Source: Bacteroidota bacterium (lineage in GTDB: Bacteria; Bacteroidota; Bacteroidia; B-17B0; Aurantibacillaceae). From it: 64,000 nucleotides of DNA. This document shows, in pieces, positions 1 to 64,000 of the stretch. Location of the stretch: assembly GCA_043772435.1 (NCBI GenBank), contig JAYVGH010000036.1, positions 19,375-83,374 on the forward strand, in the 5' to 3' direction. The notes under the pieces are model-generated. The model saw nothing but the letters and a program-made list of their open reading frames with translations, ran no database searches and was not told where the DNA came from. Made by a program: the position numbers and the translations under genes. The first letter of the stretch is position 1; the number at the start of each line of letters is the position of its first letter.

Positions 1-123
1 TGCATTAAAAACATCTATACTATAATTTTCTTTTGTTAAAAATTTTGAGAATTTTGCCCAACGTCTGCCACCAATACCTGGATTAGGTGGAAATGTATAA
101 CATATTAAAAGTATATGCTTCAA
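1..123 (-). CDS. Glycosyltransferase, N-terminal fragment (runs off left edge; not in ORF track)
   Basis: Manual translation from TTG at 123: LKHILLICYTFPPNPGIGGRRWAKFSKFLTKENYSIDVFNA. Same FPP..GGRRWAK start as the ORFs at 152..2446 and 8078..9316. Confidence 0.8.
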   Translation of the reverse strand, partial: MKHILLICYTFPPNPGIGGRRWAKFSKFLTKENYSIDVFNA

Positions 124-151
124 AGAAAAATTTTCATTATCAAACTGATTT

Positions 152-2446
152 TTAATTCATTTTTGTATAATCTGTTTCAATTTCATATTTTTGTTTTGCG
201 TGTGCAATAAATTTTTCAAAGCAATAAATATTATGTCTCGATATCATTTTTGGATGAGAAATAAAATGTAGAAAATCATTATAATTCAAAAATTTATGAT
301 ATGTACTTAATTTTACTGTTGTCATTAGTTCAATTGATGTCATTTCATAATTTTGTTTAGAACGGTAAATTTTTTCTGATGTTTCATCTATATTCATTTC
401 GTCATTAACACGTTTTGCTGATTTACCATCGCCATAACTTATATAATTTAATTTAAAAGCAATTTTTAAAAATAGTTTATTAATAAAAAGTTTAAAATTA
501 GTGAAGGGAATACTGGTTATAGTATATTCGGTAAACTTACCATCATTAGAAATTAAACTAATATCATCGTTAAATTTATAGATAGCTTGCTGTGGAAATG
601 ATTCGAAATTATAAAATGAATAGTTATGATTTAAACTAAAATTTTTAAGAACCGAAAAATCATTTTTTATGCCATATTTAATAAAATAAGGTTTAAAATC
701 GGTAAAGGGTTGAATACACCAACCTCCTGCTCTGTAACAATCAATATCATAATAAATAGCAGCGTCTTTTTGTATATTTTTAATTATATCAATTGAAAAT
801 TGAAAACTTTCATCTTGTTTTTGGCTATCAAGAGCATGAAAACGATATTGTCTTATGTCGGTTAAATGCCACCTATTTGTAAGTTCGTTATAAACTGCGC
901 TGTACCAATGTGCGTGTATATGTGGGTAAATAAAATGTCCGCTTTTTAAAATTTGCGTTAACTGTTCACGTATTCTTTGATAATCGAGTTGTGCTTTATC
1001 AGTATTAATAGTTTTTAAACGGTATAAATACAAAGTATCTACAAAAAAAACGGCATTAATAATATTTAATTTTTTTAAACAATCTAAAATAATATTTGTA
1101 GGTTTTAAGATACTATTATAGACCGACCCCGAGTTTTCTCCTAAAAATAACTCATAATCAAAAGTAAACAGAATGTTTTTTTTAGCTTTTGAATAATTTC
1201 TTACAAACGAATTATTTTTAGATAAAATATCGTTAATCTGAATACCAATATTTTTTAGTTCATATTTTGAGATATTGATATTACTGTTAAATTTAAAATT
1301 ATTTTTAGAATAAATCTCTAGCATTTTAGTGTCTAAATTAGTACCATCAACACGAAAACCTAGCGAATTTTTTTCAAGGTATTCGCTTGCATAACCAGGT
1401 TCAGAACAAATAATAATAGGCGTTTTTGTATAAAATATTTCAAAAAATTTTGTTGAAATATTATGTTTACCATAATTTGGTGTCATAATAAATACAAAAT
1501 CATAATCCGAAAATTTACTAAACAAATTTTTTATATTCAGTTGTGCAAATGTTTGAATATTGCTAGCACCATATTTTTCAATATATTTTAAATGGTGAGT
1601 TTTATCTGTATAAATATCAAAAGTAAATTTATCCTTGTGTAAAGCCAAAAACGAAATTACTCTGTCTAAAAAGTGTTCGATATTATGATAAATATTTCCA
1701 TAGTACACCAATCTTATTTTATTTGAGGAAGTTTTTACAGGGCTAACTAATTCTTCCGGATCGAAAAAATGAGTCAGTTCTATTATTTTATTTTTATAAT
1801 TTGGATAATGTTGGTGTAAATAGTTCAACATTTCCTGAGTAGGTACAGTTATTAAATCAGAGTTTTTTATTGTTTCTGCTTCTTTAAATTTTTCATAATT
1901 CATGCGCTTTTCTGACAAATCTGGAAATCCCCAATTTGGACCCCATGTCCAAGGGTCACGCATATCATTTAAAATAAAAATATTGTTAAACCATTTCCGT
2001 AACAAGGTAGAATAATACATAGTTCCAAAAGGACCACCAGTAGAAATAACATGCTTTATATTATGTTTTAAAATAATTTTTTTTGCAGTTTTTAATAATT
2101 TTCTTTTCCAAAAAATAGTTCTGTCTAAATAGGATCCTCTGGTTAAAAAAGGCAGAATAGTAACAAAGCATTTATATATAATCTTCTGTAAAAAATTATG
2201 ATTAAAATTAACCAGTACTTTTGGGTACATAGTTGGTAACTGATACAATATAATACTAGGATTTTTTAGCACACTATCTGTCCATAACGATTTTTTTTTA
2301 AAAGGATTACGTGCACAAATAACATGTACTGTATAGTTTAATTTTGTTAGCTCAATAGCATGTTTAGCCCAACGCCTACCACCTATGCCGTAATGTGGGG
2401 GGAAAACATAAGAAATTAAAAGTATGTGTTTAGAATTACTTTGCAC
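152..2446 (-). CDS. Fusion of GT-B (GT4-like) glycosyltransferase and C-terminal NodB/CE4-like polysaccharide deacetylase
   Basis: N-terminal SYVFPPHYGIGGRRWAK and DMRDPW GT motifs. C-terminal half has FTFDYE, HIHAH and YRAGGW deacetylase-type motifs. Confidence 0.7.
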   Translation of the reverse strand: MQSNSKHILLISYVFPPHYGIGGRRWAKHAIELTKLNYTVHVICARNPFKKKSLWTDSVLKNPSIILYQLPTMYPKVLVNFNHNFLQKIIYKCFVTILPFLTRGSYLDRTIFWKRKLLKTAKKIILKHNIKHVISTGGPFGTMYYSTLLRKWFNNIFILNDMRDPWTWGPNWGFPDLSEKRMNYEKFKEAETIKNSDLITVPTQEMLNYLHQHYPNYKNKIIELTHFFDPEELVSPVKTSSNKIRLVYYGNIYHNIEHFLDRVISFLALHKDKFTFDIYTDKTHHLKYIEKYGASNIQTFAQLNIKNLFSKFSDYDFVFIMTPNYGKHNISTKFFEIFYTKTPIIICSEPGYASEYLEKNSLGFRVDGTNLDTKMLEIYSKNNFKFNSNINISKYELKNIGIQINDILSKNNSFVRNYSKAKKNILFTFDYELFLGENSGSVYNSILKPTNIILDCLKKLNIINAVFFVDTLYLYRLKTINTDKAQLDYQRIREQLTQILKSGHFIYPHIHAHWYSAVYNELTNRWHLTDIRQYRFHALDSQKQDESFQFSIDIIKNIQKDAAIYYDIDCYRAGGWCIQPFTDFKPYFIKYGIKNDFSVLKNFSLNHNYSFYNFESFPQQAIYKFNDDISLISNDGKFTEYTITSIPFTNFKLFINKLFLKIAFKLNYISYGDGKSAKRVNDEMNIDETSEKIYRSKQNYEMTSIELMTTVKLSTYHKFLNYNDFLHFISHPKMISRHNIYCFEKFIAHAKQKYEIETDYTKMN

Positions 2447-3566
2447 TATTAAACTTAAACTTTAATATATTTAATAGTTTAAAATAATTTTTCCAAAGTT
2501 TTGTTTCCGTTTTAAATAAAGTGTGTGGGCGTTCCGATTCATTCATTAATTTATCAAAATCAGCTAAACTTAATCCTAGTTTTTTAAGTACATAGTCTTT
2601 TTCATTCAACAAATCATTTTCATTATAAAGTGGTTGTTTTAACTCAATTAAAGCTTGCTCTTTTGTAATTTGTTGACTGCAAATTAAATTTGAATAATGT
2701 GCTAATCGTTTATCAATACCAAAACGCGTAGGTAAAATATAGGCTTGATAAAATTTTGTGAAAATAGATTCGTAATGTTTGCCGCCATAATCACGCCAGT
2801 TTAATTTTTCGGAAATTAACTTTTTTGCTTCACCTTTATTGTATGGAATATAATTTAAAACTTGTATTGATTCTAATTTTAAGAACCAATGGTTGTAAAG
2901 TTTTTTGTAAAAACTGATATGAGGAAAGGATTTAATAGATTTTCCATTTCCAAATTTTTTATAAATATCTTTAATATTAGCCCAATCACCTTTATCAAAT
3001 ACCCAACCTTTTGGCATGATTGCTTCTGTAGCATAATTAAAGCCACTAATGGTATACTTTAATTTATATTTTTTTGCAATATTATAAATTGTCGCCATGA
3101 TAGCATGATCTGTTAATGCCTCAATATCAACTACACCTGCTTTTAAATATGCCAATTGCAATTCCTTAAATTCTTCCCAGTTAATTACATACGTGCTTAA
3201 AGAGTATCCTAATTTATTACAAATATTTTGAATATTTTCTGTTGCTAATTCGCTATTCCAGCCATTATCAAAGTGAACAACCAAAGGCCTTAATCCATTT
3301 TCCTTAGTCCAATTTGCTAAAAAAGTACTATCTACTCCACCACTAACTCCCAAAATACAATCAAATTCTTTTTTTAAACCACTAAGTTTAATTTCATCAA
3401 CTTTATTTTTTATCCAAAGTTGTTTCTGCTCAATATTGCCGAGTTTTGCAGTTACTGTATCGTAATATTCACAGTAGTTGCAAAGGTGGCTAGCATTGAA
3501 AGTAATATTTTTTACATTTTCTGCATTTAACAAACACCGAGTACAATTTTTTATTTTATTAATCAT
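2436..3566 (-). CDS. N-acetyl sugar amidotransferase (WbpG/WbuX-like, PP-loop)
   Basis: N-terminal CTRC...CNYC, PP-loop VSGGVDST, VHFDNGWNS, WRDYGGKHYES. Confidence 0.85.
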   Translation of the reverse strand: MINKIKNCTRCLLNAENVKNITFNASHLCNYCEYYDTVTAKLGNIEQKQLWIKNKVDEIKLSGLKKEFDCILGVSGGVDSTFLANWTKENGLRPLVVHFDNGWNSELATENIQNICNKLGYSLSTYVINWEEFKELQLAYLKAGVVDIEALTDHAIMATIYNIAKKYKLKYTISGFNYATEAIMPKGWVFDKGDWANIKDIYKKFGNGKSIKSFPHISFYKKLYNHWFLKLESIQVLNYIPYNKGEAKKLISEKLNWRDYGGKHYESIFTKFYQAYILPTRFGIDKRLAHYSNLICSQQITKEQALIELKQPLYNENDLLNEKDYVLKKLGLSLADFDKLMNESERPHTLFKTETKLWKNYFKLLNILKFKFNSAK

Positions 3567-3568
3567 TT

Positions 3569-4405
3569 TTAAATTGTAGTTTTTTTAATTACATTAGTGT
3601 CATAATTTATTAACGAGATGAAATTTTCTTTAATAAATTTAAGCTTGATTTTCAAATTTTGATTGCTTGATACAAGCTCAGATTTTTTTATCAAAATATC
3701 ATTTAAAAACAAAAAAGATTTTAATTTGTTTTTTTTCCAAATTCCAAATTGATTTAAATAATTAATAAAGCTATTATCAGCTTTTGAAGTAATTGAATCG
3801 GAATTTAACACTCGCAAATAAACCGGGTTCATTTTATTTGAATTAATTATTTTATGACTTGGTTTAAAATAAAAATGAAAGTCATTATGTTCATTTTCAA
3901 TTAAGCGTATTCTTTTTTTAAATCTTTTATAATCTCCCGTGGGGAAATTTCCTACTTCTGCAAATGCGTGTGAAGATTTTATGATAGAGGTATTAGGGAA
4001 CCAATATTTTATTAATTGCGATATTTTGCCATTATCCATATTCAAAAAGCTATGGTATTTATCAACATAAACATCACATGAAGTTTCTGCAAGCGTATTT
4101 AAAAGAAACGGATTAAATACATCATCATCATCTAAACGAATGATATAATTAAATTCCAAGTTATTATCCAAATAATATTGCGTTGCCATTTGAAGCTTTT
4201 CTTCTTTGTGTCCTTCAAAATCTAAATATATAAAATTATCATGGTGCGTTTCATTATTCAACGGAGTTCCTATTAACAGGGCTTTCCAGTTAGTGTAATT
4301 TTGAGAAATAAGTGCATTAAAACACAGCTTTCTTAAAAAAAGTCTGCTTTTAGTTAATGAAACGGGCGGAGATAAAGGAACAATGAAAAGAAAAGAGTTT
4401 GACAA
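3569..4405 (-). CDS. Divergent GT-A (GT2-like) glycosyltransferase
   Basis: SQNYTNWKALLI and IIRLDDDD (DxD) motifs; glycan locus context. Confidence 0.5.
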   Translation of the reverse strand: MSNSFLFIVPLSPPVSLTKSRLFLRKLCFNALISQNYTNWKALLIGTPLNNETHHDNFIYLDFEGHKEEKLQMATQYYLDNNLEFNYIIRLDDDDVFNPFLLNTLAETSCDVYVDKYHSFLNMDNGKISQLIKYWFPNTSIIKSSHAFAEVGNFPTGDYKRFKKRIRLIENEHNDFHFYFKPSHKIINSNKMNPVYLRVLNSDSITSKADNSFINYLNQFGIWKKNKLKSFLFLNDILIKKSELVSSNQNLKIKLKFIKENFISLINYDTNVIKKTTI

Positions 4406-4406
4406 T

Positions 4407-4811
4407 TTAAAGTTCTTTTAATTTATTTTTATAATAAGAAGTTGATAAACCATGGCTTCTATTTGTATAAAAAATTTCTATATTTAAGTTGTTGCCTGTA
4501 ATAGGTTTACCTTTATAGTCATCTCCTAAAAAACGAACGTTAATACTTTTTGTTTTTAAAATTTGTAACAATTCTTCTTCAGAATTATATACTAAAACCT
4601 CATCTACAAATTTGCAGCTTTCCAGTATTAATTTACGTTCAGTTATTGTAAAAAGCGGCGATTTTTTATCCGGGTTTATACTCTTATCAATATTTTCAGC
4701 TTTATTTAAAGCAACTATAAGGTAATCGCAATGCGCCTTGCATTCCTGAAGCATTAAAACATGGCCTACATGAAACAAATCGAAAATACCGCATGCAAAA
4801 CCTCTTCTCAC
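4407..4811 (-). CDS. Stand-alone cytidylyltransferase-family nucleotidyltransferase (TagD/RfaE-II fold)
   Basis: GIFDLFHVGH (HxGH), RFLGDDY, C-terminal RSHGLSTS. Confidence 0.85.
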   Translation of the reverse strand: MRRGFACGIFDLFHVGHVLMLQECKAHCDYLIVALNKAENIDKSINPDKKSPLFTITERKLILESCKFVDEVLVYNSEEELLQILKTKSINVRFLGDDYKGKPITGNNLNIEIFYTNRSHGLSTSYYKNKLKEL

Positions 4812-5729
4812 TTATAAATTATCTTTAATATACTTTTTAATATCATTTTCGGGTAACCATCCTAAAAGCGTTTTTGCTTTTTCTACATCGGCAAATGTTA
4901 TTTCTGATTCACCTTCTCTTTTTTCTATAAATTTAAAATCGGGAGAAATCATTTTAGCTAGTTCGAGTACTGTTATTGTTGAACCATTCCCGATATTAAA
5001 CGATGTATTTAATTTTTGGGAATGTATTGCCGCAAAGTAATTTGCTTTTGCAAGGTCATGCACATGTATAAAATCACGCTGCTGCATTCCATCACCCGTT
5101 ACAAGAGGCGGCTGACCCGTTTTATACCTGTGTAAGAAAATACCTACCACACTGCTATAGGCGTTAAATTTATTATCAGGATTAAAACTACGTGGGCCAT
5201 ATGGATTAAAATAACGCAAACAAATATAATTTAGAGGGTATCGTGTACTCAACAGTTCAAGATATTTTTCTACTTCATACTTTTGAAAGGCATATGGGCT
5301 CAAGCAATCTATCTTTTCAGTTTCAGGGGTAGGGATAGTTTCAGGAGTACCGTATATTGCACTAGAACTACTGAAAATAAATTTCGGAAAATTATTTTCT
5401 TTAATCATTAATTCAATTAAGTGCATTGAATTGGTAAGGTTTTCAGTAATATGTTCTGTTACAAATTCAAAACTCGGCTGAATTCTAGGTAAAGCCGCTA
5501 AATGAAATATACAATCATATTGTTTTAAGCTTTTCAAATTTCCGATAGAATCTTCTGTAAAAGAAAAACGAGAGTTATCTATATGGCTTTGTATATTCTT
5601 TTTATTGCCTGTACTAAAATTATCAATACCTGTTATATTCCAATTCGTTTTTTCAATAAGGTAATCCAATAAATTTGACCCAATAAACCCGGCAACACCG
5701 GTAATTAAAACATTATTTATTTTCTTCAT
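4812..5729 (-). CDS. NAD-dependent epimerase/dehydratase (extended SDR)
   Basis: ITGVAGFIGS, SSSSAIYG, YAFQK (YxxxK), LRYFNPYGP. Confidence 0.9.
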   Translation of the reverse strand: MKKINNVLITGVAGFIGSNLLDYLIEKTNWNITGIDNFSTGNKKNIQSHIDNSRFSFTEDSIGNLKSLKQYDCIFHLAALPRIQPSFEFVTEHITENLTNSMHLIELMIKENNFPKFIFSSSSAIYGTPETIPTPETEKIDCLSPYAFQKYEVEKYLELLSTRYPLNYICLRYFNPYGPRSFNPDNKFNAYSSVVGIFLHRYKTGQPPLVTGDGMQQRDFIHVHDLAKANYFAAIHSQKLNTSFNIGNGSTITVLELAKMISPDFKFIEKREGESEITFADVEKAKTLLGWLPENDIKKYIKDNL

Positions 5730-6240
5730 TAATAATATCTAAAATAGTATGTAAGATGGTTTGGTGGTAACATTCTACAATGCCATATGATGTTGAATTA
5801 AGATAAAAATTGATTTTACCTTTATTTACTAATTTATTATCACTTTTAAAACCAGAAAGTGTAATAACATTTTTATTAACGGTATTTGCATAATCAACCG
5901 CGTTATTGATGTTAGACGAATTTCCTGAACTGCTTATTGCTACAAGTAGGTCATCTTTTTTATAATATACTTTCAGCCATTCCACCATTGCGTATTCATA
6001 ACCATAATCATTAGAAAAACATGTGATAAGCGATGCATCCGTAAACGAAAAAGATTCATATTTTAAAACCTTGGCAAAGTCTTCCATTAAGTGCGAGCTG
6101 ATAGAATTAGAACCACCGTTACCGATAAAAAAAATACGTTTATGGCCTTGTATTAATTTAACCGACTCGAGTATTTGTTCGTCAATTGTTTTAGAATTTA
6201 AAAATTCTATAAATTTTTCTTTATAAGTATTGAGCAGCAT
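5713..6240 (-). CDS. gmhA: Phosphoheptose isomerase, SIS domain (GmhA-like)
   Basis: FFIGNGGS, ITCFSNDYGY, AISSSGNS, YGIVECYH. Confidence 0.75.
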   Translation of the reverse strand: MLLNTYKEKFIEFLNSKTIDEQILESVKLIQGHKRIFFIGNGGSNSISSHLMEDFAKVLKYESFSFTDASLITCFSNDYGYEYAMVEWLKVYYKKDDLLVAISSSGNSSNINNAVDYANTVNKNVITLSGFKSDNKLVNKGKINFYLNSTSYGIVECYHQTILHTILDIINEENK

Positions 6241-7090
6241 GGTTTAATAATAATTTTTTTGTGACAGATTTTTCATTGCATAACCAAGTTGTAGATAAAC
6301 TCGCAGCCAAAGACGGTAAATATAAAGTATTCTTTTCTTTTTTTAAATGCGACATTACGCAAGCAAAAGCGAAAAAAGTATCTCCAGCTCCAATTGTATC
6401 TACTACCGTTGTTTTAAAAGATGGATGTGTTTCTACAACTATTCCGTTTGTAAAAGTAGAGCCTGATTTGCCAGTTGTTACAAATAATTTTTCACAGTTT
6501 AATTCATACGAAAAAATTTCCAATATGTCTTTATCCTTCGGATTTTCTATACGTTTATTAACTTGTAAGCTTGCTTCCCGCAAATCAATGCATGCACTTT
6601 TTTTTCGCTTATTTTTCCATTTTGAGATTCGGTTAAATCCATAATTATTGGAATTTGTTTGGCACATTAAATGAAAGCCGTCAGTTATTTCTAACTTATC
6701 ACAGAAACCATGCCCAAAGTCAGCAACAATTACAATATCATAGTCAGCGGTGTTAACTGAAATGGTTTTAAAATTTTCAGTATCAAATTTATTAATCTCT
6801 ACATGTTTTTTCTTATCACCCACGTCCACATAACGCGTTTTCACTATCTCTCCTTTTGTATTTGTAATCACGTTAACTTCTTTCACAAAATCATATAAAT
6901 GATTGGCAATAGCTTGTGCCCCTCCTTGCTGAACTGTTTTTTCGCTTTCGAGTTGAAATACCGGGCAAAATGATTTCATGGATTGGCCTTCATAAGAAAC
7001 ATCGATAAATTCATCAATAATAGTTTCTCCAACCACCAATACTTTTAAATCTTTTATTTCTTCGAAAATTGTATTTAAATATTCTACCAT
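6221..7090 (-). CDS. PfkB-family sugar-phosphate kinase (RfaE/HldE kinase-domain-like, stand-alone)
   Basis: LVVGETIIDEF, GGAQAIANHL, VIVADFGHG, VVDTIGAGDTF anion-hole motif. Confidence 0.75.
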   Translation of the reverse strand: MVEYLNTIFEEIKDLKVLVVGETIIDEFIDVSYEGQSMKSFCPVFQLESEKTVQQGGAQAIANHLYDFVKEVNVITNTKGEIVKTRYVDVGDKKKHVEINKFDTENFKTISVNTADYDIVIVADFGHGFCDKLEITDGFHLMCQTNSNNYGFNRISKWKNKRKKSACIDLREASLQVNKRIENPKDKDILEIFSYELNCEKLFVTTGKSGSTFTNGIVVETHPSFKTTVVDTIGAGDTFFAFACVMSHLKKEKNTLYLPSLAASLSTTWLCNEKSVTKKLLLNHAAQYL

Positions 7091-7091
7091 A

Positions 7092-8081
7092 CTATTTATA
7101 AAGATACTGTTTTATGTATTCTAAAATTTGTTGTTCATTAAAAGCATATGCGATTTTTTTTTTGCTCAAATTTTTTCGGAACCTAATTGTATCAATTAAA
7201 CCTTTTATAGGAGGTTGACCATTAAATATTAATAAAACATTTGTATTTGAATAAATTCCTATATGAATGGCTCCTGAGTGTTGAGTAATTATAAGATTAG
7301 CATTACAACATTTTTCTATAATCACTTTATTATTTGTAGAAAGGCAGGCCTCTATATTTGCTTCGGAATGTAATTCAGTACTCATGCTTGGATGACCGGT
7401 TATATACACTTTATCAAAATAAGGTGATACTAGCCTTGCAATTTGGATATAGTCCCAAGGTCCGCCGTTATTTGCGGTAACGCCGTTCCCCTTTTTTCTC
7501 GGAAAAATAACGCAAGAGTTTTCAGTTGTTGTTTTATACACATTTCTAATATTGTAAACTGATTGCCTTCCTTTTTTTAATTGCCAGTTTCTAAAAATAT
7601 ACCAATACATATTAGTATCGGCAATATTTAAAAATGCTTTTTTACTTTTTAAAGCAATATCAAAAAATTTATCAATTTCTTTTTGCACATCAGTTGGAGG
7701 GATAGTTTCATTTGAACTGGACGGTACTTCTGCAAAAAAATCCCTAAGCGGATAATATTTATAGATAATAGAGTTTCTCTTTTCATCTACTAAAAATGCC
7801 TTATGCAATTCCATCCCACAATAATGAATTTTAACACCTTGCTGATGTAAATGGCTTAAAAATGGTAGGTTATGTAACAAAAAATGCCCGAATTCTCCTT
7901 TAAAAGGACCATAGAAGCATTCTTTATCTTTTAACGCTTTTTTATAAAATGTGCGAATGTCTTTATAGGCTTTAAGAACTATTTTTAAATAGTGTAGTTT
8001 GCCTAACACATTTAGTTTTTTTTGTCCATTCCACACTGTGGTGGCTTCGTTTGAAACTATATAGTCTGATTCTGAACTCAA
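7092..8081 (-). CDS. Divergent GT9 (heptosyltransferase-like) protein
   Basis: C-terminal ANLIITQHSGAIHIGIYSNTNVLLIFNG aligns by eye to the GT9 signature (A.L.I.NDSGPMHLAAA.G.P...LFG). Adjacent to the kinase and GmhA. Confidence 0.45.
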   Translation of the reverse strand: MSSESDYIVSNEATTVWNGQKKLNVLGKLHYLKIVLKAYKDIRTFYKKALKDKECFYGPFKGEFGHFLLHNLPFLSHLHQQGVKIHYCGMELHKAFLVDEKRNSIIYKYYPLRDFFAEVPSSSNETIPPTDVQKEIDKFFDIALKSKKAFLNIADTNMYWYIFRNWQLKKGRQSVYNIRNVYKTTTENSCVIFPRKKGNGVTANNGGPWDYIQIARLVSPYFDKVYITGHPSMSTELHSEANIEACLSTNNKVIIEKCCNANLIITQHSGAIHIGIYSNTNVLLIFNGQPPIKGLIDTIRFRKNLSKKKIAYAFNEQQILEYIKQYLYK

Positions 8082-9316
8082 TTTAATTCTTGCAAAGTAG
8101 TAATTAATTGGTTAGTATGGTAGGCAAACGTGTGTTTTGAAATATCGTAGGATTTGTTAGGTATATTGTTGCTTTTAAGGTTTTCAATTAATGTAATAAT
8201 GTTTTTCTTAAGGTTTTGAGATGTAATATGAAAACCAAGATTTTCCTTTTCAATAAATTCAGACACTGCCCCCGCATTGCCAAAATAAAGAATTGGTTTC
8301 CTTAAGGCAACTAGTTCAAAAAATTTAGATGACATAGCATTTACCCTATCCTCAGCAAGAATAAGTATAACATAATCCGATTGCCTAACTTCGTTAAAAT
8401 AATCTACCGAATCAATAAACCCAAATCGTTTAATGGCAGGATGATTGAGCTGTTTTTCATAACCTTTAAGAGAAACATAAAAGTTACACTTAAGATCTTT
8501 ATGTTTGGATAGCCCATCTATTAAAGATTTTATAAGTTCAAGGCTTTCCTCAATGCGGTGGTAAAAAGCACCACCATATGTTAACACCACTGTATTATTT
8601 TGAGTTAGTAGAGGTTGTGTAACCAATTCCATATCTTCATCGTCAAAACAATGGGGTAACAAAAAAATTCTTTTGTTGGAGATGCTTTTATAATACTCTT
8701 CCATTTCTTGATTAGGAACCAATATTAGGTCTACTATCTCCAACAACCTTTGTTGTTGCTGCTTTTCAAACTTAACTTGATTCGCGGTTAAACCCTGAAA
8801 ATCATCCTCCCAGTAGTCCCTGTAATCAATTATAAACTTTGTTGAAGGAAATTTTATTTTTAATTTAGGAATTATATTGCTGTAAAAAAATGGACCCATA
8901 CTAATAAGCACATATTTATAGTTTTCAACACTCATAAGGGTTTCCGCCTCTTTATAAAATCTATTTTCATTCCCTCTTGATACATCTCTGTAATTACCCC
9001 GTAACCACTTTTTTCTAATTTGCCAAATAATGTATGAAATTTTCCAATAAACTTTTTCAAAAAAACCCACGGGCAATTTTTTCATAAAAAAAGGATAATA
9101 CTTCCTTACCATTTTAAGCCGCTTTATGCTTTTTTCAAATAACATAATATCTTTATCCCATGCAGATTTACCAAAAAATGCTCCACAAAGTACATTAAAA
9201 TCTACTTTTTCTTTTTTTAGGTATTTGCAGTGTTTTGCCCATCGCCTCCCACCTACCTTACCATATGGTGGAAAATAAAAAGAGATGATAAGCATTTTTC
9301 CTAAAAAATGACTCAT
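8078..9316 (-). CDS. GT-B glycosyltransferase (paralog of 152..2446 N-domain)
   Basis: SFYFPPYGKVGGRRWAK, IIDYRDYW, SSKFFELVALRKPIL. Confidence 0.75.
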   Translation of the reverse strand: MSHFLGKMLIISFYFPPYGKVGGRRWAKHCKYLKKEKVDFNVLCGAFFGKSAWDKDIMLFEKSIKRLKMVRKYYPFFMKKLPVGFFEKVYWKISYIIWQIRKKWLRGNYRDVSRGNENRFYKEAETLMSVENYKYVLISMGPFFYSNIIPKLKIKFPSTKFIIDYRDYWEDDFQGLTANQVKFEKQQQQRLLEIVDLILVPNQEMEEYYKSISNKRIFLLPHCFDDEDMELVTQPLLTQNNTVVLTYGGAFYHRIEESLELIKSLIDGLSKHKDLKCNFYVSLKGYEKQLNHPAIKRFGFIDSVDYFNEVRQSDYVILILAEDRVNAMSSKFFELVALRKPILYFGNAGAVSEFIEKENLGFHITSQNLKKNIITLIENLKSNNIPNKSYDISKHTFAYHTNQLITTLQELN

Positions 9317-9383
9317 AATTTAATTTTATTTTATATAAATTACCATTATAATTAATGTAAGCCAAACCACAAACTAAATTATT

Positions 9384-11216
9384 TTATACTTTACCATGAA
9401 ATAAATAGTGAAGATTAATAGTAGTTAATGTATCAAGATTTTCTACAAATCCCGCTTTAAACAATTTAAGATTATTAAGTTGCTCCTTTTTATCCTTATC
9501 TAAAAGTACCAATTTAGGTGATTTAACCCAATCAGACTGAGGGGTAGCGAAGCCAATTTTTTTCTTTTTCCAACAAATTTCCGGTGGCAAATACTTATCT
9601 TGAGAACTTCGTAAAATAAATTTTGACCATCCGTCTTGCATTTTAAAATTAGATGGTAAGCTAAAAACAAACTCCACTAATTTGCGTTCGAGAAAAGGAA
9701 GTCTTACTTCTCTAGAACTTGCCATAGAATTTCTATCTGCAAATCGCAAAAGATTTTGGATGCCATTTTTAAAAATAGAACTGTATAAAACATCATTTAG
9801 TTTATCCCAACTCAACTCACTATTATTTTTAACAACCAAAGGTTTAAAATAATCTTGTTGCAAAGGACTTTGAAACGCTATTGGCTTTTTAGAAACAATG
9901 TTATTTTTTAGATAACTTAAGCTTTTGTGTAAACTAGGGTAGCGCAACAAGAGGGCAAGATTTTTATCAATGTTTTGAGCACTACCTATTAGTTCTTTTG
10001 ATCTCATTTTTTCTGCTAAATAGTTTTTATCACGTTTAGCAAACATTTCGCGTAGCTTTACCGGCCAATATTGATAATAACCTGCTAAGTATTCATCAGC
10101 GCCTTGACCATCCAATAAAACAGTTACATTATTTTGCTTTGCCAATTTCATTACTCTGTATTGTGCATAAATACTTGTGTCTGGTATAGGCTCATCTTGA
10201 TGAAATAATAATGTTTCTAAATCATCTGTAAATTCCTCAACATTTGGTGTTACGTAATGGTCAGAAATATTTGTGTATCTATTTTTAAAAATGGAAATAA
10301 ACTCTGTTTCATCTTTTTCAAAACCTGGGAAACTAGCAGTAAACGTATTTAATCTTACTTTTTCATTGGAGCGACAAATAATTCCTGCAATGGTTGTAGA
10401 ATCTAAACCTCCACTCAAACTGGTTCCTACTTTAACGTCAGATCGAAGCCGACGTTTAACCGACTCAACCAGCAAATGATTAAATTCTTCAATAGCTTTA
10501 TCAAAAGATAAATTATAATTAACATTTTTATAATCAATGTCCCAATACTTATCTGTAATTAATTTTTTATCGGCGGTAATTGTTAAACAATGACTGTGTT
10601 CTATTTGAAAAACTTTTTTATAAAAGGTTTCACTTAAGTCGTACGGATTTATAAGTGTTTGAGCAGAACAGTAATAGTGTAGTGTTGTAGGGTTTACTTC
10701 TCTTGTTATACCATAACTAAACAGCTGTTTAATTTCAGAGCCAAAAACAAATTGTTTACCATCGTAATAATAATAAAATGGTTTTTCTCCGAATCTGTCT
10801 CTTGCACAAAAAAGTTCTTTTTTATTGTTATCCCATATCGCAAAAGAAAACATACCATCTATTTCTTTTAAACAATTCTTACCTTTAAAATGATAGGCTG
10901 CTAACAATACTTCCGTATCCGATTCTGTATTAAATTGATACCCTTTTGCTTGAAGTTCTTTTTTAATTTCGAGATAATTGTATATTTCGCCATTAAAAGT
11001 AATAGTTAAATCCATATACGTCATAGGCTGATGCCCTGCTTCACTTAAATCAATAATTGATAAGCGTCTATGACCAAGCCCTAAAGATTTATCATCGTTG
11101 TACCAATAACCAAATCCATCCGGCCCACGATAACTTATAATATCTGTCATTTGATGCAAAGTTTCTTCGTTTACTTTACTTCCTTCTAGATTATATATTC
11201 CTGATATACCACACAT
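9384..11216 (-). CDS. asnB: AsnB-family glutamine-dependent amidotransferase (glycan tailoring), copy 1
   Basis: MCGI Ntn cysteine, HRRLSIID, FNGEIYN, RDRFGEKP, LSGGLDS, LDGQGADE. Confidence 0.92.
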   Translation of the reverse strand: MCGISGIYNLEGSKVNEETLHQMTDIISYRGPDGFGYWYNDDKSLGLGHRRLSIIDLSEAGHQPMTYMDLTITFNGEIYNYLEIKKELQAKGYQFNTESDTEVLLAAYHFKGKNCLKEIDGMFSFAIWDNNKKELFCARDRFGEKPFYYYYDGKQFVFGSEIKQLFSYGITREVNPTTLHYYCSAQTLINPYDLSETFYKKVFQIEHSHCLTITADKKLITDKYWDIDYKNVNYNLSFDKAIEEFNHLLVESVKRRLRSDVKVGTSLSGGLDSTTIAGIICRSNEKVRLNTFTASFPGFEKDETEFISIFKNRYTNISDHYVTPNVEEFTDDLETLLFHQDEPIPDTSIYAQYRVMKLAKQNNVTVLLDGQGADEYLAGYYQYWPVKLREMFAKRDKNYLAEKMRSKELIGSAQNIDKNLALLLRYPSLHKSLSYLKNNIVSKKPIAFQSPLQQDYFKPLVVKNNSELSWDKLNDVLYSSIFKNGIQNLLRFADRNSMASSREVRLPFLERKLVEFVFSLPSNFKMQDGWSKFILRSSQDKYLPPEICWKKKKIGFATPQSDWVKSPKLVLLDKDKKEQLNNLKLFKAGFVENLDTLTTINLHYLFHGKV

Positions 11217-11222
11217 ACTTTT

Positions 11223-12449
11223 TTATAGTAATTGCAAACTTAAGTCATTATAATTTTTATTTGCCATATAATTTTCTTCCCAAAACAATCGGGTACTATT
11301 CCTTAATTCTTTTTTTGTTTCAATACTAGCATTAATATAACATTCTATAATTTTAGCTACTTTCATTGAATTAAAATATTTTTCTATTAAAAATCCCGTT
11401 TTTTTGTTTACAATTTCGGCTACACCACCAACATTAGTAGCAATTGTAGGAATGCCGAAGCTTATTGCTTCCATTATTGAAACTGGAACTCCTTCTGTTT
11501 CGCTAACGTTAATAAACAAGTCGATATTATTTGTTTGGTAATAATTCAAAATAAATTCATTGTTTTTAAAACCCATTGGTGTAAAAGTAATATTATTAGG
11601 GAGTAATTTCGCCTTTTTTAAAACGTCATCTAATAAATCACCATCTCCAAAGTGAATCCAATTAAGGGGTGTAGTAATATTTACTAAAACATCTATTATT
11701 AAATTAACCCTTTTATGTAAATTTAAAGAAGAACACGATACAATTGTAAAAGTAGTTGCTGAAAATATATTTTTACAACCAAAATCTATTGTACCTAAAC
11801 GAATAATCGAAACATTGTTTTGATTTAAATTATTTTGTTTGATTAAATGATTTTTACCATTTAACGATATTGCAAACACTTTTTTTATTTGTTTTAGTTG
11901 AAAGGTTCTAAATTGAAAAAAGAAATCTTTTTCAGAATGCTGCTCTTCATACACATCCATACCGTGGATACGTGTGTATATATTTAATGGTTGATATTTT
12001 AAATTAATTAATGTTAATATAAATGTCCACTGATTAAACCAGTAAGTGTAAGCTACTGCATTACTAGTATTTATATTTTTTAATACCTCATTTAATTTAT
12101 CGGAAATTGCTATTTTGTGTATTATGTTATTTAATGTTTTTATAAATTGCGTAAAATATTTTGATTTAGTATTACTGTGTCTTAATTCTGTATAGTAGAT
12201 AGATGTAATTAATCCAATATTTTTTATAAGTATTTTAATACGATTATATGATTGAAAAGCATTAAAATTAATTATTTTAACGTTATGTGGTAATTTGTAA
12301 ATTATTGTTTGATTAGCTAAATCTAGCGGGAAAATATAAATGGTTTCAAATTTTTGTGATAATATTTTAACCTCGTTATATAAAAAAAATTCGCCTCCAC
12401 TATATGGAAATTGAATTGTAAATAAAAAAAGTTTTTTATTAATTATCAT
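11223..12449 (-). CDS. GT4 glycosyltransferase
   Basis: SETEGVPVSIMEAISFGIPTIATNVGG (EX7E). Confidence 0.9.
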   Translation of the reverse strand: MIINKKLFLFTIQFPYSGGEFFLYNEVKILSQKFETIYIFPLDLANQTIIYKLPHNVKIINFNAFQSYNRIKILIKNIGLITSIYYTELRHSNTKSKYFTQFIKTLNNIIHKIAISDKLNEVLKNINTSNAVAYTYWFNQWTFILTLINLKYQPLNIYTRIHGMDVYEEQHSEKDFFFQFRTFQLKQIKKVFAISLNGKNHLIKQNNLNQNNVSIIRLGTIDFGCKNIFSATTFTIVSCSSLNLHKRVNLIIDVLVNITTPLNWIHFGDGDLLDDVLKKAKLLPNNITFTPMGFKNNEFILNYYQTNNIDLFINVSETEGVPVSIMEAISFGIPTIATNVGGVAEIVNKKTGFLIEKYFNSMKVAKIIECYINASIETKKELRNSTRLFWEENYMANKNYNDLSLQLL

Positions 12450-13351
12450 TTTGCAAGTAAAGCACGTTTTATTTTAAAAATAAATAAAATAAAAAAAGAG
12501 TACGTTGAATTAGATATTTGATAAATTTTTTTTAATGAAACTTTCTTATTTTGATTAATAAATAATGAAATATAATTTCGAGCCATCATTCTATCAGCTA
12601 ACTTATAATTTTTATTTAAAATATCATTTTCTCTACCTAATATTTGTTGGTTTAGGTAATAAACAACAGTTTCAAAGCCAGCAATAGATTTAAACGATTT
12701 ATTTTGATTAGATACCGAAAGAGGATTTGAACGGTAATAATATAAAGGTTCTAAAACATTTGAAACTTTATATTTTTGAATTATTTGGCTAAACCAATAA
12801 TAATCTTCCCAACCTATTCTATTGAAATACATATCATAAAAACCAATTGTTGTTAAAACTTCTTTTTTAAATAATAAGGCCGATCCTATTATTGGGTTTC
12901 TGAAATTAGAAAAGCTTTCTAAAATTAGATTATGTTTAAGTGGGAAATTACTAGTAGATAAAATAATATTATTTTCGTTAATGGTACAAACGTTTGAGCC
13001 AACAGCAAACAAAGTGTCAACAGAACTTATTTCATTAACTAGGATTTCTATTCTATTTATAGAGCAATAATCATCCGCATCTTGAAAAACTATATAATTG
13101 CCTTTTGCCTTTTTCATTAATAAATTAGAAGCAACCAGATAACCTTTGTTTGTAGTATTATGAAATGTTTTTATACGTAAATCTGAATATGAATTAATAA
13201 TATTTTTTGTGTAGTCGGTCGAACAATCATCTGCGATTAATAATTCTAAATGAGAATATGTTTGATTTAAAATACAATCTATTGCCTGATTAATATACTT
13301 TTCACAATTATACGCAGGCATTATTACAGAAACTAATTCCTTATTTTCCAT
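12446..13351 (-). CDS. GT2 glycosyltransferase
   Basis: VSVIMPAYN, IADDCSTD, FQDADD. Confidence 0.92.
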   Translation of the reverse strand: MENKELVSVIMPAYNCEKYINQAIDCILNQTYSHLELLIADDCSTDYTKNIINSYSDLRIKTFHNTTNKGYLVASNLLMKKAKGNYIVFQDADDYCSINRIEILVNEISSVDTLFAVGSNVCTINENNIILSTSNFPLKHNLILESFSNFRNPIIGSALLFKKEVLTTIGFYDMYFNRIGWEDYYWFSQIIQKYKVSNVLEPLYYYRSNPLSVSNQNKSFKSIAGFETVVYYLNQQILGRENDILNKNYKLADRMMARNYISLFINQNKKVSLKKIYQISNSTYSFFILFIFKIKRALLAK

Positions 13352-13352
13352 A

Positions 13353-14480
13353 TTAATTTAATAATTCTAACCATTTTAAAGCAGCTGTATTAATGGAATA
13401 TTGGTTAAAAACTCTTATTTTATTTTCTTTTTCTATTTTATTGCTAAGTTCTTTTTGCTCAAATGCTAAAATTATTTTTTCCGAAAAGCAATTTTCATCT
13501 GTTGAAGGACATAAAAAGGGGTATTGGCTACCTAATAATTCTTTAATTGGGTCTATATCTGAAGCAATAATAACTTTTCCACAGGCCATAGCTTCAAGCA
13601 CAGCATTTGGGCTTCCTTCGGATAATGAACTAAATACAAAAAAATGGTTTGATAAAATTTCAGTGTATACATCCTCTACACCCGGCAATATCTCAATATT
13701 ATTTTCAAGATTTAACTCTTTAGTTAGTTCCATTAATTTTTTTTCAGCTCCGTCAAATCTTCCTATTAGTTTTAATTTTGCATTTTTGTACCCAGTTTTT
13801 TTAATAATTAAAGCCCAAGCTTTAACTAGAGTAATATGATTTTTATTAAAATGAAAATTAGCAATCATAACAGCAGTTTGATAATCAATATTTTTTTTTT
13901 CTATTTTATTTATTGCTTCAATATCAATACCATTATTAATAATCTCAAATTTGTTTTTACTACTTAATCTATCCTTCATGAAATCAATTACTTTTATAGA
14001 ATTTCCAATTATTACAGTAGAAGAATTAAGAGCTTTTTTTTCTGCAAATGAATTCGAAAACCCTTCCGTTCCAAGATCTCTTTGATTCCATATAATAGGA
14101 TCAATTTTTAATTTTTTGCAAATCAAACATGAAATAACGTTTGGATAATAAGTAAAAGGGATAATTTTATCTGGGGCTATTGTTGATATTATTTTAGTTG
14201 CTCTTTTTATTTGATTTTTAAATTTATAATAATAACTAACTGACTTTTTTGATAGTGAAATTTTATGGAAATTATTAATTATAAAAGTATCAAAATTAAG
14301 ATAGTAATATTCTATTTGCTCGCTTTTGAGTTTTTCAACTAAATTACCTTCACTGGAAACAGATATAAAACTTATCTTATGATTTAATTTATTTTTAAGA
14401 TATTTTGCTAATTCGAATGCTTGCTTCTCTGCTCCACCAATATTATAACTATATAAAAAAAACAATATATGCATTAACAA
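13353..14480 (-). CDS. GT4 glycosyltransferase
   Basis: GGAEKQ, IINNGID, SEGSPNAVLEAMACGK. Confidence 0.9.
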   Translation of the reverse strand: MLMHILFFLYSYNIGGAEKQAFELAKYLKNKLNHKISFISVSSEGNLVEKLKSEQIEYYYLNFDTFIINNFHKISLSKKSVSYYYKFKNQIKRATKIISTIAPDKIIPFTYYPNVISCLICKKLKIDPIIWNQRDLGTEGFSNSFAEKKALNSSTVIIGNSIKVIDFMKDRLSSKNKFEIINNGIDIEAINKIEKKNIDYQTAVMIANFHFNKNHITLVKAWALIIKKTGYKNAKLKLIGRFDGAEKKLMELTKELNLENNIEILPGVEDVYTEILSNHFFVFSSLSEGSPNAVLEAMACGKVIIASDIDPIKELLGSQYPFLCPSTDENCFSEKIILAFEQKELSNKIEKENKIRVFNQYSINTAALKWLELLN

Positions 14481-15460
14481 TTGTTCTTATACCACTCAAC
14501 TGTTGTAGTTAGCCCTTGAATAATATTTATTGTAGGTGAAAAATTTAATAAATTTTTAGCTTTATCTATGTTTGCAAAACTATCTTTTATATCCCCTTTT
14601 CTTTCAGGTTGGTAATTTGGTTTTAAATCCGAGTTTAACTCTTCTGAAATGTATTTATAAAGGTCGTTTAAGGATGTAGTTCCTCCATAGGCAATGTTAA
14701 ATACTTGATTAATAGCATCCTTATTTATTGTTAAAGCTGAAATAACATTAGCTTGAATGACATTTTCTATAAAAGTAAAATCTCGGGTGGTAGTTCCGTC
14801 TCCAAAAATATTTGGAGATTCATTTTTTAATAATGAAGTAATAAATATTGGAATAACAGCGGCATAGGCTCCTGCAATATTTTGTTTTGGTCCAAATACA
14901 TTAAAGTACCTTAAGCCAATTACTTCTAAACCATAAGTTCTGTAAAAAACATCCGCGTATAATTCATTAGCTTTTTTGCTTACAGCATAAGGCGATAAAA
15001 GGTTTCCGGTAATATTTTCTTGTTTAGGCATTGTTTTATCATCGCCATAAACCGAAGAGGATGATGCATAAATAAATCTTTTTACATTATTTTTATGGGA
15101 TGCAAAAAGCATATTTACAAATCCACCAACATTTACAGAGTTGGTTGCGATAGGGTCGTTAATACTTCTCGGCACACTCCCTAATGCAGCCTGATGAAAT
15201 ACGTAATCAACTCCATTTGTTGCTTTAAGGCAATCTTCATAATTAGTAATATCGCCTTTAATAAAAATAAAATTTTCATGTTTTTTAAATTCGTCAATAT
15301 TATCTTCAAATCCTGTACTAAGGTTGTCTAGTATTACAACTTTTTTTGCATTATTTTTTAAAAGAAAATCCGCAATATTACTACCTATAAATCCGGCACC
15401 ACCTGTAATAAGAAATGTATAATTGTTAATTGGCTCTTTTAGTCTAAATTGATACTCCAT
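14474..15460 (-). CDS. UDP-HexNAc(A) 4-epimerase, WbpP/TviC-like SDR
   Basis: ITGGAGFIGS, HQAALGSVPRS, YAVSK, LRYFNVFGP, RDFTF. Confidence 0.85.
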   Translation of the reverse strand: MEYQFRLKEPINNYTFLITGGAGFIGSNIADFLLKNNAKKVVILDNLSTGFEDNIDEFKKHENFIFIKGDITNYEDCLKATNGVDYVFHQAALGSVPRSINDPIATNSVNVGGFVNMLFASHKNNVKRFIYASSSSVYGDDKTMPKQENITGNLLSPYAVSKKANELYADVFYRTYGLEVIGLRYFNVFGPKQNIAGAYAAVIPIFITSLLKNESPNIFGDGTTTRDFTFIENVIQANVISALTINKDAINQVFNIAYGGTTSLNDLYKYISEELNSDLKPNYQPERKGDIKDSFANIDKAKNLLNFSPTINIIQGLTTTVEWYKNNC

Positions 15461-15461
15461 T

Positions 15462-17291
15462 TTATTTTTTAAATTGATTTAACCATTCTTCTAGAAATAA
15501 CATTAACCACATGCCACCAGTATTATCTGTTTTTAGTAATTCATTAAGTGCATTAATATCAAAATACTTAGATAAACTTGAATTAGATGACAGAACGCTA
15601 TCATTTAATTTATTTCTTAACTCTCCTTCATTCGAAAACCATTTTTTTAAAGGAATTGCAAATCCTTGTTTTTTTCTGTAAATAAATTCGCTAGGAAAAT
15701 GCTGTTGAAGTATTTGTTTCAATAATATTTTGCCTTCCCATTTCCCGTTATACTTTCTTATATTAAATTCTTCAGGAATAGTGGCGGCAAACTCCCAAAC
15801 TTCTTTATCAATTAATGGAGTTCTAACTTCTAAGCTATGGCACATACTAGCAACGTCTACCTTAGTTAAAATATCATAAGGCATGTAAGTTTTTAAATCC
15901 ATATACTGAACTCTATTAGATGGCGAAAATTTTTTAGACAGTTTAAATTGTTCTTCAAATCCGAAGGGAGAACTTTTTATATTATTTTTAAATTCCTTAT
16001 TCCATAATTTATTTCTCCAATCTGAATCTAAATAATTAATCCAGCTCAACCAATTTTCAAGAGTATCTTTTTTTTCATATTTATTAGGTAAATATTTCTC
16101 AAGGTAAGGATATATTTTTTTCTTAAAACCTGTACGGTAATTTACAGGTAGGGTTTTCATCCAATCAATGTAAGAATTATAGCCAGCAAAACATTCATCT
16201 CCACCATCTCCGCTTAATACCATAGTAACATGTTGTTTAGCCAATTCGCACACATAATATGTGGGAAGGCAAGAACTGTCGCCAAAGGGCTCCCCATAAT
16301 GTGTAACAAGTTTTGGCAATAAACTTAAAGCATTTGGCTTAACTACATTCGTATAATGCTCAGTCCCAAAAACTTTTGCTGCTTGGTCTGAAAATTTAAG
16401 TTCATTATATTCCTCTTCTTCAAATCCTATACTAAAGGTTTTAACTTTTTGAGGTAATATTTCACTCATATACTTTACTACTAAAGTAGAGTCAATACCA
16501 CCCGAAAGAAAAGCACCGAATGGAACATCAGAAACCAAATGCGCTTTTACAGAATCTTTAATTACACTACTTGTAGCTTCAATCCATTCGTCTTCGGTTT
16601 TTATTTGTTTTTTAGAATATGAAATATTCCAATATTCTTTTTGTTCAGAAATATTTCCATTAAATGAAACGGTAACATAATGTGCCGGTTTTAGTTTTTG
16701 TACACAATTAAAAATAGTTAAGGGAGCCGGAATGTATTGTAACCATAAATAGTTATCTAAAGCAATTGTATTTATTTCCGAATCAAAATTTGGCAATGCT
16801 TTAAACTGCTGCAGTTCACTAGCAAAAGCTACAGTATTAGTATCCTTATAAATGTAAATTGGTTTAATTCCAAAATGATCTCTAGCAATTAATATTTCGC
16901 TTTTATTGACATCTACTAATGCAAAGGCAAACATACCTCTAAACTTAACAAAACAATCTTTGCCCCATTTTTGATATGCGTAAATAATTACTTCAGTATC
17001 TGAATTAGTTTTAAAAACAACTCCAAGTTTTTGCAATTCCGTTTTTAATTCTAAATAATTATATATTTCCCCATTAAACGTTATCCATATTTTTTCATCA
17101 GCACTGCACATAGGTTGATGACCAGCAGCAAGGTCAATTATAGACAAGCGCCTGTGCCCAATTGCAATATTATTAAATAATTTATGTCCAAAGCCATCGG
17201 GACCTCTATGGGCAATAATGTCGGTCATACCCTTAATAATATGATCTTCGGCTTTATTATTTAAACTTATATATCCTGCTATTCCACACAT
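15462..17291 (-). CDS. asnB: AsnB-family amidotransferase, copy 2
   Basis: MCGI, HRRLSIID, LSGGIDS, LSGDGGDE, SLEVRTP. Confidence 0.92.
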   Translation of the reverse strand: MCGIAGYISLNNKAEDHIIKGMTDIIAHRGPDGFGHKLFNNIAIGHRRLSIIDLAAGHQPMCSADEKIWITFNGEIYNYLELKTELQKLGVVFKTNSDTEVIIYAYQKWGKDCFVKFRGMFAFALVDVNKSEILIARDHFGIKPIYIYKDTNTVAFASELQQFKALPNFDSEINTIALDNYLWLQYIPAPLTIFNCVQKLKPAHYVTVSFNGNISEQKEYWNISYSKKQIKTEDEWIEATSSVIKDSVKAHLVSDVPFGAFLSGGIDSTLVVKYMSEILPQKVKTFSIGFEEEEYNELKFSDQAAKVFGTEHYTNVVKPNALSLLPKLVTHYGEPFGDSSCLPTYYVCELAKQHVTMVLSGDGGDECFAGYNSYIDWMKTLPVNYRTGFKKKIYPYLEKYLPNKYEKKDTLENWLSWINYLDSDWRNKLWNKEFKNNIKSSPFGFEEQFKLSKKFSPSNRVQYMDLKTYMPYDILTKVDVASMCHSLEVRTPLIDKEVWEFAATIPEEFNIRKYNGKWEGKILLKQILQQHFPSEFIYRKKQGFAIPLKKWFSNEGELRNKLNDSVLSSNSSLSKYFDINALNELLKTDNTGGMWLMLFLEEWLNQFKK

Positions 17292-18523
17292 TAGTTTATT
17301 ACTTTTTTATATAAATTCAAAACCTGATTTAATACTATATCCGGATTTAATTTTTTTGATCTCTCATAAGCAAGATTTTCCATCTTATTTTTCTCCTCAG
17401 TTGATAAATTTAAGGAAATTTTTATCTTATTAAATAGTTCTTTCGAATCATCAATATTTATAAGATATCCGTTAACTCCATCTTCGATTAATTGATCAAA
17501 CCCATTTCCATATGTTCCGATTACAATTTTTTTATTAGCCATAGCTTCAATACAAGTATTAGGAAAATTATCTGTTCTTGAAGGCAAAACCACAATCTCG
17601 GAACCAATGATAATAGGAAATAATTTATTGTGTTTTAATGAATCTAAATGAATAATCCTGTTGGAGTTTGCGCCGGCTTTATTTATTAAATATTCCCAAA
17701 CAGTTTTATTACCTATGTTATTATCTAATTTTTTACCAATAAATACAAAGTATAAGTCCTTGTAATTTTCAAATATATCATTTATAATCTCAGCAATAGT
17801 TCCTACACCTTTAATTAGCCCAATAGATCCAAAAAATAATAAATATTTTTTATTGTTTAAAAATTCGTTGTAAACACTTGGATCAAAGTTTACATTAGGG
17901 GGTATAAAGGGTGTTTCAATCAATTCTATTTTTCTTCCTACTAACTTTTCAGTTTCTTGAATTACCATTTTACTTGGCCCAAAAACTGCGTTCGCTTTTT
18001 TCATTGCTTTAATTTCATATTTTTCTTGAATTTTTATCTTAATATCAGAATCTCCATACCCACCCATTTTTTGGCATAATGCTGTAGAGCTCGACAAACG
18101 GATAACACCAGATATACCCTTAGGCTTAAAGTTTAACAGTCCACCAAGATGCGGGTAATGTATTACATCAAATTTATTTAATTTATTTTGAGAACTTATT
18201 TCTTTATTTAAATAATAAGCAATTTGTTTAAAATAAATTTGATGTTTAAGTTTTTCAGTATAAAAAAAACCAATTTTAAATTTTTGAAAATAATATTTTA
18301 CTTTCCATCGAACATCCGGAACATGTATTTTACAAACAGAAATAGCATCAAACTCATATTCTATGGTTTTATTAAATTGTTCATCCATATCTTGAGTTAA
18401 AAAAACCTTAACAGAATGATTCTGTGATAAAAGCCATTTTGCCAATTTGTATGTATAATTGGCAAGCCCACCATGAAAATTATCTTCACTAACAAATTCT
18501 GATGTAGCAATAGCTATTCTCAT
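17291..18523 (-). CDS. GT4 glycosyltransferase
   Basis: HGGLANY, LPSRTDNFPNTCIEAMA. Confidence 0.88.
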   Translation of the reverse strand: MRIAIATSEFVSEDNFHGGLANYTYKLAKWLLSQNHSVKVFLTQDMDEQFNKTIEYEFDAISVCKIHVPDVRWKVKYYFQKFKIGFFYTEKLKHQIYFKQIAYYLNKEISSQNKLNKFDVIHYPHLGGLLNFKPKGISGVIRLSSSTALCQKMGGYGDSDIKIKIQEKYEIKAMKKANAVFGPSKMVIQETEKLVGRKIELIETPFIPPNVNFDPSVYNEFLNNKKYLLFFGSIGLIKGVGTIAEIINDIFENYKDLYFVFIGKKLDNNIGNKTVWEYLINKAGANSNRIIHLDSLKHNKLFPIIIGSEIVVLPSRTDNFPNTCIEAMANKKIVIGTYGNGFDQLIEDGVNGYLINIDDSKELFNKIKISLNLSTEEKNKMENLAYERSKKLNPDIVLNQVLNLYKKVIN

Positions 18524-19746
18524 TTATTTAATAGTCTTTGAAACCAATTTTTATTAGACTCCAAATCAATTATTGAAGTTAATTTTTGTAAGGGAATATC
18601 TATTATATATTTATTAAACCAATTTTGGCTTTCTGAAGCTCGGTGCTTGTAATAGGATGGATCATTTAAAAAATTATTAAAATGTTGAAGACAACTTTCC
18701 TCTGAATTAGCATGGTTAACAGGGTATAGTTCTGGATAAGCTTCTTTAAACGATTCAACACTACAATTAAGTATAAAAGGCACTTTCATCATCATAAATT
18801 CTCCAACAGTGCCATACATTAAAAAACTAAGTCCGAGTTCAGCTATACCAAGATCAACCATGCTCAGCACTATCATTAATTCTTTTCTGGGAGATTTTGG
18901 TAACCAAAAAATATGGTCATTTAAATCAAGTTCATGTATAAGTTCTTTAGTGGCGTCTATATCAATACCATATTCAAGTAAAATGAGTTTGGTTTTTTTG
19001 TCAGGATGTTGGGAGACAAATTTTTTAAAAGCTCTAATTAAAATATCATTTCTTTTGTTAGAAAATTCATCTTGCGGATTTTTCCAAGATTGTCTACAAT
19101 GTTGAATGAACAATAAATCATTTTCTAACCTTAACTTTTTAATTATTGGATAAAGTTTTGAAAATGAATAAAATTTTGAAATTTCTATATCATTAAATTC
19201 TCGGCTGTAAAAAACCGGCGGAAAAAAGTAGTGTCGTTGACCTTTTAAATTAAATTTTTTAAAAACTGGCTCTTGATCTGTAGTAAAATCAAAAATTACG
19301 TGTCGAGAATTCTCAATTCCTCTATATTGTAACTTTGGGTATATTTGATCAAATTTAGATTTATCATATACTTTTACATTTTCAAAAGGTGCCCAATAAA
19401 AATCAGAACCATATGGAATAAAAATATCTAATTTCTTATTAACTAATTCTAAAAATGCGGGAGTATAGCCACAGCCAATAATTAAATTATAACCTTTAAT
19501 TTTATTTAAAACATTGTTTTTTGTAACTGTACTCATCCATTGCTCATTATCAATCCAACCTGTTTTAACTATTTTAATATCGTTCTGTTCACTAAAAGTA
19601 TCATTTGAAGGTTGAAAGTGTTCATCTTCATTCACTAATAACACTTCGGTATCATACCCTTCATCTTTTAAAAAACGCGCAAGGGTAAACATGTTGTTGT
19701 TCATGTTGTAGATGCAGGCAATTTTGATCTTACTTTTATCGATCAT
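18520..19746 (-). CDS. Putative GT-B glycosyltransferase, divergent
   Basis: FIPYGSD, KRNDILIRAF and GEFMMMKVP in a GT4-like layout; locus context. Confidence 0.5.
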   Translation of the reverse strand: MIDKSKIKIACIYNMNNNMFTLARFLKDEGYDTEVLLVNEDEHFQPSNDTFSEQNDIKIVKTGWIDNEQWMSTVTKNNVLNKIKGYNLIIGCGYTPAFLELVNKKLDIFIPYGSDFYWAPFENVKVYDKSKFDQIYPKLQYRGIENSRHVIFDFTTDQEPVFKKFNLKGQRHYFFPPVFYSREFNDIEISKFYSFSKLYPIIKKLRLENDLLFIQHCRQSWKNPQDEFSNKRNDILIRAFKKFVSQHPDKKTKLILLEYGIDIDATKELIHELDLNDHIFWLPKSPRKELMIVLSMVDLGIAELGLSFLMYGTVGEFMMMKVPFILNCSVESFKEAYPELYPVNHANSEESCLQHFNNFLNDPSYYKHRASESQNWFNKYIIDIPLQKLTSIIDLESNKNWFQRLLNK

Positions 19747-19748
19747 AG

Positions 19749-20498
19749 CTACACTAATAATTTTTTATTAGGAAAATTAACCAACACACCAAAATCTTTT
19801 TTCTGATACACAACCATACTTCCCATAGCAATGGCATTTGCGCCGCCATCTTTAATTCCGGCAATTAAATGGTCTACATTTCCGGCACCGCCATGTGCAA
19901 TAACAGGAACTTTGGAAATAGAAGTTACCTGTTTTATTAATTCAATATCTAAACCATTCCAGGTGCCTTCGTTATCAACGCTAGTTATAAGTAATTCGCC
20001 AACACCCGCTTCCTCTAATTTTTTAACCCATTCTTCAATCGTGTATTTATGTTTATCATTTGCAGAATTAGAAACGATTTGGGCTTTACCAAAAAAATTC
20101 TTCTTCACATCTATCACACCAATTACTGCTTGCGAACCGTATACTTCTGAAATTTGAGTTATTAAATTTAAATTAGAGTGTAAGGCACTATTAATAGCTA
20201 CCTTTTCGATACCAATGTTGAATATTTTTTGCGCCTGTTCAAATGTTTTTATCCCGCCCCCATAAGCCAATGGCATAAAGCATTCATTAGCAATTTCGCC
20301 AAGTAATTTATAATTTGGTTCTTTATTTTTAGGAGTTGCTTCTATATCCAAAAAAATCAATTCATCAACTTCTTTCTCGTTAAAAATTCTTACCGTATTT
20401 ATAGGATCGCCAACATATTTAGGGTTTTTAAAATTTACTGTTTTAACCAAACCGTTATCTTTTAATAACAGGCAAGGTATGTAGCGGATCATTAACAT
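19749..20498 (-). CDS. HisF-like protein (AglZ/HisF2/WbuZ type, acetamidino modification)
   Basis: IPCLLLKD (Leu where HisF has its catalytic Asp), VGDPIN, DELIFLDI, YGGGI, DNEGTWNG. Confidence 0.85.
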   Translation of the reverse strand: MLMIRYIPCLLLKDNGLVKTVNFKNPKYVGDPINTVRIFNEKEVDELIFLDIEATPKNKEPNYKLLGEIANECFMPLAYGGGIKTFEQAQKIFNIGIEKVAINSALHSNLNLITQISEVYGSQAVIGVIDVKKNFFGKAQIVSNSANDKHKYTIEEWVKKLEEAGVGELLITSVDNEGTWNGLDIELIKQVTSISKVPVIAHGGAGNVDHLIAGIKDGGANAIAMGSMVVYQKKDFGVLVNFPNKKLLV

Positions 20499-21125
20499 CT
20501 ATAGTTTTGCGAAATTAGTTAATAGTTGCATCCCGTATTTGTGGCTTTTTTCGGGATGAAATTGTGTTCCGTACACATTTTCGTTTTGAATTGCGGCATC
20601 AAAATCGCCTCCATAATCAGTTCGTAATATTGAGTTTGTATTTTCATCGCAAACTACTTTATAAGAATGCACAAAATAAAACCTATGATCGGTTGTAAAA
20701 CCATCAGTTAATTTACTGGGCGTATTTTGTTTTGCAAAATTCCAACCCATGTGTGGTATCTTAAGCCTTAGCTTGTCTTTTTCCAACTCTTGAGTAAATT
20801 TAAACTTTATAGTTTTTGCAGGTATCAGGTTTAACCCTTTTAGTATTCCTTCTTCGCTTCCTCTAGTTAATAGTTGCATTCCTAAACATATACCAAGAAA
20901 AGGGATCTTATCTACCTTAGCTTTATGAACTAAAACAGAACGTAAATTTAATTCATCAATTTTTTGAATGGCAGAATCGAATGCGCCAACACCCGGCAAT
21001 AAAATTTTTTCGGCATCTTCTATTTCTTTTATATCCGATGTAATTTTACTTTTTACACCAATGCGCTTTAGCATGTTTTGCACCGAACCTAAATTACCCA
21101 AACCGTAATTAATTATTGTTATCAT
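20499..21125 (-). CDS. hisH: HisH-like class I glutamine amidotransferase (WbuY type)
   Basis: LPGVGAF, GICLGMQLL, FYFVHSY, QFHPEKS (Cys-His-Glu triad). Confidence 0.9.
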   Translation of the reverse strand: MITIINYGLGNLGSVQNMLKRIGVKSKITSDIKEIEDAEKILLPGVGAFDSAIQKIDELNLRSVLVHKAKVDKIPFLGICLGMQLLTRGSEEGILKGLNLIPAKTIKFKFTQELEKDKLRLKIPHMGWNFAKQNTPSKLTDGFTTDHRFYFVHSYKVVCDENTNSILRTDYGGDFDAAIQNENVYGTQFHPEKSHKYGMQLLTNFAKL

Positions 21126-22303
21126 TTGGCGTGATCAACAGGGAAACAATATTTCATATAAAAACTTTTTGGCACTAAATTTGATTTATATAGAATAGCA
21201 AATAATGGGCGCAAACTTTCAAAACGCTTTTTGTAGGTGGGGTATTCATACCAATACTTTGGTTTTGCAGTTATTACTCTTTGATATTCATCGTCACTAA
21301 AACTCATTCTTTTTTTAATATAATCAACTAAGCCTTCTTCAATGTGAGGAAGTGTTTCGAAATACTCTTTTATAGCAAGTTCTCTATTCATTTTGCCATT
21401 TCTTACTTTTCCAGATAATGTATTATTTCTATAATCTATCTCAAATTTTTGCGGGAAATAAACACTATGGCTAAATGCATTCATTCGGTTTTCTAAATGA
21501 TGCCCTCCATAATCTTGCCAATCATATTCTTTTACCAATAAAGTTTTTGCATCTGCTTTTGTATAATTCATGTACCAATAAGGACGGATCTTCTTAATTC
21601 GCAAAAATAAAACCCATCTCATAAACCTCCAAAATGTCATTAACGGATAGGTTTTAATTTTTAATTTGCCATACTTTTTATGTATGGAAGAAATATACTT
21701 ACCATCAAAATAATTTTTACCTAATGGTGAAATACCCTCTTCTAAGAAAGAATGGCCTTCCAATATATATTTAATATTATATTTTGAAGCTATTCTATAC
21801 AAAATTTCGGCTACAGCAAGATCGGATGCTGCGTCAATTTCAGGCACATCTGCCATAAAAAACGCACGGTATATATCATCCATTTCTGTATTATCAACAA
21901 CATGTGTATAAAGATCTATCTTTAATTTTTGTGTTATTTTAGTAATATTTAATGTAGCAATTGCAGTATTATATGTATTATCATAGTGAACCGCTAAAGG
22001 CTTTAAATTATTTAAAACAGCCCAATGCAATAAGTAAGAAGAGTCTGTTCCACCGCTTACACCAATAATACAATCATACTTTTTGCCTTTACCGGTTTGT
22101 TTTATATCCTCAAGTATTTTCTCAAGTTCTTTCTCTCCGCTTTGTTTACCCGTACCATATTCCTCAATTAATGCATCGGTCATTTCGCAATAACTACATA
22201 CGCCGGCTTTATTAAAAGTGATGTATGGCACAGATGTATCATATATACAACGCGAACACATTTTATAATTAGCTTCTAAACTTCTTTTTTTTGTTCCCTG
22301 CAT
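21122..22303 (-). CDS. N-acetyl sugar amidotransferase (WbuX/PseA-like)
   Basis: CSRC...CSYC, VSGGTDSS, WQDYGGHHLEN; directly upstream of the HisH/HisF-like pair. Confidence 0.85.
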   Translation of the reverse strand: MQGTKKRSLEANYKMCSRCIYDTSVPYITFNKAGVCSYCEMTDALIEEYGTGKQSGEKELEKILEDIKQTGKGKKYDCIIGVSGGTDSSYLLHWAVLNNLKPLAVHYDNTYNTAIATLNITKITQKLKIDLYTHVVDNTEMDDIYRAFFMADVPEIDAASDLAVAEILYRIASKYNIKYILEGHSFLEEGISPLGKNYFDGKYISSIHKKYGKLKIKTYPLMTFWRFMRWVLFLRIKKIRPYWYMNYTKADAKTLLVKEYDWQDYGGHHLENRMNAFSHSVYFPQKFEIDYRNNTLSGKVRNGKMNRELAIKEYFETLPHIEEGLVDYIKKRMSFSDDEYQRVITAKPKYWYEYPTYKKRFESLRPLFAILYKSNLVPKSFYMKYCFPVDHAK

Positions 22304-22308
22304 AAATT

Positions 22309-23193
22309 TTAAAGATTGTTTTTTAATTTTTGTATAAATTTTGCATGCGGCACCGCAAAATTACCTGTTACCTTTTCGCCTTCACCTACATTTTGCGTTA
22401 CAACGCTACCAATTGTTAAATAAGCGTTTTTTTCAATTGTCAAGCCATTTGATACAGTAACACCCGGACCTACCCAAATGTTTTCTTTTAAAGTTGTACT
22501 TCCCGAGATCATGGAGTTACCTATTAAAAAACAGCCTTTACCTATATGCACGCCATGTGCTATATATACCAGGTCGTCGATCTTAACTTCGTCGGAAATT
22601 TTGGTGTGCCTAAAAGAAAATCCTTTATGAATAGCGCAATTAGCGCCTATTTTTACATCATTACCTATAATTACTTTTCCGTCGTGTATAACATTAACTA
22701 TTCCTTTACTGGTGCGTTTTAATTCAAACCCTTCTGATCCTATAACGGCTCCCGATTTAACGTAACAATCATTTCCAATTTCTACATCCGCTAAAATAGT
22801 AGCGTTTGGCCCGACGTAAGTATTGTTTCCAATAACCACATTGTGCTCGCAAATATAAGCTCTTGGATGAATAATGGCAGTTGGACTTATTACTGAAGGA
22901 TTTTTAACATAATTACTTTCAACTATTTTATTTAAAAAAGTATAATAATAATATCGTGGGTCATCGCAAGTTATTGTGATCTTATTTTTGCAATGCTCTT
23001 TTAAATGATTGAAGCAAATAACCACAGTAATATTTAAATTATTATTTATTTCGTCAATAAATTTTTCTGTATCAACAAAAGCAATTGTATTTGGATCTAT
23101 TGCATTTGACATTCCGAAATAGCTACATTCAAATTCTTTCTCAGAAATTAAACCGGTATATTTTTTTAAAGAGGCCTGGTCTATTTTTTCCAT
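22309..23193 (-). CDS. LpxD-like hexapeptide-repeat N-acyltransferase
   Basis: DDPRYYY N-domain, left-handed beta-helix repeats, AVIGSEGF, IGANCAI, KIDDLVYIAHGV. Confidence 0.75.
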   Translation of the reverse strand: MEKIDQASLKKYTGLISEKEFECSYFGMSNAIDPNTIAFVDTEKFIDEINNNLNITVVICFNHLKEHCKNKITITCDDPRYYYYTFLNKIVESNYVKNPSVISPTAIIHPRAYICEHNVVIGNNTYVGPNATILADVEIGNDCYVKSGAVIGSEGFELKRTSKGIVNVIHDGKVIIGNDVKIGANCAIHKGFSFRHTKISDEVKIDDLVYIAHGVHIGKGCFLIGNSMISGSTTLKENIWVGPGVTVSNGLTIEKNAYLTIGSVVTQNVGEGEKVTGNFAVPHAKFIQKLKNNL

Positions 23194-23903
23194 TATTCTA
23201 TAAAATTTTCCGCTTTTAAATATTCATGTACGGTTAATGAATTATTAAAATGTGTATGGTGATTTTCAAGCACATTAATAAGTAGATCTCTTGTTCCAGG
23301 CACCTTTGTATTCCTATATTTTATTAATTCTTCTGCGTTTTGATAATGAATTTTAGCGTTATTGTATGTTTGTTCTGTATCTGTATTCAAGAAGATGTGA
23401 ATAGGATGAATGCAAAACACATTTAAATTATTAGTAAACGTATTAATTTTAGTATCGTTAAAAGAATGCTTGTACATAAAATGAATATCATCTTCAAAAT
23501 TATGCAATACCTTAACTAATCCATTCCAAAGTTTATAAGGTGTAATATCGTTTTTATATGGCAAATTAGTATTAGCCTCATATTGTAAACCATAATCTTT
23601 AAAGGTTTGAAACAGGGGAGTACTTTGTACTAAGGAATGAGAACGAACACCTTTAGCATTTGGAACAATTTCTAAAACTTTTTCAATAGCCTCATTAATA
23701 GTTCCCTTTTGTTGATGCATTAACGGCAAAAAATTAGGATGGATGCCCAGCTCAAAATTTTTATCTTGTCTTATGGAATCGATCACCGATGATTGATGTG
23801 TACAAAAAAAAGTACATTTAACATTGTATCTATTAAATAATTCTATTGTATCGGCTATAACTGCTTCCGGTGCCCAATCTATATCACTCGTAAACAGATT
23901 CAT
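23193..23903 (-). CDS. WbmS-type polysaccharide deacetylase
   Basis: FTSDIDWAPE, ELGIHPNF, GVRSHSL, FCIHPIHIFLN. Confidence 0.7.
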   Translation of the reverse strand: MNLFTSDIDWAPEAVIADTIELFNRYNVKCTFFCTHQSSVIDSIRQDKNFELGIHPNFLPLMHQQKGTINEAIEKVLEIVPNAKGVRSHSLVQSTPLFQTFKDYGLQYEANTNLPYKNDITPYKLWNGLVKVLHNFEDDIHFMYKHSFNDTKINTFTNNLNVFCIHPIHIFLNTDTEQTYNNAKIHYQNAEELIKYRNTKVPGTRDLLINVLENHHTHFNNSLTVHEYLKAENFIE

Positions 23904-23906
23904 ATT

Positions 23907-24689
23907 TTAATCTTGTATTCTTGCTTTTTCAATTATTAGTTTTTTTCCATCAATTGTTCTTATAAACGCCCCCGGATATGGTGAGCTCTGCGCTCTTATA
24001 AAATTATAAAGTTCAAAAGATGTTTTTGTGAGGTTCATTTCACCATCATCAGGTTTTCTTTGCGGATATATTTTTAGTTTACTTTTATCCTGCGCTTTAA
24101 ATACTATACCATCTATATTTACCAATGACTTTAATAAAATATGTTTTGAAATATCAGTTACTTTATCATATACTTCTTTAATTGTATCGCTTTCTTCAAT
24201 AACAATTTTTTCTTGCTCAATAATGTCGCCATCATCTACCCCTTCGTCTAGCCTGAACAATGTAACACCCGTTTCCTTTTCGCCATTTATTATTGCCCAA
24301 ACCAAGGGGGCTCCTCCTGCATAATCAGGAAGCATAGATGCATGAATTCCCCATGCACCGTAAAGCGCTAAATCTCTGATTTTTTTTGGAATCATATAAT
24401 ACCAACCCATTATTAAAATAACATCGGGTTTTATATCATTAATTATTTCAAAATAATCAATTGTCTTTTTTCCGGATTCACTAGACTCAATATAATAACA
24501 GGGAATATGATTTTTTTTTGATATCAGCTCTAAGTCAGAATAATTATAATTTTTTACTTTGGTTTGGCTATAAGAAATACTAAACTCTTTTGGAATAGTA
24601 AATAAAGCACTAATACTTATTTTATTACATAAAAGATGATTTAATACTTCCTCACTGAACTTTGTTGCGCCAAAAAAAACTACTTTCAT
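23907..24689 (-). CDS. Sugar-nucleotide N-formyltransferase (Fmt-like)
   Basis: GIHASMLPDYAGGAP, TGVTLF, VDDGDI, IRAQSSPYPGAF. Start moved to the ATG at 24689, which overlaps the upstream stop as ATGA. Confidence 0.82.
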   Translation of the reverse strand: MKVVFFGATKFSEEVLNHLLCNKISISALFTIPKEFSISYSQTKVKNYNYSDLELISKKNHIPCYYIESSESGKKTIDYFEIINDIKPDVILIMGWYYMIPKKIRDLALYGAWGIHASMLPDYAGGAPLVWAIINGEKETGVTLFRLDEGVDDGDIIEQEKIVIEESDTIKEVYDKVTDISKHILLKSLVNIDGIVFKAQDKSKLKIYPQRKPDDGEMNLTKTSFELYNFIRAQSSPYPGAFIRTIDGKKLIIEKARIQD

Positions 24690-26587
24690 TCTATTTTTTC
24701 TCCATTTAAAAATATACGGCACCACCATTCAAAGTTTAAAAAACTCCAAATCAATAAACGATGATTAATTTTATCATTTATATGCTCATTCACAATTTTT
24801 TTTACGTAGTCGGGATTTATAAATTCCGATGATACATTTTTTTTTCCGAGTAATAATTCTTTTACATAATCGGCATTTTCTCCACGGTACCAACTTTCAT
24901 CTGGTGCACTAAAGCCTTGTTTTTTTCTATTTAAAATAGAGTCAGGCATAAAGCTGCTCATGGCTTTTCGCAAAACATTTTTACCATCATCAAAATCACG
25001 ATAACTCGCTGTTTGCCTCGATTTTGAACTATCGTTCTCGTTAATTTTTTTTATTTCAGCTGTAAAGTTTCCAAGCTTGTGTTTAACGGGAATTTTTTGG
25101 GCAAAATTTACAAGGTCATTATCCATAAAAGGAAAACGTTCTTCTAAACCATTAGCCATACTTAATTTATCACCAACTAAAAATAAACTCGGCAAAAAGG
25201 TTTTTATTTCAAAATATAAAGAATTATTGATGTGTTGCTCGGGCGTTTGATATTGTAATTTATTATTAAAGGTAAAAACACGTTCAAAAATTTCGCGTGG
25301 CTCGTTAATATCTATTTTATTATAGATATTAGTATTAAATAATTGTTGTTTTTCGTTGTCGCTAACTAATCGCTGCCAAAAACCATAATATTGATTAAAA
25401 AATTCTTTTTGATCGAGCGCATTAAACACTCTATAATAACGCCAAGGATAACCTCCATACAACTCATCGCCGCCTGTACCTTGTAAACAAACTTTTACAA
25501 ATTTTGAAGCTAATCTGGAAATATAATAATTAGGGTAACTCATTCCAACTTTTAGATCCTCTAAATGATAAACAACTTTTGGTAAACTCCAGGCAAGATC
25601 GCCGGCATTTATTACTTGTTCGTAATGTTCGGTTTTAAAGGCATTGGCCATTAACTCGGCATCTCTTCTTTCGTCATAATTTGCTTCAACACCTGTAACG
25701 CCACTCATATCAAAACCACAGGTAAAAGTTGCCATGCGCGGTATCATACTTGAACCAACAGCAGTAATAGCACCACTATCCATACCACCCGATAAATAAG
25801 AACCTACTGGTACATCGGCAACCATTTGCCGTTTTACAGCTTGTTGAAATAAACGAAGGGTTTCATCTTTTGCATCGTTAAACGACATTGACTCGTCGGT
25901 ATTTGAAAAATCGTAATCCCACCAACTATTATGAACCAATTGTTTAAAATCATTTCCAATTTCGATAGTGTTAGCCGTTGGTATCATGGCCACGCCTTTA
26001 AATAAAGTACGAAATGAAAATAAATTTTGAAAGGTAAAATATTCGTTCAATGAACTTAGATCAACATCTACTTTAAAATTGGGATGTTTTAAAAATGCTT
26101 TTATTTCAGACGCAAACAAAAAGGTATCGCCGTTATGCCAATAGTATAAAGGTTTAATACCAAATTTATCGCGGCTTAAATATATTTTTCGATTACTATG
26201 ATTAAATGCAGCAATTGCAAACATGCCATTTAAACGCTGAAAAAATTTAGGGCCGTAAGCCTCTAATCCTTCAACAATAACTTCGGTATCTGTTGTAGAT
26301 GTAAATAAATGTCCCTTATTTAGAAGATCTTGCTTAAGCTCTTTAAAATTATAGATACATCCGTTAAATATGATCGTCCAGTTTTTTGATTTAGAGTGCA
26401 TTGGCTGAGAACCTTTTTCAGACAAATCGAGTATCGATAATCGTCGATGGCCAAGTGCAATGTTACCATCTATAAATATTCCTTTTCCATCAGGGCCTCT
26501 ATGTGCAATTGCATCTGTCATAGATGAAATTACAGATTCATCAACTCGTTGGTTATTAAAATTAATTATACCTGTTATACCGCACAT
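24686..26587 (-). CDS. asnB: AsnB-family amidotransferase, copy 3
   Basis: MCGI, HRRLSILD, LSGGMDS, GTGGDELYGGY, GLEERFPF. Confidence 0.92.
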   Translation of the reverse strand: MCGITGIINFNNQRVDESVISSMTDAIAHRGPDGKGIFIDGNIALGHRRLSILDLSEKGSQPMHSKSKNWTIIFNGCIYNFKELKQDLLNKGHLFTSTTDTEVIVEGLEAYGPKFFQRLNGMFAIAAFNHSNRKIYLSRDKFGIKPLYYWHNGDTFLFASEIKAFLKHPNFKVDVDLSSLNEYFTFQNLFSFRTLFKGVAMIPTANTIEIGNDFKQLVHNSWWDYDFSNTDESMSFNDAKDETLRLFQQAVKRQMVADVPVGSYLSGGMDSGAITAVGSSMIPRMATFTCGFDMSGVTGVEANYDERRDAELMANAFKTEHYEQVINAGDLAWSLPKVVYHLEDLKVGMSYPNYYISRLASKFVKVCLQGTGGDELYGGYPWRYYRVFNALDQKEFFNQYYGFWQRLVSDNEKQQLFNTNIYNKIDINEPREIFERVFTFNNKLQYQTPEQHINNSLYFEIKTFLPSLFLVGDKLSMANGLEERFPFMDNDLVNFAQKIPVKHKLGNFTAEIKKINENDSSKSRQTASYRDFDDGKNVLRKAMSSFMPDSILNRKKQGFSAPDESWYRGENADYVKELLLGKKNVSSEFINPDYVKKIVNEHINDKINHRLLIWSFLNFEWWCRIFLNGEKIE

Positions 26588-26588
26588 C

Positions 26589-27545
26589 CTATTTTGAAAC
26601 TATGGAAGTATGAGCTGCTTCTTCACTTCTAAAAAAATCAATTTTTAAATTTAATTCATTAGCCCATTCTTTATATTCTTCTGGCGTATATCGCTCAGCA
26701 TTACTGGGCGAGTACCAATCAAAATTGCAGGAATCATTTTCTTGTTTTGTCCATGTAGGATGGTAAAAACATTTAATAAAATTCCAGTAAATAAAACGCT
26801 GTATATCATAGTCGCCACCTTTTATTCCTAAAGCCGGAATATCTGGGCAGTTAAACTTTACATTTAATTCGGTTAAGCGTTTACCTAATTCCGTCAATTG
26901 ATTTGAAAATTCCCACATCTGTTCATGCGATAAATTATGAGTAGCTTTTCTAAAATGATCGTCAACTAATTCGCGTGGCAAGGCCTTTTTTGCATATACG
27001 TAACAAGCAAATTTACCTGTAGGTGAAAGTAAGGACGAAAGATGAGCAAATGTTTTTTTAGGGTTCTCGGTATGGTGAATAACCTGATCGCATAAAATAA
27101 AATCTAAAGTTTCTTTTTTAAATGGAAGGTTAGCAATATCGCCTCTTAAAAAAAACACATTAGGAATATGCTTATATCTTTTAGCTGCTACAAATGCTGC
27201 TTCCGAAAAATCAATACCAAATACTATTGCATGAGGAGCTAACTCTGCTAACCATGCGCTTTTATAACCAATACCACAACCTGCATCAATAATTACTTTT
27301 TTGTCTTTTAAAAATGTTTGCAGGCCTTCTATGGTTTTAAAGCCATATAATTCTAACACCCATTTTTTTTGAAACTCCTCTGATTCAGATGTCGCACTTT
27401 CTTTATCCAACTTTACCCATTTTTCTGAAAAAGAATCGTTTGTTTGTGATTGATTATGATATTCGGAAGCATCAGTGATAGTGGCAATGTTATCATTAAA
27501 AATTACCGGAAACGAAAATAAATGTTGTAATTGATCAGTTGTCAT
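26589..27545 (-). CDS. Class I SAM-dependent methyltransferase
   Basis: IIDAGCGIG motif I, GIDFS, GDIANLPF, DQVIHHT. Confidence 0.88.
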   Translation of the reverse strand: MTTDQLQHLFSFPVIFNDNIATITDASEYHNQSQTNDSFSEKWVKLDKESATSESEEFQKKWVLELYGFKTIEGLQTFLKDKKVIIDAGCGIGYKSAWLAELAPHAIVFGIDFSEAAFVAAKRYKHIPNVFFLRGDIANLPFKKETLDFILCDQVIHHTENPKKTFAHLSSLLSPTGKFACYVYAKKALPRELVDDHFRKATHNLSHEQMWEFSNQLTELGKRLTELNVKFNCPDIPALGIKGGDYDIQRFIYWNFIKCFYHPTWTKQENDSCNFDWYSPSNAERYTPEEYKEWANELNLKIDFFRSEEAAHTSIVSK

Positions 27546-28693
27546 TATTTAATTGATTTAATTTTTTCAACTACATAAAAAAAATCTTCTGCTACCATTT
27601 TGTTGTGCAACGGAATAGACATAGAATATTCGTTACATGCATATGCTCCGGGAAAATCGTTTGGTTTTAAGTTGTAATTTTTAGCGTAATAACCCAACAT
27701 GTGCACAGCATGTGTGCCGGGACGAGTGCTAATACCATTTTGCTGCAGGTACTCCATTATATCGTTACGTTTCATAGGCGAGCTAGTTTCATCAATAAAC
27801 AAAACATAACTTTGCCAACCATGCTTATAACCCTTTGCAACTTGGGGCGTGCGTAACCACGAAATGTCACTTAACTCCTTTGTATAATAATCGGCCCACT
27901 TTTGGCGCTCATCAATAAACTTATCCAACTTTTTAATTTGAACTACACCAACGGCACCTTGAAGATCTGTCATACGGTAATTAAATCCGGATAAATTAAA
28001 TTCAGGTAAAATATAAGGCTTAGGTCCTTTATGGCGCTGCTCTTCACTTATAGATGCGCCGTGATTGCGCAACATATCCATATAATTTGCAGCTTCCTCA
28101 TTATTAGTAGTTAACATTCCACCCTCGCCCGTTGTAACTGATTTGCGCGGGTGAAGAGAAAAACAACCAATATCGCCTAAACTTCCTGCGGGTTTACCAT
28201 TTAAAGCAGACCCGGCGGCACAAGCAGCATCCTCTACAATTTTTAATTTTGGAAATTCAGCTTTTATTGTTTCTATATCTGCGCATAAACCAAAAAGATG
28301 TACCGGAATAATGGCAGTAGTTTTAGAAGTGATTTTTTCTTTTATTTTTTTTAGATCAATATTAAATGTAATAGGATCAACATCCACAAAAACCGGAATG
28401 GCATTGCAATAAAGAACCGCGTTGGCTGTGCTAACCCAGGTAAAAGCAGGCACTATAACTTCGTCGCCCGGTTTTACACCAACGGCTAATAATGCCAAAT
28501 GCAAAGCTGTTGTACAATTACTTACTGCTAAAGCATGTGTTACATTATGCCTTTCGGCAAATAATTTTTGCAACTCAGCAACCTTTGGTCCTTGCGTTAA
28601 CCAGCCACTAAAAATAGGTTCCTTTAATGCTTCCCACTCTTCTTGCCCCATCATGGGCTGCGAAATTTGAATGATGCGTTTTGTTAATTCCAT
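27545..28693 (-). CDS. DegT/DnrJ/EryC1/StrS sugar aminotransferase
   Basis: SNCTTALHL, VEDAACA, FSLHPRKSVTTGEGG (PLP lysine), GFNYRMTD. Confidence 0.93.
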   Translation of the reverse strand: MELTKRIIQISQPMMGQEEWEALKEPIFSGWLTQGPKVAELQKLFAERHNVTHALAVSNCTTALHLALLAVGVKPGDEVIVPAFTWVSTANAVLYCNAIPVFVDVDPITFNIDLKKIKEKITSKTTAIIPVHLFGLCADIETIKAEFPKLKIVEDAACAAGSALNGKPAGSLGDIGCFSLHPRKSVTTGEGGMLTTNNEEAANYMDMLRNHGASISEEQRHKGPKPYILPEFNLSGFNYRMTDLQGAVGVVQIKKLDKFIDERQKWADYYTKELSDISWLRTPQVAKGYKHGWQSYVLFIDETSSPMKRNDIMEYLQQNGISTRPGTHAVHMLGYYAKNYNLKPNDFPGAYACNEYSMSIPLHNKMVAEDFFYVVEKIKSIK

Positions 28694-28695
28694 AA

Positions 28696-29646
28696 TTATT
28701 TTTTTAAAATATTTTTTAATGAATCTGCTAATTGTCTTGTAAAGATATCTGTTCCATAAGCATTCAGATGTGTTTCGTCATAAAAAAATAAATTATCATT
28801 GTAAGTTTCGTCATTCATAAAATTATAATATTTAATGTTATTTAATTGAACATAATTTAATAAAGACTTATGTAGATTATCAGGTTTATATGCTAAATAA
28901 CTTTGATGATGCAAGGGTGAGGAATAAATTACAAACTGAATATCATTTTTAATACAAAGATTTTGAATTTTATTTAAGTAATAAATATTCGATTGGTGTA
29001 AAGGTATTTCTTTTTTGATGTCATCGTACTTAGCAGTTGGAAAACCTTTTTTATGTTTTTGTTCTAGTTTACTATATCCTTTATACCTTAAGATACTTGA
29101 ATCAAATTTTGAAGGGATAAAATATTTTTTTAAACCATAATAATTATTAAACTCGGCATATTTAATAAAAGGAATATATTTCCATATCCAAAATTTTAAT
29201 AAGGATACATTATTTTTATAACACTCGTCTACATTTCTGTCTCCTATATAAGACATAAAAAAATATTCATAAAAGGGATGGGTATATCCAATTACTGGGT
29301 CAATTAAAAAGTTATCCTCTACTTGTTGAAGATACGTTTTAGTTTTATTGCCATTTTTTAAAAACAAATATAAGGTAAGATAGTTTTGGCTCATTGCGCT
29401 TCCGTCATACCCTATATTAAAACCATTGAGATGACATATTGAATCGAACAGTAGGGAGTTAAAATTATTATGCACTCGAGAAGACCCCCCTACTACATAG
29501 TCGTAATTTTCATTTGTGAAACTAATAATATAACTTGGTTTATCAATATAATTTTTTTTTGCCTTTTTTTCATAAAAAAAATTTACAACAAATAAGCCCG
29601 AATAACTAATAACTATAAATAAAAATAGTTTTGTGAAAATTTTCAT
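28696..29646 (-). CDS. Membrane-anchored SGNH-like protein (AlgJ/DltD-type MBOAT partner)
   Basis: N-terminal TM helix, GGSSR block, FYDETHLN (DxxH); follows the MBOAT gene. Confidence 0.55.
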   Translation of the reverse strand: MKIFTKLFLFIVISYSGLFVVNFFYEKKAKKNYIDKPSYIISFTNENYDYVVGGSSRVHNNFNSLLFDSICHLNGFNIGYDGSAMSQNYLTLYLFLKNGNKTKTYLQQVEDNFLIDPVIGYTHPFYEYFFMSYIGDRNVDECYKNNVSLLKFWIWKYIPFIKYAEFNNYYGLKKYFIPSKFDSSILRYKGYSKLEQKHKKGFPTAKYDDIKKEIPLHQSNIYYLNKIQNLCIKNDIQFVIYSSPLHHQSYLAYKPDNLHKSLLNYVQLNNIKYYNFMNDETYNDNLFFYDETHLNAYGTDIFTRQLADSLKNILKK

Positions 29647-31127
29647 TAAAATTGGAAATAAATAAATTCTTGTTTACTGTGAAAAGCTCCAAAAACAAAA
29701 AAAAGAAGAATAAGAAACTCATAAAATCCCCATTTTAAAACCCTAGGTTTATTATCCATATAATTAATAAATTTTGTTTTGTACTCTATTTTATTAATGT
29801 AAAATAAAATGCCTAATGAAAGTCCAAGGAGTAAAAAATCTATGAAATATTGATGAATATCCTTTTTAAATATTAAAGGTTCTAGCCACAAATATCCTTT
29901 TTGTGTTAGATGGTATAAATAAGATGGAATTCCAAATATGTAAGCTTTTGCTATAAACATTGCCTTTGAAATATTATCAGCCCTAAAGAATATCCAAGCA
30001 AAGCAAACTAAATAAAAAACCACGCCACGCTTAACTAATGTTGGTAGAAGTTTTTGACTTTTATGATAAAATTGTAACGGGAAATTTTTATTCGCAATTA
30101 TTTCAATTATTGTATATACACCGTGTATTATACCCCATACAATAAATGACCAACTAGCACCATGCCAAAACCCGCTTAATAAAAAAACTATAAATAGATT
30201 AAAAAACAATCGTAATTGCGGCACCCTATTGCCACCTAAAGGTATGTTAACATAATCTTTAAACCAAGTAGAAAGCGACATGTGCCATCTTGACCAAAAG
30301 TCACTAATACTAATGGCTCTATAAGGAGCTTTAAAATTTTGCATTAATTCTATACCCATAATTCTTGATGCACCTAATGCAATATCTGAATAACCCGAAA
30401 AATCACAATAAATTTGAAGGGCGAAAAAAATGGTAGCTATAAAAATAGTTATAGGTTCAAAATTTTCCGGGTTATCATATACCTGGTTTACATAGGGTGC
30501 AAGGTTATCCGCTATTACAACTTTTTTAAAAAACCCTAATAGCATTTGTTTTAATCCATTGCTAAATAAATATGGATTAAATTTATGTTTAGTATGAAAC
30601 TGTAGCAACAAATTTTGAGGTCTTTCAATTGGACCGGCTACCAATTGCGGATAGTACATTACATACAATGAATATATCCCAAAATGCTTTTCTGCTTTTT
30701 GATTTCCACGATATACTTCAATGGTGTAACTCATTGCTTGAAAAGTATGAAAAGAAAGCCCAATGGGTAAAATGATTTTTAGTAAATCTAAACTATAATT
30801 CCAGTTTAAAAAGTGAAATGCAGTATTAATATTATCTATAAAAAAATTAAAATATTTAAAAAATGCGAGGATACCGATATTGGAAATTAAACTTATAACA
30901 AGTATGTATTTTCGTCTCTTTCCTGCAAACTTCTCAATATAAATTCCAGCAAAATAGTCAATTATAATTGTGGCAAATAATATTAAAATATAAATTGGAA
31001 CAAAAAACATATAAAAAGTACAACTGGCTATTAATAACATTAGCCAGCGTAACTTATGGGGAAGCAAAAAGTATAACCCTGTTACTACAACAAAAAATAT
31101 AACAAACGAAAAGGAGTTAAATAACAT
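29646..31127 (-). CDS. MBOAT O-acyltransferase (AlgI/DltB family)
   Basis: LPIGLSFHTFQ, PQLVAGPIER, YCDFSGYSD, FWSRWHMSLSTW, SGFWHGA. Confidence 0.93.
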   Translation of the reverse strand: MLFNSFSFVIFFVVVTGLYFLLPHKLRWLMLLIASCTFYMFFVPIYILILFATIIIDYFAGIYIEKFAGKRRKYILVISLISNIGILAFFKYFNFFIDNINTAFHFLNWNYSLDLLKIILPIGLSFHTFQAMSYTIEVYRGNQKAEKHFGIYSLYVMYYPQLVAGPIERPQNLLLQFHTKHKFNPYLFSNGLKQMLLGFFKKVVIADNLAPYVNQVYDNPENFEPITIFIATIFFALQIYCDFSGYSDIALGASRIMGIELMQNFKAPYRAISISDFWSRWHMSLSTWFKDYVNIPLGGNRVPQLRLFFNLFIVFLLSGFWHGASWSFIVWGIIHGVYTIIEIIANKNFPLQFYHKSQKLLPTLVKRGVVFYLVCFAWIFFRADNISKAMFIAKAYIFGIPSYLYHLTQKGYLWLEPLIFKKDIHQYFIDFLLLGLSLGILFYINKIEYKTKFINYMDNKPRVLKWGFYEFLILLFFVFGAFHSKQEFIYFQF

Positions 31128-31130
31128 GTA

Positions 31131-32102
31131 TTAAAATTTGTTGGTATCTCTCCAATCAATTAATTTTTTTAAACCAGATGTAAGATCATACTCATACTTA
31201 AAGCCCAATTCCTTCTCAGCCTTAACCACACTGCCTATTCTATTTTGCACTAACGATCGAGCATCGTCGGCACTATAAGGTTTATATGTAACTTTTAAAT
31301 CAGATTTTTTTAATTCTAAAATTAAGTCACACAATTCTTTTATGGATGTTTGTACTTGTGTACCTACATTGTAAAATCCATAATCTATATTACTTTTTAA
31401 GGCATCTACATTACAGCGTGCAACATCCTCCACATAAATAAAATCATATGCTTGGCTACCATCTCCGTTTATAATCGGCGCTTCGTTAGCGTCAATTTTA
31501 TTTAACATAATTGGAACAACGCCTGTATATGCAGCGGTTTGGTCTTGATGAGGACCGTATACATTCATGTAACGCAAACCAATTACATTTAAGCCATAAC
31601 GATCGTTAAAAGCGGTTGCCATAGCTTCGCCGGCTATTTTAGTAGCGCCATAAAAATTTTTGTTATTAAATGGATGTTCTTCTGTCATGGGTAATTGAAC
31701 AGCATCGCCATACACTGACGCGGACGAAGACCAAATTAATTTTTTAATATTATTATTTACACAGGCTTCTAACACGTTAAAAGTACCGGCAATGTTCACT
31801 TCAAAAGCGGTTCTTGGAAAATCTTTACAATGCAACAACCACATAGCCGATAAACAAATTACATAATCCATGCCTTTCATGGCAGTATTTAAAATATCTA
31901 TTTCACGTATATCTCCACCTATCGGAAAAATACTACAGCGTTTGTCTTTAAGCGATTCTGATAGATATTCTTTTTTACCGCGAGCGAAATTATCATACAC
32001 TATTACTTCGCCCACATTTTCTTTTAATAATTCAGCAACAACAAAACTTCCAATAAATCCGGCGCCGCCAATTACTAATATTTTAGAGCCCATAATTTTC
32101 AT
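31131..32102 (-). CDS. NAD-dependent epimerase/dehydratase (WbmF/G/H-like SDR)
   Basis: IGGAGFIGS, SSSASVYG, FYGATK, LRYMNVYGP. Confidence 0.85.
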   Translation of the reverse strand: MKIMGSKILVIGGAGFIGSFVVAELLKENVGEVIVYDNFARGKKEYLSESLKDKRCSIFPIGGDIREIDILNTAMKGMDYVICLSAMWLLHCKDFPRTAFEVNIAGTFNVLEACVNNNIKKLIWSSSASVYGDAVQLPMTEEHPFNNKNFYGATKIAGEAMATAFNDRYGLNVIGLRYMNVYGPHQDQTAAYTGVVPIMLNKIDANEAPIINGDGSQAYDFIYVEDVARCNVDALKSNIDYGFYNVGTQVQTSIKELCDLILELKKSDLKVTYKPYSADDARSLVQNRIGSVVKAEKELGFKYEYDLTSGLKKLIDWRDTNKF

Positions 32103-32116
32103 TACTTTTTATTTTT

Positions 32117-33409
32117 TTAAATTGTTGTAATTTCTACATTTTTTATTTTCATGTAGGCATTCCCATGCTTTTCATTCCATTTATAATTATGCGATCCATC
32201 CTCAGAATCAGCTGTCACTTCAAATTCAGCAATTTTTTCAATAAGATCAATAGCTTCTCCGGTATAATGCATAAACGCTGGAGAAATATGATATTTACCA
32301 GGCAAAAAACTATCGTGTAATTTAATAACGAGTTGGTGTTTGCCTTTTGGTAAAGATATAGTTTTAGTGCTACTTTCGGGATATTCAATATATGAGATTT
32401 TTTGCATATCATCGTTTAGTACTGAAAAAGAAAAAATAAGATCCTTCACGTCTTCAATCAATTCAAAATTCATTATAATATTGATGGTCTCTCTAAAAAA
32501 AAACTTTCTACTAATTTCATTTGCTTTATTAATTGTAGAAATGAAATCAATAAATCCTTTACCATTGTTATATAATCGTTTATAATTTCTAGGAATCTCT
32601 CCAGTTATTAAGGTTTGATCGTCTCTGGAAAAATACTGGTTTATAACTTCATTAGTTTTTCCATTAGCTTTTAATAATCCATTTTCTAAAAATACTGCTC
32701 TAGTGCAAAGTTGTTTTACAGCTCCCATATTATGGCTAACAAATAAAACAGTTCTACCTTGCCCACTTACATCTTTCATTTTGCCTATGCACTTATCCTG
32801 AAATTCCTGATCTCCTACTGCCAACACTTCATCAACTATCAAAATATCCGGTTCAAGATGTGCGGCAACTGCAAATGCAAGTCTAACGTACATACCAGAT
32901 GAATATCTTTTTACAGGGGTATCAATATAGCGTTCTACACCACTAAAAGCAATTATTTCATCAAACTTTTGCTGTATTTCTTTTTTTTTCATTCCAAGTA
33001 TAGCTCCGTTTAAAAAGATGTTATCTCGCCCTGAAAGTTCAGGGTGAAATCCAGTACCAACTTCTAATAAACTGGTAACTTTTCCTTTTATTTTATACTC
33101 ACCAATAGTGGGGCTTGTTGTGCGCGAAAGTATTTTAAGTAGGGTTGATTTTCCTGCCCCATTTCTACCAATTATTCCAAGAACTTCGCCCTTTTCAACC
33201 TTTATATTTATATCATTTAAAGCCCACACATAATTACTTGAAGCTTTTAAAGTACGGTCGTTTTCTTCTCCAATTTTTAAATAAGGGTCTTCTTTTCCTC
33301 TAATTTGGTACCACCATCTGTTTAAATCTTCGCCTACCGAACGAGAACTTAATTGACCTAGCCTGTATTGTTTACCTAAATTATTTATTTCTATTACTGT
33401 TTCGGGCAT
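32117..33409 (-). CDS. wzt: Glycan ABC exporter ATPase with C-terminal Wzt_C-like domain
   Basis: GRNGAGKST, YSSGMYVRLAF, ILIVDE, plus a beta-rich C-terminal extension. Confidence 0.92.
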   Translation of the reverse strand: MPETVIEINNLGKQYRLGQLSSRSVGEDLNRWWYQIRGKEDPYLKIGEENDRTLKASSNYVWALNDINIKVEKGEVLGIIGRNGAGKSTLLKILSRTTSPTIGEYKIKGKVTSLLEVGTGFHPELSGRDNIFLNGAILGMKKKEIQQKFDEIIAFSGVERYIDTPVKRYSSGMYVRLAFAVAAHLEPDILIVDEVLAVGDQEFQDKCIGKMKDVSGQGRTVLFVSHNMGAVKQLCTRAVFLENGLLKANGKTNEVINQYFSRDDQTLITGEIPRNYKRLYNNGKGFIDFISTINKANEISRKFFFRETINIIMNFELIEDVKDLIFSFSVLNDDMQKISYIEYPESSTKTISLPKGKHQLVIKLHDSFLPGKYHISPAFMHYTGEAIDLIEKIAEFEVTADSEDGSHNYKWNEKHGNAYMKIKNVEITTI

Positions 33410-33410
33410 A

Positions 33411-34265
33411 TTATACTGTATCCATAAATGTTTTTTCTGTTTTATTAAAAACTATAACAGAAATAAAAAAAGTTATTAGTATAACACCAAAGCCTATAAA
33501 TAAATAATGCCAAGAGAATAAACCATGACCTGTTAAAGCAAATTTTATAGCCTCTAAACAAATTAAAATTGGATTATACATCAATATATGTTTTACTTTA
33601 TCAGGATATATTGTAATTGGAAAAACTACACAACTAATGTACATTATAAATTGCACCCCAAAACCTAATACAAAGGTTAAATCTCTATATTTAGTAGTAA
33701 AAGAAGAAAAAATAATACCTATACTTAAACCCAATATTCCTAAAAAAATAACGATTAAGGGAATAATCAACATGTATATGGGCTGAGGAGTTACATTTTC
33801 TGAGGTTGTAACATAATAAAAATAAACACATAGAAATAGAATAATTTGTAAAATTAATTTAAAGAGGTTTGAAATTATAATTGATATAGGCATGACCAAG
33901 CGTGGAAAATAAACTTTACCAAAAATTGATGCGTTTGCAATAAACGTATTTGAAGTTTTGTTTAAACAATCTGCAAAATAGTTCCAAAAAGTTTGACCCA
34001 TAAGATAAAACAGTATTGGTGGTATGCCATCGGTACTAATTTTAGCGCTTTTACTAAACGTAAATGTATATATAGCTGTGGTAAACAATGGTTGTAATAA
34101 CATCCATAAAGGTCCTAAAACAGTTTGTTTATATAGTGATGTAATATCTCTTTTTACCATTATCATCACTAAATCTCTATATTCCCATACTTCTCTAATA
34201 TTAAAAGTAAAAATAGAAGTCTTAGGTTTTACAATTATATCCCATTTTTCGTCAGTATCTCCCAT
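33411..34265 (-). CDS. wzm: Glycan ABC exporter permease
   Basis: YKQTVLGPLW, KVYFPRL, KYRDL, YNP; six hydrophobic segments. Confidence 0.92.
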   Translation of the reverse strand: MGDTDEKWDIIVKPKTSIFTFNIREVWEYRDLVMIMVKRDITSLYKQTVLGPLWMLLQPLFTTAIYTFTFSKSAKISTDGIPPILFYLMGQTFWNYFADCLNKTSNTFIANASIFGKVYFPRLVMPISIIISNLFKLILQIILFLCVYFYYVTTSENVTPQPIYMLIIPLIVIFLGILGLSIGIIFSSFTTKYRDLTFVLGFGVQFIMYISCVVFPITIYPDKVKHILMYNPILICLEAIKFALTGHGLFSWHYLFIGFGVILITFFISVIVFNKTEKTFMDTV

Positions 34266-34275
34266 TAGTTTTTAT

Positions 34276-34773
34276 TTATTTTATTTCTATAATTTCTGCT
34301 GGTACCTTAACTTTTAGAGAAAAGCCAATACTTATAATACAAATAAAAAAAGTATCCTCATTATTGCCTCTTTCAACAATACCCATTAATCCCTTAAAGG
34401 GTCCGTGTTTAATAATAACCTCGTCACCAATACTTACTATTTTATTAATGTCAGTTTCTGTATAATATCCTTTTTTCTCAATTAATTTTAATATCCTTAT
34501 TTCATTTTCTGAAATAATTGCATCTATTCCATTAAACCTCACATACTGCACTACACCCTTAATTCTAAATACTAAATCTCGTTGTAATTCAGTTATATTA
34601 ACAAATACATATCCATTTATTAGTGGAGAAATAACAGTCATTTTTCTATCGCTCCATTGTTTTTTTTCCGTTTTTAAGGGTATATAACTTTCCAATCCTA
34701 ACTGTTGAAGTGCTAAATTTATTTTTTTTTCGGAGCGCGAGGCAACGTATAGAGCTTTCCAATATGTTTGCAT
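34276..34773 (-). CDS. upxY: UpxY-family (NusG paralog) transcription antiterminator
   Basis: WKALYVASRSEKK, KKQWSDRK, PLINGYVFV, KOW GDEVIIKHGPFKG. Likely start is the ATG at 34773 (A-rich -3..-1), not the GTG at 34791. Confidence 0.9.
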   Translation of the reverse strand: MQTYWKALYVASRSEKKINLALQQLGLESYIPLKTEKKQWSDRKMTVISPLINGYVFVNITELQRDLVFRIKGVVQYVRFNGIDAIISENEIRILKLIEKKGYYTETDINKIVSIGDEVIIKHGPFKGLMGIVERGNNEDTFFICIISIGFSLKVKVPAEIIEIK

Positions 34774-34800
34774 TTTACACAGCTTCGCCACCTCAGTCCC
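34774..34800 (-). promoter_or_regulatory. Candidate ops-like pause/UpxY loading element
   Basis: Minus strand GGGACTGAGGTGGCGAAGCTGTGTAAA: the only GC-rich patch in an AT-rich gap. Contains the GCGAAGC mini-hairpin (34782..34788) just upstream of the upxY ATG. Confidence 0.5.
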
Positions 34801-34822
34801 ATATTGGAAATGATAAATGTTT

Positions 34823-34887
34823 AATTATAAATGATTTAAATTTGGAATGGATTTTAATTTGCCATTCAAAATTTAACATTTATAATT
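34823..34887. promoter_or_regulatory. Long inverted repeat in the upxY leader (attenuator/terminator-like)
   Basis: 34823-34833 pairs with 34877-34887 (11 bp). 34836-34850 pairs with 34862-34876 (15 bp, one mismatch). 11-nt loop. Confidence 0.6.
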
Positions 34888-35418
34888 TTATTTGTTCCAA
34901 ATGAGCAATGGATGCACATCAGGTTCTTTAATTTTTTCTAAATCAAATTCACTTTCGTTATAAACAATGAATTTTATTTTTTTGTTTATTTTTTTTTCCG
35001 CCTTAACTATTAATTCAGCTAAATATACCTTATTAATATCTCCAACCAAAACCAAATCAATTATATCTGAATCTAAACCCTTTGCCAATTTACCAATTAA
35101 ATATACTTTTTCTAATTTACCAATACGCTGTAAAATATAATCAATTACATAATCAATGCCCACCATTTTTTTTACAATACTATTAATATCAAAAAATAAG
35201 GGGTGAGAATTATTTGCTTTAAATAATTTTTTATTGCCTTGTAAAAAAGAAGTTAAAAACCCTGCTTTTTCAAAACGATTTAATTCAATACGAATAGAAT
35301 TAGTAGATTCGCCAAACTCATCTTCTAAACTTCGTAAATATGAGGTAGAATTAGAATTTAAAAAAAACTTTAAAAGAATTTTTACACGGGTTTTAGAAGA
35401 TATTAAAGTTTCAATCAT
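34888..35418 (-). CDS. wHTH (ArsR-like) regulator with C-terminal nucleotidyltransferase-like domain
   Basis: LISSKTRVKILLKFF...YLRSLEDEFGESTNSIRIELNRFEKAG HTH; C-terminal VYLIGKLAKGLDSDIIDLVLVG. Confidence 0.75.
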   Translation of the reverse strand: MIETLISSKTRVKILLKFFLNSNSTSYLRSLEDEFGESTNSIRIELNRFEKAGFLTSFLQGNKKLFKANNSHPLFFDINSIVKKMVGIDYVIDYILQRIGKLEKVYLIGKLAKGLDSDIIDLVLVGDINKVYLAELIVKAEKKINKKIKFIVYNESEFDLEKIKEPDVHPLLIWNK

Positions 35419-35422
35419 TTAT

Positions 35423-35461
35423 TGAGTAACAATATTACTCATTATTGTGTAATATGCCAAA
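35423..35461 (-). promoter_or_regulatory. Bacteroidota-type promoter overlapped by palindromic operator
   Basis: Minus strand TTTG (35458-35461), 20-nt spacer, TAATATTG (35430-35437; one mismatch to TAnnTTTG). The -7 box lies inside the inverted repeat TGAGTAA-N5-TTACTCA (35423-35441). Confidence 0.6.
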
Positions 35462-37828
35462 TTATTTTTTATAACCATACCCTTTGCCATACCCATAGCC
35501 ATATCCATATCCATAACTATAGCCATAACCCTGATAATAATAACGTTTACCCATACGGTGTGTTCCGTTTAAAACTAACAACATATTTTTAATGTTATTA
35601 TCTTCAATTACAGACTCAATAAATGTAATTACCTTTTTAGTGCTAGTTTTTGTGTTTAATACAAAAATTGCCGAATCAACATATTGAATTAAATAAATTG
35701 AATCAGATAAAATACCGGCTGGAGGGGTATCAATAATAACAAAATCAAAATTTTGTTTAGCCAAATTTATAATTTCTTTTAATCTTTCCGATAAAACAAA
35801 TTCAGATGGGTTAGGAGGTATAGGCCCGCAAAATAAACAAAATAAATTTGGAATTTGAGTGGGTGTTATTATTTCTTCAAAAGTATTTTGACCACTTATG
35901 CACGTAGTTAAACCAATAGTTTGCACAGGTAAGCCAAAACGTTTATAAATACGTGGTTTGTGTAAATCTAATTCTATTAACAACGTTTTTTTACCGCTAC
36001 GCGCCATTATGGTAGCCAAATTTATACTCGTAAACGTTTTTCCTTCTCCCGGCGAGAAGGAAGTGATCAAATAGGTTTTGGCTTGCTTATCTACATTTGT
36101 GTATTGCAGGTTTGTTCTAAAATTTCTAAAAGATTCTGATATTAAAGAGTTTGGTTTTTGCTCAACAATTATACCATCGTTGCCTCCATCTTTTACATAC
36201 GGAAAAACGCCTACCAAAGGCAAATCCGTTAATTCTTTTAAATGATCGACAGACGTTATTTTTGAAAAGAAAAATGCTCTAAGAATAATTATAACAATTG
36301 AAAGTAATAAACCAAAGGACATAATTTTTTTTTGGATAGCAGCCTTATCCGGCTCTACTACTCCCAAATTACGCGGCGATTCAATCACTTTTATATCCGG
36401 TATTATACTTGCTTTTGCAATTTTTGTATTAGCTCTTTTTTGTAATAAAAAATTATACAAATCTTCATTAACATTGGCTTTACGCTGTATGTTTAAAACA
36501 TCGCGTTGTTTACCGGGAATTAATTTAGCTTCAGATATATATTTATCTATTTCCTTCTCAATATTTTCCATATTTAATACTGTTGCTTTGCGAGTATTAT
36601 TTATGTAAACCAATAAATCCTGTTTTATCTTTTTTATGTTGGATTTTAAATCACCTATTATAGGATTATTTTCTTTTGCAACATTGTATAATTTATTTAA
36701 TTCAATTTGTTTTGAATATAGCTCTATAATTGCTTGCCCCATAAAACCGCCTTTTTCTGTAATAAAAACTCCAGGCGGTAAAAACTGTGGGTCTTTATCT
36801 TCAATAATATATTTTTCTAAATCGGACAAAGAGGCTAACTGTAGTTGTTGAGAAGATTTTTCGTTATCATATCTCGAAATTTTACCTAAAAAATCGCTTT
36901 GCTCCCAGTTTAAATCAATAATGGATTTTTTTTCCTTATAATTTTGCATAGTATCTTCTATGCTTTTTAAGGAATAGCTAATTTCGTCCAATTGCTTGTC
37001 AATGTAAACAATGGTTCGTTCATTTAACTCAAATTTTGTTTTTAAACGATTACTGGAGTAAACTCTGTTAAGTGTGTCTAATATTAATACTGCTCTTTCT
37101 GCAATAACATCTTTTAATCCAAGTTCTAAAATATTAGTATATTCCGGATTATTGATTGTCATTTTAGATTGTATATTACCTATTAAATAACCTTCGCTAT
37201 GAAACGAGAATTGATAAAAAATACTTTTTAAGGCATCAACTGTTTCTATTGAAAAGTTTCCTTCTCGGCTAATATTTATATTAAAGTCTAAGTCAATTAA
37301 ATCTGTATTAAACTTGCCTTTTTTTACTTGCGAAACGCCATTTTGGTCAAACGATATTTCATAATTGTTATAATCAATTATTTTAAAATCAAATACTTGT
37401 TCATATAAATTAGAATTAATTAAGCTTACATTAATTTTAAACGGCATACCACTAAATTGTTCCGTTTTGCGAACTTTGCCTACAATAAAATAGGATACCT
37501 GCAGCTTATCTTTTAATTTATTTACTACTTGACTAGCTAAATCATAAGATTGTAAAACCCTAACTTCGTTTAAGTTATCAACGTACGAGCCATAGCTGTA
37601 AAACCCTTCCTCACTTAATACACTTGCTTGATTATAAGTATCATTTACTTTTAAAAGTAATTGGGTAGATGCTTGATAAACATTTGTTAATCTGTACACA
37701 TAAAAAGTACCAATTGTGTACAAAATTGGTAAAATTATTAACGGCACCCACCAATTTGATTTAACTATTCGCCATAAAAGGTTTAAATCTTTTTGGGATA
37801 TTATAGACTGTTTTTTGGTTTCCGCCAC
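35462..37828 (-). CDS. wzc: Wzc/GumC polysaccharide co-polymerase, BY tyrosine kinase
   Basis: Two TM helices flanking a periplasmic coiled coil, ESFRNFRTNL, Walker A SPGEGKT, LIELDLHKP, IIDTPP, Tyr-rich tail. Confidence 0.9.
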   Translation of the reverse strand: MAETKKQSIISQKDLNLLWRIVKSNWWVPLIILPILYTIGTFYVYRLTNVYQASTQLLLKVNDTYNQASVLSEEGFYSYGSYVDNLNEVRVLQSYDLASQVVNKLKDKLQVSYFIVGKVRKTEQFSGMPFKINVSLINSNLYEQVFDFKIIDYNNYEISFDQNGVSQVKKGKFNTDLIDLDFNINISREGNFSIETVDALKSIFYQFSFHSEGYLIGNIQSKMTINNPEYTNILELGLKDVIAERAVLILDTLNRVYSSNRLKTKFELNERTIVYIDKQLDEISYSLKSIEDTMQNYKEKKSIIDLNWEQSDFLGKISRYDNEKSSQQLQLASLSDLEKYIIEDKDPQFLPPGVFITEKGGFMGQAIIELYSKQIELNKLYNVAKENNPIIGDLKSNIKKIKQDLLVYINNTRKATVLNMENIEKEIDKYISEAKLIPGKQRDVLNIQRKANVNEDLYNFLLQKRANTKIAKASIIPDIKVIESPRNLGVVEPDKAAIQKKIMSFGLLLSIVIIILRAFFFSKITSVDHLKELTDLPLVGVFPYVKDGGNDGIIVEQKPNSLISESFRNFRTNLQYTNVDKQAKTYLITSFSPGEGKTFTSINLATIMARSGKKTLLIELDLHKPRIYKRFGLPVQTIGLTTCISGQNTFEEIITPTQIPNLFCLFCGPIPPNPSEFVLSERLKEIINLAKQNFDFVIIDTPPAGILSDSIYLIQYVDSAIFVLNTKTSTKKVITFIESVIEDNNIKNMLLVLNGTHRMGKRYYYQGYGYSYGYGYGYGYGKGYGYKK
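35465..35542 (-). repeat. Gly-Tyr coding hexamer repeat (Wzc phospho-acceptor tail)
   Basis: Encodes YYYQGYGYSYGYGYGYGYGKGYGYKK; tandem ccata-type units on the + strand. Confidence 0.8.
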
Positions 37829-37845
37829 AAAAAAATATTAGTCAA

Positions 37846-37853
37846 CAAATATA
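37846..37853 (-). promoter_or_regulatory. Candidate -7 box for wzc
   Basis: TATATTTG matches TAnnTTTG, 17 nt upstream of the GTG start; no clear -33 box. Confidence 0.45.
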
Positions 37854-37922
37854 GATGTTTTTATTAAATATTTTTTTATGTAATTTAATATTCTTAAATT
37901 TACAAATCACAAATTAAAAAAA

Positions 37923-38129
37923 ATGAAATCAATTTACATAATCTTATTTCTATTTGTTTCAAATATAATTTTTTCAGCACCACCACCACCACCTGCAGGT
38001 TCGCCAGGCTGTTGGCCACCACCTTGTGTACCTATTGATAATGGTATAATTTTCTTAATAATAGCCGGTATACTTTTTGGGTTTAAAAAAATTTACGATT
38101 TTCGTAAAAAACAACAGGTTATTTCTTAA
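37923..38129 (+). CDS. PID-CTERM protein-sorting-signal microprotein (exosortase substrate)
   Basis: Signal peptide, APPPPPAGSPGCWPPPC, VPIDNG motif, TM helix, basic KKIYDFRKK tail; immediately upstream of an exosortase. Confidence 0.8.
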   Translation: MKSIYIILFLFVSNIIFSAPPPPPAGSPGCWPPPCVPIDNGIIFLIIAGILFGFKKIYDFRKKQQVIS

Positions 38130-38143
38130 TCTATATTTATAAA

Positions 38144-38692
38144 ATGATTTCGCTTAAACAAAATGCCTTTACAAGGTTTATTGTTTTAGCCTCTTTTTTA
38201 TATTTAGTGTTATTTTTTGTTTACCAATTTGTTATTAAAAAATACACCTATTACGATCAAAAATTTATAGGTCATATAATCTCAATGGCCGATTCTGTTT
38301 TAAAATTTTTAGGCTATACAACCTTTTACGTTCTTCAAGATAGAGATGTGCAGGTTGTTGGCATAGATGGTTCCGGTGGCGTGTGGGTAGGTTCAAACTG
38401 CAATGCTATAAGCTTATTTGCTTTATTTGCAGTATTTGTATTGGCATATCCCGGTCATCAAAAAAGTAAAATTTGGTATATTCCATTAGGCATTGTATTA
38501 ATTCATATTTTAAATTTAGCCAGAGTAATTTCATTAGCTGTAATCGCTTTTTACTCGCCACTTAGCCTAAATTTTAATCACACGTATACATTTACATTCA
38601 TTGTTTACGCTTTTATATTTTTATTGTGGATGGTATGGGTAAACAAATTTTCAAACAAAAATAAAAAAGTCATAATTAAACATGAAACTTAA
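38144..38692 (+). CDS. Exosortase/archaeosortase-family protein (XrtX/XrtF-like)
   Basis: Polytopic membrane protein with candidate catalytic triad Cys (GSNCNAI), Arg (LNLARV), His (FNHTYTF). Confidence 0.85.
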   Translation: MISLKQNAFTRFIVLASFLYLVLFFVYQFVIKKYTYYDQKFIGHIISMADSVLKFLGYTTFYVLQDRDVQVVGIDGSGGVWVGSNCNAISLFALFAVFVLAYPGHQKSKIWYIPLGIVLIHILNLARVISLAVIAFYSPLSLNFNHTYTFTFIVYAFIFLLWMVWVNKFSNKNKKVIIKHET

Positions 38693-39152
38693 AGCCATTT
38701 TATTTTTCGTTATTTTATTTGGTATATTGGGCTATTGCCGCGAGTTTTTTTTTGTAAATCTTAATAATATTATGTTTGAAAAGTATTACAATCACACTAC
38801 TCTTCCTATACCAAGTATAATGAGTCTTTTTAACTCTTATAGCTATAAAACATTATACTATTCAAAATATTTTTATACTTTAATTTCGATAATCATTTTT
38901 TACCTACTCAGTTACGTTGCTATTAAAAAAATTGGTAGCGAAAAAAAATTATTAAAATATCTTACCATTTCTTATTTGATTTTGTTTATTTTAGCCGCAT
39001 CAATTATGGCTTTTGGATTAATAATAAACCAACGTTTGCAAGATGATGAATACTCAATTAGTCGTTGGTTAATGGGCATAACTCAATCGCCCATAATCTG
39101 TTTTATATTATTGGCTTCACATAATCTATATAAAAAATCATTTCAATCTTAA
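38682..39152 (+). CDS. Exosortase-associated membrane protein
   Basis: Four hydrophobic segments, [19 protein letters not shown]; overlaps the exosortase stop. Confidence 0.65.
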
Positions 39153-39162
39153 AAAAATAATT

Positions 39163-40440
39163 ATGCTAAAAAGAGACACAACAATATTTAAATTAATTAA
39201 AGAAGAAGAGCATCGCCAAACACAAGGCATTGAACTTATTGCCAGCGAAAACTACGTTAGCAAACAAGTTATGCAGGCTATGGGTAGTGTGTTAACCAAT
39301 AAATATGCCGAAGGCTTACCCTTTAAACGCTACTACGGTGGTTGCGAAGTTGTAGATAAAGTTGAGCAATTGGCCATTGACCGTGCAAAAGAATTATTTG
39401 GTGCGGTTTGGGTAAATGTACAGCCACATTCAGGAGCACAAGCCAATGCTGCTGTTATGCTTGCTTGCTTAAAACCCGGCGATACTATTTTAGGGTTTGA
39501 CCTTAGCCATGGTGGACATTTAACCCACGGTTCACCTGTAAATTTTTCCGGAAAACTTTACCGTGCTACTTTTTACGGTGTTACAAAAGAAACAGGGTTA
39601 ATTGATTATGACAGTATTGAAAAAACTGCAAAAGCAGAAAAACCAAAAATGATTATTTGTGGTGCCAGTGCTTATTCTCGAGATTGGGATTACGAACGTT
39701 TTCGTAAAATTGCCGACTCGGTTGGCGCTATTTTATTAGCCGACATTTCGCACCCAAGCGGCTTAATTGCTAAAGGTATTTTAAACGATCCTATTCCGCA
39801 TTGCCACATTGTAACTACAACTACGCACAAAACATTGCGTGGCCCCCGCGGCGGTATGATTATGATGGGTAAAGATTTTGAAAACCCGTTTGGCGAAAAA
39901 ACACTAAAAGGTGAAACTAAATTAATGAGCAATTTGTTAGATATGGGTGTATTCCCCGGCACACAGGGTGGCCCGTTAGAACACGTTATTGCCTCAAAAG
40001 CCATTGCTTACGGCGAAGCGTTAACCGATGATTATATGCACTATTGTGTTCAATTAGTAAAAAATGCAAACACAATGGCAAAAGGCTTTATGGATTTGGG
40101 CTACAACATTGTTAGCAAAGGCACCAGCAACCACATGTTTTTAATTGATTTACGAACTAAAAACTTAAACGGCAAAGAAGCCTTAGCAGCTTTAGAACAA
40201 GTAAATATTACGGTAAATAAAAACATGGTACCTTTTGATGATAAATCCGCCTTTGTTACTTCGGGCATTCGCATTGGTTCGCCGGCAATTACTACACGCG
40301 GCTTAAAAGAAAAAGACTGTTTAAAAATTGTGGAATTAATTGACAATGTTTTAAAACATAAAGACAGCCCAAAAGAATTAGCGAAAATTAAAAAGAAGGT
40401 AAATACTATGATGGAAAAATATCCTTTATTTAAGGATTAA
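39163..40440 (+). CDS. glyA: Serine hydroxymethyltransferase
   Basis: [39 protein letters not shown]. Confidence 0.98.
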
Positions 40441-40475
40441 TCGTTAAAAATACGATCATTTAATTTCTTAAGAAC

Positions 40476-40496
40476 TTTTAGGTTTCAACCCTAAAA
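40476..40496 (+). terminator. Weak hairpin downstream of glyA
   Basis: TTTTAGG-N7-CCTAAAA, 35 nt after the glyA stop; AT-rich with no strong U-tract. Confidence 0.3.
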
Positions 40497-40671
40497 TGTA
40501 ACATAGTTTTAAACGTGAGAAAATTGTTATTTACTCTTTTGATGTAAATTTTTTAAAATCTCGTAAAATGTGCGATAAAACAAAACCCTTTTTAGCCTTT
40601 ACTATTTAAATGCAAGTAGGTGCTAATTAACACCCATGCAAACATTTTTAAACCTTTATTACCAATACACT

Positions 40672-40858
40672 AATTTAAGAAATCAACAATAGATAGGGTT
40701 ACGAAATAGTTTGTTGCAAGTTGGTTTTGTATAACGGTCTGCAATACAATCACACCTTTAAAATCTCCTCTCCACAAATGCTGCCTCATAACTAAAAACA
40801 TTTACAAAATGTTTTATTAACGCACTGCCCTGCTTCGCTCAAACGAGGACGAGCGGGG
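40672..40858. repeat. Dispersed non-coding element, copy 1
   Basis: First 64 nt are 61/64 identical to 45338..45401. The 3' block ending CAAACGAGGACGAGCGGGG is also shared. Confidence 0.9.
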
Positions 40859-41023
40859 CCATCAAAATGTCAATAGACTAATTATCCATTCCACCACCTT
40901 GATATAATTTAATACTAAGAATTTTAGTCCATATTTTTTGCAACTCAAAATTTATTTTTGAATTTACAAAACAGCATACTAAAAAAGTACTTAAAAAAAT
41001 AAAATATATTTCATGTTTATATT

Positions 41024-41713
41024 TTATTCCTTTATCACTTTTAAACTGGTTCTGCGGTTTTTTGATTTACCAGCATCGTTAAAATTATCAGCAATTGGTT
41101 TGGTATGGCCATATCCTTTTGAAGTTACCCTTGCTTCGGCTATGCCTTTAGTTATCAAATATTTTCTTACCGCATCCGCCCTACCCTGCGATAACGCAAG
41201 ATTTTCGTCATCTTTACCTACATTGTCGGTATGTCCCTGGATCTCTACCACCATAGTGTTTTTAATTTTTAATATTTCAACAAGATCGTTTAATGCTTTA
41301 AAAGAGTTTGGTTTTAAAGTAGATTTACCGGTGTCAAAATAAACATTATCCAAAACAAAATCTTTTGGCGGATCTATTTTAATGCCTACTTCATAGGTAG
41401 CATCTTTATCTGCCGGAACATTCATTTTGGTATAGTCCATATCAGTTATAAAATTTTTATACTTTAAACTATATGTTCCATTTACCGGCACTAAAATTTC
41501 AAACTTTCCACTTGCATCGGTTGTAACTTTAAAAACAACTTTTGTTTTATCATTTGAAAACATTATAATTTCTTTTCCCAAAGGTTTCCCTTTAAAATCG
41601 GTTACTACCCCTTTTAACAGAGCCAATTTATCATTAGGCACAAGGTTTTGAGCGATGCCGGAATTAATTACAAATAAAATAATTAAAATGGCAAAAGTTA
41701 TTTTTTGTTTCAT
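41024..41713 (-). CDS. OmpA-family protein with N-terminal beta-sandwich
   Basis: Signal peptide; VYFDTGKS, EIQGHTDNVG, LSQGRADAV, NRRT OmpA_C motifs. Confidence 0.9.
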   Translation of the reverse strand: MKQKITFAILIILFVINSGIAQNLVPNDKLALLKGVVTDFKGKPLGKEIIMFSNDKTKVVFKVTTDASGKFEILVPVNGTYSLKYKNFITDMDYTKMNVPADKDATYEVGIKIDPPKDFVLDNVYFDTGKSTLKPNSFKALNDLVEILKIKNTMVVEIQGHTDNVGKDDENLALSQGRADAVRKYLITKGIAEARVTSKGYGHTKPIADNFNDAGKSKNRRTSLKVIKE

Positions 41714-41811
41714 ACTTAAAGTTACTACTTTTCTGGTCTACAGCCTATTTGAAATTCACTAATTTTTATATCGTTTTACAGCTTTTCCAGATAATAAAAA
41801 TGTTTCCCCGT

Positions 41812-44800
41812 TTAAACCCTAACGCCTATTATTAAAACATCATCTACCTGTTCTAATTTGCCCTTCCATTCTTCAAAGCGCTGATCTAAAACATTTCTTT
41901 GTTCAGATAAGTTTAGTTCACAGACAGACAGCATTATTTCTTCCATTTGCTTGTACTTAAATTTCTTTCCTTTCGCGCCACCAAACTGATCGGGATAACC
42001 ATCAGTAAAAGTAAATATCATATCTCCTTTTTCGAGAGCAATTTCATTGTAAGTAAATAAGGTATCGCCCCCGTATGATTTTCCAACCGGCATTTTATCT
42101 GCTTTACAAACTAAAATTTTACGATTACGGATAATATAAAAACTATTGTTCGCCGCTGCAAATTCCAACTTCATATTTTTAACATCAAGTTTGCAAATTA
42201 TTGCGTCCATTCCGTCTTTACTTTCCTCAACGCTGCCCTCCGGGTTTAAAGCGCTGATTATTTCCGAACGCACGTCATTCAAAATCAAGTCAGGACGTAA
42301 GATCTGCTTCTGGTTGATTGACTCGCTCAGCTTGCTAATATTTAACAAACTCATAAAAGCCCCCGGAACCCCATGCCCGGTACAATCTGCTGTAATATAT
42401 AAAAATCCTTCCGGCGTTGGCGCCGCCCAATAAAAATCGCCGGCTACAATATCTTTTGGTTTAAACAAAACAAAGTATTCAGGTAAATTTTTCCGCAGTA
42501 AAGTATCGCTGGCAAGTAAAGCTTGCTGAATGCGTTTCGCGTAATTAATACTATCGGTCATTTCCTTATTCTTTTCTTCTACCAACTCTTTTTGAAATAC
42601 AACTTCGGCGGTTCTTTCATCTACCTTTTGCTCAAGCACTTTCTTTTCACGGTTCAGTTTTGACTCTCTGTATTTTATGAAACCAAAAATTAGTACAATA
42701 CCTGTGATGATACACACAATAAAAAACCAGGTAGTTTTCCAAAATGGAGGCGTAATAAAAAATTTGATAAGCGCTCCTTTTTCATTCCATAAACCATCGT
42801 TGTTGGATGCTTTTACTTTAAAAACATAAGTTCCGGGTAATAGATTAGAGTAATGTGCAGACCTGCTGTTAGCGTTATAATTCCATGCTTCATCAACTCC
42901 ATCGAGCTTAAATGAATATTGGTTATCACCCGAACTTACATAGTTTAGTGCCACAAAATCAAAGGTTAAGTTGTTCTGGTCATAAGGCAGCGTAAACTCT
43001 TTTACTTCAGCCAAAGGCTGATCAAATTTTATCTGCTCCTCAAATTTTTTAATTCCTGTAATTATTACCGGCGGAATATATTTATTGTATTCCATACTGT
43101 CGGGATAAAATGCGTTTAAGCCTTCGGTGCATCCGAAATAAACTTTTCCGTTTTTAGCTTTACAAGAAGCATTTGGGAAAAAAAGCCTGCCTTGAATTCC
43201 ATCACTCACATCGTAATTTATAAACGTGCCCGACTTTTTTGTAAATCTTGAGATGCCTTTTTTTGTGCTGATAAATAATTGCTCATGGTCGTTTTCTTCA
43301 ATTGCCATGATCATATTATCCGGCAAGCCGTCTTTTACAGTAAAGTGCTGGAACTTTTCTGTTAAAGGATCGTATTTATCAAGACCGTTCCTTGTGCCGA
43401 TCCAAAGAATGCCGGCATCATCTTCATACAAAGTATAAATAGTGCTGTGTGCAATACTTCCGGCATCTTCAGGATTATTAAAATATTTTACAAATGTTTT
43501 TTTATTCTCATTGTATTTATTCAGGCCAACATCGGTTCCAATCCATACTGTTCCGTTTTTTGAAACGTAAATAACATTAATTGTATTATCACTAACATCG
43601 TTTTTATTTTTCGGGTCAGCTTTAAACCGGAAAAATTTATTTGTTTTTTTATTATAAATATTTAATCCTTTTAATGTTCCGACCCATAAATTTTCTTTTT
43701 TATCTTCGGCTATTGAATAAACATAATTATCACTGATAGAGTTTATATCAGCCGGATCATTTGAATGATACGTAAATTTACCCGTAACCCTGTCAAATTC
43801 AGTTAAACCCCCTCTATATGTTCCAATCCACAGCTTATTATCTTTATCGCAAAAAATAGTTTTGATTTTATTTAAACCTGTATTATTTCCATCTTTTGGA
43901 TCTTTTTTATAGTTAGTTATTTTATTAGTTACCGGATCAAATTGATCAAAGCCATCCCATGTGCCTACCCATATTTTGTCCAGTTTGTCTGCTGTTACAG
44001 TGCGCACAGAGTTATAGCCCAAGCTTAACGGATTGCCGGGCTCATGTTTATAAAAATCAACTTGTTTTTTTATATTCACATATTTTGATATTCCTCCTCC
44101 TTCTGTACCTATCCATAAAATGCCTGAGCGATCGATATGCAGCGACCATACATCATTAAAATTTAAACTGCTCTTATTATTCGCATCGTAAAAATACCTT
44201 TCAAATGTTTCTGTTTGCGTATTGAAGCGGTTGATGCCTGAACCATAAGTACCAATCCATAAACTACCGTCATTATCTTTAGCAATTGGCCAGGTTAAAT
44301 TACTTCCAATGCTTTTTTTGTCTTCAGCATTGTATTTATAACTTTTAAAGGAACCTGTAATAGTATTAAATTTATTAAGTCCTCCACCCCACGTTGTAAT
44401 CCATAAAATATCTTTTTCATCTTCAAAAATAGTCCCAATTATATCGCAGCTAATGCTATTCGGCTTTTTGGGATCATGACGGTAATGCGTTAGCTTATCA
44501 GTTTTTGGATCAAGCCTTTCCAAACCACCGCCCCAGGTAGAAATCCAAATAATTCCTTTTTTATCTTCATGAATATCCCAAATCGCTCCTTTAGATAAAC
44601 TATTCAGATTTGAAGGATCGTTTTTATAACGTTTAAGTACCTTTCCTGTTTTTTTATCAAGCACATTTATTCCGGCCTCAAAAGTTCCAATCCATATTTC
44701 ACCATTTCTTAATTCAAGAATATTGTAAATGTTATTGCTGCTAATACTATTTGGATCTTTTTCATTGTGAATGAAACGAGTCACTTTTTCTGTAATAGGA

Positions 44801-45144
44801 TCAAAACGATTGAGTCCGCCATTTTCTGTTCCAAGCCATAGAAAGCCTTCTTTATCCAATATGAGAGAAAAAATATTATTGTTTGAAATGGTTGTTGAAT
44901 CTGAAGGGTCATTTTGAAATACCTTAAACTCGTAGCCATTGTATTTATTAAGTCCGTCCTGGGTAGCGAACCACAAAAATCCCTGTGAATCTTCTACTAT
45001 TTGAGGAATTGCCTTATTTGAAAGGCCATGTTCTAGCGGTACGGCTTCAAACTTATAATCTTTTTGCTGCGACCATAATAAATATGGAAAAACAAACAAA
45101 TAACAACATATGTATAACAGTATTTTTTTTACTTGCATTATCAA
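41812..45144 (-). CDS. Membrane sensor: Reg_prop beta-propellers, Y_Y_Y domain, TM, coiled coil, SpoIIE/PP2C phosphatase
   Basis: Repeated LWIGT..GGL blades, YSNLLPGTYVFKVKASN, then DIVAGDFYW, ADCTGHGVPG, FTDGYPDQFGG, DDVLIIG. Confidence 0.9.
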   Translation of the reverse strand: MIMQVKKILLYICCYLFVFPYLLWSQQKDYKFEAVPLEHGLSNKAIPQIVEDSQGFLWFATQDGLNKYNGYEFKVFQNDPSDSTTISNNNIFSLILDKEGFLWLGTENGGLNRFDPITEKVTRFIHNEKDPNSISSNNIYNILELRNGEIWIGTFEAGINVLDKKTGKVLKRYKNDPSNLNSLSKGAIWDIHEDKKGIIWISTWGGGLERLDPKTDKLTHYRHDPKKPNSISCDIIGTIFEDEKDILWITTWGGGLNKFNTITGSFKSYKYNAEDKKSIGSNLTWPIAKDNDGSLWIGTYGSGINRFNTQTETFERYFYDANNKSSLNFNDVWSLHIDRSGILWIGTEGGGISKYVNIKKQVDFYKHEPGNPLSLGYNSVRTVTADKLDKIWVGTWDGFDQFDPVTNKITNYKKDPKDGNNTGLNKIKTIFCDKDNKLWIGTYRGGLTEFDRVTGKFTYHSNDPADINSISDNYVYSIAEDKKENLWVGTLKGLNIYNKKTNKFFRFKADPKNKNDVSDNTINVIYVSKNGTVWIGTDVGLNKYNENKKTFVKYFNNPEDAGSIAHSTIYTLYEDDAGILWIGTRNGLDKYDPLTEKFQHFTVKDGLPDNMIMAIEENDHEQLFISTKKGISRFTKKSGTFINYDVSDGIQGRLFFPNASCKAKNGKVYFGCTEGLNAFYPDSMEYNKYIPPVIITGIKKFEEQIKFDQPLAEVKEFTLPYDQNNLTFDFVALNYVSSGDNQYSFKLDGVDEAWNYNANSRSAHYSNLLPGTYVFKVKASNNDGLWNEKGALIKFFITPPFWKTTWFFIVCIITGIVLIFGFIKYRESKLNREKKVLEQKVDERTAEVVFQKELVEEKNKEMTDSINYAKRIQQALLASDTLLRKNLPEYFVLFKPKDIVAGDFYWAAPTPEGFLYITADCTGHGVPGAFMSLLNISKLSESINQKQILRPDLILNDVRSEIISALNPEGSVEESKDGMDAIICKLDVKNMKLEFAAANNSFYIIRNRKILVCKADKMPVGKSYGGDTLFTYNEIALEKGDMIFTFTDGYPDQFGGAKGKKFKYKQMEEIMLSVCELNLSEQRNVLDQRFEEWKGKLEQVDDVLIIGVRV

Positions 45145-45337
45145 TCCGGAAGTTCAGCAGACTAATATAATGAAAAGAATTTACACGGAATTCGATTTTA
45201 CTTTTGATCACAAAGAAAACCCAAAGAAAGCTATTTCTTGGAAAGGAATTATTTATAAAAATTAGGCGTGATAATTTGCTAAAGAATGAAGATTTTTTTC
45301 TTGAATTTACCCGCGTATATCGGCGAAAAGATCTTTA

Positions 45338-45569
45338 AATTTAAGGAATCAACAATAGTTAGGGTTACGAAATAGTTTGTTGCAAGTTGGTTTTGTGTAA
45401 CAATATCCGCTCATAATCTAATATTACAATAATTGTAATTTATTATTGTGCGATATAATCACACCTTTAAAACATCCTCTAAACACAAAGGCTGGCTCAT
45501 TGATAAAAACATTTACAAAATGTTTTATTAACGCGCTTCCCTGCTTAGCTCAAACGAGGACGAGCGGGG
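45338..45569. repeat. Dispersed non-coding element, copy 2 (same orientation, about 43 nt longer in the middle)
   Basis: Matches 40672..40858 at both ends; the extra centre contains the ATTACAAT-A-ATTGTAAT palindrome. Confidence 0.9.
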
Positions 45570-45580
45570 TTGTTTAAGGA

Positions 45581-46507
45581 TTAATTTTGCCTGCCTGCTA
45601 ATAAAAACATCACAGCCATTCTAACTGCTACACCATTTTCAACCTGGTTAAGAATTATTGATTGTTTGCTATCTGCTACATCGCTGGTTATTTCTACCCC
45701 ACGGTTAATAGGCCCTGGGTGCATTACAATTATTTTTTTAGAAAGGCTGTCTAATAATTCTTTATCTAAGCCATAAAGCATGCTGTATTCACGTAACGAA
45801 GGGAAGTATTTTATATCCTGCCGTTCCAATTGTATGCGCAACATATTTGCTACGTCACACCATTCAAGCGCTTTGCGTAAATTTAATTCTACCTCAACAC
45901 CTAAACTTGTAATATATTTTGGTATTAAAGTTAATGGACCGCATACTTTTACTATTGCGCCTAATTTTTGTAAGCAAAATATATTTGAGAGGGCAACGCG
46001 CGAGTGTAAAATATCGCCAACAATTACTATTTTTTTACCTTTTAAATCGCCTAATTTTTCCTGAATAGAGAAAGCATCTAACAAAGCTTGCGTTGGATGT
46101 TCATGTGCGCCATCGCCTGCATTAATAATTTTTGCATTTACTTTTTTCGATAAATAAACTGCGGCTCCTGCACTGGCATGGCGCATCACAATCATATCTA
46201 CCTTCATTGCTAAAATATTATTTACAGTATCTACTAAGGTTTCGCCTTTTTTTACAGAGGAGTTAGAAGCAGAAAAATTTATTACATCGGCGCTTAAACG
46301 TTTTTGAGCTAACTCAAACGAAAGACGTGTACGTGTACTATTTTCAAAGAATAAGTTAGCTACTGTTATATCGCGAAGCGAGGGTACTTTTTTAATAGGA
46401 CGATTAATAACTTCTTTAAAATTTTGGGCAGTGTTTAAAATTAAATCAATGTCGTTTTTAGTAAGATTTTTTATACCGAGAAGATGATTTACGCTTAAAT
46501 GAGTCAT
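45581..46507 (-). CDS. pyrB: Aspartate carbamoyltransferase catalytic subunit
   Basis: FFENSTRTRLSF, KGETLVDT, INAGDGAHEHPTQALLD, MHPGPINRGVE. Confidence 0.97.
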   Translation of the reverse strand: MTHLSVNHLLGIKNLTKNDIDLILNTAQNFKEVINRPIKKVPSLRDITVANLFFENSTRTRLSFELAQKRLSADVINFSASNSSVKKGETLVDTVNNILAMKVDMIVMRHASAGAAVYLSKKVNAKIINAGDGAHEHPTQALLDAFSIQEKLGDLKGKKIVIVGDILHSRVALSNIFCLQKLGAIVKVCGPLTLIPKYITSLGVEVELNLRKALEWCDVANMLRIQLERQDIKYFPSLREYSMLYGLDKELLDSLSKKIIVMHPGPINRGVEITSDVADSKQSIILNQVENGVAVRMAVMFLLAGRQN

Positions 46508-46569
46508 TCGTTTTTTTGAAAAGAAATTTCAAAAGTTAAATATACAATTTTTTATTAAAAAAGTTTGAA

Positions 46570-47076
46570 TTATAAATATCTTTCTTTAACCACATTTAGG
46601 TGGTGCAAATTATGCCCACACATAAAAAAACCTATAGCTAAAACCGATACTTGGCCAATTGCCATATTGCCCATATTTAAAAGGGTTTGAGAGTTGAAAG
46701 TTTTATATAATGCTATTGTTGCGGCGCGTACTGTTTCAAATTCTGTTACTACATCGTTTATACTGTAATTACTTAAATCGGTATTAGCAACATATAAATT
46801 TTCGTCAAACGATAAAAGTGCTTGTGGATCTTTACGCGCAAAACGCAAAGCACGGTAACTTAAAATACGCTCTGTATCAATGGTGTGGTGAATTACTTGT
46901 TTAATCGTCCACTTGCCATCGGCGTAAGCATAATTTTCTTTTTCTTTAGGAATAAATGCTGCAAAAATTTTAAGGTATTGTAAATTATTTTGTAAAGCAT
47001 CAATAACGGTTTCTTCATTTATTAATGCAATGTATTTTTCAAAATAGGGTGGATAGGTATTTGGTTGTGGACGCAT
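46570..47076 (-). CDS. DinB-family protein
   Basis: YADGKWTIKQVIHHTIDTER, GHNLHH. Confidence 0.85.
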   Translation of the reverse strand: MRPQPNTYPPYFEKYIALINEETVIDALQNNLQYLKIFAAFIPKEKENYAYADGKWTIKQVIHHTIDTERILSYRALRFARKDPQALLSFDENLYVANTDLSNYSINDVVTEFETVRAATIALYKTFNSQTLLNMGNMAIGQVSVLAIGFFMCGHNLHHLNVVKERYL

Positions 47077-47120
47077 AATTTAATTAGAGAATGAGTTAAT
47101 GTGACAATGAATTAAATAAA

Positions 47121-47164
47121 ACGAATTTACATATTAATTTGTGTTAATTCGTGAAATTTGTGTC
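47121..47164. repeat. Short REP-like tandem/hairpin element
   Basis: ACGAATT...AATTCGT stem (47121-47152) overlapping three near-tandem units AATTTGTGTT / AATTCGTGA / AATTTGTGTC. Confidence 0.4.
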
Positions 47165-47215
47165 TAAAAAAAATCAATACATTGTTTTAAAAAAATAACG
47201 AACTTGCAAAACTAA

Positions 47216-48022
47216 ATGCACCCATTATTTATAAATTTTATTTCGTTTGGTATAACCGATGCTATTGATATTTTATTAGTAGCGGTGCTACTGTATGTAG
47301 CTTACAGCCTTGTAAAGGGTACATCTGCCATTACTATTTTTATTGGATTAGCGTTAATTTACGTGGCATATATTGTTATTAAAGCCTTTGATTTAAAATT
47401 ACTAAGTTCTATTATTGGAAAGTTTGTAAACGTGGGTGTAATTGCTGTTATGATTGTGTTTCAGCAAGAAATACGTAAGTTTTTATTGTATATTGGCTCT
47501 AACGATTTTATTAAAAAACAAAACTTTAAATCGCTTTTAAAATTAAAATTCAACACCGATCAAAGCAATCAAATTTATTTAGATATTGAAGCAGTTGCTA
47601 CTGCTTGTTTTGCAATGAGTGCTACTAAAACAGGAGCTTTAATTATAATTTCTCGTAAATCGGATTTAAAATTTTATGTTAACACCGGCGATACAATTGA
47701 TAGTGCTTTAACAAGCCGTATGCTTGAAAATATTTTTTATAAAAATTCGCCGTTGCACGATGGAGCTGTTATTGTTGAAGATAACCGCTTAGTAGCCGCG
47801 CGATGTGTTTTACCTGTAACCGAGAAGGAAAATTTTCCGGCACACTACGGCATGCGCCACCGGGCCGCGGTTGGCATTACCGAAAATACCGATGCGCTTG
47901 CAATTACGGTTAGCGAACAAACAGGCGCTGTATCCTTAACCATTGCCGGCGAAATAAATGCCAATTTAAGCAGAGAAAAATTAGTATTTCTGTTAGAAAA
48001 AAATTTAAAAAATTTAAATTAA
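47216..48022 (+). CDS. cdaA: Diadenylate cyclase (CdaA/DacA)
   Basis: Three N-terminal TM helices, FQQEIR, SPLHDGA, RHRAAVG. Confidence 0.93.
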   Translation: MHPLFINFISFGITDAIDILLVAVLLYVAYSLVKGTSAITIFIGLALIYVAYIVIKAFDLKLLSSIIGKFVNVGVIAVMIVFQQEIRKFLLYIGSNDFIKKQNFKSLLKLKFNTDQSNQIYLDIEAVATACFAMSATKTGALIIISRKSDLKFYVNTGDTIDSALTSRMLENIFYKNSPLHDGAVIVEDNRLVAARCVLPVTEKENFPAHYGMRHRAAVGITENTDALAITVSEQTGAVSLTIAGEINANLSREKLVFLLEKNLKNLN

Positions 48023-48060
48023 TTTTCAATTAAAATAATAAATTTAAAAAAAATTAAAAA

Positions 48061-48573
48061 ATGAAAATTTCTGAAGATAAAGCTGTAACCGTAAATTATT
48101 ATTTATCGGCAAGCAAAAATAACCAACCCGAAGAATTAGTTGAACAAACAAGTTCCGAACACCCTTTTGCCTTTTTATATGGCTTTGGTGGCGTGTTACC
48201 CGATTTTGAAAGTAATTTAACCGACAAACAAAAAGGCGATAAGTTTGATTTTAAAATTGTAGCCGAAAAAGCCTACGGAATTTACGACAAAGAATATGTT
48301 ACAAAAATTGATAAACAATCCTTTGTAGTAGATGGCGAATTTGATAGCAAGCGCATTAAAATTGGCGAAGACATTGAAATGAATGACGCGGAAGGAAATG
48401 TTTTAGTAGGTAGAGTAATTGAAATTGATGAAACTGTTGTTACAATGGATTTTAATCACCCTTTAGCAGGTTTTGACCTGCATTTTATTGGCGAAGTATT
48501 AGAGGTACGTGAAGCTACTAAAGAAGAATTAGACCATGGGCATATTCATGGCGAGCATGGGCATCATCATTAA
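48061..48573 (+). CDS. slyD: FKBP-type peptidyl-prolyl isomerase, SlyD-like
   Basis: AEKAYG, MDFNHPLAGFDLHF, His-rich tail HGHIHGEHGHHH. Confidence 0.9.
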   Translation: MKISEDKAVTVNYYLSASKNNQPEELVEQTSSEHPFAFLYGFGGVLPDFESNLTDKQKGDKFDFKIVAEKAYGIYDKEYVTKIDKQSFVVDGEFDSKRIKIGEDIEMNDAEGNVLVGRVIEIDETVVTMDFNHPLAGFDLHFIGEVLEVREATKEELDHGHIHGEHGHHH

Positions 48574-48627
48574 ATCTTTAAATCTTTTAAAAAAAATTAA
48601 TATATTTAGGTTTTATTATTCTACTTG

Positions 48628-49233
48628 ATGAAAAAAATTATAATAACACTTTTTATTTTTATTTATTTTAATTCTTTCTCACAAGTAGCATTAAAAATTA
48701 TTAATTTTCGCCCAACGGGTGAATTAGGTATGTTAATGAAGCCTGCTATAACTGGTGAGTTATTTTATAAAGATTTTGATGAAGAATCGAAATTAATTCC
48801 AAGATTTGGATTGGGTTTTATAAAATGTACTCCAAGATTAGATACATTTTTAGTGCAAGGCTTAATAGTAAGTCAAACTACTACAGTAAGTCCTGGTTAT
48901 ATTACCTATCAAAAGTATAATTTATTTTATTTGTACGGAGGTGTTGATTACAAAATAAATATTTATAAAGGCTTTTCTATATATCCAGGTGCAGATGTAA
49001 ATATTGGAGGTACTGTTGTGGAATATAAATCTGAGTACCCAACTATTAGTAGCAATGATTATTCGGGTGGGTCTCCTTACGTAGGTATAAGGTTAAGGAT
49101 TGGAGCTGAGTATGAAATTAAAGAGGGAAAAGCAGCTGTTTTTATTGAAGCAACCAGAAATATGAATTTAATTCCGCGAGAAGCTTTTTTTGCTTACAAT
49201 GATTACGGAATTGGTTTTAGATATAAATTTTAA
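48628..49233 (+). CDS. Putative outer-membrane beta-barrel protein
   Basis: Signal peptide, alternating hydrophobic strands, C-terminal YGIGFRYKF. Confidence 0.6.
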   Translation: MKKIIITLFIFIYFNSFSQVALKIINFRPTGELGMLMKPAITGELFYKDFDEESKLIPRFGLGFIKCTPRLDTFLVQGLIVSQTTTVSPGYITYQKYNLFYLYGGVDYKINIYKGFSIYPGADVNIGGTVVEYKSEYPTISSNDYSGGSPYVGIRLRIGAEYEIKEGKAAVFIEATRNMNLIPREAFFAYNDYGIGFRYKF

Positions 49234-49236
49234 AAT

Positions 49237-50040
49237 ATGAAAAAGCAACTTTTATTCATACTGATCGTACTACTATTTAGTGTAATTTTTTCGTGTAGAA
49301 AAGCCAAAAAAGATATGAAAGATTATTACCCTAGCGTTAATACTGTTTCTGCAATTATTAATGAGGATGGTGATGTTATAGTTGAAGCTGAAATAACATC
49401 GAGTGGCGAAAAATCATTAGAACATATTGGTTTTTGTATGGATACAATTCCTGCACCAAAAATGTTAAGCAATCAAATTGTGGTTTCTACAATTAATGGC
49501 GGTAATTTTTCAACCAAATATAGCAACATTAACTCCACTCTATCTTACCAAAGTTTTAACCCTAATAAAACATATTATTTTCGAAGCTGGGCAACAAATG
49601 GAAATGGTTATAATTATGGGAATACTATTAGTCTTACTAATATAAAAGGTACACCCATTATTCCAACTTGCTCACTGGCTCCAAGTTATTTAAATCTTGG
49701 CACTGGTAATCCAAGCAGTACTTATTATAAAGTTAATTCACCAAGTCAAAGCGGTACATGGGATTTTCAGGCCTCAAGCTACAGCAGTGGAACTTTAAAT
49801 TTTAAATTCGGATCTCAACCAAGGAATAAGGTATTTACAACTACAACAAGTACGCCTAACAATAATGAAGTAAATGTTAGTTTTTATTCGGGATTTATTT
49901 CCGGCACATTAAATAGCGGCACATACGTGTATGTTTACGAAACCTCAACAGGCATTTATGATATTACTATTTGCCAAGCACCATGGTTATATAGTTCAAC
50001 TACGTTTTACTTAAATACCAGATTTACCTGCCCAACATAA
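49237..50040 (+). CDS. Hypothetical lipoprotein
   Basis: Lipobox IFSC; TYYFRSWATNGNGYNYG fn3-like segment. Confidence 0.6.
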   Translation: MKKQLLFILIVLLFSVIFSCRKAKKDMKDYYPSVNTVSAIINEDGDVIVEAEITSSGEKSLEHIGFCMDTIPAPKMLSNQIVVSTINGGNFSTKYSNINSTLSYQSFNPNKTYYFRSWATNGNGYNYGNTISLTNIKGTPIIPTCSLAPSYLNLGTGNPSSTYYKVNSPSQSGTWDFQASSYSSGTLNFKFGSQPRNKVFTTTTSTPNNNEVNVSFYSGFISGTLNSGTYVYVYETSTGIYDITICQAPWLYSSTTFYLNTRFTCPT

Positions 50041-50046
50041 TTTAAT

Positions 50047-52059
50047 TTACTCCAACAACAACACAGTACCTTTTAATTGTTGGTATTCGCCACGAGAATT
50101 TTTGTAATTTATTAAATACACATACGTATCAGGTGGGGAACTTTTACCGTCCCAGCCTTTTGTATCATCATTGGTTTCAAATAATTTTGTCCCCCACCGG
50201 TTATAAATACTAACGTTGTAATCTGTTTTATCTATAAAATGTGTAATGGGTAACCATATTTTATTTTTACCTGTAGGCGCAAATGCAGTAGGAATATATA
50301 ATCTGCCTTCTATATAAATTTCTTCTAAATTGGATTTACTTGTTTCTAAAAAACCATACACATCACCAAGGCCTTCAATGGCTTCAATTACATATTCTAT
50401 TTTACTGCCATTGGGTGCTTCTTCGTTAACATCATCAGTAAACGTAGTATCTGTTGGACCTTTACTGGCAATGGGTGTAGCTTTTTGAACATCGTTTATA
50501 ACACGGTAAATATTATAGCCGCTTACGTTACCATTAAAGCCTAAATAATTTGTCCATTGTAAATGCTTGGTAAAAATTTCTTCTTTATCTTCTTGTACAG
50601 TTAATAATATTGTTTTAACTAACTGGCTTTTCGTTCGCTCGTTTCCACAACCATCATTTACAACCGCTCTGTAAAAATAAAAAGTATGCTTTGTATCTGC
50701 TTGCTCATCCAACACCTCATAAAAAGGGGTGCCGTTAAACCCAACACTGGCAACTTTTGTAAACGTAATGGCATCTAATGAACGGTAAATTGTAATGCCT
50801 GTACTTGTTTTAGTTGTATCTAAAAATAATTTTAAACGTACCGATTTTTTATCGACTACGGTTGCTGTTTGAATGTAAAGAAAGCCGGGCGCCAACAACT
50901 GCTGACTAAAAAAACAACTGCGATTACTGCTTGATGTTATGTTTTTTGTTGTATTTATGGCTCTAATAAAATAACAGCAGTTTGCACCGGGTAATGTATT
51001 TGTGTGGGTAAACGCTGTTAAAGTTGTTGATCCTACTTGCAAAAAAGCACTGCCATTAACCGAATAATAAATACGATATTCCAATAACCCATTTGGAATA
51101 TTGCGATAAGGGGTCCAACTTAAATTTGTTTTGTAGGCGCAACTGTCGTATTTACTTGTTAAAAACATAGTACGGGGCAAGCTGTCATAAGTAGAAATAT
51201 TATTACAACTGTCTTTAGCCGAAACATACATTCCTACCCAACTGCTATTAGCTACATTTATTGTATATGTAAATGATGTGTTATTTACTCCATTTAGTGT
51301 AGGTGTTAGGGCAACATCTATACCACTTGTTTTTTTTAATATTACATAACCTACCACATCTAAATCGCGAGGTACATACCAGGCTATAACTGTATTACCG
51401 TTTGGTAAAACACTTATCGAATCGACAAAAGGTTGATTAGGGGCTTTTTGATCTTTGTACAAACCACCCTGTATGTTGGAAGTTGAAACACAACCGCTAT
51501 TATCTTGCAATGTAGCCTGGTAATTTATACTTGCAGAACAAACACTAATTGTATCAAAATAATTTAAAGCTGAAGTTATTGCTAAATTATTCCAAACAGC
51601 CGCCGGAAACTCTTTAACCAATACAAAAGACGCAGCCGTGCTCGCTAATTTTGGTTGATGAATAGCATTGTAAATTAATTTTACTGCCGGGGAGCCTGTA
51701 TTTTGTATACAATTTAAAAAAATAGTGCGCAGTGTATCTGAATTAAAAAAACTATTGTTGGTGTTAAACTTAGTTTTCATGTAATAGTAACGGCTTTGTA
51801 AATTTGCGTTAGCACCCGCATGCGTATATTGTGTAGTGCTTAAAGCCCCAATTGTACCAACTAAATTAAAGGGGCCGCTTAAAGATGTTGATGACCAAAC
51901 TTCAAACGATGCAAAGCTAAAAGTTGGGTCAGATGGCGAAACCCAAGTTAATTTTACATCGCCATTAGCAAATACTTGTAAACAACGCAAACTAGGCGGA
52001 TTTACCTGCGCAGCCAATTGCATAGATAAAAAAATAAGTATGACTAAAATTACTTTCAA
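50047..52059 (-). CDS. Secreted fn3-repeat protein with gliding-motility/CHU_C (T9SS type B) C-terminal domain
   Basis: Signal peptide, repeated L.W...Y.IY modules, C-terminal YIPTAFAP...IYNRWG...GWDG...YVYLI. Confidence 0.8.
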   Translation of the reverse strand: MKVILVILIFLSMQLAAQVNPPSLRCLQVFANGDVKLTWVSPSDPTFSFASFEVWSSTSLSGPFNLVGTIGALSTTQYTHAGANANLQSRYYYMKTKFNTNNSFFNSDTLRTIFLNCIQNTGSPAVKLIYNAIHQPKLASTAASFVLVKEFPAAVWNNLAITSALNYFDTISVCSASINYQATLQDNSGCVSTSNIQGGLYKDQKAPNQPFVDSISVLPNGNTVIAWYVPRDLDVVGYVILKKTSGIDVALTPTLNGVNNTSFTYTINVANSSWVGMYVSAKDSCNNISTYDSLPRTMFLTSKYDSCAYKTNLSWTPYRNIPNGLLEYRIYYSVNGSAFLQVGSTTLTAFTHTNTLPGANCCYFIRAINTTKNITSSSNRSCFFSQQLLAPGFLYIQTATVVDKKSVRLKLFLDTTKTSTGITIYRSLDAITFTKVASVGFNGTPFYEVLDEQADTKHTFYFYRAVVNDGCGNERTKSQLVKTILLTVQEDKEEIFTKHLQWTNYLGFNGNVSGYNIYRVINDVQKATPIASKGPTDTTFTDDVNEEAPNGSKIEYVIEAIEGLGDVYGFLETSKSNLEEIYIEGRLYIPTAFAPTGKNKIWLPITHFIDKTDYNVSIYNRWGTKLFETNDDTKGWDGKSSPPDTYVYLINYKNSRGEYQQLKGTVLLLE

Positions 52060-52141
52060 AAAGAGTTATAACGTACTAATTTACAAAATATTATGCATAT
52101 TTATATGTAAAATGAGTGAAAAGGGTTAGTTTTTGATTGAA

Positions 52142-52933
52142 TTATTTAATAATTAACGCTTTTGTAACTCGAGAACTTATGATTGTTGCTATTTTTGAAA
52201 AATATTTATCAATAATTTTTTTGGGATTATTTAAGGTGCTTTCAAATTCTTGTTCGGCAATGCCTGAATTTATTTCTTTTGCATCGTGGTAGGTGTACAC
52301 CGTATAATGCACTATTATTTTTCGATTTGCACTGCCTTCTCCAACTTCGCCCGGTTGTTTATTGCCACTTGCCTTAATTTCAAGTTGATTGATAAACACA
52401 AACACGTCGGTTTTGTATTTGCCATATAAAATAGTGGTTACTTTGGGATTGGTAACCTTGGCATTCATAAACCGGGCATCGGTATTGGTCTCAACATTTA
52501 ATTGTCCCTTTTCAACCTGTTTTTTATCTTTTTCTTTCTTTGGTGGTTGGTAATTGTCCTGATTTGGAATTTTTTGAAACTCGTAACTTAAATACTGATA
52601 AATACCCTCAATGTCTTTTTTATATTTGGCGGTATCTTCCATTAAATCTACCACATTGTATTTTACAGCTTTAAAGGCATTTTGTAATTGCTCGTTTAAA
52701 CCATCTCTAAATTTGTGTTTAATTTCTTTGGCGCTTAATTTAGTTTCGGTATTAATATTATAATCTATTTCGCCTAAATATAATTTTGGTTCAAAAGGTA
52801 TAAGCATTACTTTATGCGATGATGAAGTTTCGCGTTCGGTTTTATCTTTTTTATTTATAGTAGTATTTTGCCCAAAGGCATTAAAAAAGAAAAAAATAGA
52901 AGTTAAAAATATAGTTATTCTGGTAATCATCAC
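52142..52933 (-). CDS. Hypothetical exported protein
   Basis: Signal peptide ending AFG-Q; no recognised motif. Confidence 0.6.
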   Translation of the reverse strand: MMITRITIFLTSIFFFFNAFGQNTTINKKDKTERETSSSHKVMLIPFEPKLYLGEIDYNINTETKLSAKEIKHKFRDGLNEQLQNAFKAVKYNVVDLMEDTAKYKKDIEGIYQYLSYEFQKIPNQDNYQPPKKEKDKKQVEKGQLNVETNTDARFMNAKVTNPKVTTILYGKYKTDVFVFINQLEIKASGNKQPGEVGEGSANRKIIVHYTVYTYHDAKEINSGIAEQEFESTLNNPKKIIDKYFSKIATIISSRVTKALIIK

Positions 52934-52958
52934 TAAGCGTATAACTTAAAATTAAAAA

Positions 52959-54290
52959 TTAGTTACGAAGCCAATCGGTATTAGCAAAAATCATTAAACC
53001 TAATACAATAAACAAGCCAACATTGTTAGCATAATAAATTACTTTATCGCTTACTTTTTTACCGGTAACCATTTCCCACAAGATAAACATAATGTAACCA
53101 CCATCTAACATAGGAATTGGTAAAAAATTCATAAAGGCTAAAGCCAATGATAAAAAGCCTGTAAACATCCAAAAATGCTGCCAATCCCAGGTTGGACTCA
53201 TTTGTTTTACCATAGTACTAAATCCTCCTACTTGTTTATAGGCATCTTTTACTGTAAAAATTACCACAAATTGTTTGGCTTGCATAACAATTTGTTCCAT
53301 ACCATCTTTTACGCCTTCGGTAAATGAACTAAAAAAACCGAATTTCCTTTCTACAACTTTAATATCCGGAGGAGATTGATAAATGCCCAATAAACCAGCC
53401 TCGCTAACATTACATGAGGTTGTAATCGTATCTTTATTTCTTAAAACCGATAATTGTATTTTTTTAGAAATATTTTTAGATAACTGAGTTTTGTATTCGT
53501 CAAAAAATACAATAGGCGTACCGTTTACGGCAATAATTTTGTCGCCTTTTACGAAATTAGCATTGGCTGCAAAACTTGTTTTATCAACCGAATCAACAGT
53601 TCCCATTAAATAACGTGGAGCAATAAAGTTAGATTTTTTTATGCGTTTTAAAATTAAACCTCTGTCATCGTTTGTAATAGGTAACGAAAATTTTTGGCCG
53701 TTAGCATGTATTCCTTCCATGGTTTTAGCGCCGTTCATAATTAATTCAATAGGTATACGATTTACAGACGTTACCTGCTTATCGCCCAGCATTGTTATTA
53801 AATCGCCATTTCTTAAACCCATTTTATAGGCAGTGCTATCAACAGCTAAGCCGTATTTTAAATTTGCCATGGGTAAAGTTTCCTTTCCCCATACAAAAAT
53901 TGCCATCCAAAAAATTAAAATACCTAAAACTAAATTTACTATAATACCACCCATCATAACTAATAAACGTTGCCATGCCGGCTTACTTCTTAATTCCCAT
54001 GGTTTTGGTGGCGAATCAATAATCGATTTATCCATTTGTTCATCAACCATGCCGGCAATACTAACATATCCGCCAAACGGAAACCAACCAATGCCGTACT
54101 CGGTATCGCCAATTTTCTTTTTAAAAATGGCAAAATTGGCAACGTTAGCAAAAGGAAACAAAAAATCGAAGAACAAATAAAATTTTTCTACTTTACATTT
54201 AAAACGTTTTGCAAACCAAAAATGACCGAATTCGTGAAGCGTAACAAGTATAGTAAGACTTAAAAAAAGTTGAGCAATTTTTATAAACAT
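52959..54290 (-). CDS. rseP: RIP metalloprotease RseP
   Basis: HEFGH, FPFGGYV, PDZ segments, NFLPIPMLDGG. Confidence 0.95.
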   Translation of the reverse strand: MFIKIAQLFLSLTILVTLHEFGHFWFAKRFKCKVEKFYLFFDFLFPFANVANFAIFKKKIGDTEYGIGWFPFGGYVSIAGMVDEQMDKSIIDSPPKPWELRSKPAWQRLLVMMGGIIVNLVLGILIFWMAIFVWGKETLPMANLKYGLAVDSTAYKMGLRNGDLITMLGDKQVTSVNRIPIELIMNGAKTMEGIHANGQKFSLPITNDDRGLILKRIKKSNFIAPRYLMGTVDSVDKTSFAANANFVKGDKIIAVNGTPIVFFDEYKTQLSKNISKKIQLSVLRNKDTITTSCNVSEAGLLGIYQSPPDIKVVERKFGFFSSFTEGVKDGMEQIVMQAKQFVVIFTVKDAYKQVGGFSTMVKQMSPTWDWQHFWMFTGFLSLALAFMNFLPIPMLDGGYIMFILWEMVTGKKVSDKVIYYANNVGLFIVLGLMIFANTDWLRN

Positions 54291-54466
54291 AAGTTAATTT
54301 ATTATTAAGGACGTAAATATACGCAGAAAAAAACGTTGTTAAAATTAAACAAACCTCCTAATAAATTGTTATTGATTCTATTTATGAAAAAATTTAGTTA
54401 AATTATTGTAAGAATTGATTTTAGCTTTAATTTTTTGTAACTTTATGTGATAATATAAAAAATCCA

Positions 54467-55084
54467 ATGAAAAAATTAATAGTATTCTCTGCAACAGTAA
54501 TTATTTTTAGCCTGGTTTATTCTTTTTCAACCAAAAATGTAAATTTTGATGAAATTGCCATTGCTGCTACCTTACCACAAGCCGACTTAAAAATGAAAGA
54601 TGTAAGCGGAAAAGATATTAGTTTAAATGATGCTAAAACAGCTAAAGGCTTATTAGTTATTTTTAGTTGTAATACTTGCCCTTATGTAAAATTAAGCGAA
54701 ATCCGTATTAAAGAATACAGCGATTTTTGCGCGGCTAACGGCATAGGTTGTATATTAATAAATAGCAACGAGGCGCAACGTGCCGAAGATGACAGTTTTG
54801 ATGCAATGGTAAAATACCACAGTGCACAAAGTTTAAAATGTTATTATACAGTTGATGTTAAAAGTGCATTAGCTAATGCTTTTGGGGCAACACGTACACC
54901 ACAATGTTTTTTATTTAGCCCTAAAGGTTTAGCCTACAAAGGTGCTATAGATGATAACGTAAAAGATGCCGCTGCAGTTAAAGCAAATTATTTAAAAGAT
55001 GCCTTAAACGCAGTTGTAAAAGGTACAAATCCTGCTATTCAAGAAACCAAATCGATTGGGTGTAGCATTAAAAGAGTTGAATAA
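54467..55084 (+). CDS. Thioredoxin-fold (redoxin/AhpC-TSA-like) exported protein
   Basis: FSCNTCPYV CxxC, FGATRTP, YKGAIDD, IGCSIK. Confidence 0.85.
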   Translation: MKKLIVFSATVIIFSLVYSFSTKNVNFDEIAIAATLPQADLKMKDVSGKDISLNDAKTAKGLLVIFSCNTCPYVKLSEIRIKEYSDFCAANGIGCILINSNEAQRAEDDSFDAMVKYHSAQSLKCYYTVDVKSALANAFGATRTPQCFLFSPKGLAYKGAIDDNVKDAAAVKANYLKDALNAVVKGTNPAIQETKSIGCSIKRVE

Positions 55085-55161
55085 TTTTTGTGCTTAAATA
55101 AACCTTGTTCCAGGTAAAATATTTATAAATTACCCAACTTCGAATAGAGTAATTAAATTAA

Positions 55162-55353
<192 letters not shown>

Positions 55354-55418
55354 TAATATCTTTACAATTTATTTAACCAACTTATCAAATTCGATTTAAA
55401 GTATGTTTAATTTTAAGC

Positions 55419-56771
55419 ATGATTAAAAATATATTCTTAGTTTTATTTGTAATAATTTCTATTTCGGGGTTTTCGCAAACTGCCGCTACACTTTATTCTG
55501 TATGCTCCCTACCCTCAATTCTTAACGAATCATCAGGCATTGAAAAAACAGGCCCTAACACATTTTGGTCGCATAACGATAGTGGCGGGCAACCAGCAAT
55601 TTATAAATTTGATTCGAGTGGAACATTACTAAAAACGTTAACCATTACTGGGGCTACTAATTTTGATTGGGAGGATATTGCCCAAGATCATTTTAAAAAC
55701 ATTTACATTGGCGATTTTGGCAACAACAATAACGACCGTTCGGTGGCAAATAGCAACAGATTGAGAATATACAAAATTACCGATCCTGATTTAATTGCCG
55801 GCACTACTACTACTGCTGGCATTATAAATTTTGAATATGTAGATAGAAATTTTTCTGCTCCGGCGGGTAATCACAATTTTGATATGGAGGGCTTTTTCTT
55901 TTTTAACGATTCGTTGCACCTTTTTACAAAAAACCGCACCAGTCCTACTAATGGTTGGATAAAACATTACATACTTCCCAGTATTTCCGGCACTTACACT
56001 GCAATGGTGGTTGATAGTTTTAATAATGCCGGCGTACGAATTACTGCGGCAGATATTAGTCCAAATAAAAAAACTGTAGCGCTATTAGCTAACGATAAAA
56101 TTTGGTTATTTTCTTGTTTTAAAGGTTCTAAATTTATTTCTACCGGAACAAATACTGTTTTAACGTTACCAATAACACAAAAAGAAGCTTTAGTTTTTTC
56201 AACCGATTCTATTATCTACATTACTGATGAACTTACAGGCTCTATTGGTCAAAAGCTATACCGTAGCAATATTTCGGCGGCATTTCCTGCACCCGTATAT
56301 TTAAACATAACATCCTCAAATAGTGTTGTATTATGTGTTGGGCAATCAGCTACACTAAGTGTAAGTGGAGCGAGTACTTATGTTTGGAATACTTTCGTCA
56401 GTAGCGCATCTATCATAATTTCACCAAGCGTAACTACAAACTATTCGTTAACAGGTACAGCTGCAAACGGTTGTCAAAATACTGCAAATTATACTCAAAA
56501 TGTAAGTATATGCAGTGGTATCGAAGTATTAGGCAAAGTTGAAGCTAGTTTAAACATATATCCAAATCCTTTTAACGGTAAATTTACAATCTTATTAAAT
56601 CACGAAATTTCGTTAGTTGAAGTTTACAACTCATTAGGGCAATTGATATATACTACAAAAACTATTACCACAAACTTAGAAATTGATTTAAAAAATCAAC
56701 CAGTAGGAATTTATAGTGTTTGTATTAAAGTAGATGATCAAGTCATTGCAAAAAAAATTATAAAACACTAA
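55419..56771 (+). CDS. T9SS type A CTD secreted beta-propeller-like protein
   Basis: Signal peptide, ESSG, HNDSGG, DWEDI, IGDFGNN; C-terminal IYPNP...VYNSLGQ...KKIIK. Confidence 0.8.
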   Translation: MIKNIFLVLFVIISISGFSQTAATLYSVCSLPSILNESSGIEKTGPNTFWSHNDSGGQPAIYKFDSSGTLLKTLTITGATNFDWEDIAQDHFKNIYIGDFGNNNNDRSVANSNRLRIYKITDPDLIAGTTTTAGIINFEYVDRNFSAPAGNHNFDMEGFFFFNDSLHLFTKNRTSPTNGWIKHYILPSISGTYTAMVVDSFNNAGVRITAADISPNKKTVALLANDKIWLFSCFKGSKFISTGTNTVLTLPITQKEALVFSTDSIIYITDELTGSIGQKLYRSNISAAFPAPVYLNITSSNSVVLCVGQSATLSVSGASTYVWNTFVSSASIIISPSVTTNYSLTGTAANGCQNTANYTQNVSICSGIEVLGKVEASLNIYPNPFNGKFTILLNHEISLVEVYNSLGQLIYTTKTITTNLEIDLKNQPVGIYSVCIKVDDQVIAKKIIKH

Positions 56772-56842
56772 TTTTTTAAAGTTTTATAATTAGCAGAATT
56801 TCAATAACAATAATGTAATTTTACAGATATTTGAAATTTTAT

Positions 56843-58879
56843 ATGGAAAAATTAATCGATAACCCTACTTTAACTTTGTTTACAGATTTAATTTTAAAAG
56901 GTATTCCTACCGAATTGCCGGAACCAAAATCTTTTGATACAACTATTAATCATGCCCCAAAACGCAAAGCAATATTAAATACCGACGAAAAAAAATTGGC
57001 ACTTAAAAATGCCCTTCGTTATTTTGATAAAAAACACCATCCAATTTTAGCTAAAGAATTTTTAGAAGAATTAAACACCTTCGGGCGAATTTATATGCAC
57101 CGTTTTCGCCCCGATTATAAAATTTATGCTCGCCCTATTTTAGAGTATCCACATAAAAGCTTGCAAGCAGCGGCCATTATGCACATGCTGAGTAATAATT
57201 TAGACTATGCCGTTGCCCAACATCCACACGAACTTATTACATACGGTGGTAATGGATCTGTATTCCAAAACTGGGCGCAGTATTTATTAACAATGCAATA
57301 TTTAGCAACTATGACAGACGAACAAACTTTGGTGATGTATAGCGGACATCCCATGGGTTTATTTCCTTCGCCTAAAGATGCCCCACGAGTAGTTGTAACT
57401 AACGGAATGATGATTCCGAATTACAGCAAACCCGACGATTTGGAAAAATTTAATGCTTTAGGAGTAACGCAATATGGGCAAATGACTGCCGGAAGCTTTA
57501 TGTATATTGGTCCGCAAGGTATAGTACATGGTACAACCATTACAGTGATGAATGCGGCTCGTAAAAAATTTAAAACTGAACAAGAACGTAAAGGGAAATT
57601 GTTTGTTACTTGTGGTTTGGGAGGCATGAGTGGCGCACAACCCAAAGCCGCTAAAATTGCAGGTTTAGTATCTATTACTGCCGAAATAAATCCAAAAGCA
57701 GTTGCTACGCGCCATTCGCAAGGTTGGGTAGATGAAGTGTTTACCGATTTAGATAAATTAATTAAAAGAACAAAAGAAGCTCAGGCTAACCTGCAAGCCG
57801 TTAGTATAGCTTATCAAGGGAATATTGTTGATTTATGGGAAAAATTATTACACGAAAATATAACGGTAGATATAGGCAGTGATCAATCTTCACTTCATAA
57901 TCCTTGGTCCGGAGGGTATTACCCACAAAGTTTTTCGTTAGAAGAAAGCAACATAATGATGGTTGAAAACCCTGGTCAGTTTAAAAAAGAAATTCAAAAA
58001 ACATTGGTAAATCACATTAATGCAGTAAACGCTCTAAACCAAAAAGGAATGTATTTTTTTGATTACGGCAATGCTTTTTTATTAGAAGTTGGGCGCGCCG
58101 GAGGCGATGTATTTAAAAACGGAAAAGATGGTGATTTTAAGTACAACTCTTATGTGCAGGATATTTTAGGGCCTATGTGTTTTGATTATGGGTTTGGTCC
58201 GTTTAGATGGGTGTGTACAAGTGCAAATCCTGAAGACCTTGCTATGACAGATAAATTAGCGCAAGAAGTATTGGAAGAAATTTATAAAACAGCTCCCGAA
58301 GAAATTAAACAACAGCTAAACGATAATATTGAATGGATTAAATATGCTGGTCAAAATAATTTAGTGGTTGGCTCGCAAGCACGTATTTTATATGCTGATA
58401 GCGAAGGGCGCATAAAAATTGCACAAGTCATTAACAAAGCTATTGCCGAAGGAAAAATTTCGGCACCTGTAGTTTTAGGTAGAGATCATCACGATGTAAG
58501 CGGCACGGATAGTCCTTACAGAGAAACATCAAACATATACGACGGAAGTAAATATACGGCGGATATGGCTGTACAAAATTTTGTGGGCGACGCGTTCCGC
58601 GGTGCTACTTGGATTAGCCTTCATAACGGTGGCGGGGTTGGCTGGGGCGAGGTAATAAACGGCGGATTTGGTTTAGTATTAGATGGCAGCAAAGATGCAG
58701 ATCGCAAGTTAAAACAAATGTTGTTTTGGGACGTTAATAATGGTATATCGCGCAGAGCTTGGGCACGTAACGATGAGGCGTTATTCGCCATTAAGCGGGA
58801 AATGGAGCGAACACCAAATTTAAAAGTTACTTTACCAAATTTGGTAGACGAAGCAATTTTAAACAATATTAAATTTTAA
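56843..58879 (+). CDS. hutU: Urocanate hydratase (long form)
   Basis: YGQMTAGS, IGPQGIVHGT, GLGGMSGAQ, GRDHHDVSG, HNGGGVGWG. ATG at 56843 preferred over TTG at 56831. Confidence 0.96.
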   Translation: MEKLIDNPTLTLFTDLILKGIPTELPEPKSFDTTINHAPKRKAILNTDEKKLALKNALRYFDKKHHPILAKEFLEELNTFGRIYMHRFRPDYKIYARPILEYPHKSLQAAAIMHMLSNNLDYAVAQHPHELITYGGNGSVFQNWAQYLLTMQYLATMTDEQTLVMYSGHPMGLFPSPKDAPRVVVTNGMMIPNYSKPDDLEKFNALGVTQYGQMTAGSFMYIGPQGIVHGTTITVMNAARKKFKTEQERKGKLFVTCGLGGMSGAQPKAAKIAGLVSITAEINPKAVATRHSQGWVDEVFTDLDKLIKRTKEAQANLQAVSIAYQGNIVDLWEKLLHENITVDIGSDQSSLHNPWSGGYYPQSFSLEESNIMMVENPGQFKKEIQKTLVNHINAVNALNQKGMYFFDYGNAFLLEVGRAGGDVFKNGKDGDFKYNSYVQDILGPMCFDYGFGPFRWVCTSANPEDLAMTDKLAQEVLEEIYKTAPEEIKQQLNDNIEWIKYAGQNNLVVGSQARILYADSEGRIKIAQVINKAIAEGKISAPVVLGRDHHDVSGTDSPYRETSNIYDGSKYTADMAVQNFVGDAFRGATWISLHNGGGVGWGEVINGGFGLVLDGSKDADRKLKQMLFWDVNNGISRRAWARNDEALFAIKREMERTPNLKVTLPNLVDEAILNNIKF

Positions 58880-58884
58880 TTACA

Positions 58885-59265
58885 ATGCGACTTTTTTTAT
58901 TTTATACAATGATACTCTTATACATTGCAGCAGGTATTAATCATTTTATAAATCCCGAATTTTATTTAAAAATAATGCCTTCTTACATTCCTTGCAAAAT
59001 GTTTAACGTTTTTTTTAGTGGGATATTGGAAATAGCGTTCTCGGTTTTATTACTTTTTAATTCTACCCGAAAAATTGCTGCTTGGTTAATTGTAATAATG
59101 TTGATTGTATTTTTTACAGTTCACATTCAAATGCTGGTTGACAATTGGAGTAAAACCGGCATACTGTTTTGGTTACACTTACTACGCATATTATTTCAGT
59201 TTGTATTAATTTATTGGGCGTATTACTACACAAAATTTACTAAAAGTAAACAATCGCAATATTAA
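58885..59265 (+). CDS. DoxX-like membrane protein
   Basis: AGINHFINPEFYLKIMP, SGILEI; four TM helices. Confidence 0.75.
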   Translation: MRLFLFYTMILLYIAAGINHFINPEFYLKIMPSYIPCKMFNVFFSGILEIAFSVLLLFNSTRKIAAWLIVIMLIVFFTVHIQMLVDNWSKTGILFWLHLLRILFQFVLIYWAYYYTKFTKSKQSQY

Positions 59266-59499
59266 TTAATAAATACTATTTTTCACAGCCGCCCGAAAGT
59301 TTTAAATTTTCAGCAATAAATTCATTGTATTACCAATTAGAAACAATATAGTCTAATTTGGTGGTTTAAGTTTTTTTTTGGACTATATAATAAATCGATA
59401 TGTCATTACCAAAATCAATTGTAATTAAAAAGTGTGTTAAAAGTTAGGAATTAAATTTAAAATTTGGCGAATAAAAGGTTTACTGTTATTTTAGGTTCG

Positions 59500-59577
59500 C
59501 CTGTGAAGTGAAAGCATATTGAGAAATTTTTGAAACTTTTTTTCAAAAGTATGCTTTTCACAGGTATTTATTTTTTA
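59500..59577 (+). ncRNA. Long imperfect hairpin plus U-tract (terminator or small-RNA candidate)
   Basis: CCTGTGAA/TTCACAGG, AAGCATA/TATGCTT and TTTTGAAA/TTTCAAAA stems, followed by TATTTATTTTTT. Confidence 0.4.
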
Positions 59578-59603
59578 GCTAACTTTAGGATAGTTGTGAT
59601 AAA

Positions 59604-61274
59604 TTATTTAATATTATACCACTGGCTTACACCCGAATTACCGGAAGTAACTTTTATACTTTTAAAAACTATATTTTTTGTCTCAATAACAGAACTTGAC
59701 CCTGATTTTACAAGTAATGTTTTTAGTGTTTGAAATGGTTTTGAAATTTTACCCGAAGGCAAGCCGTAAAATTCAATCTTGTAGCTATCCGCTTCACCAC
59801 CTTCATTAAAAATTTTTACAGATTGTGTATTGTTTTTGTTTATTGCTACGGCAAAATAAAACGGATAAAGCGAACTGCTGTAATACGCCCTATACTGCGC
59901 AAAAATACCAAAAGGGAAAATAGCTAAGCTTTTTGCCTGTAAAAATAAATCCCAAACGGGTTCTTTATTAGCGGTTACTTCTAAAATACGTCCGTTCATG
60001 CCACCGCAAATTAAAATATTTCCATTTGTTAATTGTTCGGCGCTACCATATTTAATGGCTTTACCGGGTATGGTGTCAATATCCAAATCTAATTCCCATG
60101 TTTTTTTAAATACTTCTTTTTTGTTTTGTGGTAATACAATTTTTATAACGTAACTTTTACCTTTTTCGGTTTCTTCGCCATTATTAAATACCAGTACTTC
60201 GTTTGTGCCTATTGGTTTTACATCGTGTTGGCGCGAAAATAAATTTGTTTCATATACTTTTGTATCGCTTTCTGTTAGCTTTTGTCCATACTCCGCAATA
60301 ATTTTTTTTGAGGCCTTATCTATTTTAATAATGCGGTTAAAATCACGGCATCCCAAATACAAGTGTTGCCCGGTAGAGTCGTAACTTACCGAATTGCAAT
60401 GTATCATTACCGATAATTTATTATTTTTAGCTCCGTATTTTTTTAAATGATCTTTAATAAGTAAGGAGTCAAAATACTTCGAGAATTCCCAATGCCAAAT
60501 AAGTTTACCCAGCGAATCAAATTCGAGAATACTACTATTATCGTAGGTATGTGTGGCAGCATCTTTTATATCGAGTTTAAATTTTTCGGTTCTGGCGCCC
60601 AGTGCAATAAAATTGCCATTAGGCAGACGATTAAACACATGATGAAAATTTTCTACTTTTAAAATAGGTTTTAGCATACTCACATTACAATGCCAAATTA
60701 ACTTAAGGTCGCGGGTAAAATAATAAAGTGAGGTATCGTTTGAAAAAGAAAGATTACCATTGTTATACATATGCAAATCAACCATATTTAATGGCGTAAA
60801 TTCTCCTTTATAATTTTTAGGAAATTCCCAAACAACGTTTCCATTTCTATCTAAAGCACAAAAATATTTATCTAACCAAACTATACCATCGGTATATTTT
60901 TGAGGATTATTAATAAATTGTTTTACAGAATAAACTTTCAAATCGCTAAAATCGTTTTTTAATAGCGAAAAATTATACGAAAGCGATGTAGATAATAATT
61001 TACCGCTTTGCGAATATGCCTCTCCTTTCCAAACATATTTTTTACCAAATTCTAAATTTTTAACTAAGGTGCAGGTGTTAGAGTCATTAATGGTAGTATA
61101 ACTAGAGTGCGAACGTGCGTTTAACGAATCGTAAACGTCTATTTGTAATTTATAATAAGCGGCATCGTTTACTTCGTTATATTTAAACATTACTTGGGTA
61201 TAATTAAGCTTAGCACCATCGGGTGGCAAAACCTGAGCAAAAACATTGCTACATAAAAACAATATTATTGCCAA
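59604..61274 (-). CDS. Aryl-sulfate sulfotransferase-like protein
   Basis: HHVFNRLPNGN, HCNSVSYD, FSRQHD, LVFNNG, QYRAY; exported, with N-terminal fn3-like region. Confidence 0.7.
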   Translation of the reverse strand: MAIILFLCSNVFAQVLPPDGAKLNYTQVMFKYNEVNDAAYYKLQIDVYDSLNARSHSSYTTINDSNTCTLVKNLEFGKKYVWKGEAYSQSGKLLSTSLSYNFSLLKNDFSDLKVYSVKQFINNPQKYTDGIVWLDKYFCALDRNGNVVWEFPKNYKGEFTPLNMVDLHMYNNGNLSFSNDTSLYYFTRDLKLIWHCNVSMLKPILKVENFHHVFNRLPNGNFIALGARTEKFKLDIKDAATHTYDNSSILEFDSLGKLIWHWEFSKYFDSLLIKDHLKKYGAKNNKLSVMIHCNSVSYDSTGQHLYLGCRDFNRIIKIDKASKKIIAEYGQKLTESDTKVYETNLFSRQHDVKPIGTNEVLVFNNGEETEKGKSYVIKIVLPQNKKEVFKKTWELDLDIDTIPGKAIKYGSAEQLTNGNILICGGMNGRILEVTANKEPVWDLFLQAKSLAIFPFGIFAQYRAYYSSSLYPFYFAVAINKNNTQSVKIFNEGGEADSYKIEFYGLPSGKISKPFQTLKTLLVKSGSSSVIETKNIVFKSIKVTSGNSGVSQWYNIK

Positions 61275-61329
61275 ATTTTGAGCAACACTTTTAAATGAAG
61301 AAGTTATGTTTAGAAATGAATTAATATTA

Positions 61330-61358
61330 CAAATTTAGTGAGATGTTTTTAATAGCAA
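61330..61358 (-). promoter_or_regulatory. Candidate promoter for the sulfotransferase-like gene
   Basis: TAAATTTG (61330-61337) with TTG 18 nt upstream. Confidence 0.4.
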
Positions 61359-61401
61359 CCTATCTTTTATAAAAAAAGATATTTTTCCATACGCAAGGGT
61401 T

Positions 61402-62100
61402 TTACAAAATCCCCTCATCGGCAAAACTAAAATAATTTCTATCACCAATTATTAAATGGTCAATTAGCTTTACATCAAATACTAATAATGCTCGTTTAAT
61501 TTTTTCGGTAATTGTTTTGTCTTCGTTACTTGGTGTTAAATTTCCGCTTGGATGATTATGCGCTATTACAATGGCACTTGCATTGTTTTCAATAACCGAT
61601 TTACATATTAACCTTACATCTACAACTGTTCCGCTAATGCCACCTTTGCTAATAAACTCGTGTTTTACCAATTGCTTGCGCACATTTAAAATTAGCATCC
61701 AAAATTCTTCGTGAGGCAAATCGCTTAACCGGGCGTTTAAAAATTTATAGGCATCGTTACTTGATTGAATGCTTATTTTTTCATCTACCTCAAAATCATT
61801 GCGCCTTCTGCCCAATTCAAATGCCGCAGCTATGTTAATTGCTTTTACGGTGCCAACGCCTTTGTATTTTTTTAACTCGTTTACACTTAATTTTGCTAAC
61901 TCGTTTATATTGTATTTGTGTTGCGATAATATGTACTGCGCTAATTGCACCGCGGTTTGCGTTTTATTACCCGACCCTAAAATAATTGCTAATAATTCAG
62001 CATCACTTAAATTTTGTTTGCCTAAAGCCAACAATTTTTCTCGTGGGCGGTCATCTTCAGCTAATTCTTTTATGGAGAGATGTTTTATTGTTTCGCTCAT
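61402..62100 (-). CDS. radC: RadC/JAB-domain protein (full-length, with HhH)
   Basis: DDRPREKL, LSDAELLAI, GVGTVKA, HNHPSG, DHLII. Start set at the ATG at 62100. Confidence 0.95.
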   Translation of the reverse strand: MSETIKHLSIKELAEDDRPREKLLALGKQNLSDAELLAIILGSGNKTQTAVQLAQYILSQHKYNINELAKLSVNELKKYKGVGTVKAINIAAAFELGRRRNDFEVDEKISIQSSNDAYKFLNARLSDLPHEEFWMLILNVRKQLVKHEFISKGGISGTVVDVRLICKSVIENNASAIVIAHNHPSGNLTPSNEDKTITEKIKRALLVFDVKLIDHLIIGDRNYFSFADEGIL

Positions 62101-62200
62101 AAATATATTTTGAGGTAAATGTTTAAAAAACAATACTAAAAATTCACTTTATATTATAGTTATGTTTACAAATACAATTAGTAAGTATAAATAAAAAAAT

Positions 62201-62208
62201 TAAATTTG
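62201..62208 (+). promoter_or_regulatory. Candidate -7 box
   Basis: TAAATTTG exact TAnnTTTG match 20 nt upstream of the TTG at 62229. Confidence 0.4.
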
Positions 62209-62228
62209 TTAAATAAAAAAATTATCGA

Positions 62229-64000
62229 TTGAAAAATTTAAAAAAATCTCTTTTAATTTGCTTTTTAGCAATATTCTTAAAAAGTAATGCTAATACTAAA
62301 GCTCCTACTTTATTTGAAGAAAATAAAGGACAATTATCTCAAATTTCGTTAGTCTCGAATAAAGTATTATTTCAGGCAAATTTGCCCAATTTAACCATTT
62401 GGATTACTGAAAAAGGATTAATTTATAATTTTTATCAAGTTGCAAATAATGCTGAAATTTTAAATGCCTCTCCTGTCGAAAAAAGTAAAACTATTCAAAC
62501 TATAGATTGGTTTAGAAGCGAAATGCTTTTAAAAAATGCGGTTATTTCATCTCAAAATTTAATAAAAAAAAATAAAGCTAATTTTACAAATAATTACATT
62601 AGAGGTAAAAATGCAAATCAACTACAAGCTGATTTATATGAAGAATTATATTTTGTAAATGTTTATGAGGGCATAGACTGGCGATTATACATTGAAAACA
62701 ATCAGGTAAAACAAGAGTTTATTGTTAAACCACATGTTAACAGTAATTTAATAAATTTGGAATACGTTAGTACGGGTAGCATTGATGTTAAAGCTGATGA
62801 AATTAAAATATCCAACAAATTAGGTGTTTTTACCGAAGGCAAATTAATTTGTTATCAAACAGATAAAAAAAATAATGTAAAAGCAAAGTACACCTATTCA
62901 AAACAATTTAAAGGCACCGGAAATAACAAAATAAGTTACTATAACGTAAAAATTAAACCCGAAAATTATAATACAAACGAAGTATTAGTAATAGATCCAA
63001 TTTTACAATGGAGTACTTTTTACGGAGGTTCCAGTGACGAGGATTCCCATACCATTTACAGCGATGGAACAAACACTTGGGTAGCGGGGCACTCACAGTC
63101 TTTTAATTTTCCTACCCTTAATCCGGGTTCATCTGCTTTTTATCAAGGGTCAAATGCGGGTGGGTTTGGCGATGTTTTTATTTTAAAATTCAGTTCAACG
63201 GGTGCTTTAATCTGGTCAACTTATTTTGGAGGCAGTTCTAACGAAGAAGGGGTATCTATTTACAGCAACGGTATTAATGTATGGGTAACCGGTTATACGA
63301 GCTCTACAGATTTTCCCTTATTAAATCCGGGCGGTGGTGCGTATTATCAAAGTACAATTGGTGGAAGTTCTGACGGGTTTATTTTAAAATTTAATACATC
63401 TGGGGTATTGCAATGGAGCACCTACTTTGGCGGATTAAATTCTGATATTTTTACAGCTTTGCAATATAAAAATAACGAATTGTATGTTGTAGGTACTAGT
63501 GGCTCATCTAATTTTCCGGTGCTAAATGCCGGTACTTTTTTTCAAAATTATACCAATGCAAATGATGGTGTAATTTTAAAATTTAATTCGGCCAGTAATT
63601 TGGTGTGGAGTACATTTATAGGCGGTACCGGTAACGAATACATCAATACAGTTCAAGCCAATGCTACCCATATATTTATTGGTGGCTATACTAATTCAAG
63701 TAATTTTAACCTTTTAAATGCAGGCAGTTATTATCAAGGTACTTTGGCTGGGGGCTTTGATGGCTTTGTGACTAAATTTGCTTTAAACGGTACATTGGCT
63801 TGGTCTACTTTTTTTGGTGGAAATAATACTGATAAAGTTAATTCACTTACGCTTGATAACAATTCGGTATGGCTTGCAGGCACAACAAGCTCTACAACTT
63901 TACCTGTTTTTAATGCGGGCGGTACTAGTTATTTACAAACCACAAATAGCGGCGTTAGTGAGGGTTTTATAACTAAATTTAATTTGTTTGGGGCATTAAA
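62229..64000 (+). CDS. Large exported SBBP/beta-propeller-repeat protein, partial (runs off right edge; not in ORF track)
   Basis: Manually translated open from TTG 62229 to about 63240: FEENKGQ, NVYEGIDW, FIVKP, LVIDPILQWSTFYGGS. WST(Y/F)(F/I)GG blades recur through to the window end. Confidence 0.88.
   Translation, partial: MKNLKKSLLICFLAIFLKSNANTKAPTLFEENKGQLSQISLVSNKVLFQANLPNLTIWITEKGLIYNFYQVANNAEILNASPVEKSKTIQTIDWFRSEMLLKNAVISSQNLIKKNKANFTNNYIRGKNANQLQADLYEELYFVNVYEGIDWRLYIENNQVKQEFIVKPHVNSNLINLEYVSTGSIDVKADEIKISNKLGVFTEGKLICYQTDKKNNVKAKYTYSKQFKGTGNNKISYYNVKIKPENYNTNEVLVIDPILQWSTFYGGSSDEDSHTIYSDGTNTWVAGHSQSFNFPTLNPGSSAFYQGSNAGGFGDVFILKFSSTGALIWSTYFGGSSNEEGVSIYSNGINVWVTGYTSSTDFPLLNPGGGAYYQSTIGGSSDGFILKFNTSGVLQWSTYFGGLNSDIFTALQYKNNELYVVGTSGSSNFPVLNAGTFFQNYTNANDGVILKFNSASNLVWSTFIGGTGNEYINTVQANATHIFIGGYTNSSNFNLLNAGSYYQGTLAGGFDGFVTKFALNGTLAWSTFFGGNNTDKVNSLTLDNNSVWLAGTTSSTTLPVFNAGGTSYLQTTNSGVSEGFITKFNLFGAL

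Follow-up and report, generated by a model that had tools for sequence, protein, structure and literature searches.

Organization and distribution of the six-gene module

The window, that is, the whole stretch of 64,000 nucleotides that was analysed, contains an ABC-transporter-type glycan cluster of ~37 kb, at the end of which six ORFs are located (Table 1). As listed in an earlier note on this DNA, the six ORFs are contiguous on the minus strand, and their stops and starts overlap or abut, which makes them one tightly packed operon. The most likely role of this six-gene unit, which sits in a surface-sugar cluster of an uncultured Bacteroidota, is the synthesis and transfer of an activated heptose, and the heptose-type sugar-nucleotide module proposed in that note is supported by the results described below.

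Table 1. Features of the module and their positions in the window.
Feature	Position	Strand	Remark
ORF329, sequence-orphan GT-B glycosyltransferase, candidate heptosyltransferase	7092..8081	-	GT9-like fold
Divergent PfkB-family sugar kinase, proposed heptose-7-phosphate 1-kinase (HldA-like role)	6221..7090	-	
GmhA-like SIS-domain phosphosugar isomerase (SIS)	5713..6240	-	Separate subfamily
Extended SDR, GalE-like NDP-sugar epimerase	4812..5729	-	Optional tailoring step
PF01467 nucleotidyltransferase (NT), proposed heptose-1-phosphate nucleotidyltransferase	4407..4811	-	HxGH and RSHGLSTS, "Arg-first" clade
ORF278, GT-A (GT2-like) DxD glycosyltransferase	3569..4405	-	

With the kinase gene as the marker, the module was detected in 30 of the 185 genomes of the order and at 76 loci in GTDB species genomes; it is an accessory and probably horizontally mobile unit in Bacteroidota. 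Two cultured strains, Crocinitomix algicola 0182 and Halocola ammonii DA487, are among the carriers. Its gene order is repeated in dozens of genomes, and the arrangement is therefore not due to chance. The kinase, SIS and NT genes were kept as a unit in 44-47 of the 47 loci with enough flanking sequence and were intact in all 22 loci examined in detail; in genus g10, this trio stands alone with a flippase-like gene. Among the 47 module loci, ORF329 was present in 36, the SDR gene in 35 and ORF278 in 13.

Kinase, isomerase and epimerase

The kinase matched PF00294 with 32.7 bits, and its best NCBIfam match was rfaE_dom_I (TIGR02198), with 48 bits against a cut-off of 345. The HldE model aligned colinearly with its N-terminus, and the DTIGAGD motif is retained. 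BLASTP against domain I of E. coli HldE gave E = 0.38, and among PDB structures the family profile of the kinase matched ribokinases but not HldA. The SIS protein matched the gmhA model TIGR00441 with 69 bits, below the equivalog cut-off of 209.45 bits. In E. coli GmhA numbering, it keeps H61, N93, D94, S119, S121, S124, H175 and H180, while E65 is changed to Asp (E64 is kept) and Q172 to Glu, D169 is not conserved and the R69 loop is deleted. In GmhA, H61, E65, Q172 and H180 are catalytic or metal-binding residues, and S119/S121/S124 bind phosphate. The SDR matched PF01370 with 165 bits and scored 152 bits with GalE and 108 bits with HldD (TIGR02197, cut-off 274.6), both below cut-off; its identity to E. 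coli HldD is 27%, and that across loci 65-81%. The SSSSAIYG and YxxxK motifs of this protein are of the epimerase type.

Two structurally recognizable glycosyltransferases

No match to ORF329 (329 aa) was found in Pfam, NCBIfam or the PDB sequences. Its AF2 model was confident (pLDDT 90.1, pTM 0.90), and the top Foldseek matches in the PDB, with E values from 5e-6 to 1e-4, were the GT9 heptosyltransferases 3tov, WaaF (1psw) and WaaC (6dfe/2h1h), together with TibC, the TM being about 0.5 for the GT9 enzymes and TibC. The suspicion that this cryptic ORF is GT9-like was supported by structure prediction, the modelled GT-B fold being GT9-heptosyltransferase-like. In a weak hhalign pairing (probability 7%, with a small GT9 alignment), QHSGAIH of ORF329 was placed opposite VDTGLSH, the GT9 signature of the D(S/T)GxxH type, and in this signature ORF329 has His where WaaC has Asp261. 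ORF278 gave no Pfam match above noise and none to PF00535, and carries an invariant R90-x-DDDD. Its AF2 model (pLDDT 74.8; ~88 in the N-terminal 130 residues) matched CgT, RmlT, TarP, TarS and WrtF in Foldseek at about E 1e-8, which confirmed a predicted GT-A enzyme.

The nucleotidyltransferase belongs to an Arg-first clade

The NT is a PF01467 protein with an HxGH motif, and its C-terminus, RSHGLSTS, is, as the earlier note had stated, of the TagD type and not of the HldE type. It aligned with TIGR01518 (TagD) over its full length with 69 bits (cut-off 165.4 bits) and with rfaE_dom_II (TIGR02199) with 63 bits (cut-off 181.5), the latter alignment ending before the C-terminus. The family HMM of the NT scored 72 bits with TagD, 60 with TarD and 55 with domain II of E. 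coli HldE. RSHGLSTS aligns with RTEGISTT of TagD, including the leading Arg, and the E. coli counterpart is FEDGCSTT. Within the NT family, R118, H120, G121 and S123 do not vary, and the motif Arg was found in 47 of the 55 motif-bearing representatives of the clade. At motif position 5, the NT of the window has Leu, that of Halocola ammonii Arg and that of locus L114 Lys; the clade is marked by Arg at position 1, position 5 being aromatic or aliphatic. The published consensus of heptose nucleotidyltransferases (HENases) is (F/L)XXGXSTT (PMC11461863). The motif evidence is suggestive, albeit not decisive, of CTP rather than ATP as the nucleotide carrier.

Relatives of the NT in this clade include two SIS-NT fusions (P0246 and P0322) and an NT-HAD fusion. 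P0246 adjoins an SDR-GHMP-kinase fusion, and a phage carries a SIS and NT pair without a kinase. This Arg-first clade of the NT is wide and uncharacterised, and its members are found repeatedly next to SIS isomerases or fused to them, phages included.

A GmhB-like phosphatase is encoded outside the window

No GmhB-like gene lies within the window, in agreement with the earlier note, and GmhB-model matches in the genome were confined to contigs C81 and C51. The genome profile search located a GmhB-like phosphatase gene at C81:7143-7631, which scored 136 bits with NF006506 (below the 178-bit cut-off) and 119 bits with TIGR01656 (above the 84-bit cut-off). Judged by these profile matches, a GmhB-type HAD-IIIA phosphatase is available to the pathway from outside the window. 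The gene belongs to a complete GDP-heptose-type (alpha-type, HddA/HddC) set, from which the module probably draws its GmhB. C81 also holds a second GmhA-like copy (TIGR00441, 190 bits). The genome thus encodes GmhA-, HddA-, GmhB- and HddC-like genes as well as a true GT9, C123 being the sole match in a genome-wide PF01075 search, and the view of heptose as alien to this lineage is not supported.

In three related genomes (L068, L075 and L114), a GmhB-type phosphatase gene (NF006506, 119 bits) directly follows the NT gene within an operon of the order KIN-SIS-SDR-NT-GmhB-(GT9-like)-(GT-A), whose stops and starts overlap. There, the embedded GmhB is the sole GmhB-like gene and the module SIS the sole GmhA-like gene, whereas seven other carriers have both GmhB-like and GmhA-like genes elsewhere in the genome. 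This distribution of in-module copies and copies elsewhere is complementary (Fisher tests, p = 0.001 and 0.008), and the three in-module cases, the genomes being related, may go back to a single evolutionary event. A GmhB-like gene was present in 35 of the 37 module carriers without an in-module copy, and was undetected in carriers G128 and G129 (92% and 75% complete). Because it is near-universal in the order (176 of 185 genomes), its presence in carriers is not specific evidence. It has been reported that gmhB need not be clustered, that its loss is leaky, and that anomer preference is a matter of degree, the B. thetaiotaomicron orthologue of the trans-encoded GmhB favouring the alpha anomer (PMC8204981).

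From the absence of GmhB, the earlier note had deduced an NDP-heptose phosphate or heptitol-phosphate donor; given the gene on C81 and the GmhB inside three homologous operons, this deduction is not supported. The note had also held that a genomic gmhB completing an ordinary ADP-heptose route would overturn its reading, and in part this is what was found, namely a GmhB-like gene on C81.

Proposed pathway and alternatives

This analysis shows the folds and the family relationships of the proteins, the conservation of the synteny, and in which genomes and where GmhB occurs. The scheme that probably accounts for them, although with considerable room for doubt, is a four-step beta-type NDP-heptose route plus a transferase, with very divergent enzymes and with GmhB in trans. 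In this scheme, the GmhA-like SIS would convert sedoheptulose-7-phosphate to D-glycero-D-manno-heptose-7-phosphate, the PfkB kinase would phosphorylate O-1, the GmhB-type HAD phosphatase encoded on C81 would take off the 7-phosphate, and the NT would form the NDP-heptose, which the GalE-like SDR may epimerise. ORF329 would then transfer the heptose to the glycan of the surrounding Wzm/Wzt cluster, and ORF278 would attach a neighbouring sugar. The substrates, the step order, the anomer and the nucleotide, which may be ADP, CDP or another, are inferred.

In favour of the beta-route reading, the PfkB kinase and the PF01467 NT of the module are of the types that this route uses, while the alpha route employs a GHMP kinase and an NTP_transferase, which the genome encodes separately. 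It is further suggested by the conserved KIN-SIS-NT trio and the complete operon with GmhB in relatives, by the complementary distribution of GmhB and its availability in trans, by the heptosyltransferases among the best structural matches of ORF329, by the SIS-NT and NT-HAD fusions among NT-clade relatives, and by the published finding that gmhB can lie unclustered. Against this reading, none of the module enzymes reaches a curated heptose-family cut-off, and the NT motif deviates from the consensus of all characterised heptose nucleotidyltransferases. The ribokinase-like kinase profile, the missing R69 loop, the slightly higher score of the NT with TagD than with HldE, and the alpha-type origin of the trans-encoded GmhB also count against it.

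A possible but clearly less favoured version of the same pathway takes the Arg-first NT for a cytidylyltransferase or other non-adenylyltransferase, with CDP-heptose as the product and ORF329 as a CDP-heptose-dependent heptosyltransferase. The motif resembles those of TagD and CCT/ECT, unlike (F/L)XXGXSTT, and the synthesis of CDP- and UDP-heptose by some heptose nucleotidyltransferases is documented (PMC11573728), but every such enzyme tested so far yields ADP-heptose (PMC11573728, PMC11461863), and the published determinant of promiscuity is Arg at motif position 5, where the NT has Leu. Likewise, the family HMM prefers TagD to HldE, but by only about 17 bits, and no residue-level rule for cytosine versus adenine is applicable. 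ORF329 is too divergent from the ADP-heptose-using GT9 enzymes for detection by sequence, which is consistent with a different donor. We consider it somewhat more doubtful still that Arg-first PF01467 proteins form a class of their own among heptose-1-phosphate nucleotidyltransferases, with a preference for CTP or another non-adenine NTP, and that ORF329 founds a matching heptosyltransferase family. If true, this would give a first physiological role to CDP-heptose, whose function the literature of 2024 gives as unknown, and the Arg-first clade with its SIS isomerases would carry such chemistry to phages and to eukaryote-like and giant-virus-like genomes.

It is improbable that the pathway lacks a phosphatase altogether, the NT accepting heptose-1,7-bisphosphate and the output being NDP-heptose-7-phosphate or a transferred phosphorylated heptose. 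Such a route would fit the 44 of 47 loci without a HAD phosphatase less than 8 kb from the kinase, the two carriers without a detectable GmhB-like gene, and the P0246 contig, where no phosphatase lies near the SIS-NT and SDR-GHMP-kinase pair. It is opposed by the sole GmhB copy inside the operons of L068, L075 and L114, by the NT-HAD fusion, and by the GmhB-like gene in nearly all remaining carriers. We rate just as low a non-heptose route, in which the SIS and the PfkB kinase have some other ketose or aldose phosphate as their substrate and the module yields a different NDP-sugar. The SIS, kinase and SDR do lie far below heptose-family cut-offs, neither the R69 loop nor D169 of GmhA is conserved, and the kinase is as ribokinase-like as HldE-like, but the best matches of the SIS are GmhA models with phosphate- and metal-binding positions kept, the embedded phosphatase is GmhB-type, and the transferase matches heptosyltransferases best.

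Least probable, by a little, is a TagD-style reaction, in which the NT transfers a cytidylyl group to the primary 7-phosphate of heptose-7-phosphate, or to that of a reduced heptitol phosphate, and so forms a CDP-7-heptose or CDP-heptitol donor: the full-length similarity to TagD, motif included, the tightest linkage being that of SIS and NT (the two fusions and the phage pair without kinase), and CDP-6-glucitol of C. jejuni, made by a cytidylyltransferase and an SDR reductase, would speak for it, but the C. jejuni enzyme is of the IspD type (PMC10918830), the kinase would be superfluous, a 7-phosphatase encoded in the module would break down the substrate, the transferases are GT9-like GT-B and GT-A enzymes and not TagF, LicD or Stealth-type phosphotransferases, and the SDR motifs are those of a GalE-type epimerase. 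From such a donor, as from CDP-glycerol or CDP-6-glucitol, a phospho-sugar would be transferred.

Comparison with known systems

The module is probably a variant of a known pathway with divergent enzymes, and its sole remaining oddity is the nucleotide that carries the sugar. The beta-type scheme has the same activities as the split ADP-L-glycero-beta-D-manno-heptose pathway of Burkholderia and E. coli (GmhA, HldA, GmhB, HldC, HldD; WaaC/WaaF), and both draw on SIS, PfkB, HAD-IIIA, PF01467, extended SDR and GT9-like GT-B folds; gmhB is unlinked here as in E. coli. In contrast to that pathway, all enzymes of the module are far below equivalog cut-offs, the SDR is GalE-like and not HldD, the NT motif is Arg-first and TagD-like where that pathway has (F/L)XXGXSTT, the transferase is undetectable as GT9 by sequence and has His for Asp261 of WaaC, and the genes sit in an accessory O-antigen/capsule-type cluster and not among LPS core genes.

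NDP-heptose enzymes across kingdoms were described by Tang et al. (Science 2024). As far as the summaries of that work go (PMC11573728, PMC11461863), they share with the module monodomain heptose nucleotidyltransferases outside Proteobacteria, viral or eukaryote-like homologues, and possible non-ADP products (CDP- and UDP-heptose). Their hallmark in these summaries is (F/L)XXGXSTT with promiscuity linked to Arg at position 5, whereas the Arg of the Arg-first clade is at position 1, and SIS-NT didomain fusions are absent from the three architectures listed there.

Of the solved structures, TagD and TarD (PDB 1COZ and 2B7L) are closest in sequence to the NT, with full-length scores of 62-73 bits and with HxGH, GDD(W/Y) and R-T/S-x-G-I/L-S-T-T/S in common. 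Unlike TagD/TarD, the NT has a GmhA-like isomerase, a sugar kinase, GmhB and a GT9-like transferase as genomic partners, and no glycerophosphotransferases of the teichoic-acid type. The alpha-type GDP-heptose set in the same genome (C81, C119) serves, like the module as proposed, to make activated heptose for capsules or glycans, but through a GHMP kinase and a guanylyltransferase of the NTP_transferase fold, in place of the PfkB kinase and PF01467 protein of the window.

A translationally coupled operon in a glycan cluster

The first 37.8 kb of the window is occupied by one minus-strand glycan cluster, which encodes a Wzz/tyrosine-kinase-like protein, a NusG-like protein and a Wzm/Wzt exporter together with many GT1/GT2/GT4 enzymes, amidotransferases and SDRs. 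Near its distal end lie the genes of the module, encoding a kinase (KIN), a GmhA-like isomerase (SIS), an epimerase (SDR), a nucleotidyltransferase (NT) and two putative transferases, ORF329 and ORF278, which confirmed the six-gene observation of the earlier note. Stop and start overlap or abut at every junction (8081/8078, 7092/7090, 6240/6221, 5729/5713, 4812/4811 and 4407/4405), so that the six genes form one translationally coupled operon. A 764-aa GT plus C-terminal-domain protein (152-2446) and a 412-aa GT-B paralogue (8078-9316) share an N-terminal FPP..GGRRWAK motif, and homologues of both (about 36-53% identity) often border the heptose module elsewhere (L025-L037); these two proteins may target the same glycan as the module.

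Features of the module and its cluster, and heptose-related genes on other contigs (C81, C119, C123) of the same genome
Feature	Location	Strand	Family match	Loci with gene
PfkB kinase (KIN)	6221-7090	minus	top NCBIfam match rfaE_dom_I, 48 bits (cut-off 345)	47/47
SIS domain protein (SIS)	5713-6240	minus	gmhA, 69 bits (cut-off 209)	45/47
Extended SDR (SDR)	4812-5729	minus	GalE 152 bits, HldD 108 bits; each under cut-off	35/47
PF01467 nucleotidyltransferase (NT)	4407-4811	minus	TagD model 69 bits, full length; rfaE_dom_II 63 bits, C-terminus not reached	44/47
ORF329	7092-8081	minus	no Pfam/NCBIfam family	36/47
ORF278	3569-4405	minus	no Pfam/NCBIfam family	13/47
Wzz/tyrosine-kinase-like protein, glycan cluster	35462-37828	minus
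NusG-like protein, glycan cluster		minus
Wzm/Wzt ABC exporter with Wzt_C domain, glycan cluster	32117-34265	minus
GmhB-like HAD-IIIA protein, 181 aa	C81:7143-7631		NF006506, 136 bits (cut-off 178); passes TIGR01656
HddA-like GHMP kinase	C119:~7797-8063 (L123)		405 bits (cut-off 600)
True GT9 heptosyltransferase-family gene	C123:72895-73584 (L007)

Family assignment of the module enzymes

Protein families were assigned by Pfam and NCBIfam searches, in which the N-terminus of the kinase was additionally matched by HldE-type models only. By these scores the label "heptose-type" is reasonable, but no module enzyme is orthologous to the named E. coli enzymes. A direct alignment of the SIS protein with E. 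coli GmhA showed that H61, N93-D94, S119/S121/S124, H175 and H180 are kept, while E65 is replaced by Asp, Q172 by Glu, and the R69 loop is absent. Comparison of the module kinase with HldE and the PDB revealed no specific HldA link. In public annotation, the module enzymes are "hypothetical" or "PfkB family carbohydrate kinase", and the enzymes of the proposed beta-type route are unnamed by current family models.

The two transferases were analyzed at the level of structure. The AF2 model of ORF329, built from a 28-sequence alignment, was confident (pLDDT 90.1, pTM 0.90), and its Foldseek search against the PDB placed GT9 enzymes on top (3tov, then WaaF, WaaC and the heptosyltransferase TibC; E 5e-6 to 1e-4, TM about 0.5), with generic GT-B enzymes below them. 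The profile of ORF329 gave zero matches to PDB sequences even at E = 10, and hhalign against a four-sequence GT9 alignment gave a weak local match, IITQHSGAIHIG opposite WaaC VVSVDTGLSHLTAA, with a probability of only 7%. The GT9 link of ORF329 therefore rests on fold, and its earlier description as a cryptic GT9 stands at that level, the link in sequence being weak. ORF278 has a GT-A fold with an invariant DDDD motif and structurally matches TarP, TarS, RmlT and WrtF.

Taken together, the module probably encodes a divergent four-step beta-type NDP-heptose route, whose product would then pass to the epimerase and the heptosyltransferase.

Probable supply of the GmhB step in trans

The earlier note had remarked that GmhB is lacking from the window, and indeed none is encoded there; a GmhB-like gene exists elsewhere in the genome, on contig C81. 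In the region viewed (C81:4000-18000, L009), this gene adjoins one for an HddC-like guanylyltransferase (232 bits, cut-off 300), itself next to a GT2 gene, and a near-canonical GmhA (190 bits) is encoded 4 kb away. With the HddA-like kinase on C119, these GmhA-, GmhB- and HddC-like genes make up a complete, though scattered, alpha-type GDP-heptose set that the genome has besides the module.

Among 185 genomes of the order, the module kinase was found in 30, and a GmhB-like gene in 176 (121 of the 123 high-quality genomes). The GmhB-like gene is thus a core gene, available in trans and without co-variation with the module, a comparison that is uninformative because such genes are almost universal there. 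Heptose metabolism accordingly seems to belong to the core traits of this Bacteroidota lineage.

Three operons that embed GmhB (L068, L075 and L114) were informative instead. Their gene order is KIN-SIS-SDR-NT-GmhB-(GT9-like)-(GT-A), and in L068 the end of NT and the beginning of GmhB share 8 nt. These three genomes have no GmhB-like gene besides the in-operon one, as matching coordinates show, and no GmhA-like gene besides the module SIS; in each of seven other carriers, both a GmhB-like gene and a canonical GmhA lie outside the module (Fisher tests: GmhB, p = 0.001; GmhA, p = 0.008). Because the three in-operon genomes are related, they may reflect only one evolutionary event. The complementarity speaks for a GmhB step as part of the pathway, performed by a borrowed resident enzyme where the genome has one. 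This agrees with the literature (PMC8204981), in which gmhB frequently lies apart from the other heptose genes, loss of gmhB has a leaky phenotype, and the preference for one anomer over the other is graded.

An NDP-heptose phosphate or heptitol-phosphate product, which had been proposed from the missing GmhB, is unlikely, because supply in trans explains the absence. Of the earlier interpretation, the heptose module, its GT9-like transferase and its TagD-like motif are supported; the idea that a missing GmhB signals an odd product is not. If the beta-type reading holds, some Bacteroidota have two separate heptose-activation routes, namely a near-universal GDP route of alpha type and an accessory one of beta type that serves a variable surface glycan.

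An Arg-first nucleotidyltransferase clade

NT aligned end to end with B. subtilis TagD, and its RSHGLSTS motif lay opposite RTEGISTT, as the earlier note had suggested; against E. coli HldE domain II (29% identity) the corresponding motif is FEDGCSTT. The family HMM of NT scored TagD at 72 bits, TarD at 60 and HldE domain II at 55, which places NT between the TagD and HldE groups with a modest lean to TagD. Bit scores on a single HMM were used instead of an anchored phylogeny because only three full-length outgroup anchors were available, the best 150 NT representatives all falling inside one clade.

This PF01467 clade, defined by a profile search of 1.8 billion representative proteins, carries the motif R-x-H-G-(Y/W/F/I/L)-S-(S/T)-(S/T)-x-L-(R/K)-x-R; Arg leads in 47 of the 55 sequences that bear the motif. 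The clade is widespread and uncharacterised. Heptose nucleotidyltransferases have the consensus (F/L)XXGXSTT, in which Arg at position 5 leads to CTP/UTP promiscuity (PMC11573728, PMC11461863); the newly defined clade breaks this consensus at position 1. This allows a direct test, with three or four soluble enzymes, of whether dedicated CDP-heptose pathways exist. For the present module, a dedicated CDP-heptose route is a live and testable but less likely alternative. The nucleotide carrier is not readable from sequence. Homology to the C. jejuni CDP-6-fructose/CDP-glucitol system was ruled out, because that system uses an IspD-type cytidylyltransferase (PF01128) instead of a PF01467 enzyme.

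Fusions within the clade (P0241-P0390) included SIS-NT, NT-HAD, GT2-NT, UDPG-dehydrogenase-NT, NT-methyltransferase (NT-TylF) and SET-NT; on a contig that resembles eukaryotes or giant viruses, one SIS-NT fusion adjoins an SDR-GHMP-kinase fusion. One phage member forms a SIS and NT pair amid tail genes (tail collar, adaptor) with no kinase. The recurrent SIS link favours a heptose role over a glycerol-phosphate role. Further phage members lie beside ribonucleotide reductase or holin; the clade loci looked at were L125/L126 (5454-6480), L127 and L128/L129.

Distribution of the module

Well-conserved homologues (55-87% identity) number in the hundreds for the kinase and likewise for ORF329, and nearly all come from Bacteroidota metagenome bins. 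A scan of GTDB species genomes yielded 76 module loci, with Crocinitomix algicola 0182 and Halocola ammonii DA487 (Flavobacteriales) as the cultured carriers. Gene presence, counted over 47 loci with enough flank, identified the KIN-SIS-NT trio as the module core. If the beta-type reading holds, KIN-SIS-(SDR)-NT with a GT9-like orphan offers a reusable annotation rule for heptose modules. Literature searches for this module in Bacteroidota found nothing. As the module occurs in environmental bacteria, any relevance to ALPK1 is speculative.

In genus g10, KIN-SIS-NT occurs alone, with an adjacent 10-11-TM flippase-like protein and no transferase. At L039, L040 and L041 (genomes G116, G129 and G128; about 6.2-10.9 kb), a 500-aa Wzx-type flippase-like protein precedes the trio, a secreted Ser/Thr/Asn-rich protein of ~280 aa follows it, and type IX-secreted NHL-repeat proteins are adjacent, with no nearby glycosyltransferase; no GmhB-like gene was seen in two of these three genomes. 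In Halocola ammonii and one MAG (L010/L067, 12387-15420; L033, 10788-12903), NeuB-type and CMP-sugar synthetase genes of a nonulosonic acid pathway follow the module, in one case with a YhcH/DUF386 gene, which points to heptose and sialic-acid-like sugars in the same glycan. Several public bins carry the module under the labels Candidatus Saccharibacteria, Akkermansia sp., Chitinophaga pinensis or Marinicellaceae (L112, L117, L105, L066, L077 and L097); these cases probably reflect wrong labels or contamination and not a true presence in other phyla.

Follow-up and report, generated by a model that had tools for sequence, protein, structure and literature searches.

The 64-kb window (the whole stretch of 64,000 nucleotides that we analysed) contains a three-gene unit that, judged by sequence, is a real sorting system of uncultured Bacteroidota and one that is already catalogued, through database models only. 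We assign it to the PID-CTERM/exosortase X family because its small precursor peptide and its exosortase both pass NCBIfam models and because orthologues of its putative partner membrane protein match NF046082, although below its cutoff. What is new here is the conservation of the gene order, the tiny cargo that characterises the whole family, the recurrent adjacency to the polysaccharide export gene wzc and, elsewhere, a neighbourhood of T9SS cargo genes. We lean towards a reading in which the locus is a dedicated sorting system with the adjacent 68-aa precursor as its substrate, such that a Pro-rich spacer or adaptor peptide would be put on an envelope acceptor in connection with Wzc and Wzm-Wzt export. 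Our literature search returned no paper mentioning PID-CTERM, only unrelated matches for 'XrtX', and no experiment on the family.

The precursor minigene, the exosortase and the partner membrane protein

The first gene of the unit (37923..38129, plus strand) encodes a 68-aa precursor that reads, from N- to C-terminus, MKSIYIILFLFVSNIIFS, APPPPPAGSPGCWPPPCVPID, NGIIFLIIAGILFGF and KKIYDFRKKQQVIS. NCBIfam model NF046080 (PID_CTERM) matches residues 36-59 with 30.7 bits (cutoff 26), and homologues of the peptide carry Pfam PF28310 (PID_CTERM) as a precomputed annotation. The signal peptide and the transmembrane (TM) helix were called from hydropathy alone. Residues 1-18 (37923..37976, plus strand) form a predicted Sec signal peptide with a hydrophobic core at residues 3-17 and a small residue at position -1, and signal peptidase I is likely to cut between IFS and AP; the sequence of this signal peptide varies among homologues while its character is conserved (alignment A1). 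Next comes a predicted periplasmic segment, APPPPPAGSPGCWPPPCVPID (residues 19-39, 21 residues; 37977..38039, plus strand), which is near-invariant among 34 homologues and across 80 related loci and which includes both a candidate disulfide loop, CWPPPC (38010-38027, plus strand), and the PID motif (residues 37-39; 38031-38039, plus strand). The precursor ends in a predicted TM helix (residues 40-54) and a Lys/Arg-rich, putatively cytoplasmic tail (residues 55-68; together 38040..38126, plus strand), a region called from hydropathy and the NF046080 match. PID motif, helix and KK...RKK basic tail thus constitute a tripartite sorting signal at the extreme C-terminus.

An initial annotation made from the letters of this DNA had described an ORF with a signal peptide, a PID motif, a TM segment and a basic tail, and all of these statements hold, as do its count of 10 Pro in 19 residues (residues 19-37) and its remark that the precursor has no D-(S/T)-x sequon. 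A reading of the peptide as an O-glycosylation target through that sequon is ruled out on sequence. The same is true of a lipoprotein, since the signal peptide ends in IIFS before A, with no Cys, and the lipobox L-x-x-C is therefore absent. In a few distant homologues of the peptide, LLC or LIC stands ahead of the Pro-rich run.

The minigene is not a chance ORF: the 36-nt core encoding CWPPPCxPxDGG occurs in 78 different DNA versions across the 80 loci, yet these give only 9 peptide versions, and synonymous codon differences outnumber non-synonymous ones (369 versus 128), the latter falling at the V/I and G/N sites. Purifying selection on the CWPPPC-x-P-x-D core is strong. The mature segment is also better conserved than either the signal peptide or the tail (alignment A1), and it is almost invariant even though the XrtX proteins of the same organisms are only 53-75% identical. 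The processed product would be about 20 residues long, which agrees with the earlier prediction that nearly no cargo would remain after processing.

After a gap of 14 nt follows the gene for exosortase X (XrtX, 182 aa; 38144..38692, plus strand), whose product scores 182.1 bits against the NCBIfam exosortase X model NF046081 (cutoff 170); the family that scores second is XrtF, with 92.4 bits against TIGR04128 (cutoff 90). Sequence alignment marks Cys86 (38399-38401), Arg127 (38522-38524) and His146 (38579-38581), all encoded on the plus strand, as catalytic candidates, and the three are invariant in a 27-sequence alignment (A2). An AlphaFold model of XrtX (mean pLDDT 73.5) predicts helices and a three-strand sheet; a fold search with this model found no match, and a search of the PDB by sequence found no relative of XrtX or of the partner protein.

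The third gene (38682..39152, plus strand), which xrtX overlaps by 11 nt, encodes a 156-aa protein that we take for a putative XrtX-associated membrane protein from its orthologues' matches to NF046082 and from its synteny in 79 of 80 loci. It has three hydrophobic segments above the hydropathy threshold (residues 6-24, 63-81 and 96-114) and the conserved motifs REFFF and DDEYxxSRWLxGxxQSP. The NF046082 model ("XrtX-associated membrane protein") is matched by 16 of 18 partner orthologues, with a best E-value of 8.7e-12; the distant orthologues in loci L087 and L095 score 41.2 and 19.8 bits, so that both miss the cutoff of 75 bits, and the window protein, too diverged for the model, has no reported match to it. 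In four loci (L035, L054, L056 and L063) the sequence inserted between xrtX and the partner gene holds no conserved ORF. Coordinates and alignment A2 bear out the initial description of a Cys/Arg/His exosortase with an overlapping membrane ORF, in a unit that starts 94 nt from wzc, and the proposed PID-CTERM/XrtX identity is confirmed by NF046080 and NF046081 scores above their cutoffs.

Gene order and the neighbouring polysaccharide export genes

Divergently transcribed from the XrtX unit is wzc (35462..37828, minus strand), which starts at 37828 and encodes a 788-aa polysaccharide co-polymerase and BY-tyrosine kinase whose C-terminal tail is rich in Tyr (Pfam Wzz, GNVR and AAA_31; 158 bits against NCBIfam TIGR01007, cutoff 108). 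Behind wzc begins a glycan locus (32117..34791, minus strand; Pfam NusG, ABC2_membrane, ABC_tran and Wzt_C). Its first members, all assigned through Pfam and all on the minus strand, are a NusG/UpxY-like antiterminator (34276-34791), wzm (33411-34265) and wzt with a Wzt_C domain (32117-33409); genes for an epimerase, an MBOAT protein, a DegT protein, a methyltransferase, an AsnB-like protein and a formyltransferase lie further upstream in the locus. On the other side, 10 nt downstream of the partner gene, is glyA, encoding serine hydroxymethyltransferase (39163..40440, plus strand; NF000586, 604 bits). It is apparently the last gene of the XrtX transcription unit, and we detected no terminator-like site between 37923 and 39163. 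Other neighbours of the unit include OmpA-like genes.

The divergent intergenic region spans 94 nt (37829..37922). Of the two candidate -7 boxes that had been proposed in it, the one facing wzc stands: TATATTTG (37846..37853, minus strand) is a perfect Bacteroidota-type TAnnTTTG, and an equivalent minus-strand box is found in 74 of 78 related intergenic regions. The plus-strand box (37895-37902) did not survive, as TAAATTTA is an imperfect match and a perfect box on that strand lies no more than 60 nt from the peptide ATG in just 15 of 78 loci. Over the whole window TAnnTTTG is not enriched (109 observed versus 127 expected). A sigma-70 promoter scan, uninformative for Bacteroidota, returned 17 sites against 14 expected, and no Rfam family was found in 37000-40600.

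We compared the unit with 80 related loci from 80 species-level genomes (MAG loci), all from one group of uncultured Bacteroidota. The order wzc<->peptide-xrtX-partner-glyA is kept in 75-80 of them: the minigene is upstream of XrtX in 80/80, the peptide-XrtX-partner order holds in 79-80, the partner gene is present in 79, glyA comes next in 78, and wzc is adjacent and divergent in 75. The association with wzc recurs in two other arrangements. In L087, XrtX-partner-wza-wzc-GT-wzm-wzt lie on one strand, and XrtX and Wzc are respectively 40% and 30% identical to those of the window; in L095, wzc is divergent from XrtX-partner, XrtX is 39% identical, the minigene is 4 kb away, and glyA recurs. Because Wzc adjacency reappears in these deeply diverged and reordered loci, we link XrtX to polysaccharide export, and the connection to the glycan locus that the initial annotation drew is upheld.

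Conserved position alone can of course have another origin, and the back-to-back placement with wzc might be an inherited order without functional meaning, in which case the target of XrtX and its peptide would have nothing to do with the glycan locus. The housekeeping gene glyA is as syntenic as wzc, and part of the conserved order may thus be lineage inertia; the 80 loci represent a single group of organisms; and in L084, where XrtX is 7 kb from the minigene and glyA 5 kb away, there is no wzc in the visible 20 kb, with XrtX only 2.8 kb from the locus edge. We nevertheless regard this explanation as rather unlikely, since the adjacency persists at about 39% XrtX identity, at 28-30% Wzc identity and through two other gene orders. 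Moreover, the linkage of exosortases to EPS is the observation on which the enzyme family was founded (10.1101/2023.06.07.544157), and NCBIfam holds XrtA-associated tyrosine-kinase and chain-length-determinant models that the window Wzc weakly matches.

Outside the window clade, where context comes from 12 single-locus look-ups, the minigene usually lies directly behind a large T9SS cargo gene. In the window no T9SS cargo gene adjoins the XrtX unit, the nearest CHU_C protein being encoded at 50047-52059.

Family-wide cargo size and the fate of the peptide

The sorting domain is matched by 1208 cluster representatives (50% identity), and 149 of the best 150 of these are 40-121 aa long, with only a short Pro/Gly/Asp-rich linker as cargo. 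The other, P0274 (351 aa), is a false positive with internal AAGAAYGAKKLHDKKKK repeats, no PID motif and a match that is not C-terminal. Among the best 150 of 1208, a median of 22 residues separates the point where the signal-peptide core ends from the D of PID; the linker is 23% Pro, 12% Gly and 12% Asp and varies in sequence, whereas conservation is seen in PIDGG, in the TM helix and in the KK tail. A protein-word search with a 41-aa tail profile gave 1269 matches, the best 120 of which are all 68-91 aa. As the best matches are nearly all tiny, the short, linker-like 'cargo' is a design of the family, and the minimal cargo that had been singled out as unusual turns out to be its rule. The CWPPPC loop, by contrast, is found in only 19 of the 149 representatives (from the best 150 of 1208); confined to this one subfamily, it cannot belong to the general XrtX mechanism.

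Such small proteins raise the question of whether they are substrates at all. The minigene product could be a pseudo-substrate, a regulator or a structural subunit that occupies XrtX, with the real substrates encoded elsewhere: most of the protein consists of sorting signal, and in the wider family it is this signal that stays constant while the linker changes. The minigene is also apart from XrtX in L084 and in L083, where no XrtX lies within -6.7/+10 kb of it. Our scans covered the loci and the best 150 of 1208 matches, so that larger PID-CTERM proteins with divergent tails are possible. We find this account improbable, however, because in the window clade it is the mature segment, with its invariant CWPPPC, that is most conserved, and not the signal alone, and because none of the 149 true matches among the best 150 of 1208 exceeds 121 aa. 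Each related locus has exactly one PID-CTERM ORF; neither the window nor the roughly 1.3 Mb of related loci around XrtX genes contained a second or larger one, and the larger substrates that the initial annotation had allowed for did not appear there.

It is more doubtful still that XrtX cuts the peptide and hydrolysis frees a soluble signal or RiPP-like product attached to nothing: such a product would be small, Pro-rich and possibly disulfide-cyclised, and the choice between hydrolysis and transfer by exosortases is unsettled (10.1101/2023.06.07.544157), but the leader is a Sec signal peptide of the usual kind, no maturase (rSAM, YcaO, LanM-type or lanthionine synthetase) or dedicated peptide exporter is adjacent, in a diderm a product in the periplasm would still have to cross the outer membrane by some route, the wider-family linker is low-complexity P/G/D filler unlike bioactive peptides, and the near-invariance of the mature sequence across distant species is unlike signalling peptides. 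The last point makes a species-specific signal unlikely.

We therefore favour the dedicated sorting system, for which we infer export, cleavage site, transfer as opposed to hydrolysis, acceptor and physiological role as follows. The 68-aa precursor would be exported by Sec and would lose residues 1-18 to signal peptidase I, after which the remainder would be held in the inner membrane by its C-terminal helix and Lys-rich tail, with APPPPPAGSPGCWPPPCVPID facing the periplasm. Cys86 of XrtX, helped by Arg127 and His146, would attack at or beside PID, leaving the helix behind, and XrtX would hand the peptide's new C-terminus to an envelope acceptor by transfer; the XrtX-associated membrane protein may assist in this step or provide the acceptor. 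A lipid or an amine of the glycan, the targets of transpeptidation proposed in the initial annotation, may be that acceptor. Since processing would leave only a short segment, we picture the product not as a cargo protein but as a stiff, Pro-rich spacer or adaptor peptide, which a Cys30-Cys35 disulfide may close in the CWPPPC subfamily. Its function would be tied to the neighbouring Wzc and Wzm-Wzt polysaccharide export machinery.

A highly speculative extension is that the minipeptides are two-ended adaptors: XrtX would anchor the C-terminus on an envelope lipid or on the glycan that Wzc exports, and the free N-terminal amine, or the whole peptide, would attach large T9SS-secreted surface proteins. 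Such a role would resemble that of the linking sugar, seryl/glycyl in nature, that the A-LPS of Porphyromonas and Tannerella carries, and it would account for the spacer-only cargo, for minigenes behind T9SS cargo genes and for XrtX near Wzc.

What exosortases join their substrates to has been asked ever since the family was first described, and a 2023 preprint still treats the question as open (10.1101/2023.06.07.544157). The minigene product is well suited to this question because a single top-down mass spectrum could show its roughly 20 residues together with any C-terminal adduct. More generally, the PID-CTERM family is large, with its 1208 representatives, and is tied to Wzc-type polysaccharide export and, elsewhere, to T9SS cargo; annotation usually gives its genes of 50-120 aa no name beyond 'hypothetical protein' and often assigns XrtX the wrong label, XrtF.

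Comparison with known sorting systems

The peptide and enzyme genes of the PID-CTERM/exosortase X system (NF046080, NF046081 and NF046082; PF28310) are present here, together with a putative partner gene, and nothing essential differs. What sets the window clade apart within that system is a CWPPPC subfamily of its own, along with the fixed gene order wzc<->pep-xrtX-partner-glyA.

The nearest sister enzyme belongs to the XrtF system of Flavobacteriia (TIGR04128/TIGR04127; Fjoh_1448/Fjoh_1449), which is similarly small, is likewise from Bacteroidota, and has a small membrane-protein partner directly downstream of the enzyme; JGI labels homologues of the window XrtX as XrtF. The window enzyme nevertheless scores far higher on the XrtX model, and TIGR04127 is not matched by the window partner or by its 18 orthologues at E<=10. 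In Flavobacterium johnsoniae, mutants in xrtF and its partner lose biofilm formation and surface colonisation, and the substrates of XrtF are unknown (PMC10936215), whereas the window XrtX has a candidate substrate encoded next door.

With the PEP-CTERM/exosortase A (EpsH) system, the window unit shares a Sec signal, a motif-TM-basic tail arrangement, the Cys/Arg/His residues and an association with EPS loci containing Wzc-like proteins, and exosortases in general are EPS-linked, putative Cys/Arg/His transpeptidases (10.1101/2023.06.07.544157). The window motif, however, is PID and not PEP; no XrtA model is matched; and Pfam Exosortase_EpsH gives the window XrtX 18.3 bits, below cutoff. XrtA is also much larger, as the Exosortase_EpsH profile has 254 positions, of which the window XrtX matches only 104-251. 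PEP-CTERM genomes encode many substrates, often large, whereas the window system has one tiny substrate gene per locus.

A model for the proposed transfer step is the PGF-CTERM/archaeosortase A (ArtA) system of Haloferax volcanii, whose enzyme family is homologous; ArtA is the only member with experimental evidence that loss of the C-terminal helix is coupled to the addition of a lipid anchor (10.1101/2023.06.07.544157). It differs in being archaeal, in its large S-layer glycoprotein substrate and in its prenyl-derived lipid, and the window XrtX matches TIGR04125 weakly, with 16 bits. The T9SS C-terminal domain/PorU system, finally, has an unrelated enzyme and signal and acts at the outer membrane, but it too belongs to Bacteroidota, and T9SS cargo genes are the usual neighbours of minigenes outside the window clade. 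Its sortase-like PorU step makes an amide bond between a new protein C-terminus and an amino-acyl sugar on a surface glycan, A-LPS (PMC7468200).

A PID-CTERM/XrtX unit between wzc and glyA

The interval between wzc (35462-37828, minus strand) and glyA, which encodes serine hydroxymethyltransferase (39163-40440, plus), holds three tightly packed plus-strand ORFs. In the 68-aa precursor encoded by ORF 1 (37923-38129), a hydrophobic signal at the N-terminus (aa 1-18) is followed by APPPPPAGSPGCWPPPCVPID, a hydrophobic helix at aa 40-54 and a tail rich in Lys and Arg; the precursor scores 30.7 bits against the NCBIfam PID_CTERM model (NF046080; cutoff 26). The 182-aa product of ORF 2 (38144-38692), a polytopic membrane protein, matches exosortase X (XrtX, NF046081) at 182.1 bits (cutoff 170) and clears the cutoff of the older XrtF model as well (92.4 vs 90 bits); its Cys86, Arg127 and His146 are unchanged across 27 homologues. 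ORF 3 (38682-39152), here called the partner, encodes a 156-aa membrane protein. The window's ORF 3 reached no NCBIfam model; 16 of 18 of its orthologues matched NF046082, 'XrtX-associated membrane protein' (best E 8.7e-12), with both bit scores seen below the 75-bit cutoff. Homologues of the peptide also carry a precomputed match to Pfam PF28310, named PID_CTERM. The initial annotation had described PID-CTERM/XrtX as a bioinformatically defined family, rightly in view of the above-cutoff matches to NF046080 and NF046081. We found no paper or experiment on this family in the literature; it exists as database models, and the locus is a fresh example of this known, uncharacterized kind. JGI labels XrtX homologues 'exosortase family protein XrtF' and both peptide and partner 'hypothetical protein'; mis- or under-annotation of XrtX systems is systematic.

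When one genome per species was scanned, 174 XrtX loci emerged, all in MAGs of uncultured Bacteroidota, and synteny was counted in the best 80. All 80 have the peptide gene upstream of XrtX; the partner follows in 79/80, glyA comes next in 78/80, and a divergent wzc lies upstream in 75/80, XrtX in the remaining five mostly lying no more than about 1 kb from where the contig ends. After trimming of over-extended ORF calls, the peptide homologues are 65-80 aa each, and a C-W-P-P-P-C-[VI]-P-[IV]-D-[GN]-G motif is essentially invariant. The CWPPPC-type motif is written in 78 DNA versions with all synonymous codons in use, the mature segment is more conserved than the signal peptide or tail, and no Rfam family overlaps the unit region. 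The 68-aa ORF is real, and the unit first noticed in the window is confirmed.

Some loci depart from this compact layout. Inserts of 0.5-1 kb lacking a conserved ORF split xrtX from the partner in four related loci (L035, L054, L056 and L063), and in another (L049:11200-12500) repeated short elements, whose translated fragments recur (e.g. LRLTQRPHQ...QARFDKLSGRISIQHLPRK), separate partner and glyA. In two distant PID-CTERM loci, glyA directly follows the minigene (L095, 7434-8657) or lies 5 kb downstream (L084, 15178-16467). The glyA association could reflect ancient synteny or a functional tie, such as supply of Ser/Gly or one-carbon units for the formyltransferase of the glycan locus.

From the peptide gene through xrtX and the partner to glyA, successive gaps measure 14, -11 (an overlap) and 10 nt; because these are small and no terminator-like site lies between the genes, co-transcription of all four is suggested. 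Of the two -7 boxes proposed initially, the minus-strand one at 37846-37853, TATATTTG, proved to be a perfect Bacteroidota -7 box kept in 74 of 78 related spacers; across the whole window the motif is not enriched (109 observed vs 127 expected). The plus-strand candidate, TAAATTTA, is an imperfect match, and a perfect box near the ATG occurs in only 15 of 78 loci.

The neighboring polysaccharide locus and T9SS cargo

Behind wzc lie a NusG/UpxY-like gene, wzm, wzt with a Wzt_C domain, and genes for an epimerase, a methyltransferase, an MBOAT acyltransferase, a DegT aminotransferase, an AsnB-like amidotransferase and a formyltransferase (the last four within 23907-31127, minus strand), which together form an ABC-transporter-type surface polysaccharide locus. 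The last four suggest an amino sugar with heavy N-acylation or amidation, and the AsnB-like gene is reminiscent of WbpS from the linking-sugar pathway of the T9SS (PMC7468200). Separating wzc from the NusG/UpxY-like gene is a 176-aa ORF (34888-35418, minus) with no Pfam or NCBIfam match; it is conserved at this fixed place in 58 of the 80 related loci, with 56-92% identity.

Within-clade synteny is weak evidence for a link between XrtX and Wzc, since housekeeping glyA is as fixed as wzc, and the adjacency might be pure lineage synteny; we therefore sampled distant family members. One of these, L087 (XrtX 40% and Wzc 30% identical to those of the window), carries on one strand a T9SS cargo gene, PID-CTERM, XrtX (218 bits), the partner, wza, wzc, GT4, epimerase, wzm, wzt and DegT. 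L095, whose XrtX is 39% identical, also has wzc running divergently from XrtX and partner, and a CWPPPC-type minigene lies 4 kb downstream, after a 1066-aa PKD/SprB-repeat protein. The partner gene of this locus (L095:2815-3720) is apparently frameshifted, the conserved QSP motif region continuing in another frame; with contig coverage of only 1.68x, this is probably an assembly error rather than a pseudogene. L084 has 7 kb between XrtX and minigene and no wzc in view, and XrtX is absent within reach of the L083 minigene. Wzc thus adjoins XrtX in 3/4 deep lineages with visible context, a small sample but more than inertia would lead one to expect; pure lineage synteny is possible but rather unlikely. 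The glycan linkage proposed at the outset holds, in keeping with the association generally seen between exosortases and EPS loci (10.1101/2023.06.07.544157).

Beyond the window clade, nine independent loci show what precedes the minigene, and in seven of them its immediate upstream neighbor, on the same strand and 28-110 nt away, encodes T9SS cargo. The type-A C-terminal domain (Por_Secre_tail) was seen directly in L083 (3069-6930), L084 (3678-10207)/L085, L086 (1-1482), L087 (5361-10216)/L088, L091 (20-1275) and L093 (1-772), and L082 (3-623) was assigned by homology. Over their last ~400 aa, the large upstream proteins share distant homology with one another; the L095 protein is also a distant homologue. 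In Porphyromonas and Tannerella, the new C-terminus of T9SS cargo forms an amide link with the amino-acyl linking sugar that a surface glycan carries (PMC7468200). From this linkage and the gene order, we speculate that PID-CTERM peptides act as adaptors that join T9SS cargo to the envelope. No T9SS cargo gene adjoins the unit in the window; the nearest CHU_C-type protein (670 aa, 50047-52059, minus) lies 11 kb away, and its CHU_C type-B T9SS sorting domain indicates that the organism probably has a T9SS.

A minimal product and its proposed fate

A profile of the sorting domain (VPID to C-terminus), searched against 1.84 billion cluster representatives, matched 1208 at E≤0.001. The best 150 of these are 40-121 aa long (median 75), bar one 351-aa protein made of internal repeats, which was rejected as a false positive. 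All 149 true matches among them share one plan: signal peptide, short linker, [VI]P[IL]DGG, helix and KK..RKK tail. In this best-150 set, a median of 22 residues separates the end of the signal-peptide core from the D of PID, and the linker is 23% Pro, 12% Gly and 12% Asp; a CW-type motif occurs in just 19/149 and at least two Cys in 37/141. Given short linkers throughout, a minimal Pro-rich product appears to be the design of the whole PID-CTERM family, so that the tiny cargo, first considered unusual, becomes a family-wide trait; the CWPPPC loop is a subfamily ornament outside the XrtX mechanism. Larger PID-CTERM proteins, raised initially as the possible real substrates, did not appear: each locus has exactly one PID-CTERM ORF, both in the 64-kb window and over some 1.3 Mb of sequence from related loci. 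Elsewhere in the genomes, larger substrates whose tails have diverged are conceivable.

The minigene product may instead be a pseudo-substrate or regulator, a reading that leaves unexplained why the mature segment is the best conserved part in the window clade. The initial annotation also offered a released signal or RiPP-like product. Such a soluble fate is disfavored, and its RiPP version unsupported, as neither maturase nor exporter lies nearby, the mature sequence is near-invariant between species, and linkers elsewhere in the family are low-complexity.

By analogy with the exosortase family, we propose instead an anchored route, every step of which is inferred. The precursor would be exported by Sec and cut by signal peptidase I between IFS and AP, rather than one residue on, because Pro at +1 would block that later cleavage. 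The C-terminal helix would keep it in the membrane, where XrtX Cys86 would attack the PID motif and, assisted by the partner, transfer the ~20-residue peptide to an envelope acceptor. The product is predicted to be a short spacer of the polyproline type, which in this subfamily may contain a Cys30-Cys35 loop. The minigene offers a tractable natural mini-substrate for learning what exosortases attach their products to, and the unit is a lead tying XrtX to Wzc and T9SS surface biology.

Exosortases share their Cys/Arg/His triad with sortases; for ArtA, helix removal is coupled to lipid attachment, and whether exosortases act by one-step transpeptidation is still open (10.1101/2023.06.07.544157). 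In the sister system XrtF, which also has a partner, both proteins are needed for biofilm formation and surface colonization by F. johnsoniae, the XrtF substrates being unknown (PMC10936215), which makes a surface or matrix role plausible for the XrtX unit. Whereas other exosortase systems typically process large substrates, that of PID-CTERM is minimal.

Follow-up and report, generated by a model that had tools for sequence, protein, structure and literature searches.

Direct repeats around a sensor-phosphatase and OmpA gene pair as probable relics of a degenerate RAYT-REP locus

The repeat pair and the segment it encloses

Two direct repeats, termed copies A and B, lie between glyA and pyrB in the window, by which we mean the whole 64,000-nucleotide stretch of Bacteroidota DNA that was analysed (Table 1). 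The preliminary description of this DNA had given the positions and common orientation of the copies, a 5' block identical at 61 of 64 nt, a shared 3' end and a variable middle, with exactly two genes between the copies and with glyA and pyrB outside; all of these features were reproduced. The 3' block comprises 99 nt with 86% identity between the copies, both of which end in ...GCTCAAACGAGGACGAGCGGGG, and the middle differs by indels of 43 and 2 nt. The informative reading direction is the minus strand.

Table 1. Features at the glyA-pyrB junction, in window coordinates
Feature	Position	Strand	Description
glyA, serine hydroxymethyltransferase	39163..40440	+	Conserved left flank
RAYT pseudogene	40534..40735	-	Located by tblastn; matches residues ~7-88 of intact relatives
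Repeat copy A	40672..40858	-	Outer REP unit, decayed inner REP unit, RAYT codons ~7-42
Inner REP unit, copy A	40739..40787	+	Fully decayed, 0 kcal/mol
Outer REP unit, copy A	40794..40858	+	Hairpin AAAACATTT-ACA-AAATGTTTT, then ...GCTCAAACGAGGACGAGCGGGG
Cassette gene 2	41024..41713	-	OmpA family, CarboxypepD_reg-like N-terminal domain, 229 aa (Pfam)
Cassette gene 1	41812..45144	-	Reg_prop beta-propeller / Y_Y_Y sensor fused to SpoIIE-type PP2C phosphatase, 1110 aa (Pfam)
Repeat copy B	45338..45569	-	Outer REP unit, decayed inner REP unit, ~30-nt leader, RAYT start codon, stub to intact-gene codon ~42
RAYT 5' stub, copy B	45338..45414	-	ATG at 45414..45412; DNA alignment and tblastn
Inner REP unit, copy B	45448..45499	+	Decayed, -1.6 kcal/mol
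Outer REP unit, copy B	45505..45569	+	Architecture as in copy A; end 11 nt from the pyrB stop codon
pyrB, aspartate carbamoyltransferase	45581..46507	-	Conserved right flank

A blastn search of the whole 3.79-Mb assembly with one copy recovered a single other copy (E = 3e-42, well outside chance), giving two in all; since the assembly is a draft in 197 contigs, further copies may reside in unassembled repeats. Comparison of the copies revealed no inverted ends in either and no target-site duplication, their flanks being different. A MITE or other non-autonomous transposon was rejected on these grounds (no terminal inverted repeats, no target-site duplication, two copies in 3.79 Mb), and the non-autonomous mobile element envisaged earlier is not multi-copy in this genome and also lacks a cognate intact RAYT.

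The comparison set consisted of 76 genomes of the genus, namely the genome itself and those of 75 other species. Apart from its REP motif, the element is not conserved in these 75 species. The whole element matched 40 relatives only weakly in AT-rich sequence (blastn), with one short match to the 3' block that provided the lead to REP sequences. An exact 24-mer from the 5' block had no match in a metagenome contig collection, and a scan for sigma-70 promoters and terminators gave no prediction at either copy.

The best match of the sensor-PP2C protein among the 75 other species shares 61% identity, all others being at or below 36%, and a close orthologue is missing from the nearest relatives. 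In G067, the nearest syntenic species, glyA and pyrB are separated by a gap of 1066 nt holding one unrelated 311-aa open reading frame; the cassette, RAYT and REP are all absent from this junction, though the whole neighbourhood is syntenic. The suggestion that the cassette is lineage-specific is borne out by this comparison, and because G067 has no cassette we regard the sensor-PP2C and OmpA segment as accessory DNA at a synteny breakpoint. The copies bracket this 4.5-kb accessory segment at the glyA-pyrB breakpoint. A search with the sensor in genome and metagenome contig collections returned a 60% homologue lacking an adjacent OmpA gene, a 99% fragment of this very locus and some distant paralogues; no donor context for the sensor-OmpA pair was found in these collections.

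Other assemblies of the locus are 99.5-100% identical with the layout unchanged, and none of those found shows a single-copy empty site or a circular junction. Exact-protein look-up of pyrB and OmpA likewise gave no empty-site strain; all that it returned were identical copies with this layout, on contigs broken at the repeats. The strain variant with 99.5% identity carries no substitution in copy A; fewer than one is expected, hence the variant is uninformative.

Accessory DNA flanked by direct repeats is the arrangement expected of the attL and attR sites of an integrative island. Between the copies, however, Pfam identifies only OmpA/CarboxypepD_reg and Reg_prop/Y_Y_Y/SpoIIE domains, with no integrase or recombinase, and repeats of 190-230 nt that are 73-95% identical and recognizable as the remnants of a gene and of REP units leave this origin with a negligible probability.

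Remnants of a RAYT gene and of REP units

The preliminary description had proposed looking for a RAYT/HUH transposase, and it was this search that gave the key to the identity of the element. Intact RAYT proteins of congeners score 95-99 bits against NCBIfam NF047646, 'REP-associated tyrosine transposase' (cut-off 80), and display the motifs NHLH, WQ and YIHQNP in about 180 aa. In the classification of TnpA-Y1 proteins, NH[LIV]H, WQ and YIH[QN]NP at about 180 aa are features of subclass 2.6 (Quentin et al., 2018; PMC6006769), which corresponds to group 5 of the RAYTs, the Bacteroidota type, in Bertels et al. (2017; PMC5581495).

In tblastn searches, the intact RAYTs of three congeners match a segment that straddles the left edge of copy A (E = 7e-16 in the window and 3e-14 genome-wide), and they also match the stub in copy B. 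The window, which had been described as free of a transposase, thus does contain transposase sequence. The read-through fragment matches NF047646 with E = 1.2e-4 and 22 bits; with no more than 67 residues left, it stays under the 80-bit cut-off. It carries a 16-codon deletion, one in-frame stop (N*C) and one frameshift, and the HUH motif reads S-T-Y-L-H in place of S-N-H-L-H (NH(L/I)H to TYLH). The sequence ends at ...RDFKKFTSKE, and the C-terminal half, including the catalytic Tyr of the YIH[QN]NP region, is absent. Neither this missing half nor a downstream REP was detected in 40300-45700, and the genome encodes no intact RAYT of this type. The remnant is a pseudogene and not a functional member of the family. 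A second, different RAYT, split over contig ends, is present in the genome; its hairpins (GGAGGCGAATGCCTCC) differ.

The element had been considered non-coding on the argument that reading frames are not conserved between the copies. On the minus strand one frame of the 64-nt block is in fact kept in both, VIQNQLATNYFVTLSIVDFLN in copy A and IVTQNQLATNYFVTLTIVDSLN in copy B, and it encodes the RAYT N-terminus. The copy-B stub starts with MSGYCY, against MSGDRY in intact genes, and continues after a frameshift as ...TQNQLATNYFVTLTIVDSLN. Copy B halts at codon ~42 and copy A runs on to the left as far as 40534, some 46 codons further; the start codon and leader are missing from copy A through a deletion of about 43 nt. 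Colinear DNA alignment of both copies with the intact loci of G087, G084 and G045 shows one common succession, from REP unit through leader and ATG to the N-terminal codons. It also reveals a 48-nt in-frame internal deletion common to both copies. The gene was therefore already broken when it was duplicated; a dead locus was duplicated and no element was transposed.

The 3' third of the element is REP-like, and for this part the REP-like character proposed in the preliminary description is right. The motif of this third, GCTCAAACGAGGACGAG, is present in 12 of the 76 genomes. In G084, G045 and G070 it is 25-90 nt away from the RAYT gene, and in G087 a variant is found at about 80 nt. G045 possesses 73 copies, arranged as imperfect palindromes (doublets) of ~138 nt that also flank its single RAYT gene. 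Folding of intact units yields a pair of hairpins (-19 to -20 kcal/mol, z about -6). In most units the stem measures 11 bp and the loop 11 nt, but the loop of one G084 variant (CGTCCTCGTTTGTAACGAGGACG) is only 4 nt long. An independent truncated relic of a RAYT start occurs in G004, at an unrelated site.

The canonical 11-bp CGTCCTCGTTT/AAACGAGGACG stem is gone in both window copies. The outer REP unit of copy A retains two hairpins (DNA -12.5 kcal/mol, z -4.2) and that of copy B folds with -11.2 kcal/mol (DNA, z -3.1); folding significantly better than shuffles, the outer unit may not be entirely inert. Its terminus (...CCCCGCTCGTCCTCGTTTGAGC on the minus strand) is the exact boundary of the repeat. 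The inner unit of copy A is colinear with the REP unit that abuts the intact RAYT genes of G087 and G084, and in copy B GTGCGATATAATCACACCTTTAAAACATCCTC corresponds to GTGCGATGCAATCGCACCTCTAAAACATCCTC of G087. REP units in the window are confined to the upstream side of the two RAYT remnants, whose downstream side is deleted, and the genome holds no further copies. The two units are in direct (tandem) orientation without an inverted partner. A REPIN was rejected as an identity for the element: the units are direct rather than inverted, there are two copies and there is no whole-element fold beyond that of shuffles.

Taken together, the alignments make it very likely that each repeat is the relic of one degenerate minus-strand RAYT-REP locus, or 'REPtron', duplicated after its death. 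Read along the minus strand, a copy runs from an outer REP hairpin through a decayed REP and a leader of ~30 nt to the start codon and the first ~42 RAYT codons. Since both copies share the 48-nt deletion and the loss of the canonical stem, the ~230-nt piece that was duplicated came from a locus already dead, and copy A lost its 43 nt, start codon included, after the duplication.

The preliminary description had also entertained an unannotated non-coding element or a repeated ncRNA, and the copies could be imagined as paralogous structured small RNAs or cis-regulatory RNAs; each contains several local stems and is positioned just downstream of a minus-strand gene. Nevertheless, neither copy has a match in Rfam 15 at the gathering score or at E<=1, and whole-element folds on both strands are no better than those of shuffles (z -0.19, -1.37, +0.68 and -1.52). 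Two thirds of the element consist of the 5' end of a dead RAYT gene and its leader, and nothing of the element but the REP motif is conserved in the 75 other species. We consider an RNA origin hardly credible.

Routes to the present arrangement

How the copies of the dead RAYT-REP locus came to bracket the cassette is a separate matter. Recombination rather than transposition is the route that we tentatively favour as the most likely, although we would not yet put it at even odds. One candidate is that a circular DNA bearing the cassette together with part of the locus integrated by a single crossover; another is that the REP locus itself underwent unequal or illegitimate recombination. The layout would also allow the copies to have mediated insertion of the cassette. 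We note against recombination that the right-hand boundary of both copies is exactly the natural REP terminus, which a sequence-specific cut of RAYT type would explain more neatly than random recombination.

One rival reading holds that a defective REPtron landed twice. Another RAYT, acting in trans, would have copied a whole REP-RAYT(delta48)-REP unit into two adjacent intergenic spaces, after which copy B was truncated at its 3' side; the cassette would have arrived independently. In both copies the end coincides precisely with the REP terminus, which is also true of REP copies in relatives, a second RAYT is present in the genome and the G004 relic is a comparable truncated start elsewhere. 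However, the hairpins of that second RAYT are different, and there are no other copies in the genome. According to Bertels et al. (PMC5581495), a RAYT gene is typically present once per genome and does not copy itself. Gain of the cassette and two landings, three events in all, would be required at a single spot, together with a deletion ending at the very codon where the homology between A and B stops, and we judge this course of events to be unlikely.

A second reading, which corresponds to the mobile element that mediated insertion in the preliminary description, treats the segment as a REP-bounded cargo element, in which the direct REPs act like the left and right subterminal hairpins of an element of IS200/IS605 type and the 4.7-kb segment is moved in single-stranded form by a RAYT in trans. 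The direct orientation of the REP units is the geometry used by Y1 transposases, the repeat boundary falls at the REP terminus and the cassette is missing from the nearest syntenic species. Yet the genome contains no cognate RAYT, and neither copy retains the canonical REP stem. End-to-end excision leaves the RAYT stub beside both REPs unexplained, and the cassette occurs at no second location in the genome and metagenome contigs, the element itself having two copies only. This reading is very improbable, and scarcely less so is the corresponding historical claim, that the same-orientation REP ends once bounded an IS200/IS605-like unit on its left and right, with which a trans-acting RAYT moved the sensor-OmpA cargo. 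To our knowledge, mobilization of a gene cassette bounded by RAYT/REP sequences has not been demonstrated for REP systems.

Because the genome has neither a cognate RAYT nor other REP copies, the repeats are enzymatically inert today. Rare RecA-dependent loss of the cassette through a 190-230-bp direct repeat is plausible. It is likewise plausible that the hairpins, which follow pyrB by 11 nt and the OmpA gene by 165 nt, serve as 3'-end or terminator structures.

Significance and relation to known systems

The main gain is a corrected annotation, in that an apparently novel non-coding repeat is a dead and partly duplicated RAYT-REP locus. The locus is an ordinary decayed example of a known system and leaves current understanding unchanged. 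It does offer a datable case of REPtron decay, in which a 48-nt deletion was followed by duplication and by independent decay of the copies, and it places relics of a RAYT-REP locus at a synteny breakpoint where accessory genes were gained. The data from the genus document a Bacteroidota REP family with a CGTC-starting stem, physically tied to RAYT genes of subclass 2.6, and include one species with about 73 REPIN-like doublets, which should be of use to specialists in REP/RAYT evolution.

The window element resembles a REPtron, as described in Quentin et al. (PMC6006769) and Bertels et al. (PMC5581495), in being colinear with the REP, leader and N-terminus of intact loci in congeners, where hairpin units flank the gene and further copies lie elsewhere in the genome. 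It differs in its dead gene, its decayed REP stems, the lack of a REP population and the duplication of a ~230-nt piece 4.7 kb away. REPINs are inverted REP doublets (Bertels & Rainey, 2011; PMC3116915). The palindromic doublets around the single RAYT gene of G045 are similar, whereas the REP units of the window are tandem and found only beside RAYT remnants.

CGTC-tagged REPs have been reported in Bacteroidetes, in families with 8-9-bp stems, 4-5-nt loops and a CCA-like tail that 'apparently lack a dedicated transposase' (Di Nocera et al., 2013; PMC3733652). In this genus, too, the canonical hairpin starts with CGTC (CGTCCTCGTTT...AAACGAGGACG), the published families being compared by description. 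In most units, however, its stem is 11 bp long and its loop 11 nt, and RAYT genes are bordered by these hairpins. A weaker form of the REP-cargo reading is that the CGTC-starting hairpins of this genus would be served by a RAYT of their own, at odds with what has been published on CGTC REPs.

In enterobacteria, REP sequences mediate duplications or rearrangements. Campbell-type (single-crossover) integration leaves direct repeats of the homologous segment around the inserted DNA. By analogy, the present arrangement may be likened to such an integration, in that one repeat, copy A, extends into the rest of the resident locus.

The repeat pair and its surroundings

The preliminary description placed two direct copies of a repeat at 40672-40858 (copy A) and 45338-45569 (copy B), in the same orientation and with 61/64 identity over a 64 nt 5' block; a re-check of the sequence and alignment agree on each point. 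The 3' block spans 99 nt (86% identical) and the copies share the end ...GCTCAAACGAGGACGAGCGGGG. Copy B is longer by 45 nt, the result of mid-element indels of 43 and 2 nt. When copy number was checked by blastn, as had been proposed, the copies matched only each other in the draft assembly of 197 contigs and 3.79 Mb (E = 3e-42), and fuzzy searches of this draft genome found no further copies of either conserved block. Gene calls and Pfam matches agree that exactly two genes, here termed the cassette, are enclosed, with glyA and pyrB outside.

Features at the glyA-pyrB locus (window positions)
Feature	Position	Strand	Remarks
glyA	39163-40440	+	outside copies
RAYT pseudogene	40534-40735	-	lesions: 16-codon deletion, in-frame stop, frameshift, HUH -> TYLH
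OmpA-family gene	41024-41713	-	between copies
Reg_prop/Y_Y_Y sensor fused to SpoIIE-type PP2C phosphatase	41812-45144	-	between copies
pyrB	45581-46507	-	outside copies

A REP hairpin family and its transposase genes

A weak match of the last 27 nt of the repeat in one congener led to a REP family. With at most one mismatch, GCTCAAACGAGGACGAG is present in 12 of the 76 genomes of the genus, in which the reversed-pattern control gave 0 occurrences; G045 (G denoting genomes of this genus) has 73 copies, and G084 and G087 five each. The consensus unit in relatives, GTGCGTTACAAACGCAC-N-TAAAAC-CGTCCTCGTTT-CCGCTnnGCTC-AAACGAGGACG-AG-GGG, forms two DNA hairpins (-19 to -20 kcal/mol, z about -6), and beyond the terminal GGG similarity between copies ceases. 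The 3' block of the window repeat belongs to this REP-type hairpin family, so the earlier label 'REP-like' is upheld for this part. The G045 unit is the right half of an imperfect palindrome of ~138 nt that matches its own reverse complement, a REPIN-like (inverted REP) doublet (e.g. stretches L065 1200-2330 and L052 200-540). The single subclass 2.6 RAYT gene of G045 is flanked by such doublets, with four left arms in tandem array upstream. Many of the 73 motif copies lie at contig ends.

The hairpins are those of a RAYT, or REP-associated tyrosine transposase. A search for a RAYT or HUH transposase near other copies had been suggested, and RAYT genes do adjoin the motif in G084, G045, G070 and G087. 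Genes of ~185 codons found next to the motif in selected genomes have weak Pfam Y1_Tnp scores; on NCBIfam NF047646, 'REP-associated tyrosine transposase' (cut-off 80 bits), the 182-residue G084 protein scores 95.9 bits and those of G045 and G087 score 95 and 99 bits. These three proteins of about 180 residues carry S-N-H-L-H, W-Q/R and Y-I-H-Q-N-P motifs, features given for TnpA-Y1 subclass 2.6 in PMC6006769. The motif is 25 nt from the gene in G084, 51 nt in G045 and 87 nt in G070, and in G087 a variant REP unit is positioned about 80 nt upstream. In each of the three genomes with at least five motif copies there is a RAYT that shares 65% identity or more with the G084 protein.

A broken RAYT gene in both copies

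Read on the minus strand, the remainder of the repeat is the beginning of a RAYT gene that is now dead. With the three intact RAYTs as queries, tblastn identified the pseudogene at E = 3e-14 against the own genome and 7e-16 within the window. It reads ...VIQNQLATNYFVTLSIVD(16 residues missing)FLN*CIGNKGLKMFAWVLISTYLHL / frameshift / IVKAKKGFVLSHILRDFKKFTSKE* and aligns with G045 MSGDRYVIANQEQNYFLTLTVVDWVDVFTRKDYKLIITESLNYCIENKGLEVFAWVIMSNHIHLMIRAKEGFILSNILRDFKKFTSKE...; the stop, frameshift, deletion, altered HUH and truncation are read from this alignment. The C-terminal half is absent, and thus there is no catalytic Tyr. The 64 nt block corresponds to RAYT codons ~7-42. Copy B reads IVTQNQLATNYFVTLTIVDSLN, with frame and 16-codon gap identical to copy A, and the similarity of the copies ceases directly after the N of IVTQNQLATNYFVTLTIVDSLN. 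The 43 nt found only in copy B contain the original start and leader (ATG 45414..45412; MSGYCY versus MSGDRY). This piece has been deleted from copy A, where the remnant ...TATAACGGTC matches ...TATAACGGTCTCCGCTCAT of the intact G087 gene and of a relic in G004. That relic, an independent one (contig C32; L002 1479-1572), comprises the first 14 RAYT codons (MSGDRYTIANQHHV), leader, one hairpin and nothing more; its flanks match contigs C59 and C134 of G000, not the glyA/pyrB locus.

Aligned by MAFFT with the intact G087, G084 and G045 loci, the two copies prove colinear with them, the order being N-terminal codons, leader, inner REP unit and outer REP unit. The structure of the inner unit is fully gone (0 kcal/mol in A, -1.6 in B); the outer unit retains two hairpins (-12.5 and -11.2 kcal/mol), the second of them built on a different stem. 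The proposal of a non-coding element or repeated ncRNA fails, since the 64 nt block consists of RAYT codons in a frame common to A and B. Nor is the repeat a known or evident RNA: Rfam 15 gave no match in the whole window at gathering score or in 40400-45800 at E<=1, and whole-copy folds of both strands of A and B had energies no better than those of dinucleotide shuffles (z = -0.19, -1.37, +0.68, -1.52).

A 48 nt deletion is common to both copies, and both have lost the canonical REP stem. These lesions are therefore older than the duplication, and the item duplicated was a ~230 nt piece of an already broken locus, a history that fits poorly with self-catalysed transposition. The 43 nt deletion in copy A came with or after duplication; the part of copy B beyond codon ~42 was removed with or after duplication, or never copied. 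In intact G087 (L066 about 3300-3360, codons ~24-40) a 9/10 nt direct repeat, AATCAACAAT ... AATCTACAAT, exactly 48 nt apart, bounds the segment missing from both copies (compared with window 40672-40700), suggesting slippage between the two repeats as the origin of the deletion.

The own draft genome holds no intact RAYT of the cognate type and no REP copies besides those in A and B. A second RAYT type, with about 45% identity to the first, lies in pieces at contig ends outside the window (C64:2-226, C100:5-142, C107:5-100) and adjoins different hairpins (GGAGGCGAATGCCTCC / GGGGGCGAATGCCCCC); the first ~98 nt are common to C100 and C107, so it is present in at least two copies. Three classical IS200-like Y1 transposase genes (C113:8060-8404, C14:14800-15144, C45:36794-37138; 86-92 bits on PF01797), one with four stop codons, are unrelated to the RAYT relic.

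The cassette and its acquisition

Located in 76/76 genus genomes, glyA and pyrB are adjacent in only two, this one and G067, the nearest syntenic species, with GlyA and PyrB each 97% identical and synteny over more than 15 kb on either side. In G067 (L069 8572-9634 versus window 40441-45580) 1066 nt separate the stop codons and hold one 311-residue ORF with no Pfam match; RAYT, REP and cassette are all absent. As to the proposed check of relatives for adjacency with one copy, the genes are adjacent in G067 without the cassette and with no copy between them. G003, G004 and G017 differ again in the genes that lie downstream of glyA and pyrB; glyA and pyrB themselves are 130 kb apart in G003 and on separate contigs with other neighbours in G004 and G017.

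The best match to the sensor in the genus is 61% identical (G060, no OmpA neighbour) and every other at most 36%. Reg_prop/Y_Y_Y/PP2C sensors form a large family, a first look giving dozens of candidates in each genome, and distant paralogues (31-36% identical) occur no more than a few kb from pyrB at L083 6591-9935 (G076), L072 14585-17749 (G004) and L074 (G017). Public assemblies with an identical OmpA or PyrB protein have the identical layout at 100% identity (one MAG fragment, 99.5%). Short public contigs end within the repeats, a break to be expected from the 31-36-mers that A and B share; neither the public assemblies nor contig searches revealed an empty site or alternative arrangement. 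These comparisons show the cassette to be accessory DNA at a glyA/pyrB synteny breakpoint.

We infer that recombination placed the copies on either side of the cassette. A sequence-specific, RAYT-type cut would account for the right-hand repeat boundary, which coincides exactly with the natural REP terminus, and we give it a small probability. If the resident REP-RAYT relic underwent a single crossover with circular DNA bearing the cassette and part of that locus, the product would have a direct repeat on either side, one running on into the rest of the pseudogene, exactly as observed. The available data do not distinguish this single crossover from unequal or illegitimate recombination, or from an exchange of the entire glyA-pyrB spacer for foreign DNA already so structured. 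As to present-day roles, the cassette could on rare occasions be deleted by homologous recombination between the repeats, and the outer hairpins, which lie 11 nt past pyrB and 165 nt past the OmpA gene, may be 3'-end structures.

Published accounts such as PMC3116915, PMC5581495 and PMC6006769 already cover REPtrons (RAYT genes with flanking REP hairpins), REPINs and the decay of RAYT genes well. Mildly unusual here are only the duplication of a dead-REPtron fragment around accessory genes and RAYT-linked hairpins with a CGTC stem start. The canonical stem opens with CGTC (CGTCCTCGTTT...AAACGAGGACG) in units flanking RAYT genes (L068 2020-3125 in G084; L066 in G087; L065 in G045). CGTC REP families are stated in one report to 'apparently lack a dedicated transposase' (PMC3733652); the present hairpins, which resemble these in the CGTC stem start, differ in being physically linked to RAYT genes.
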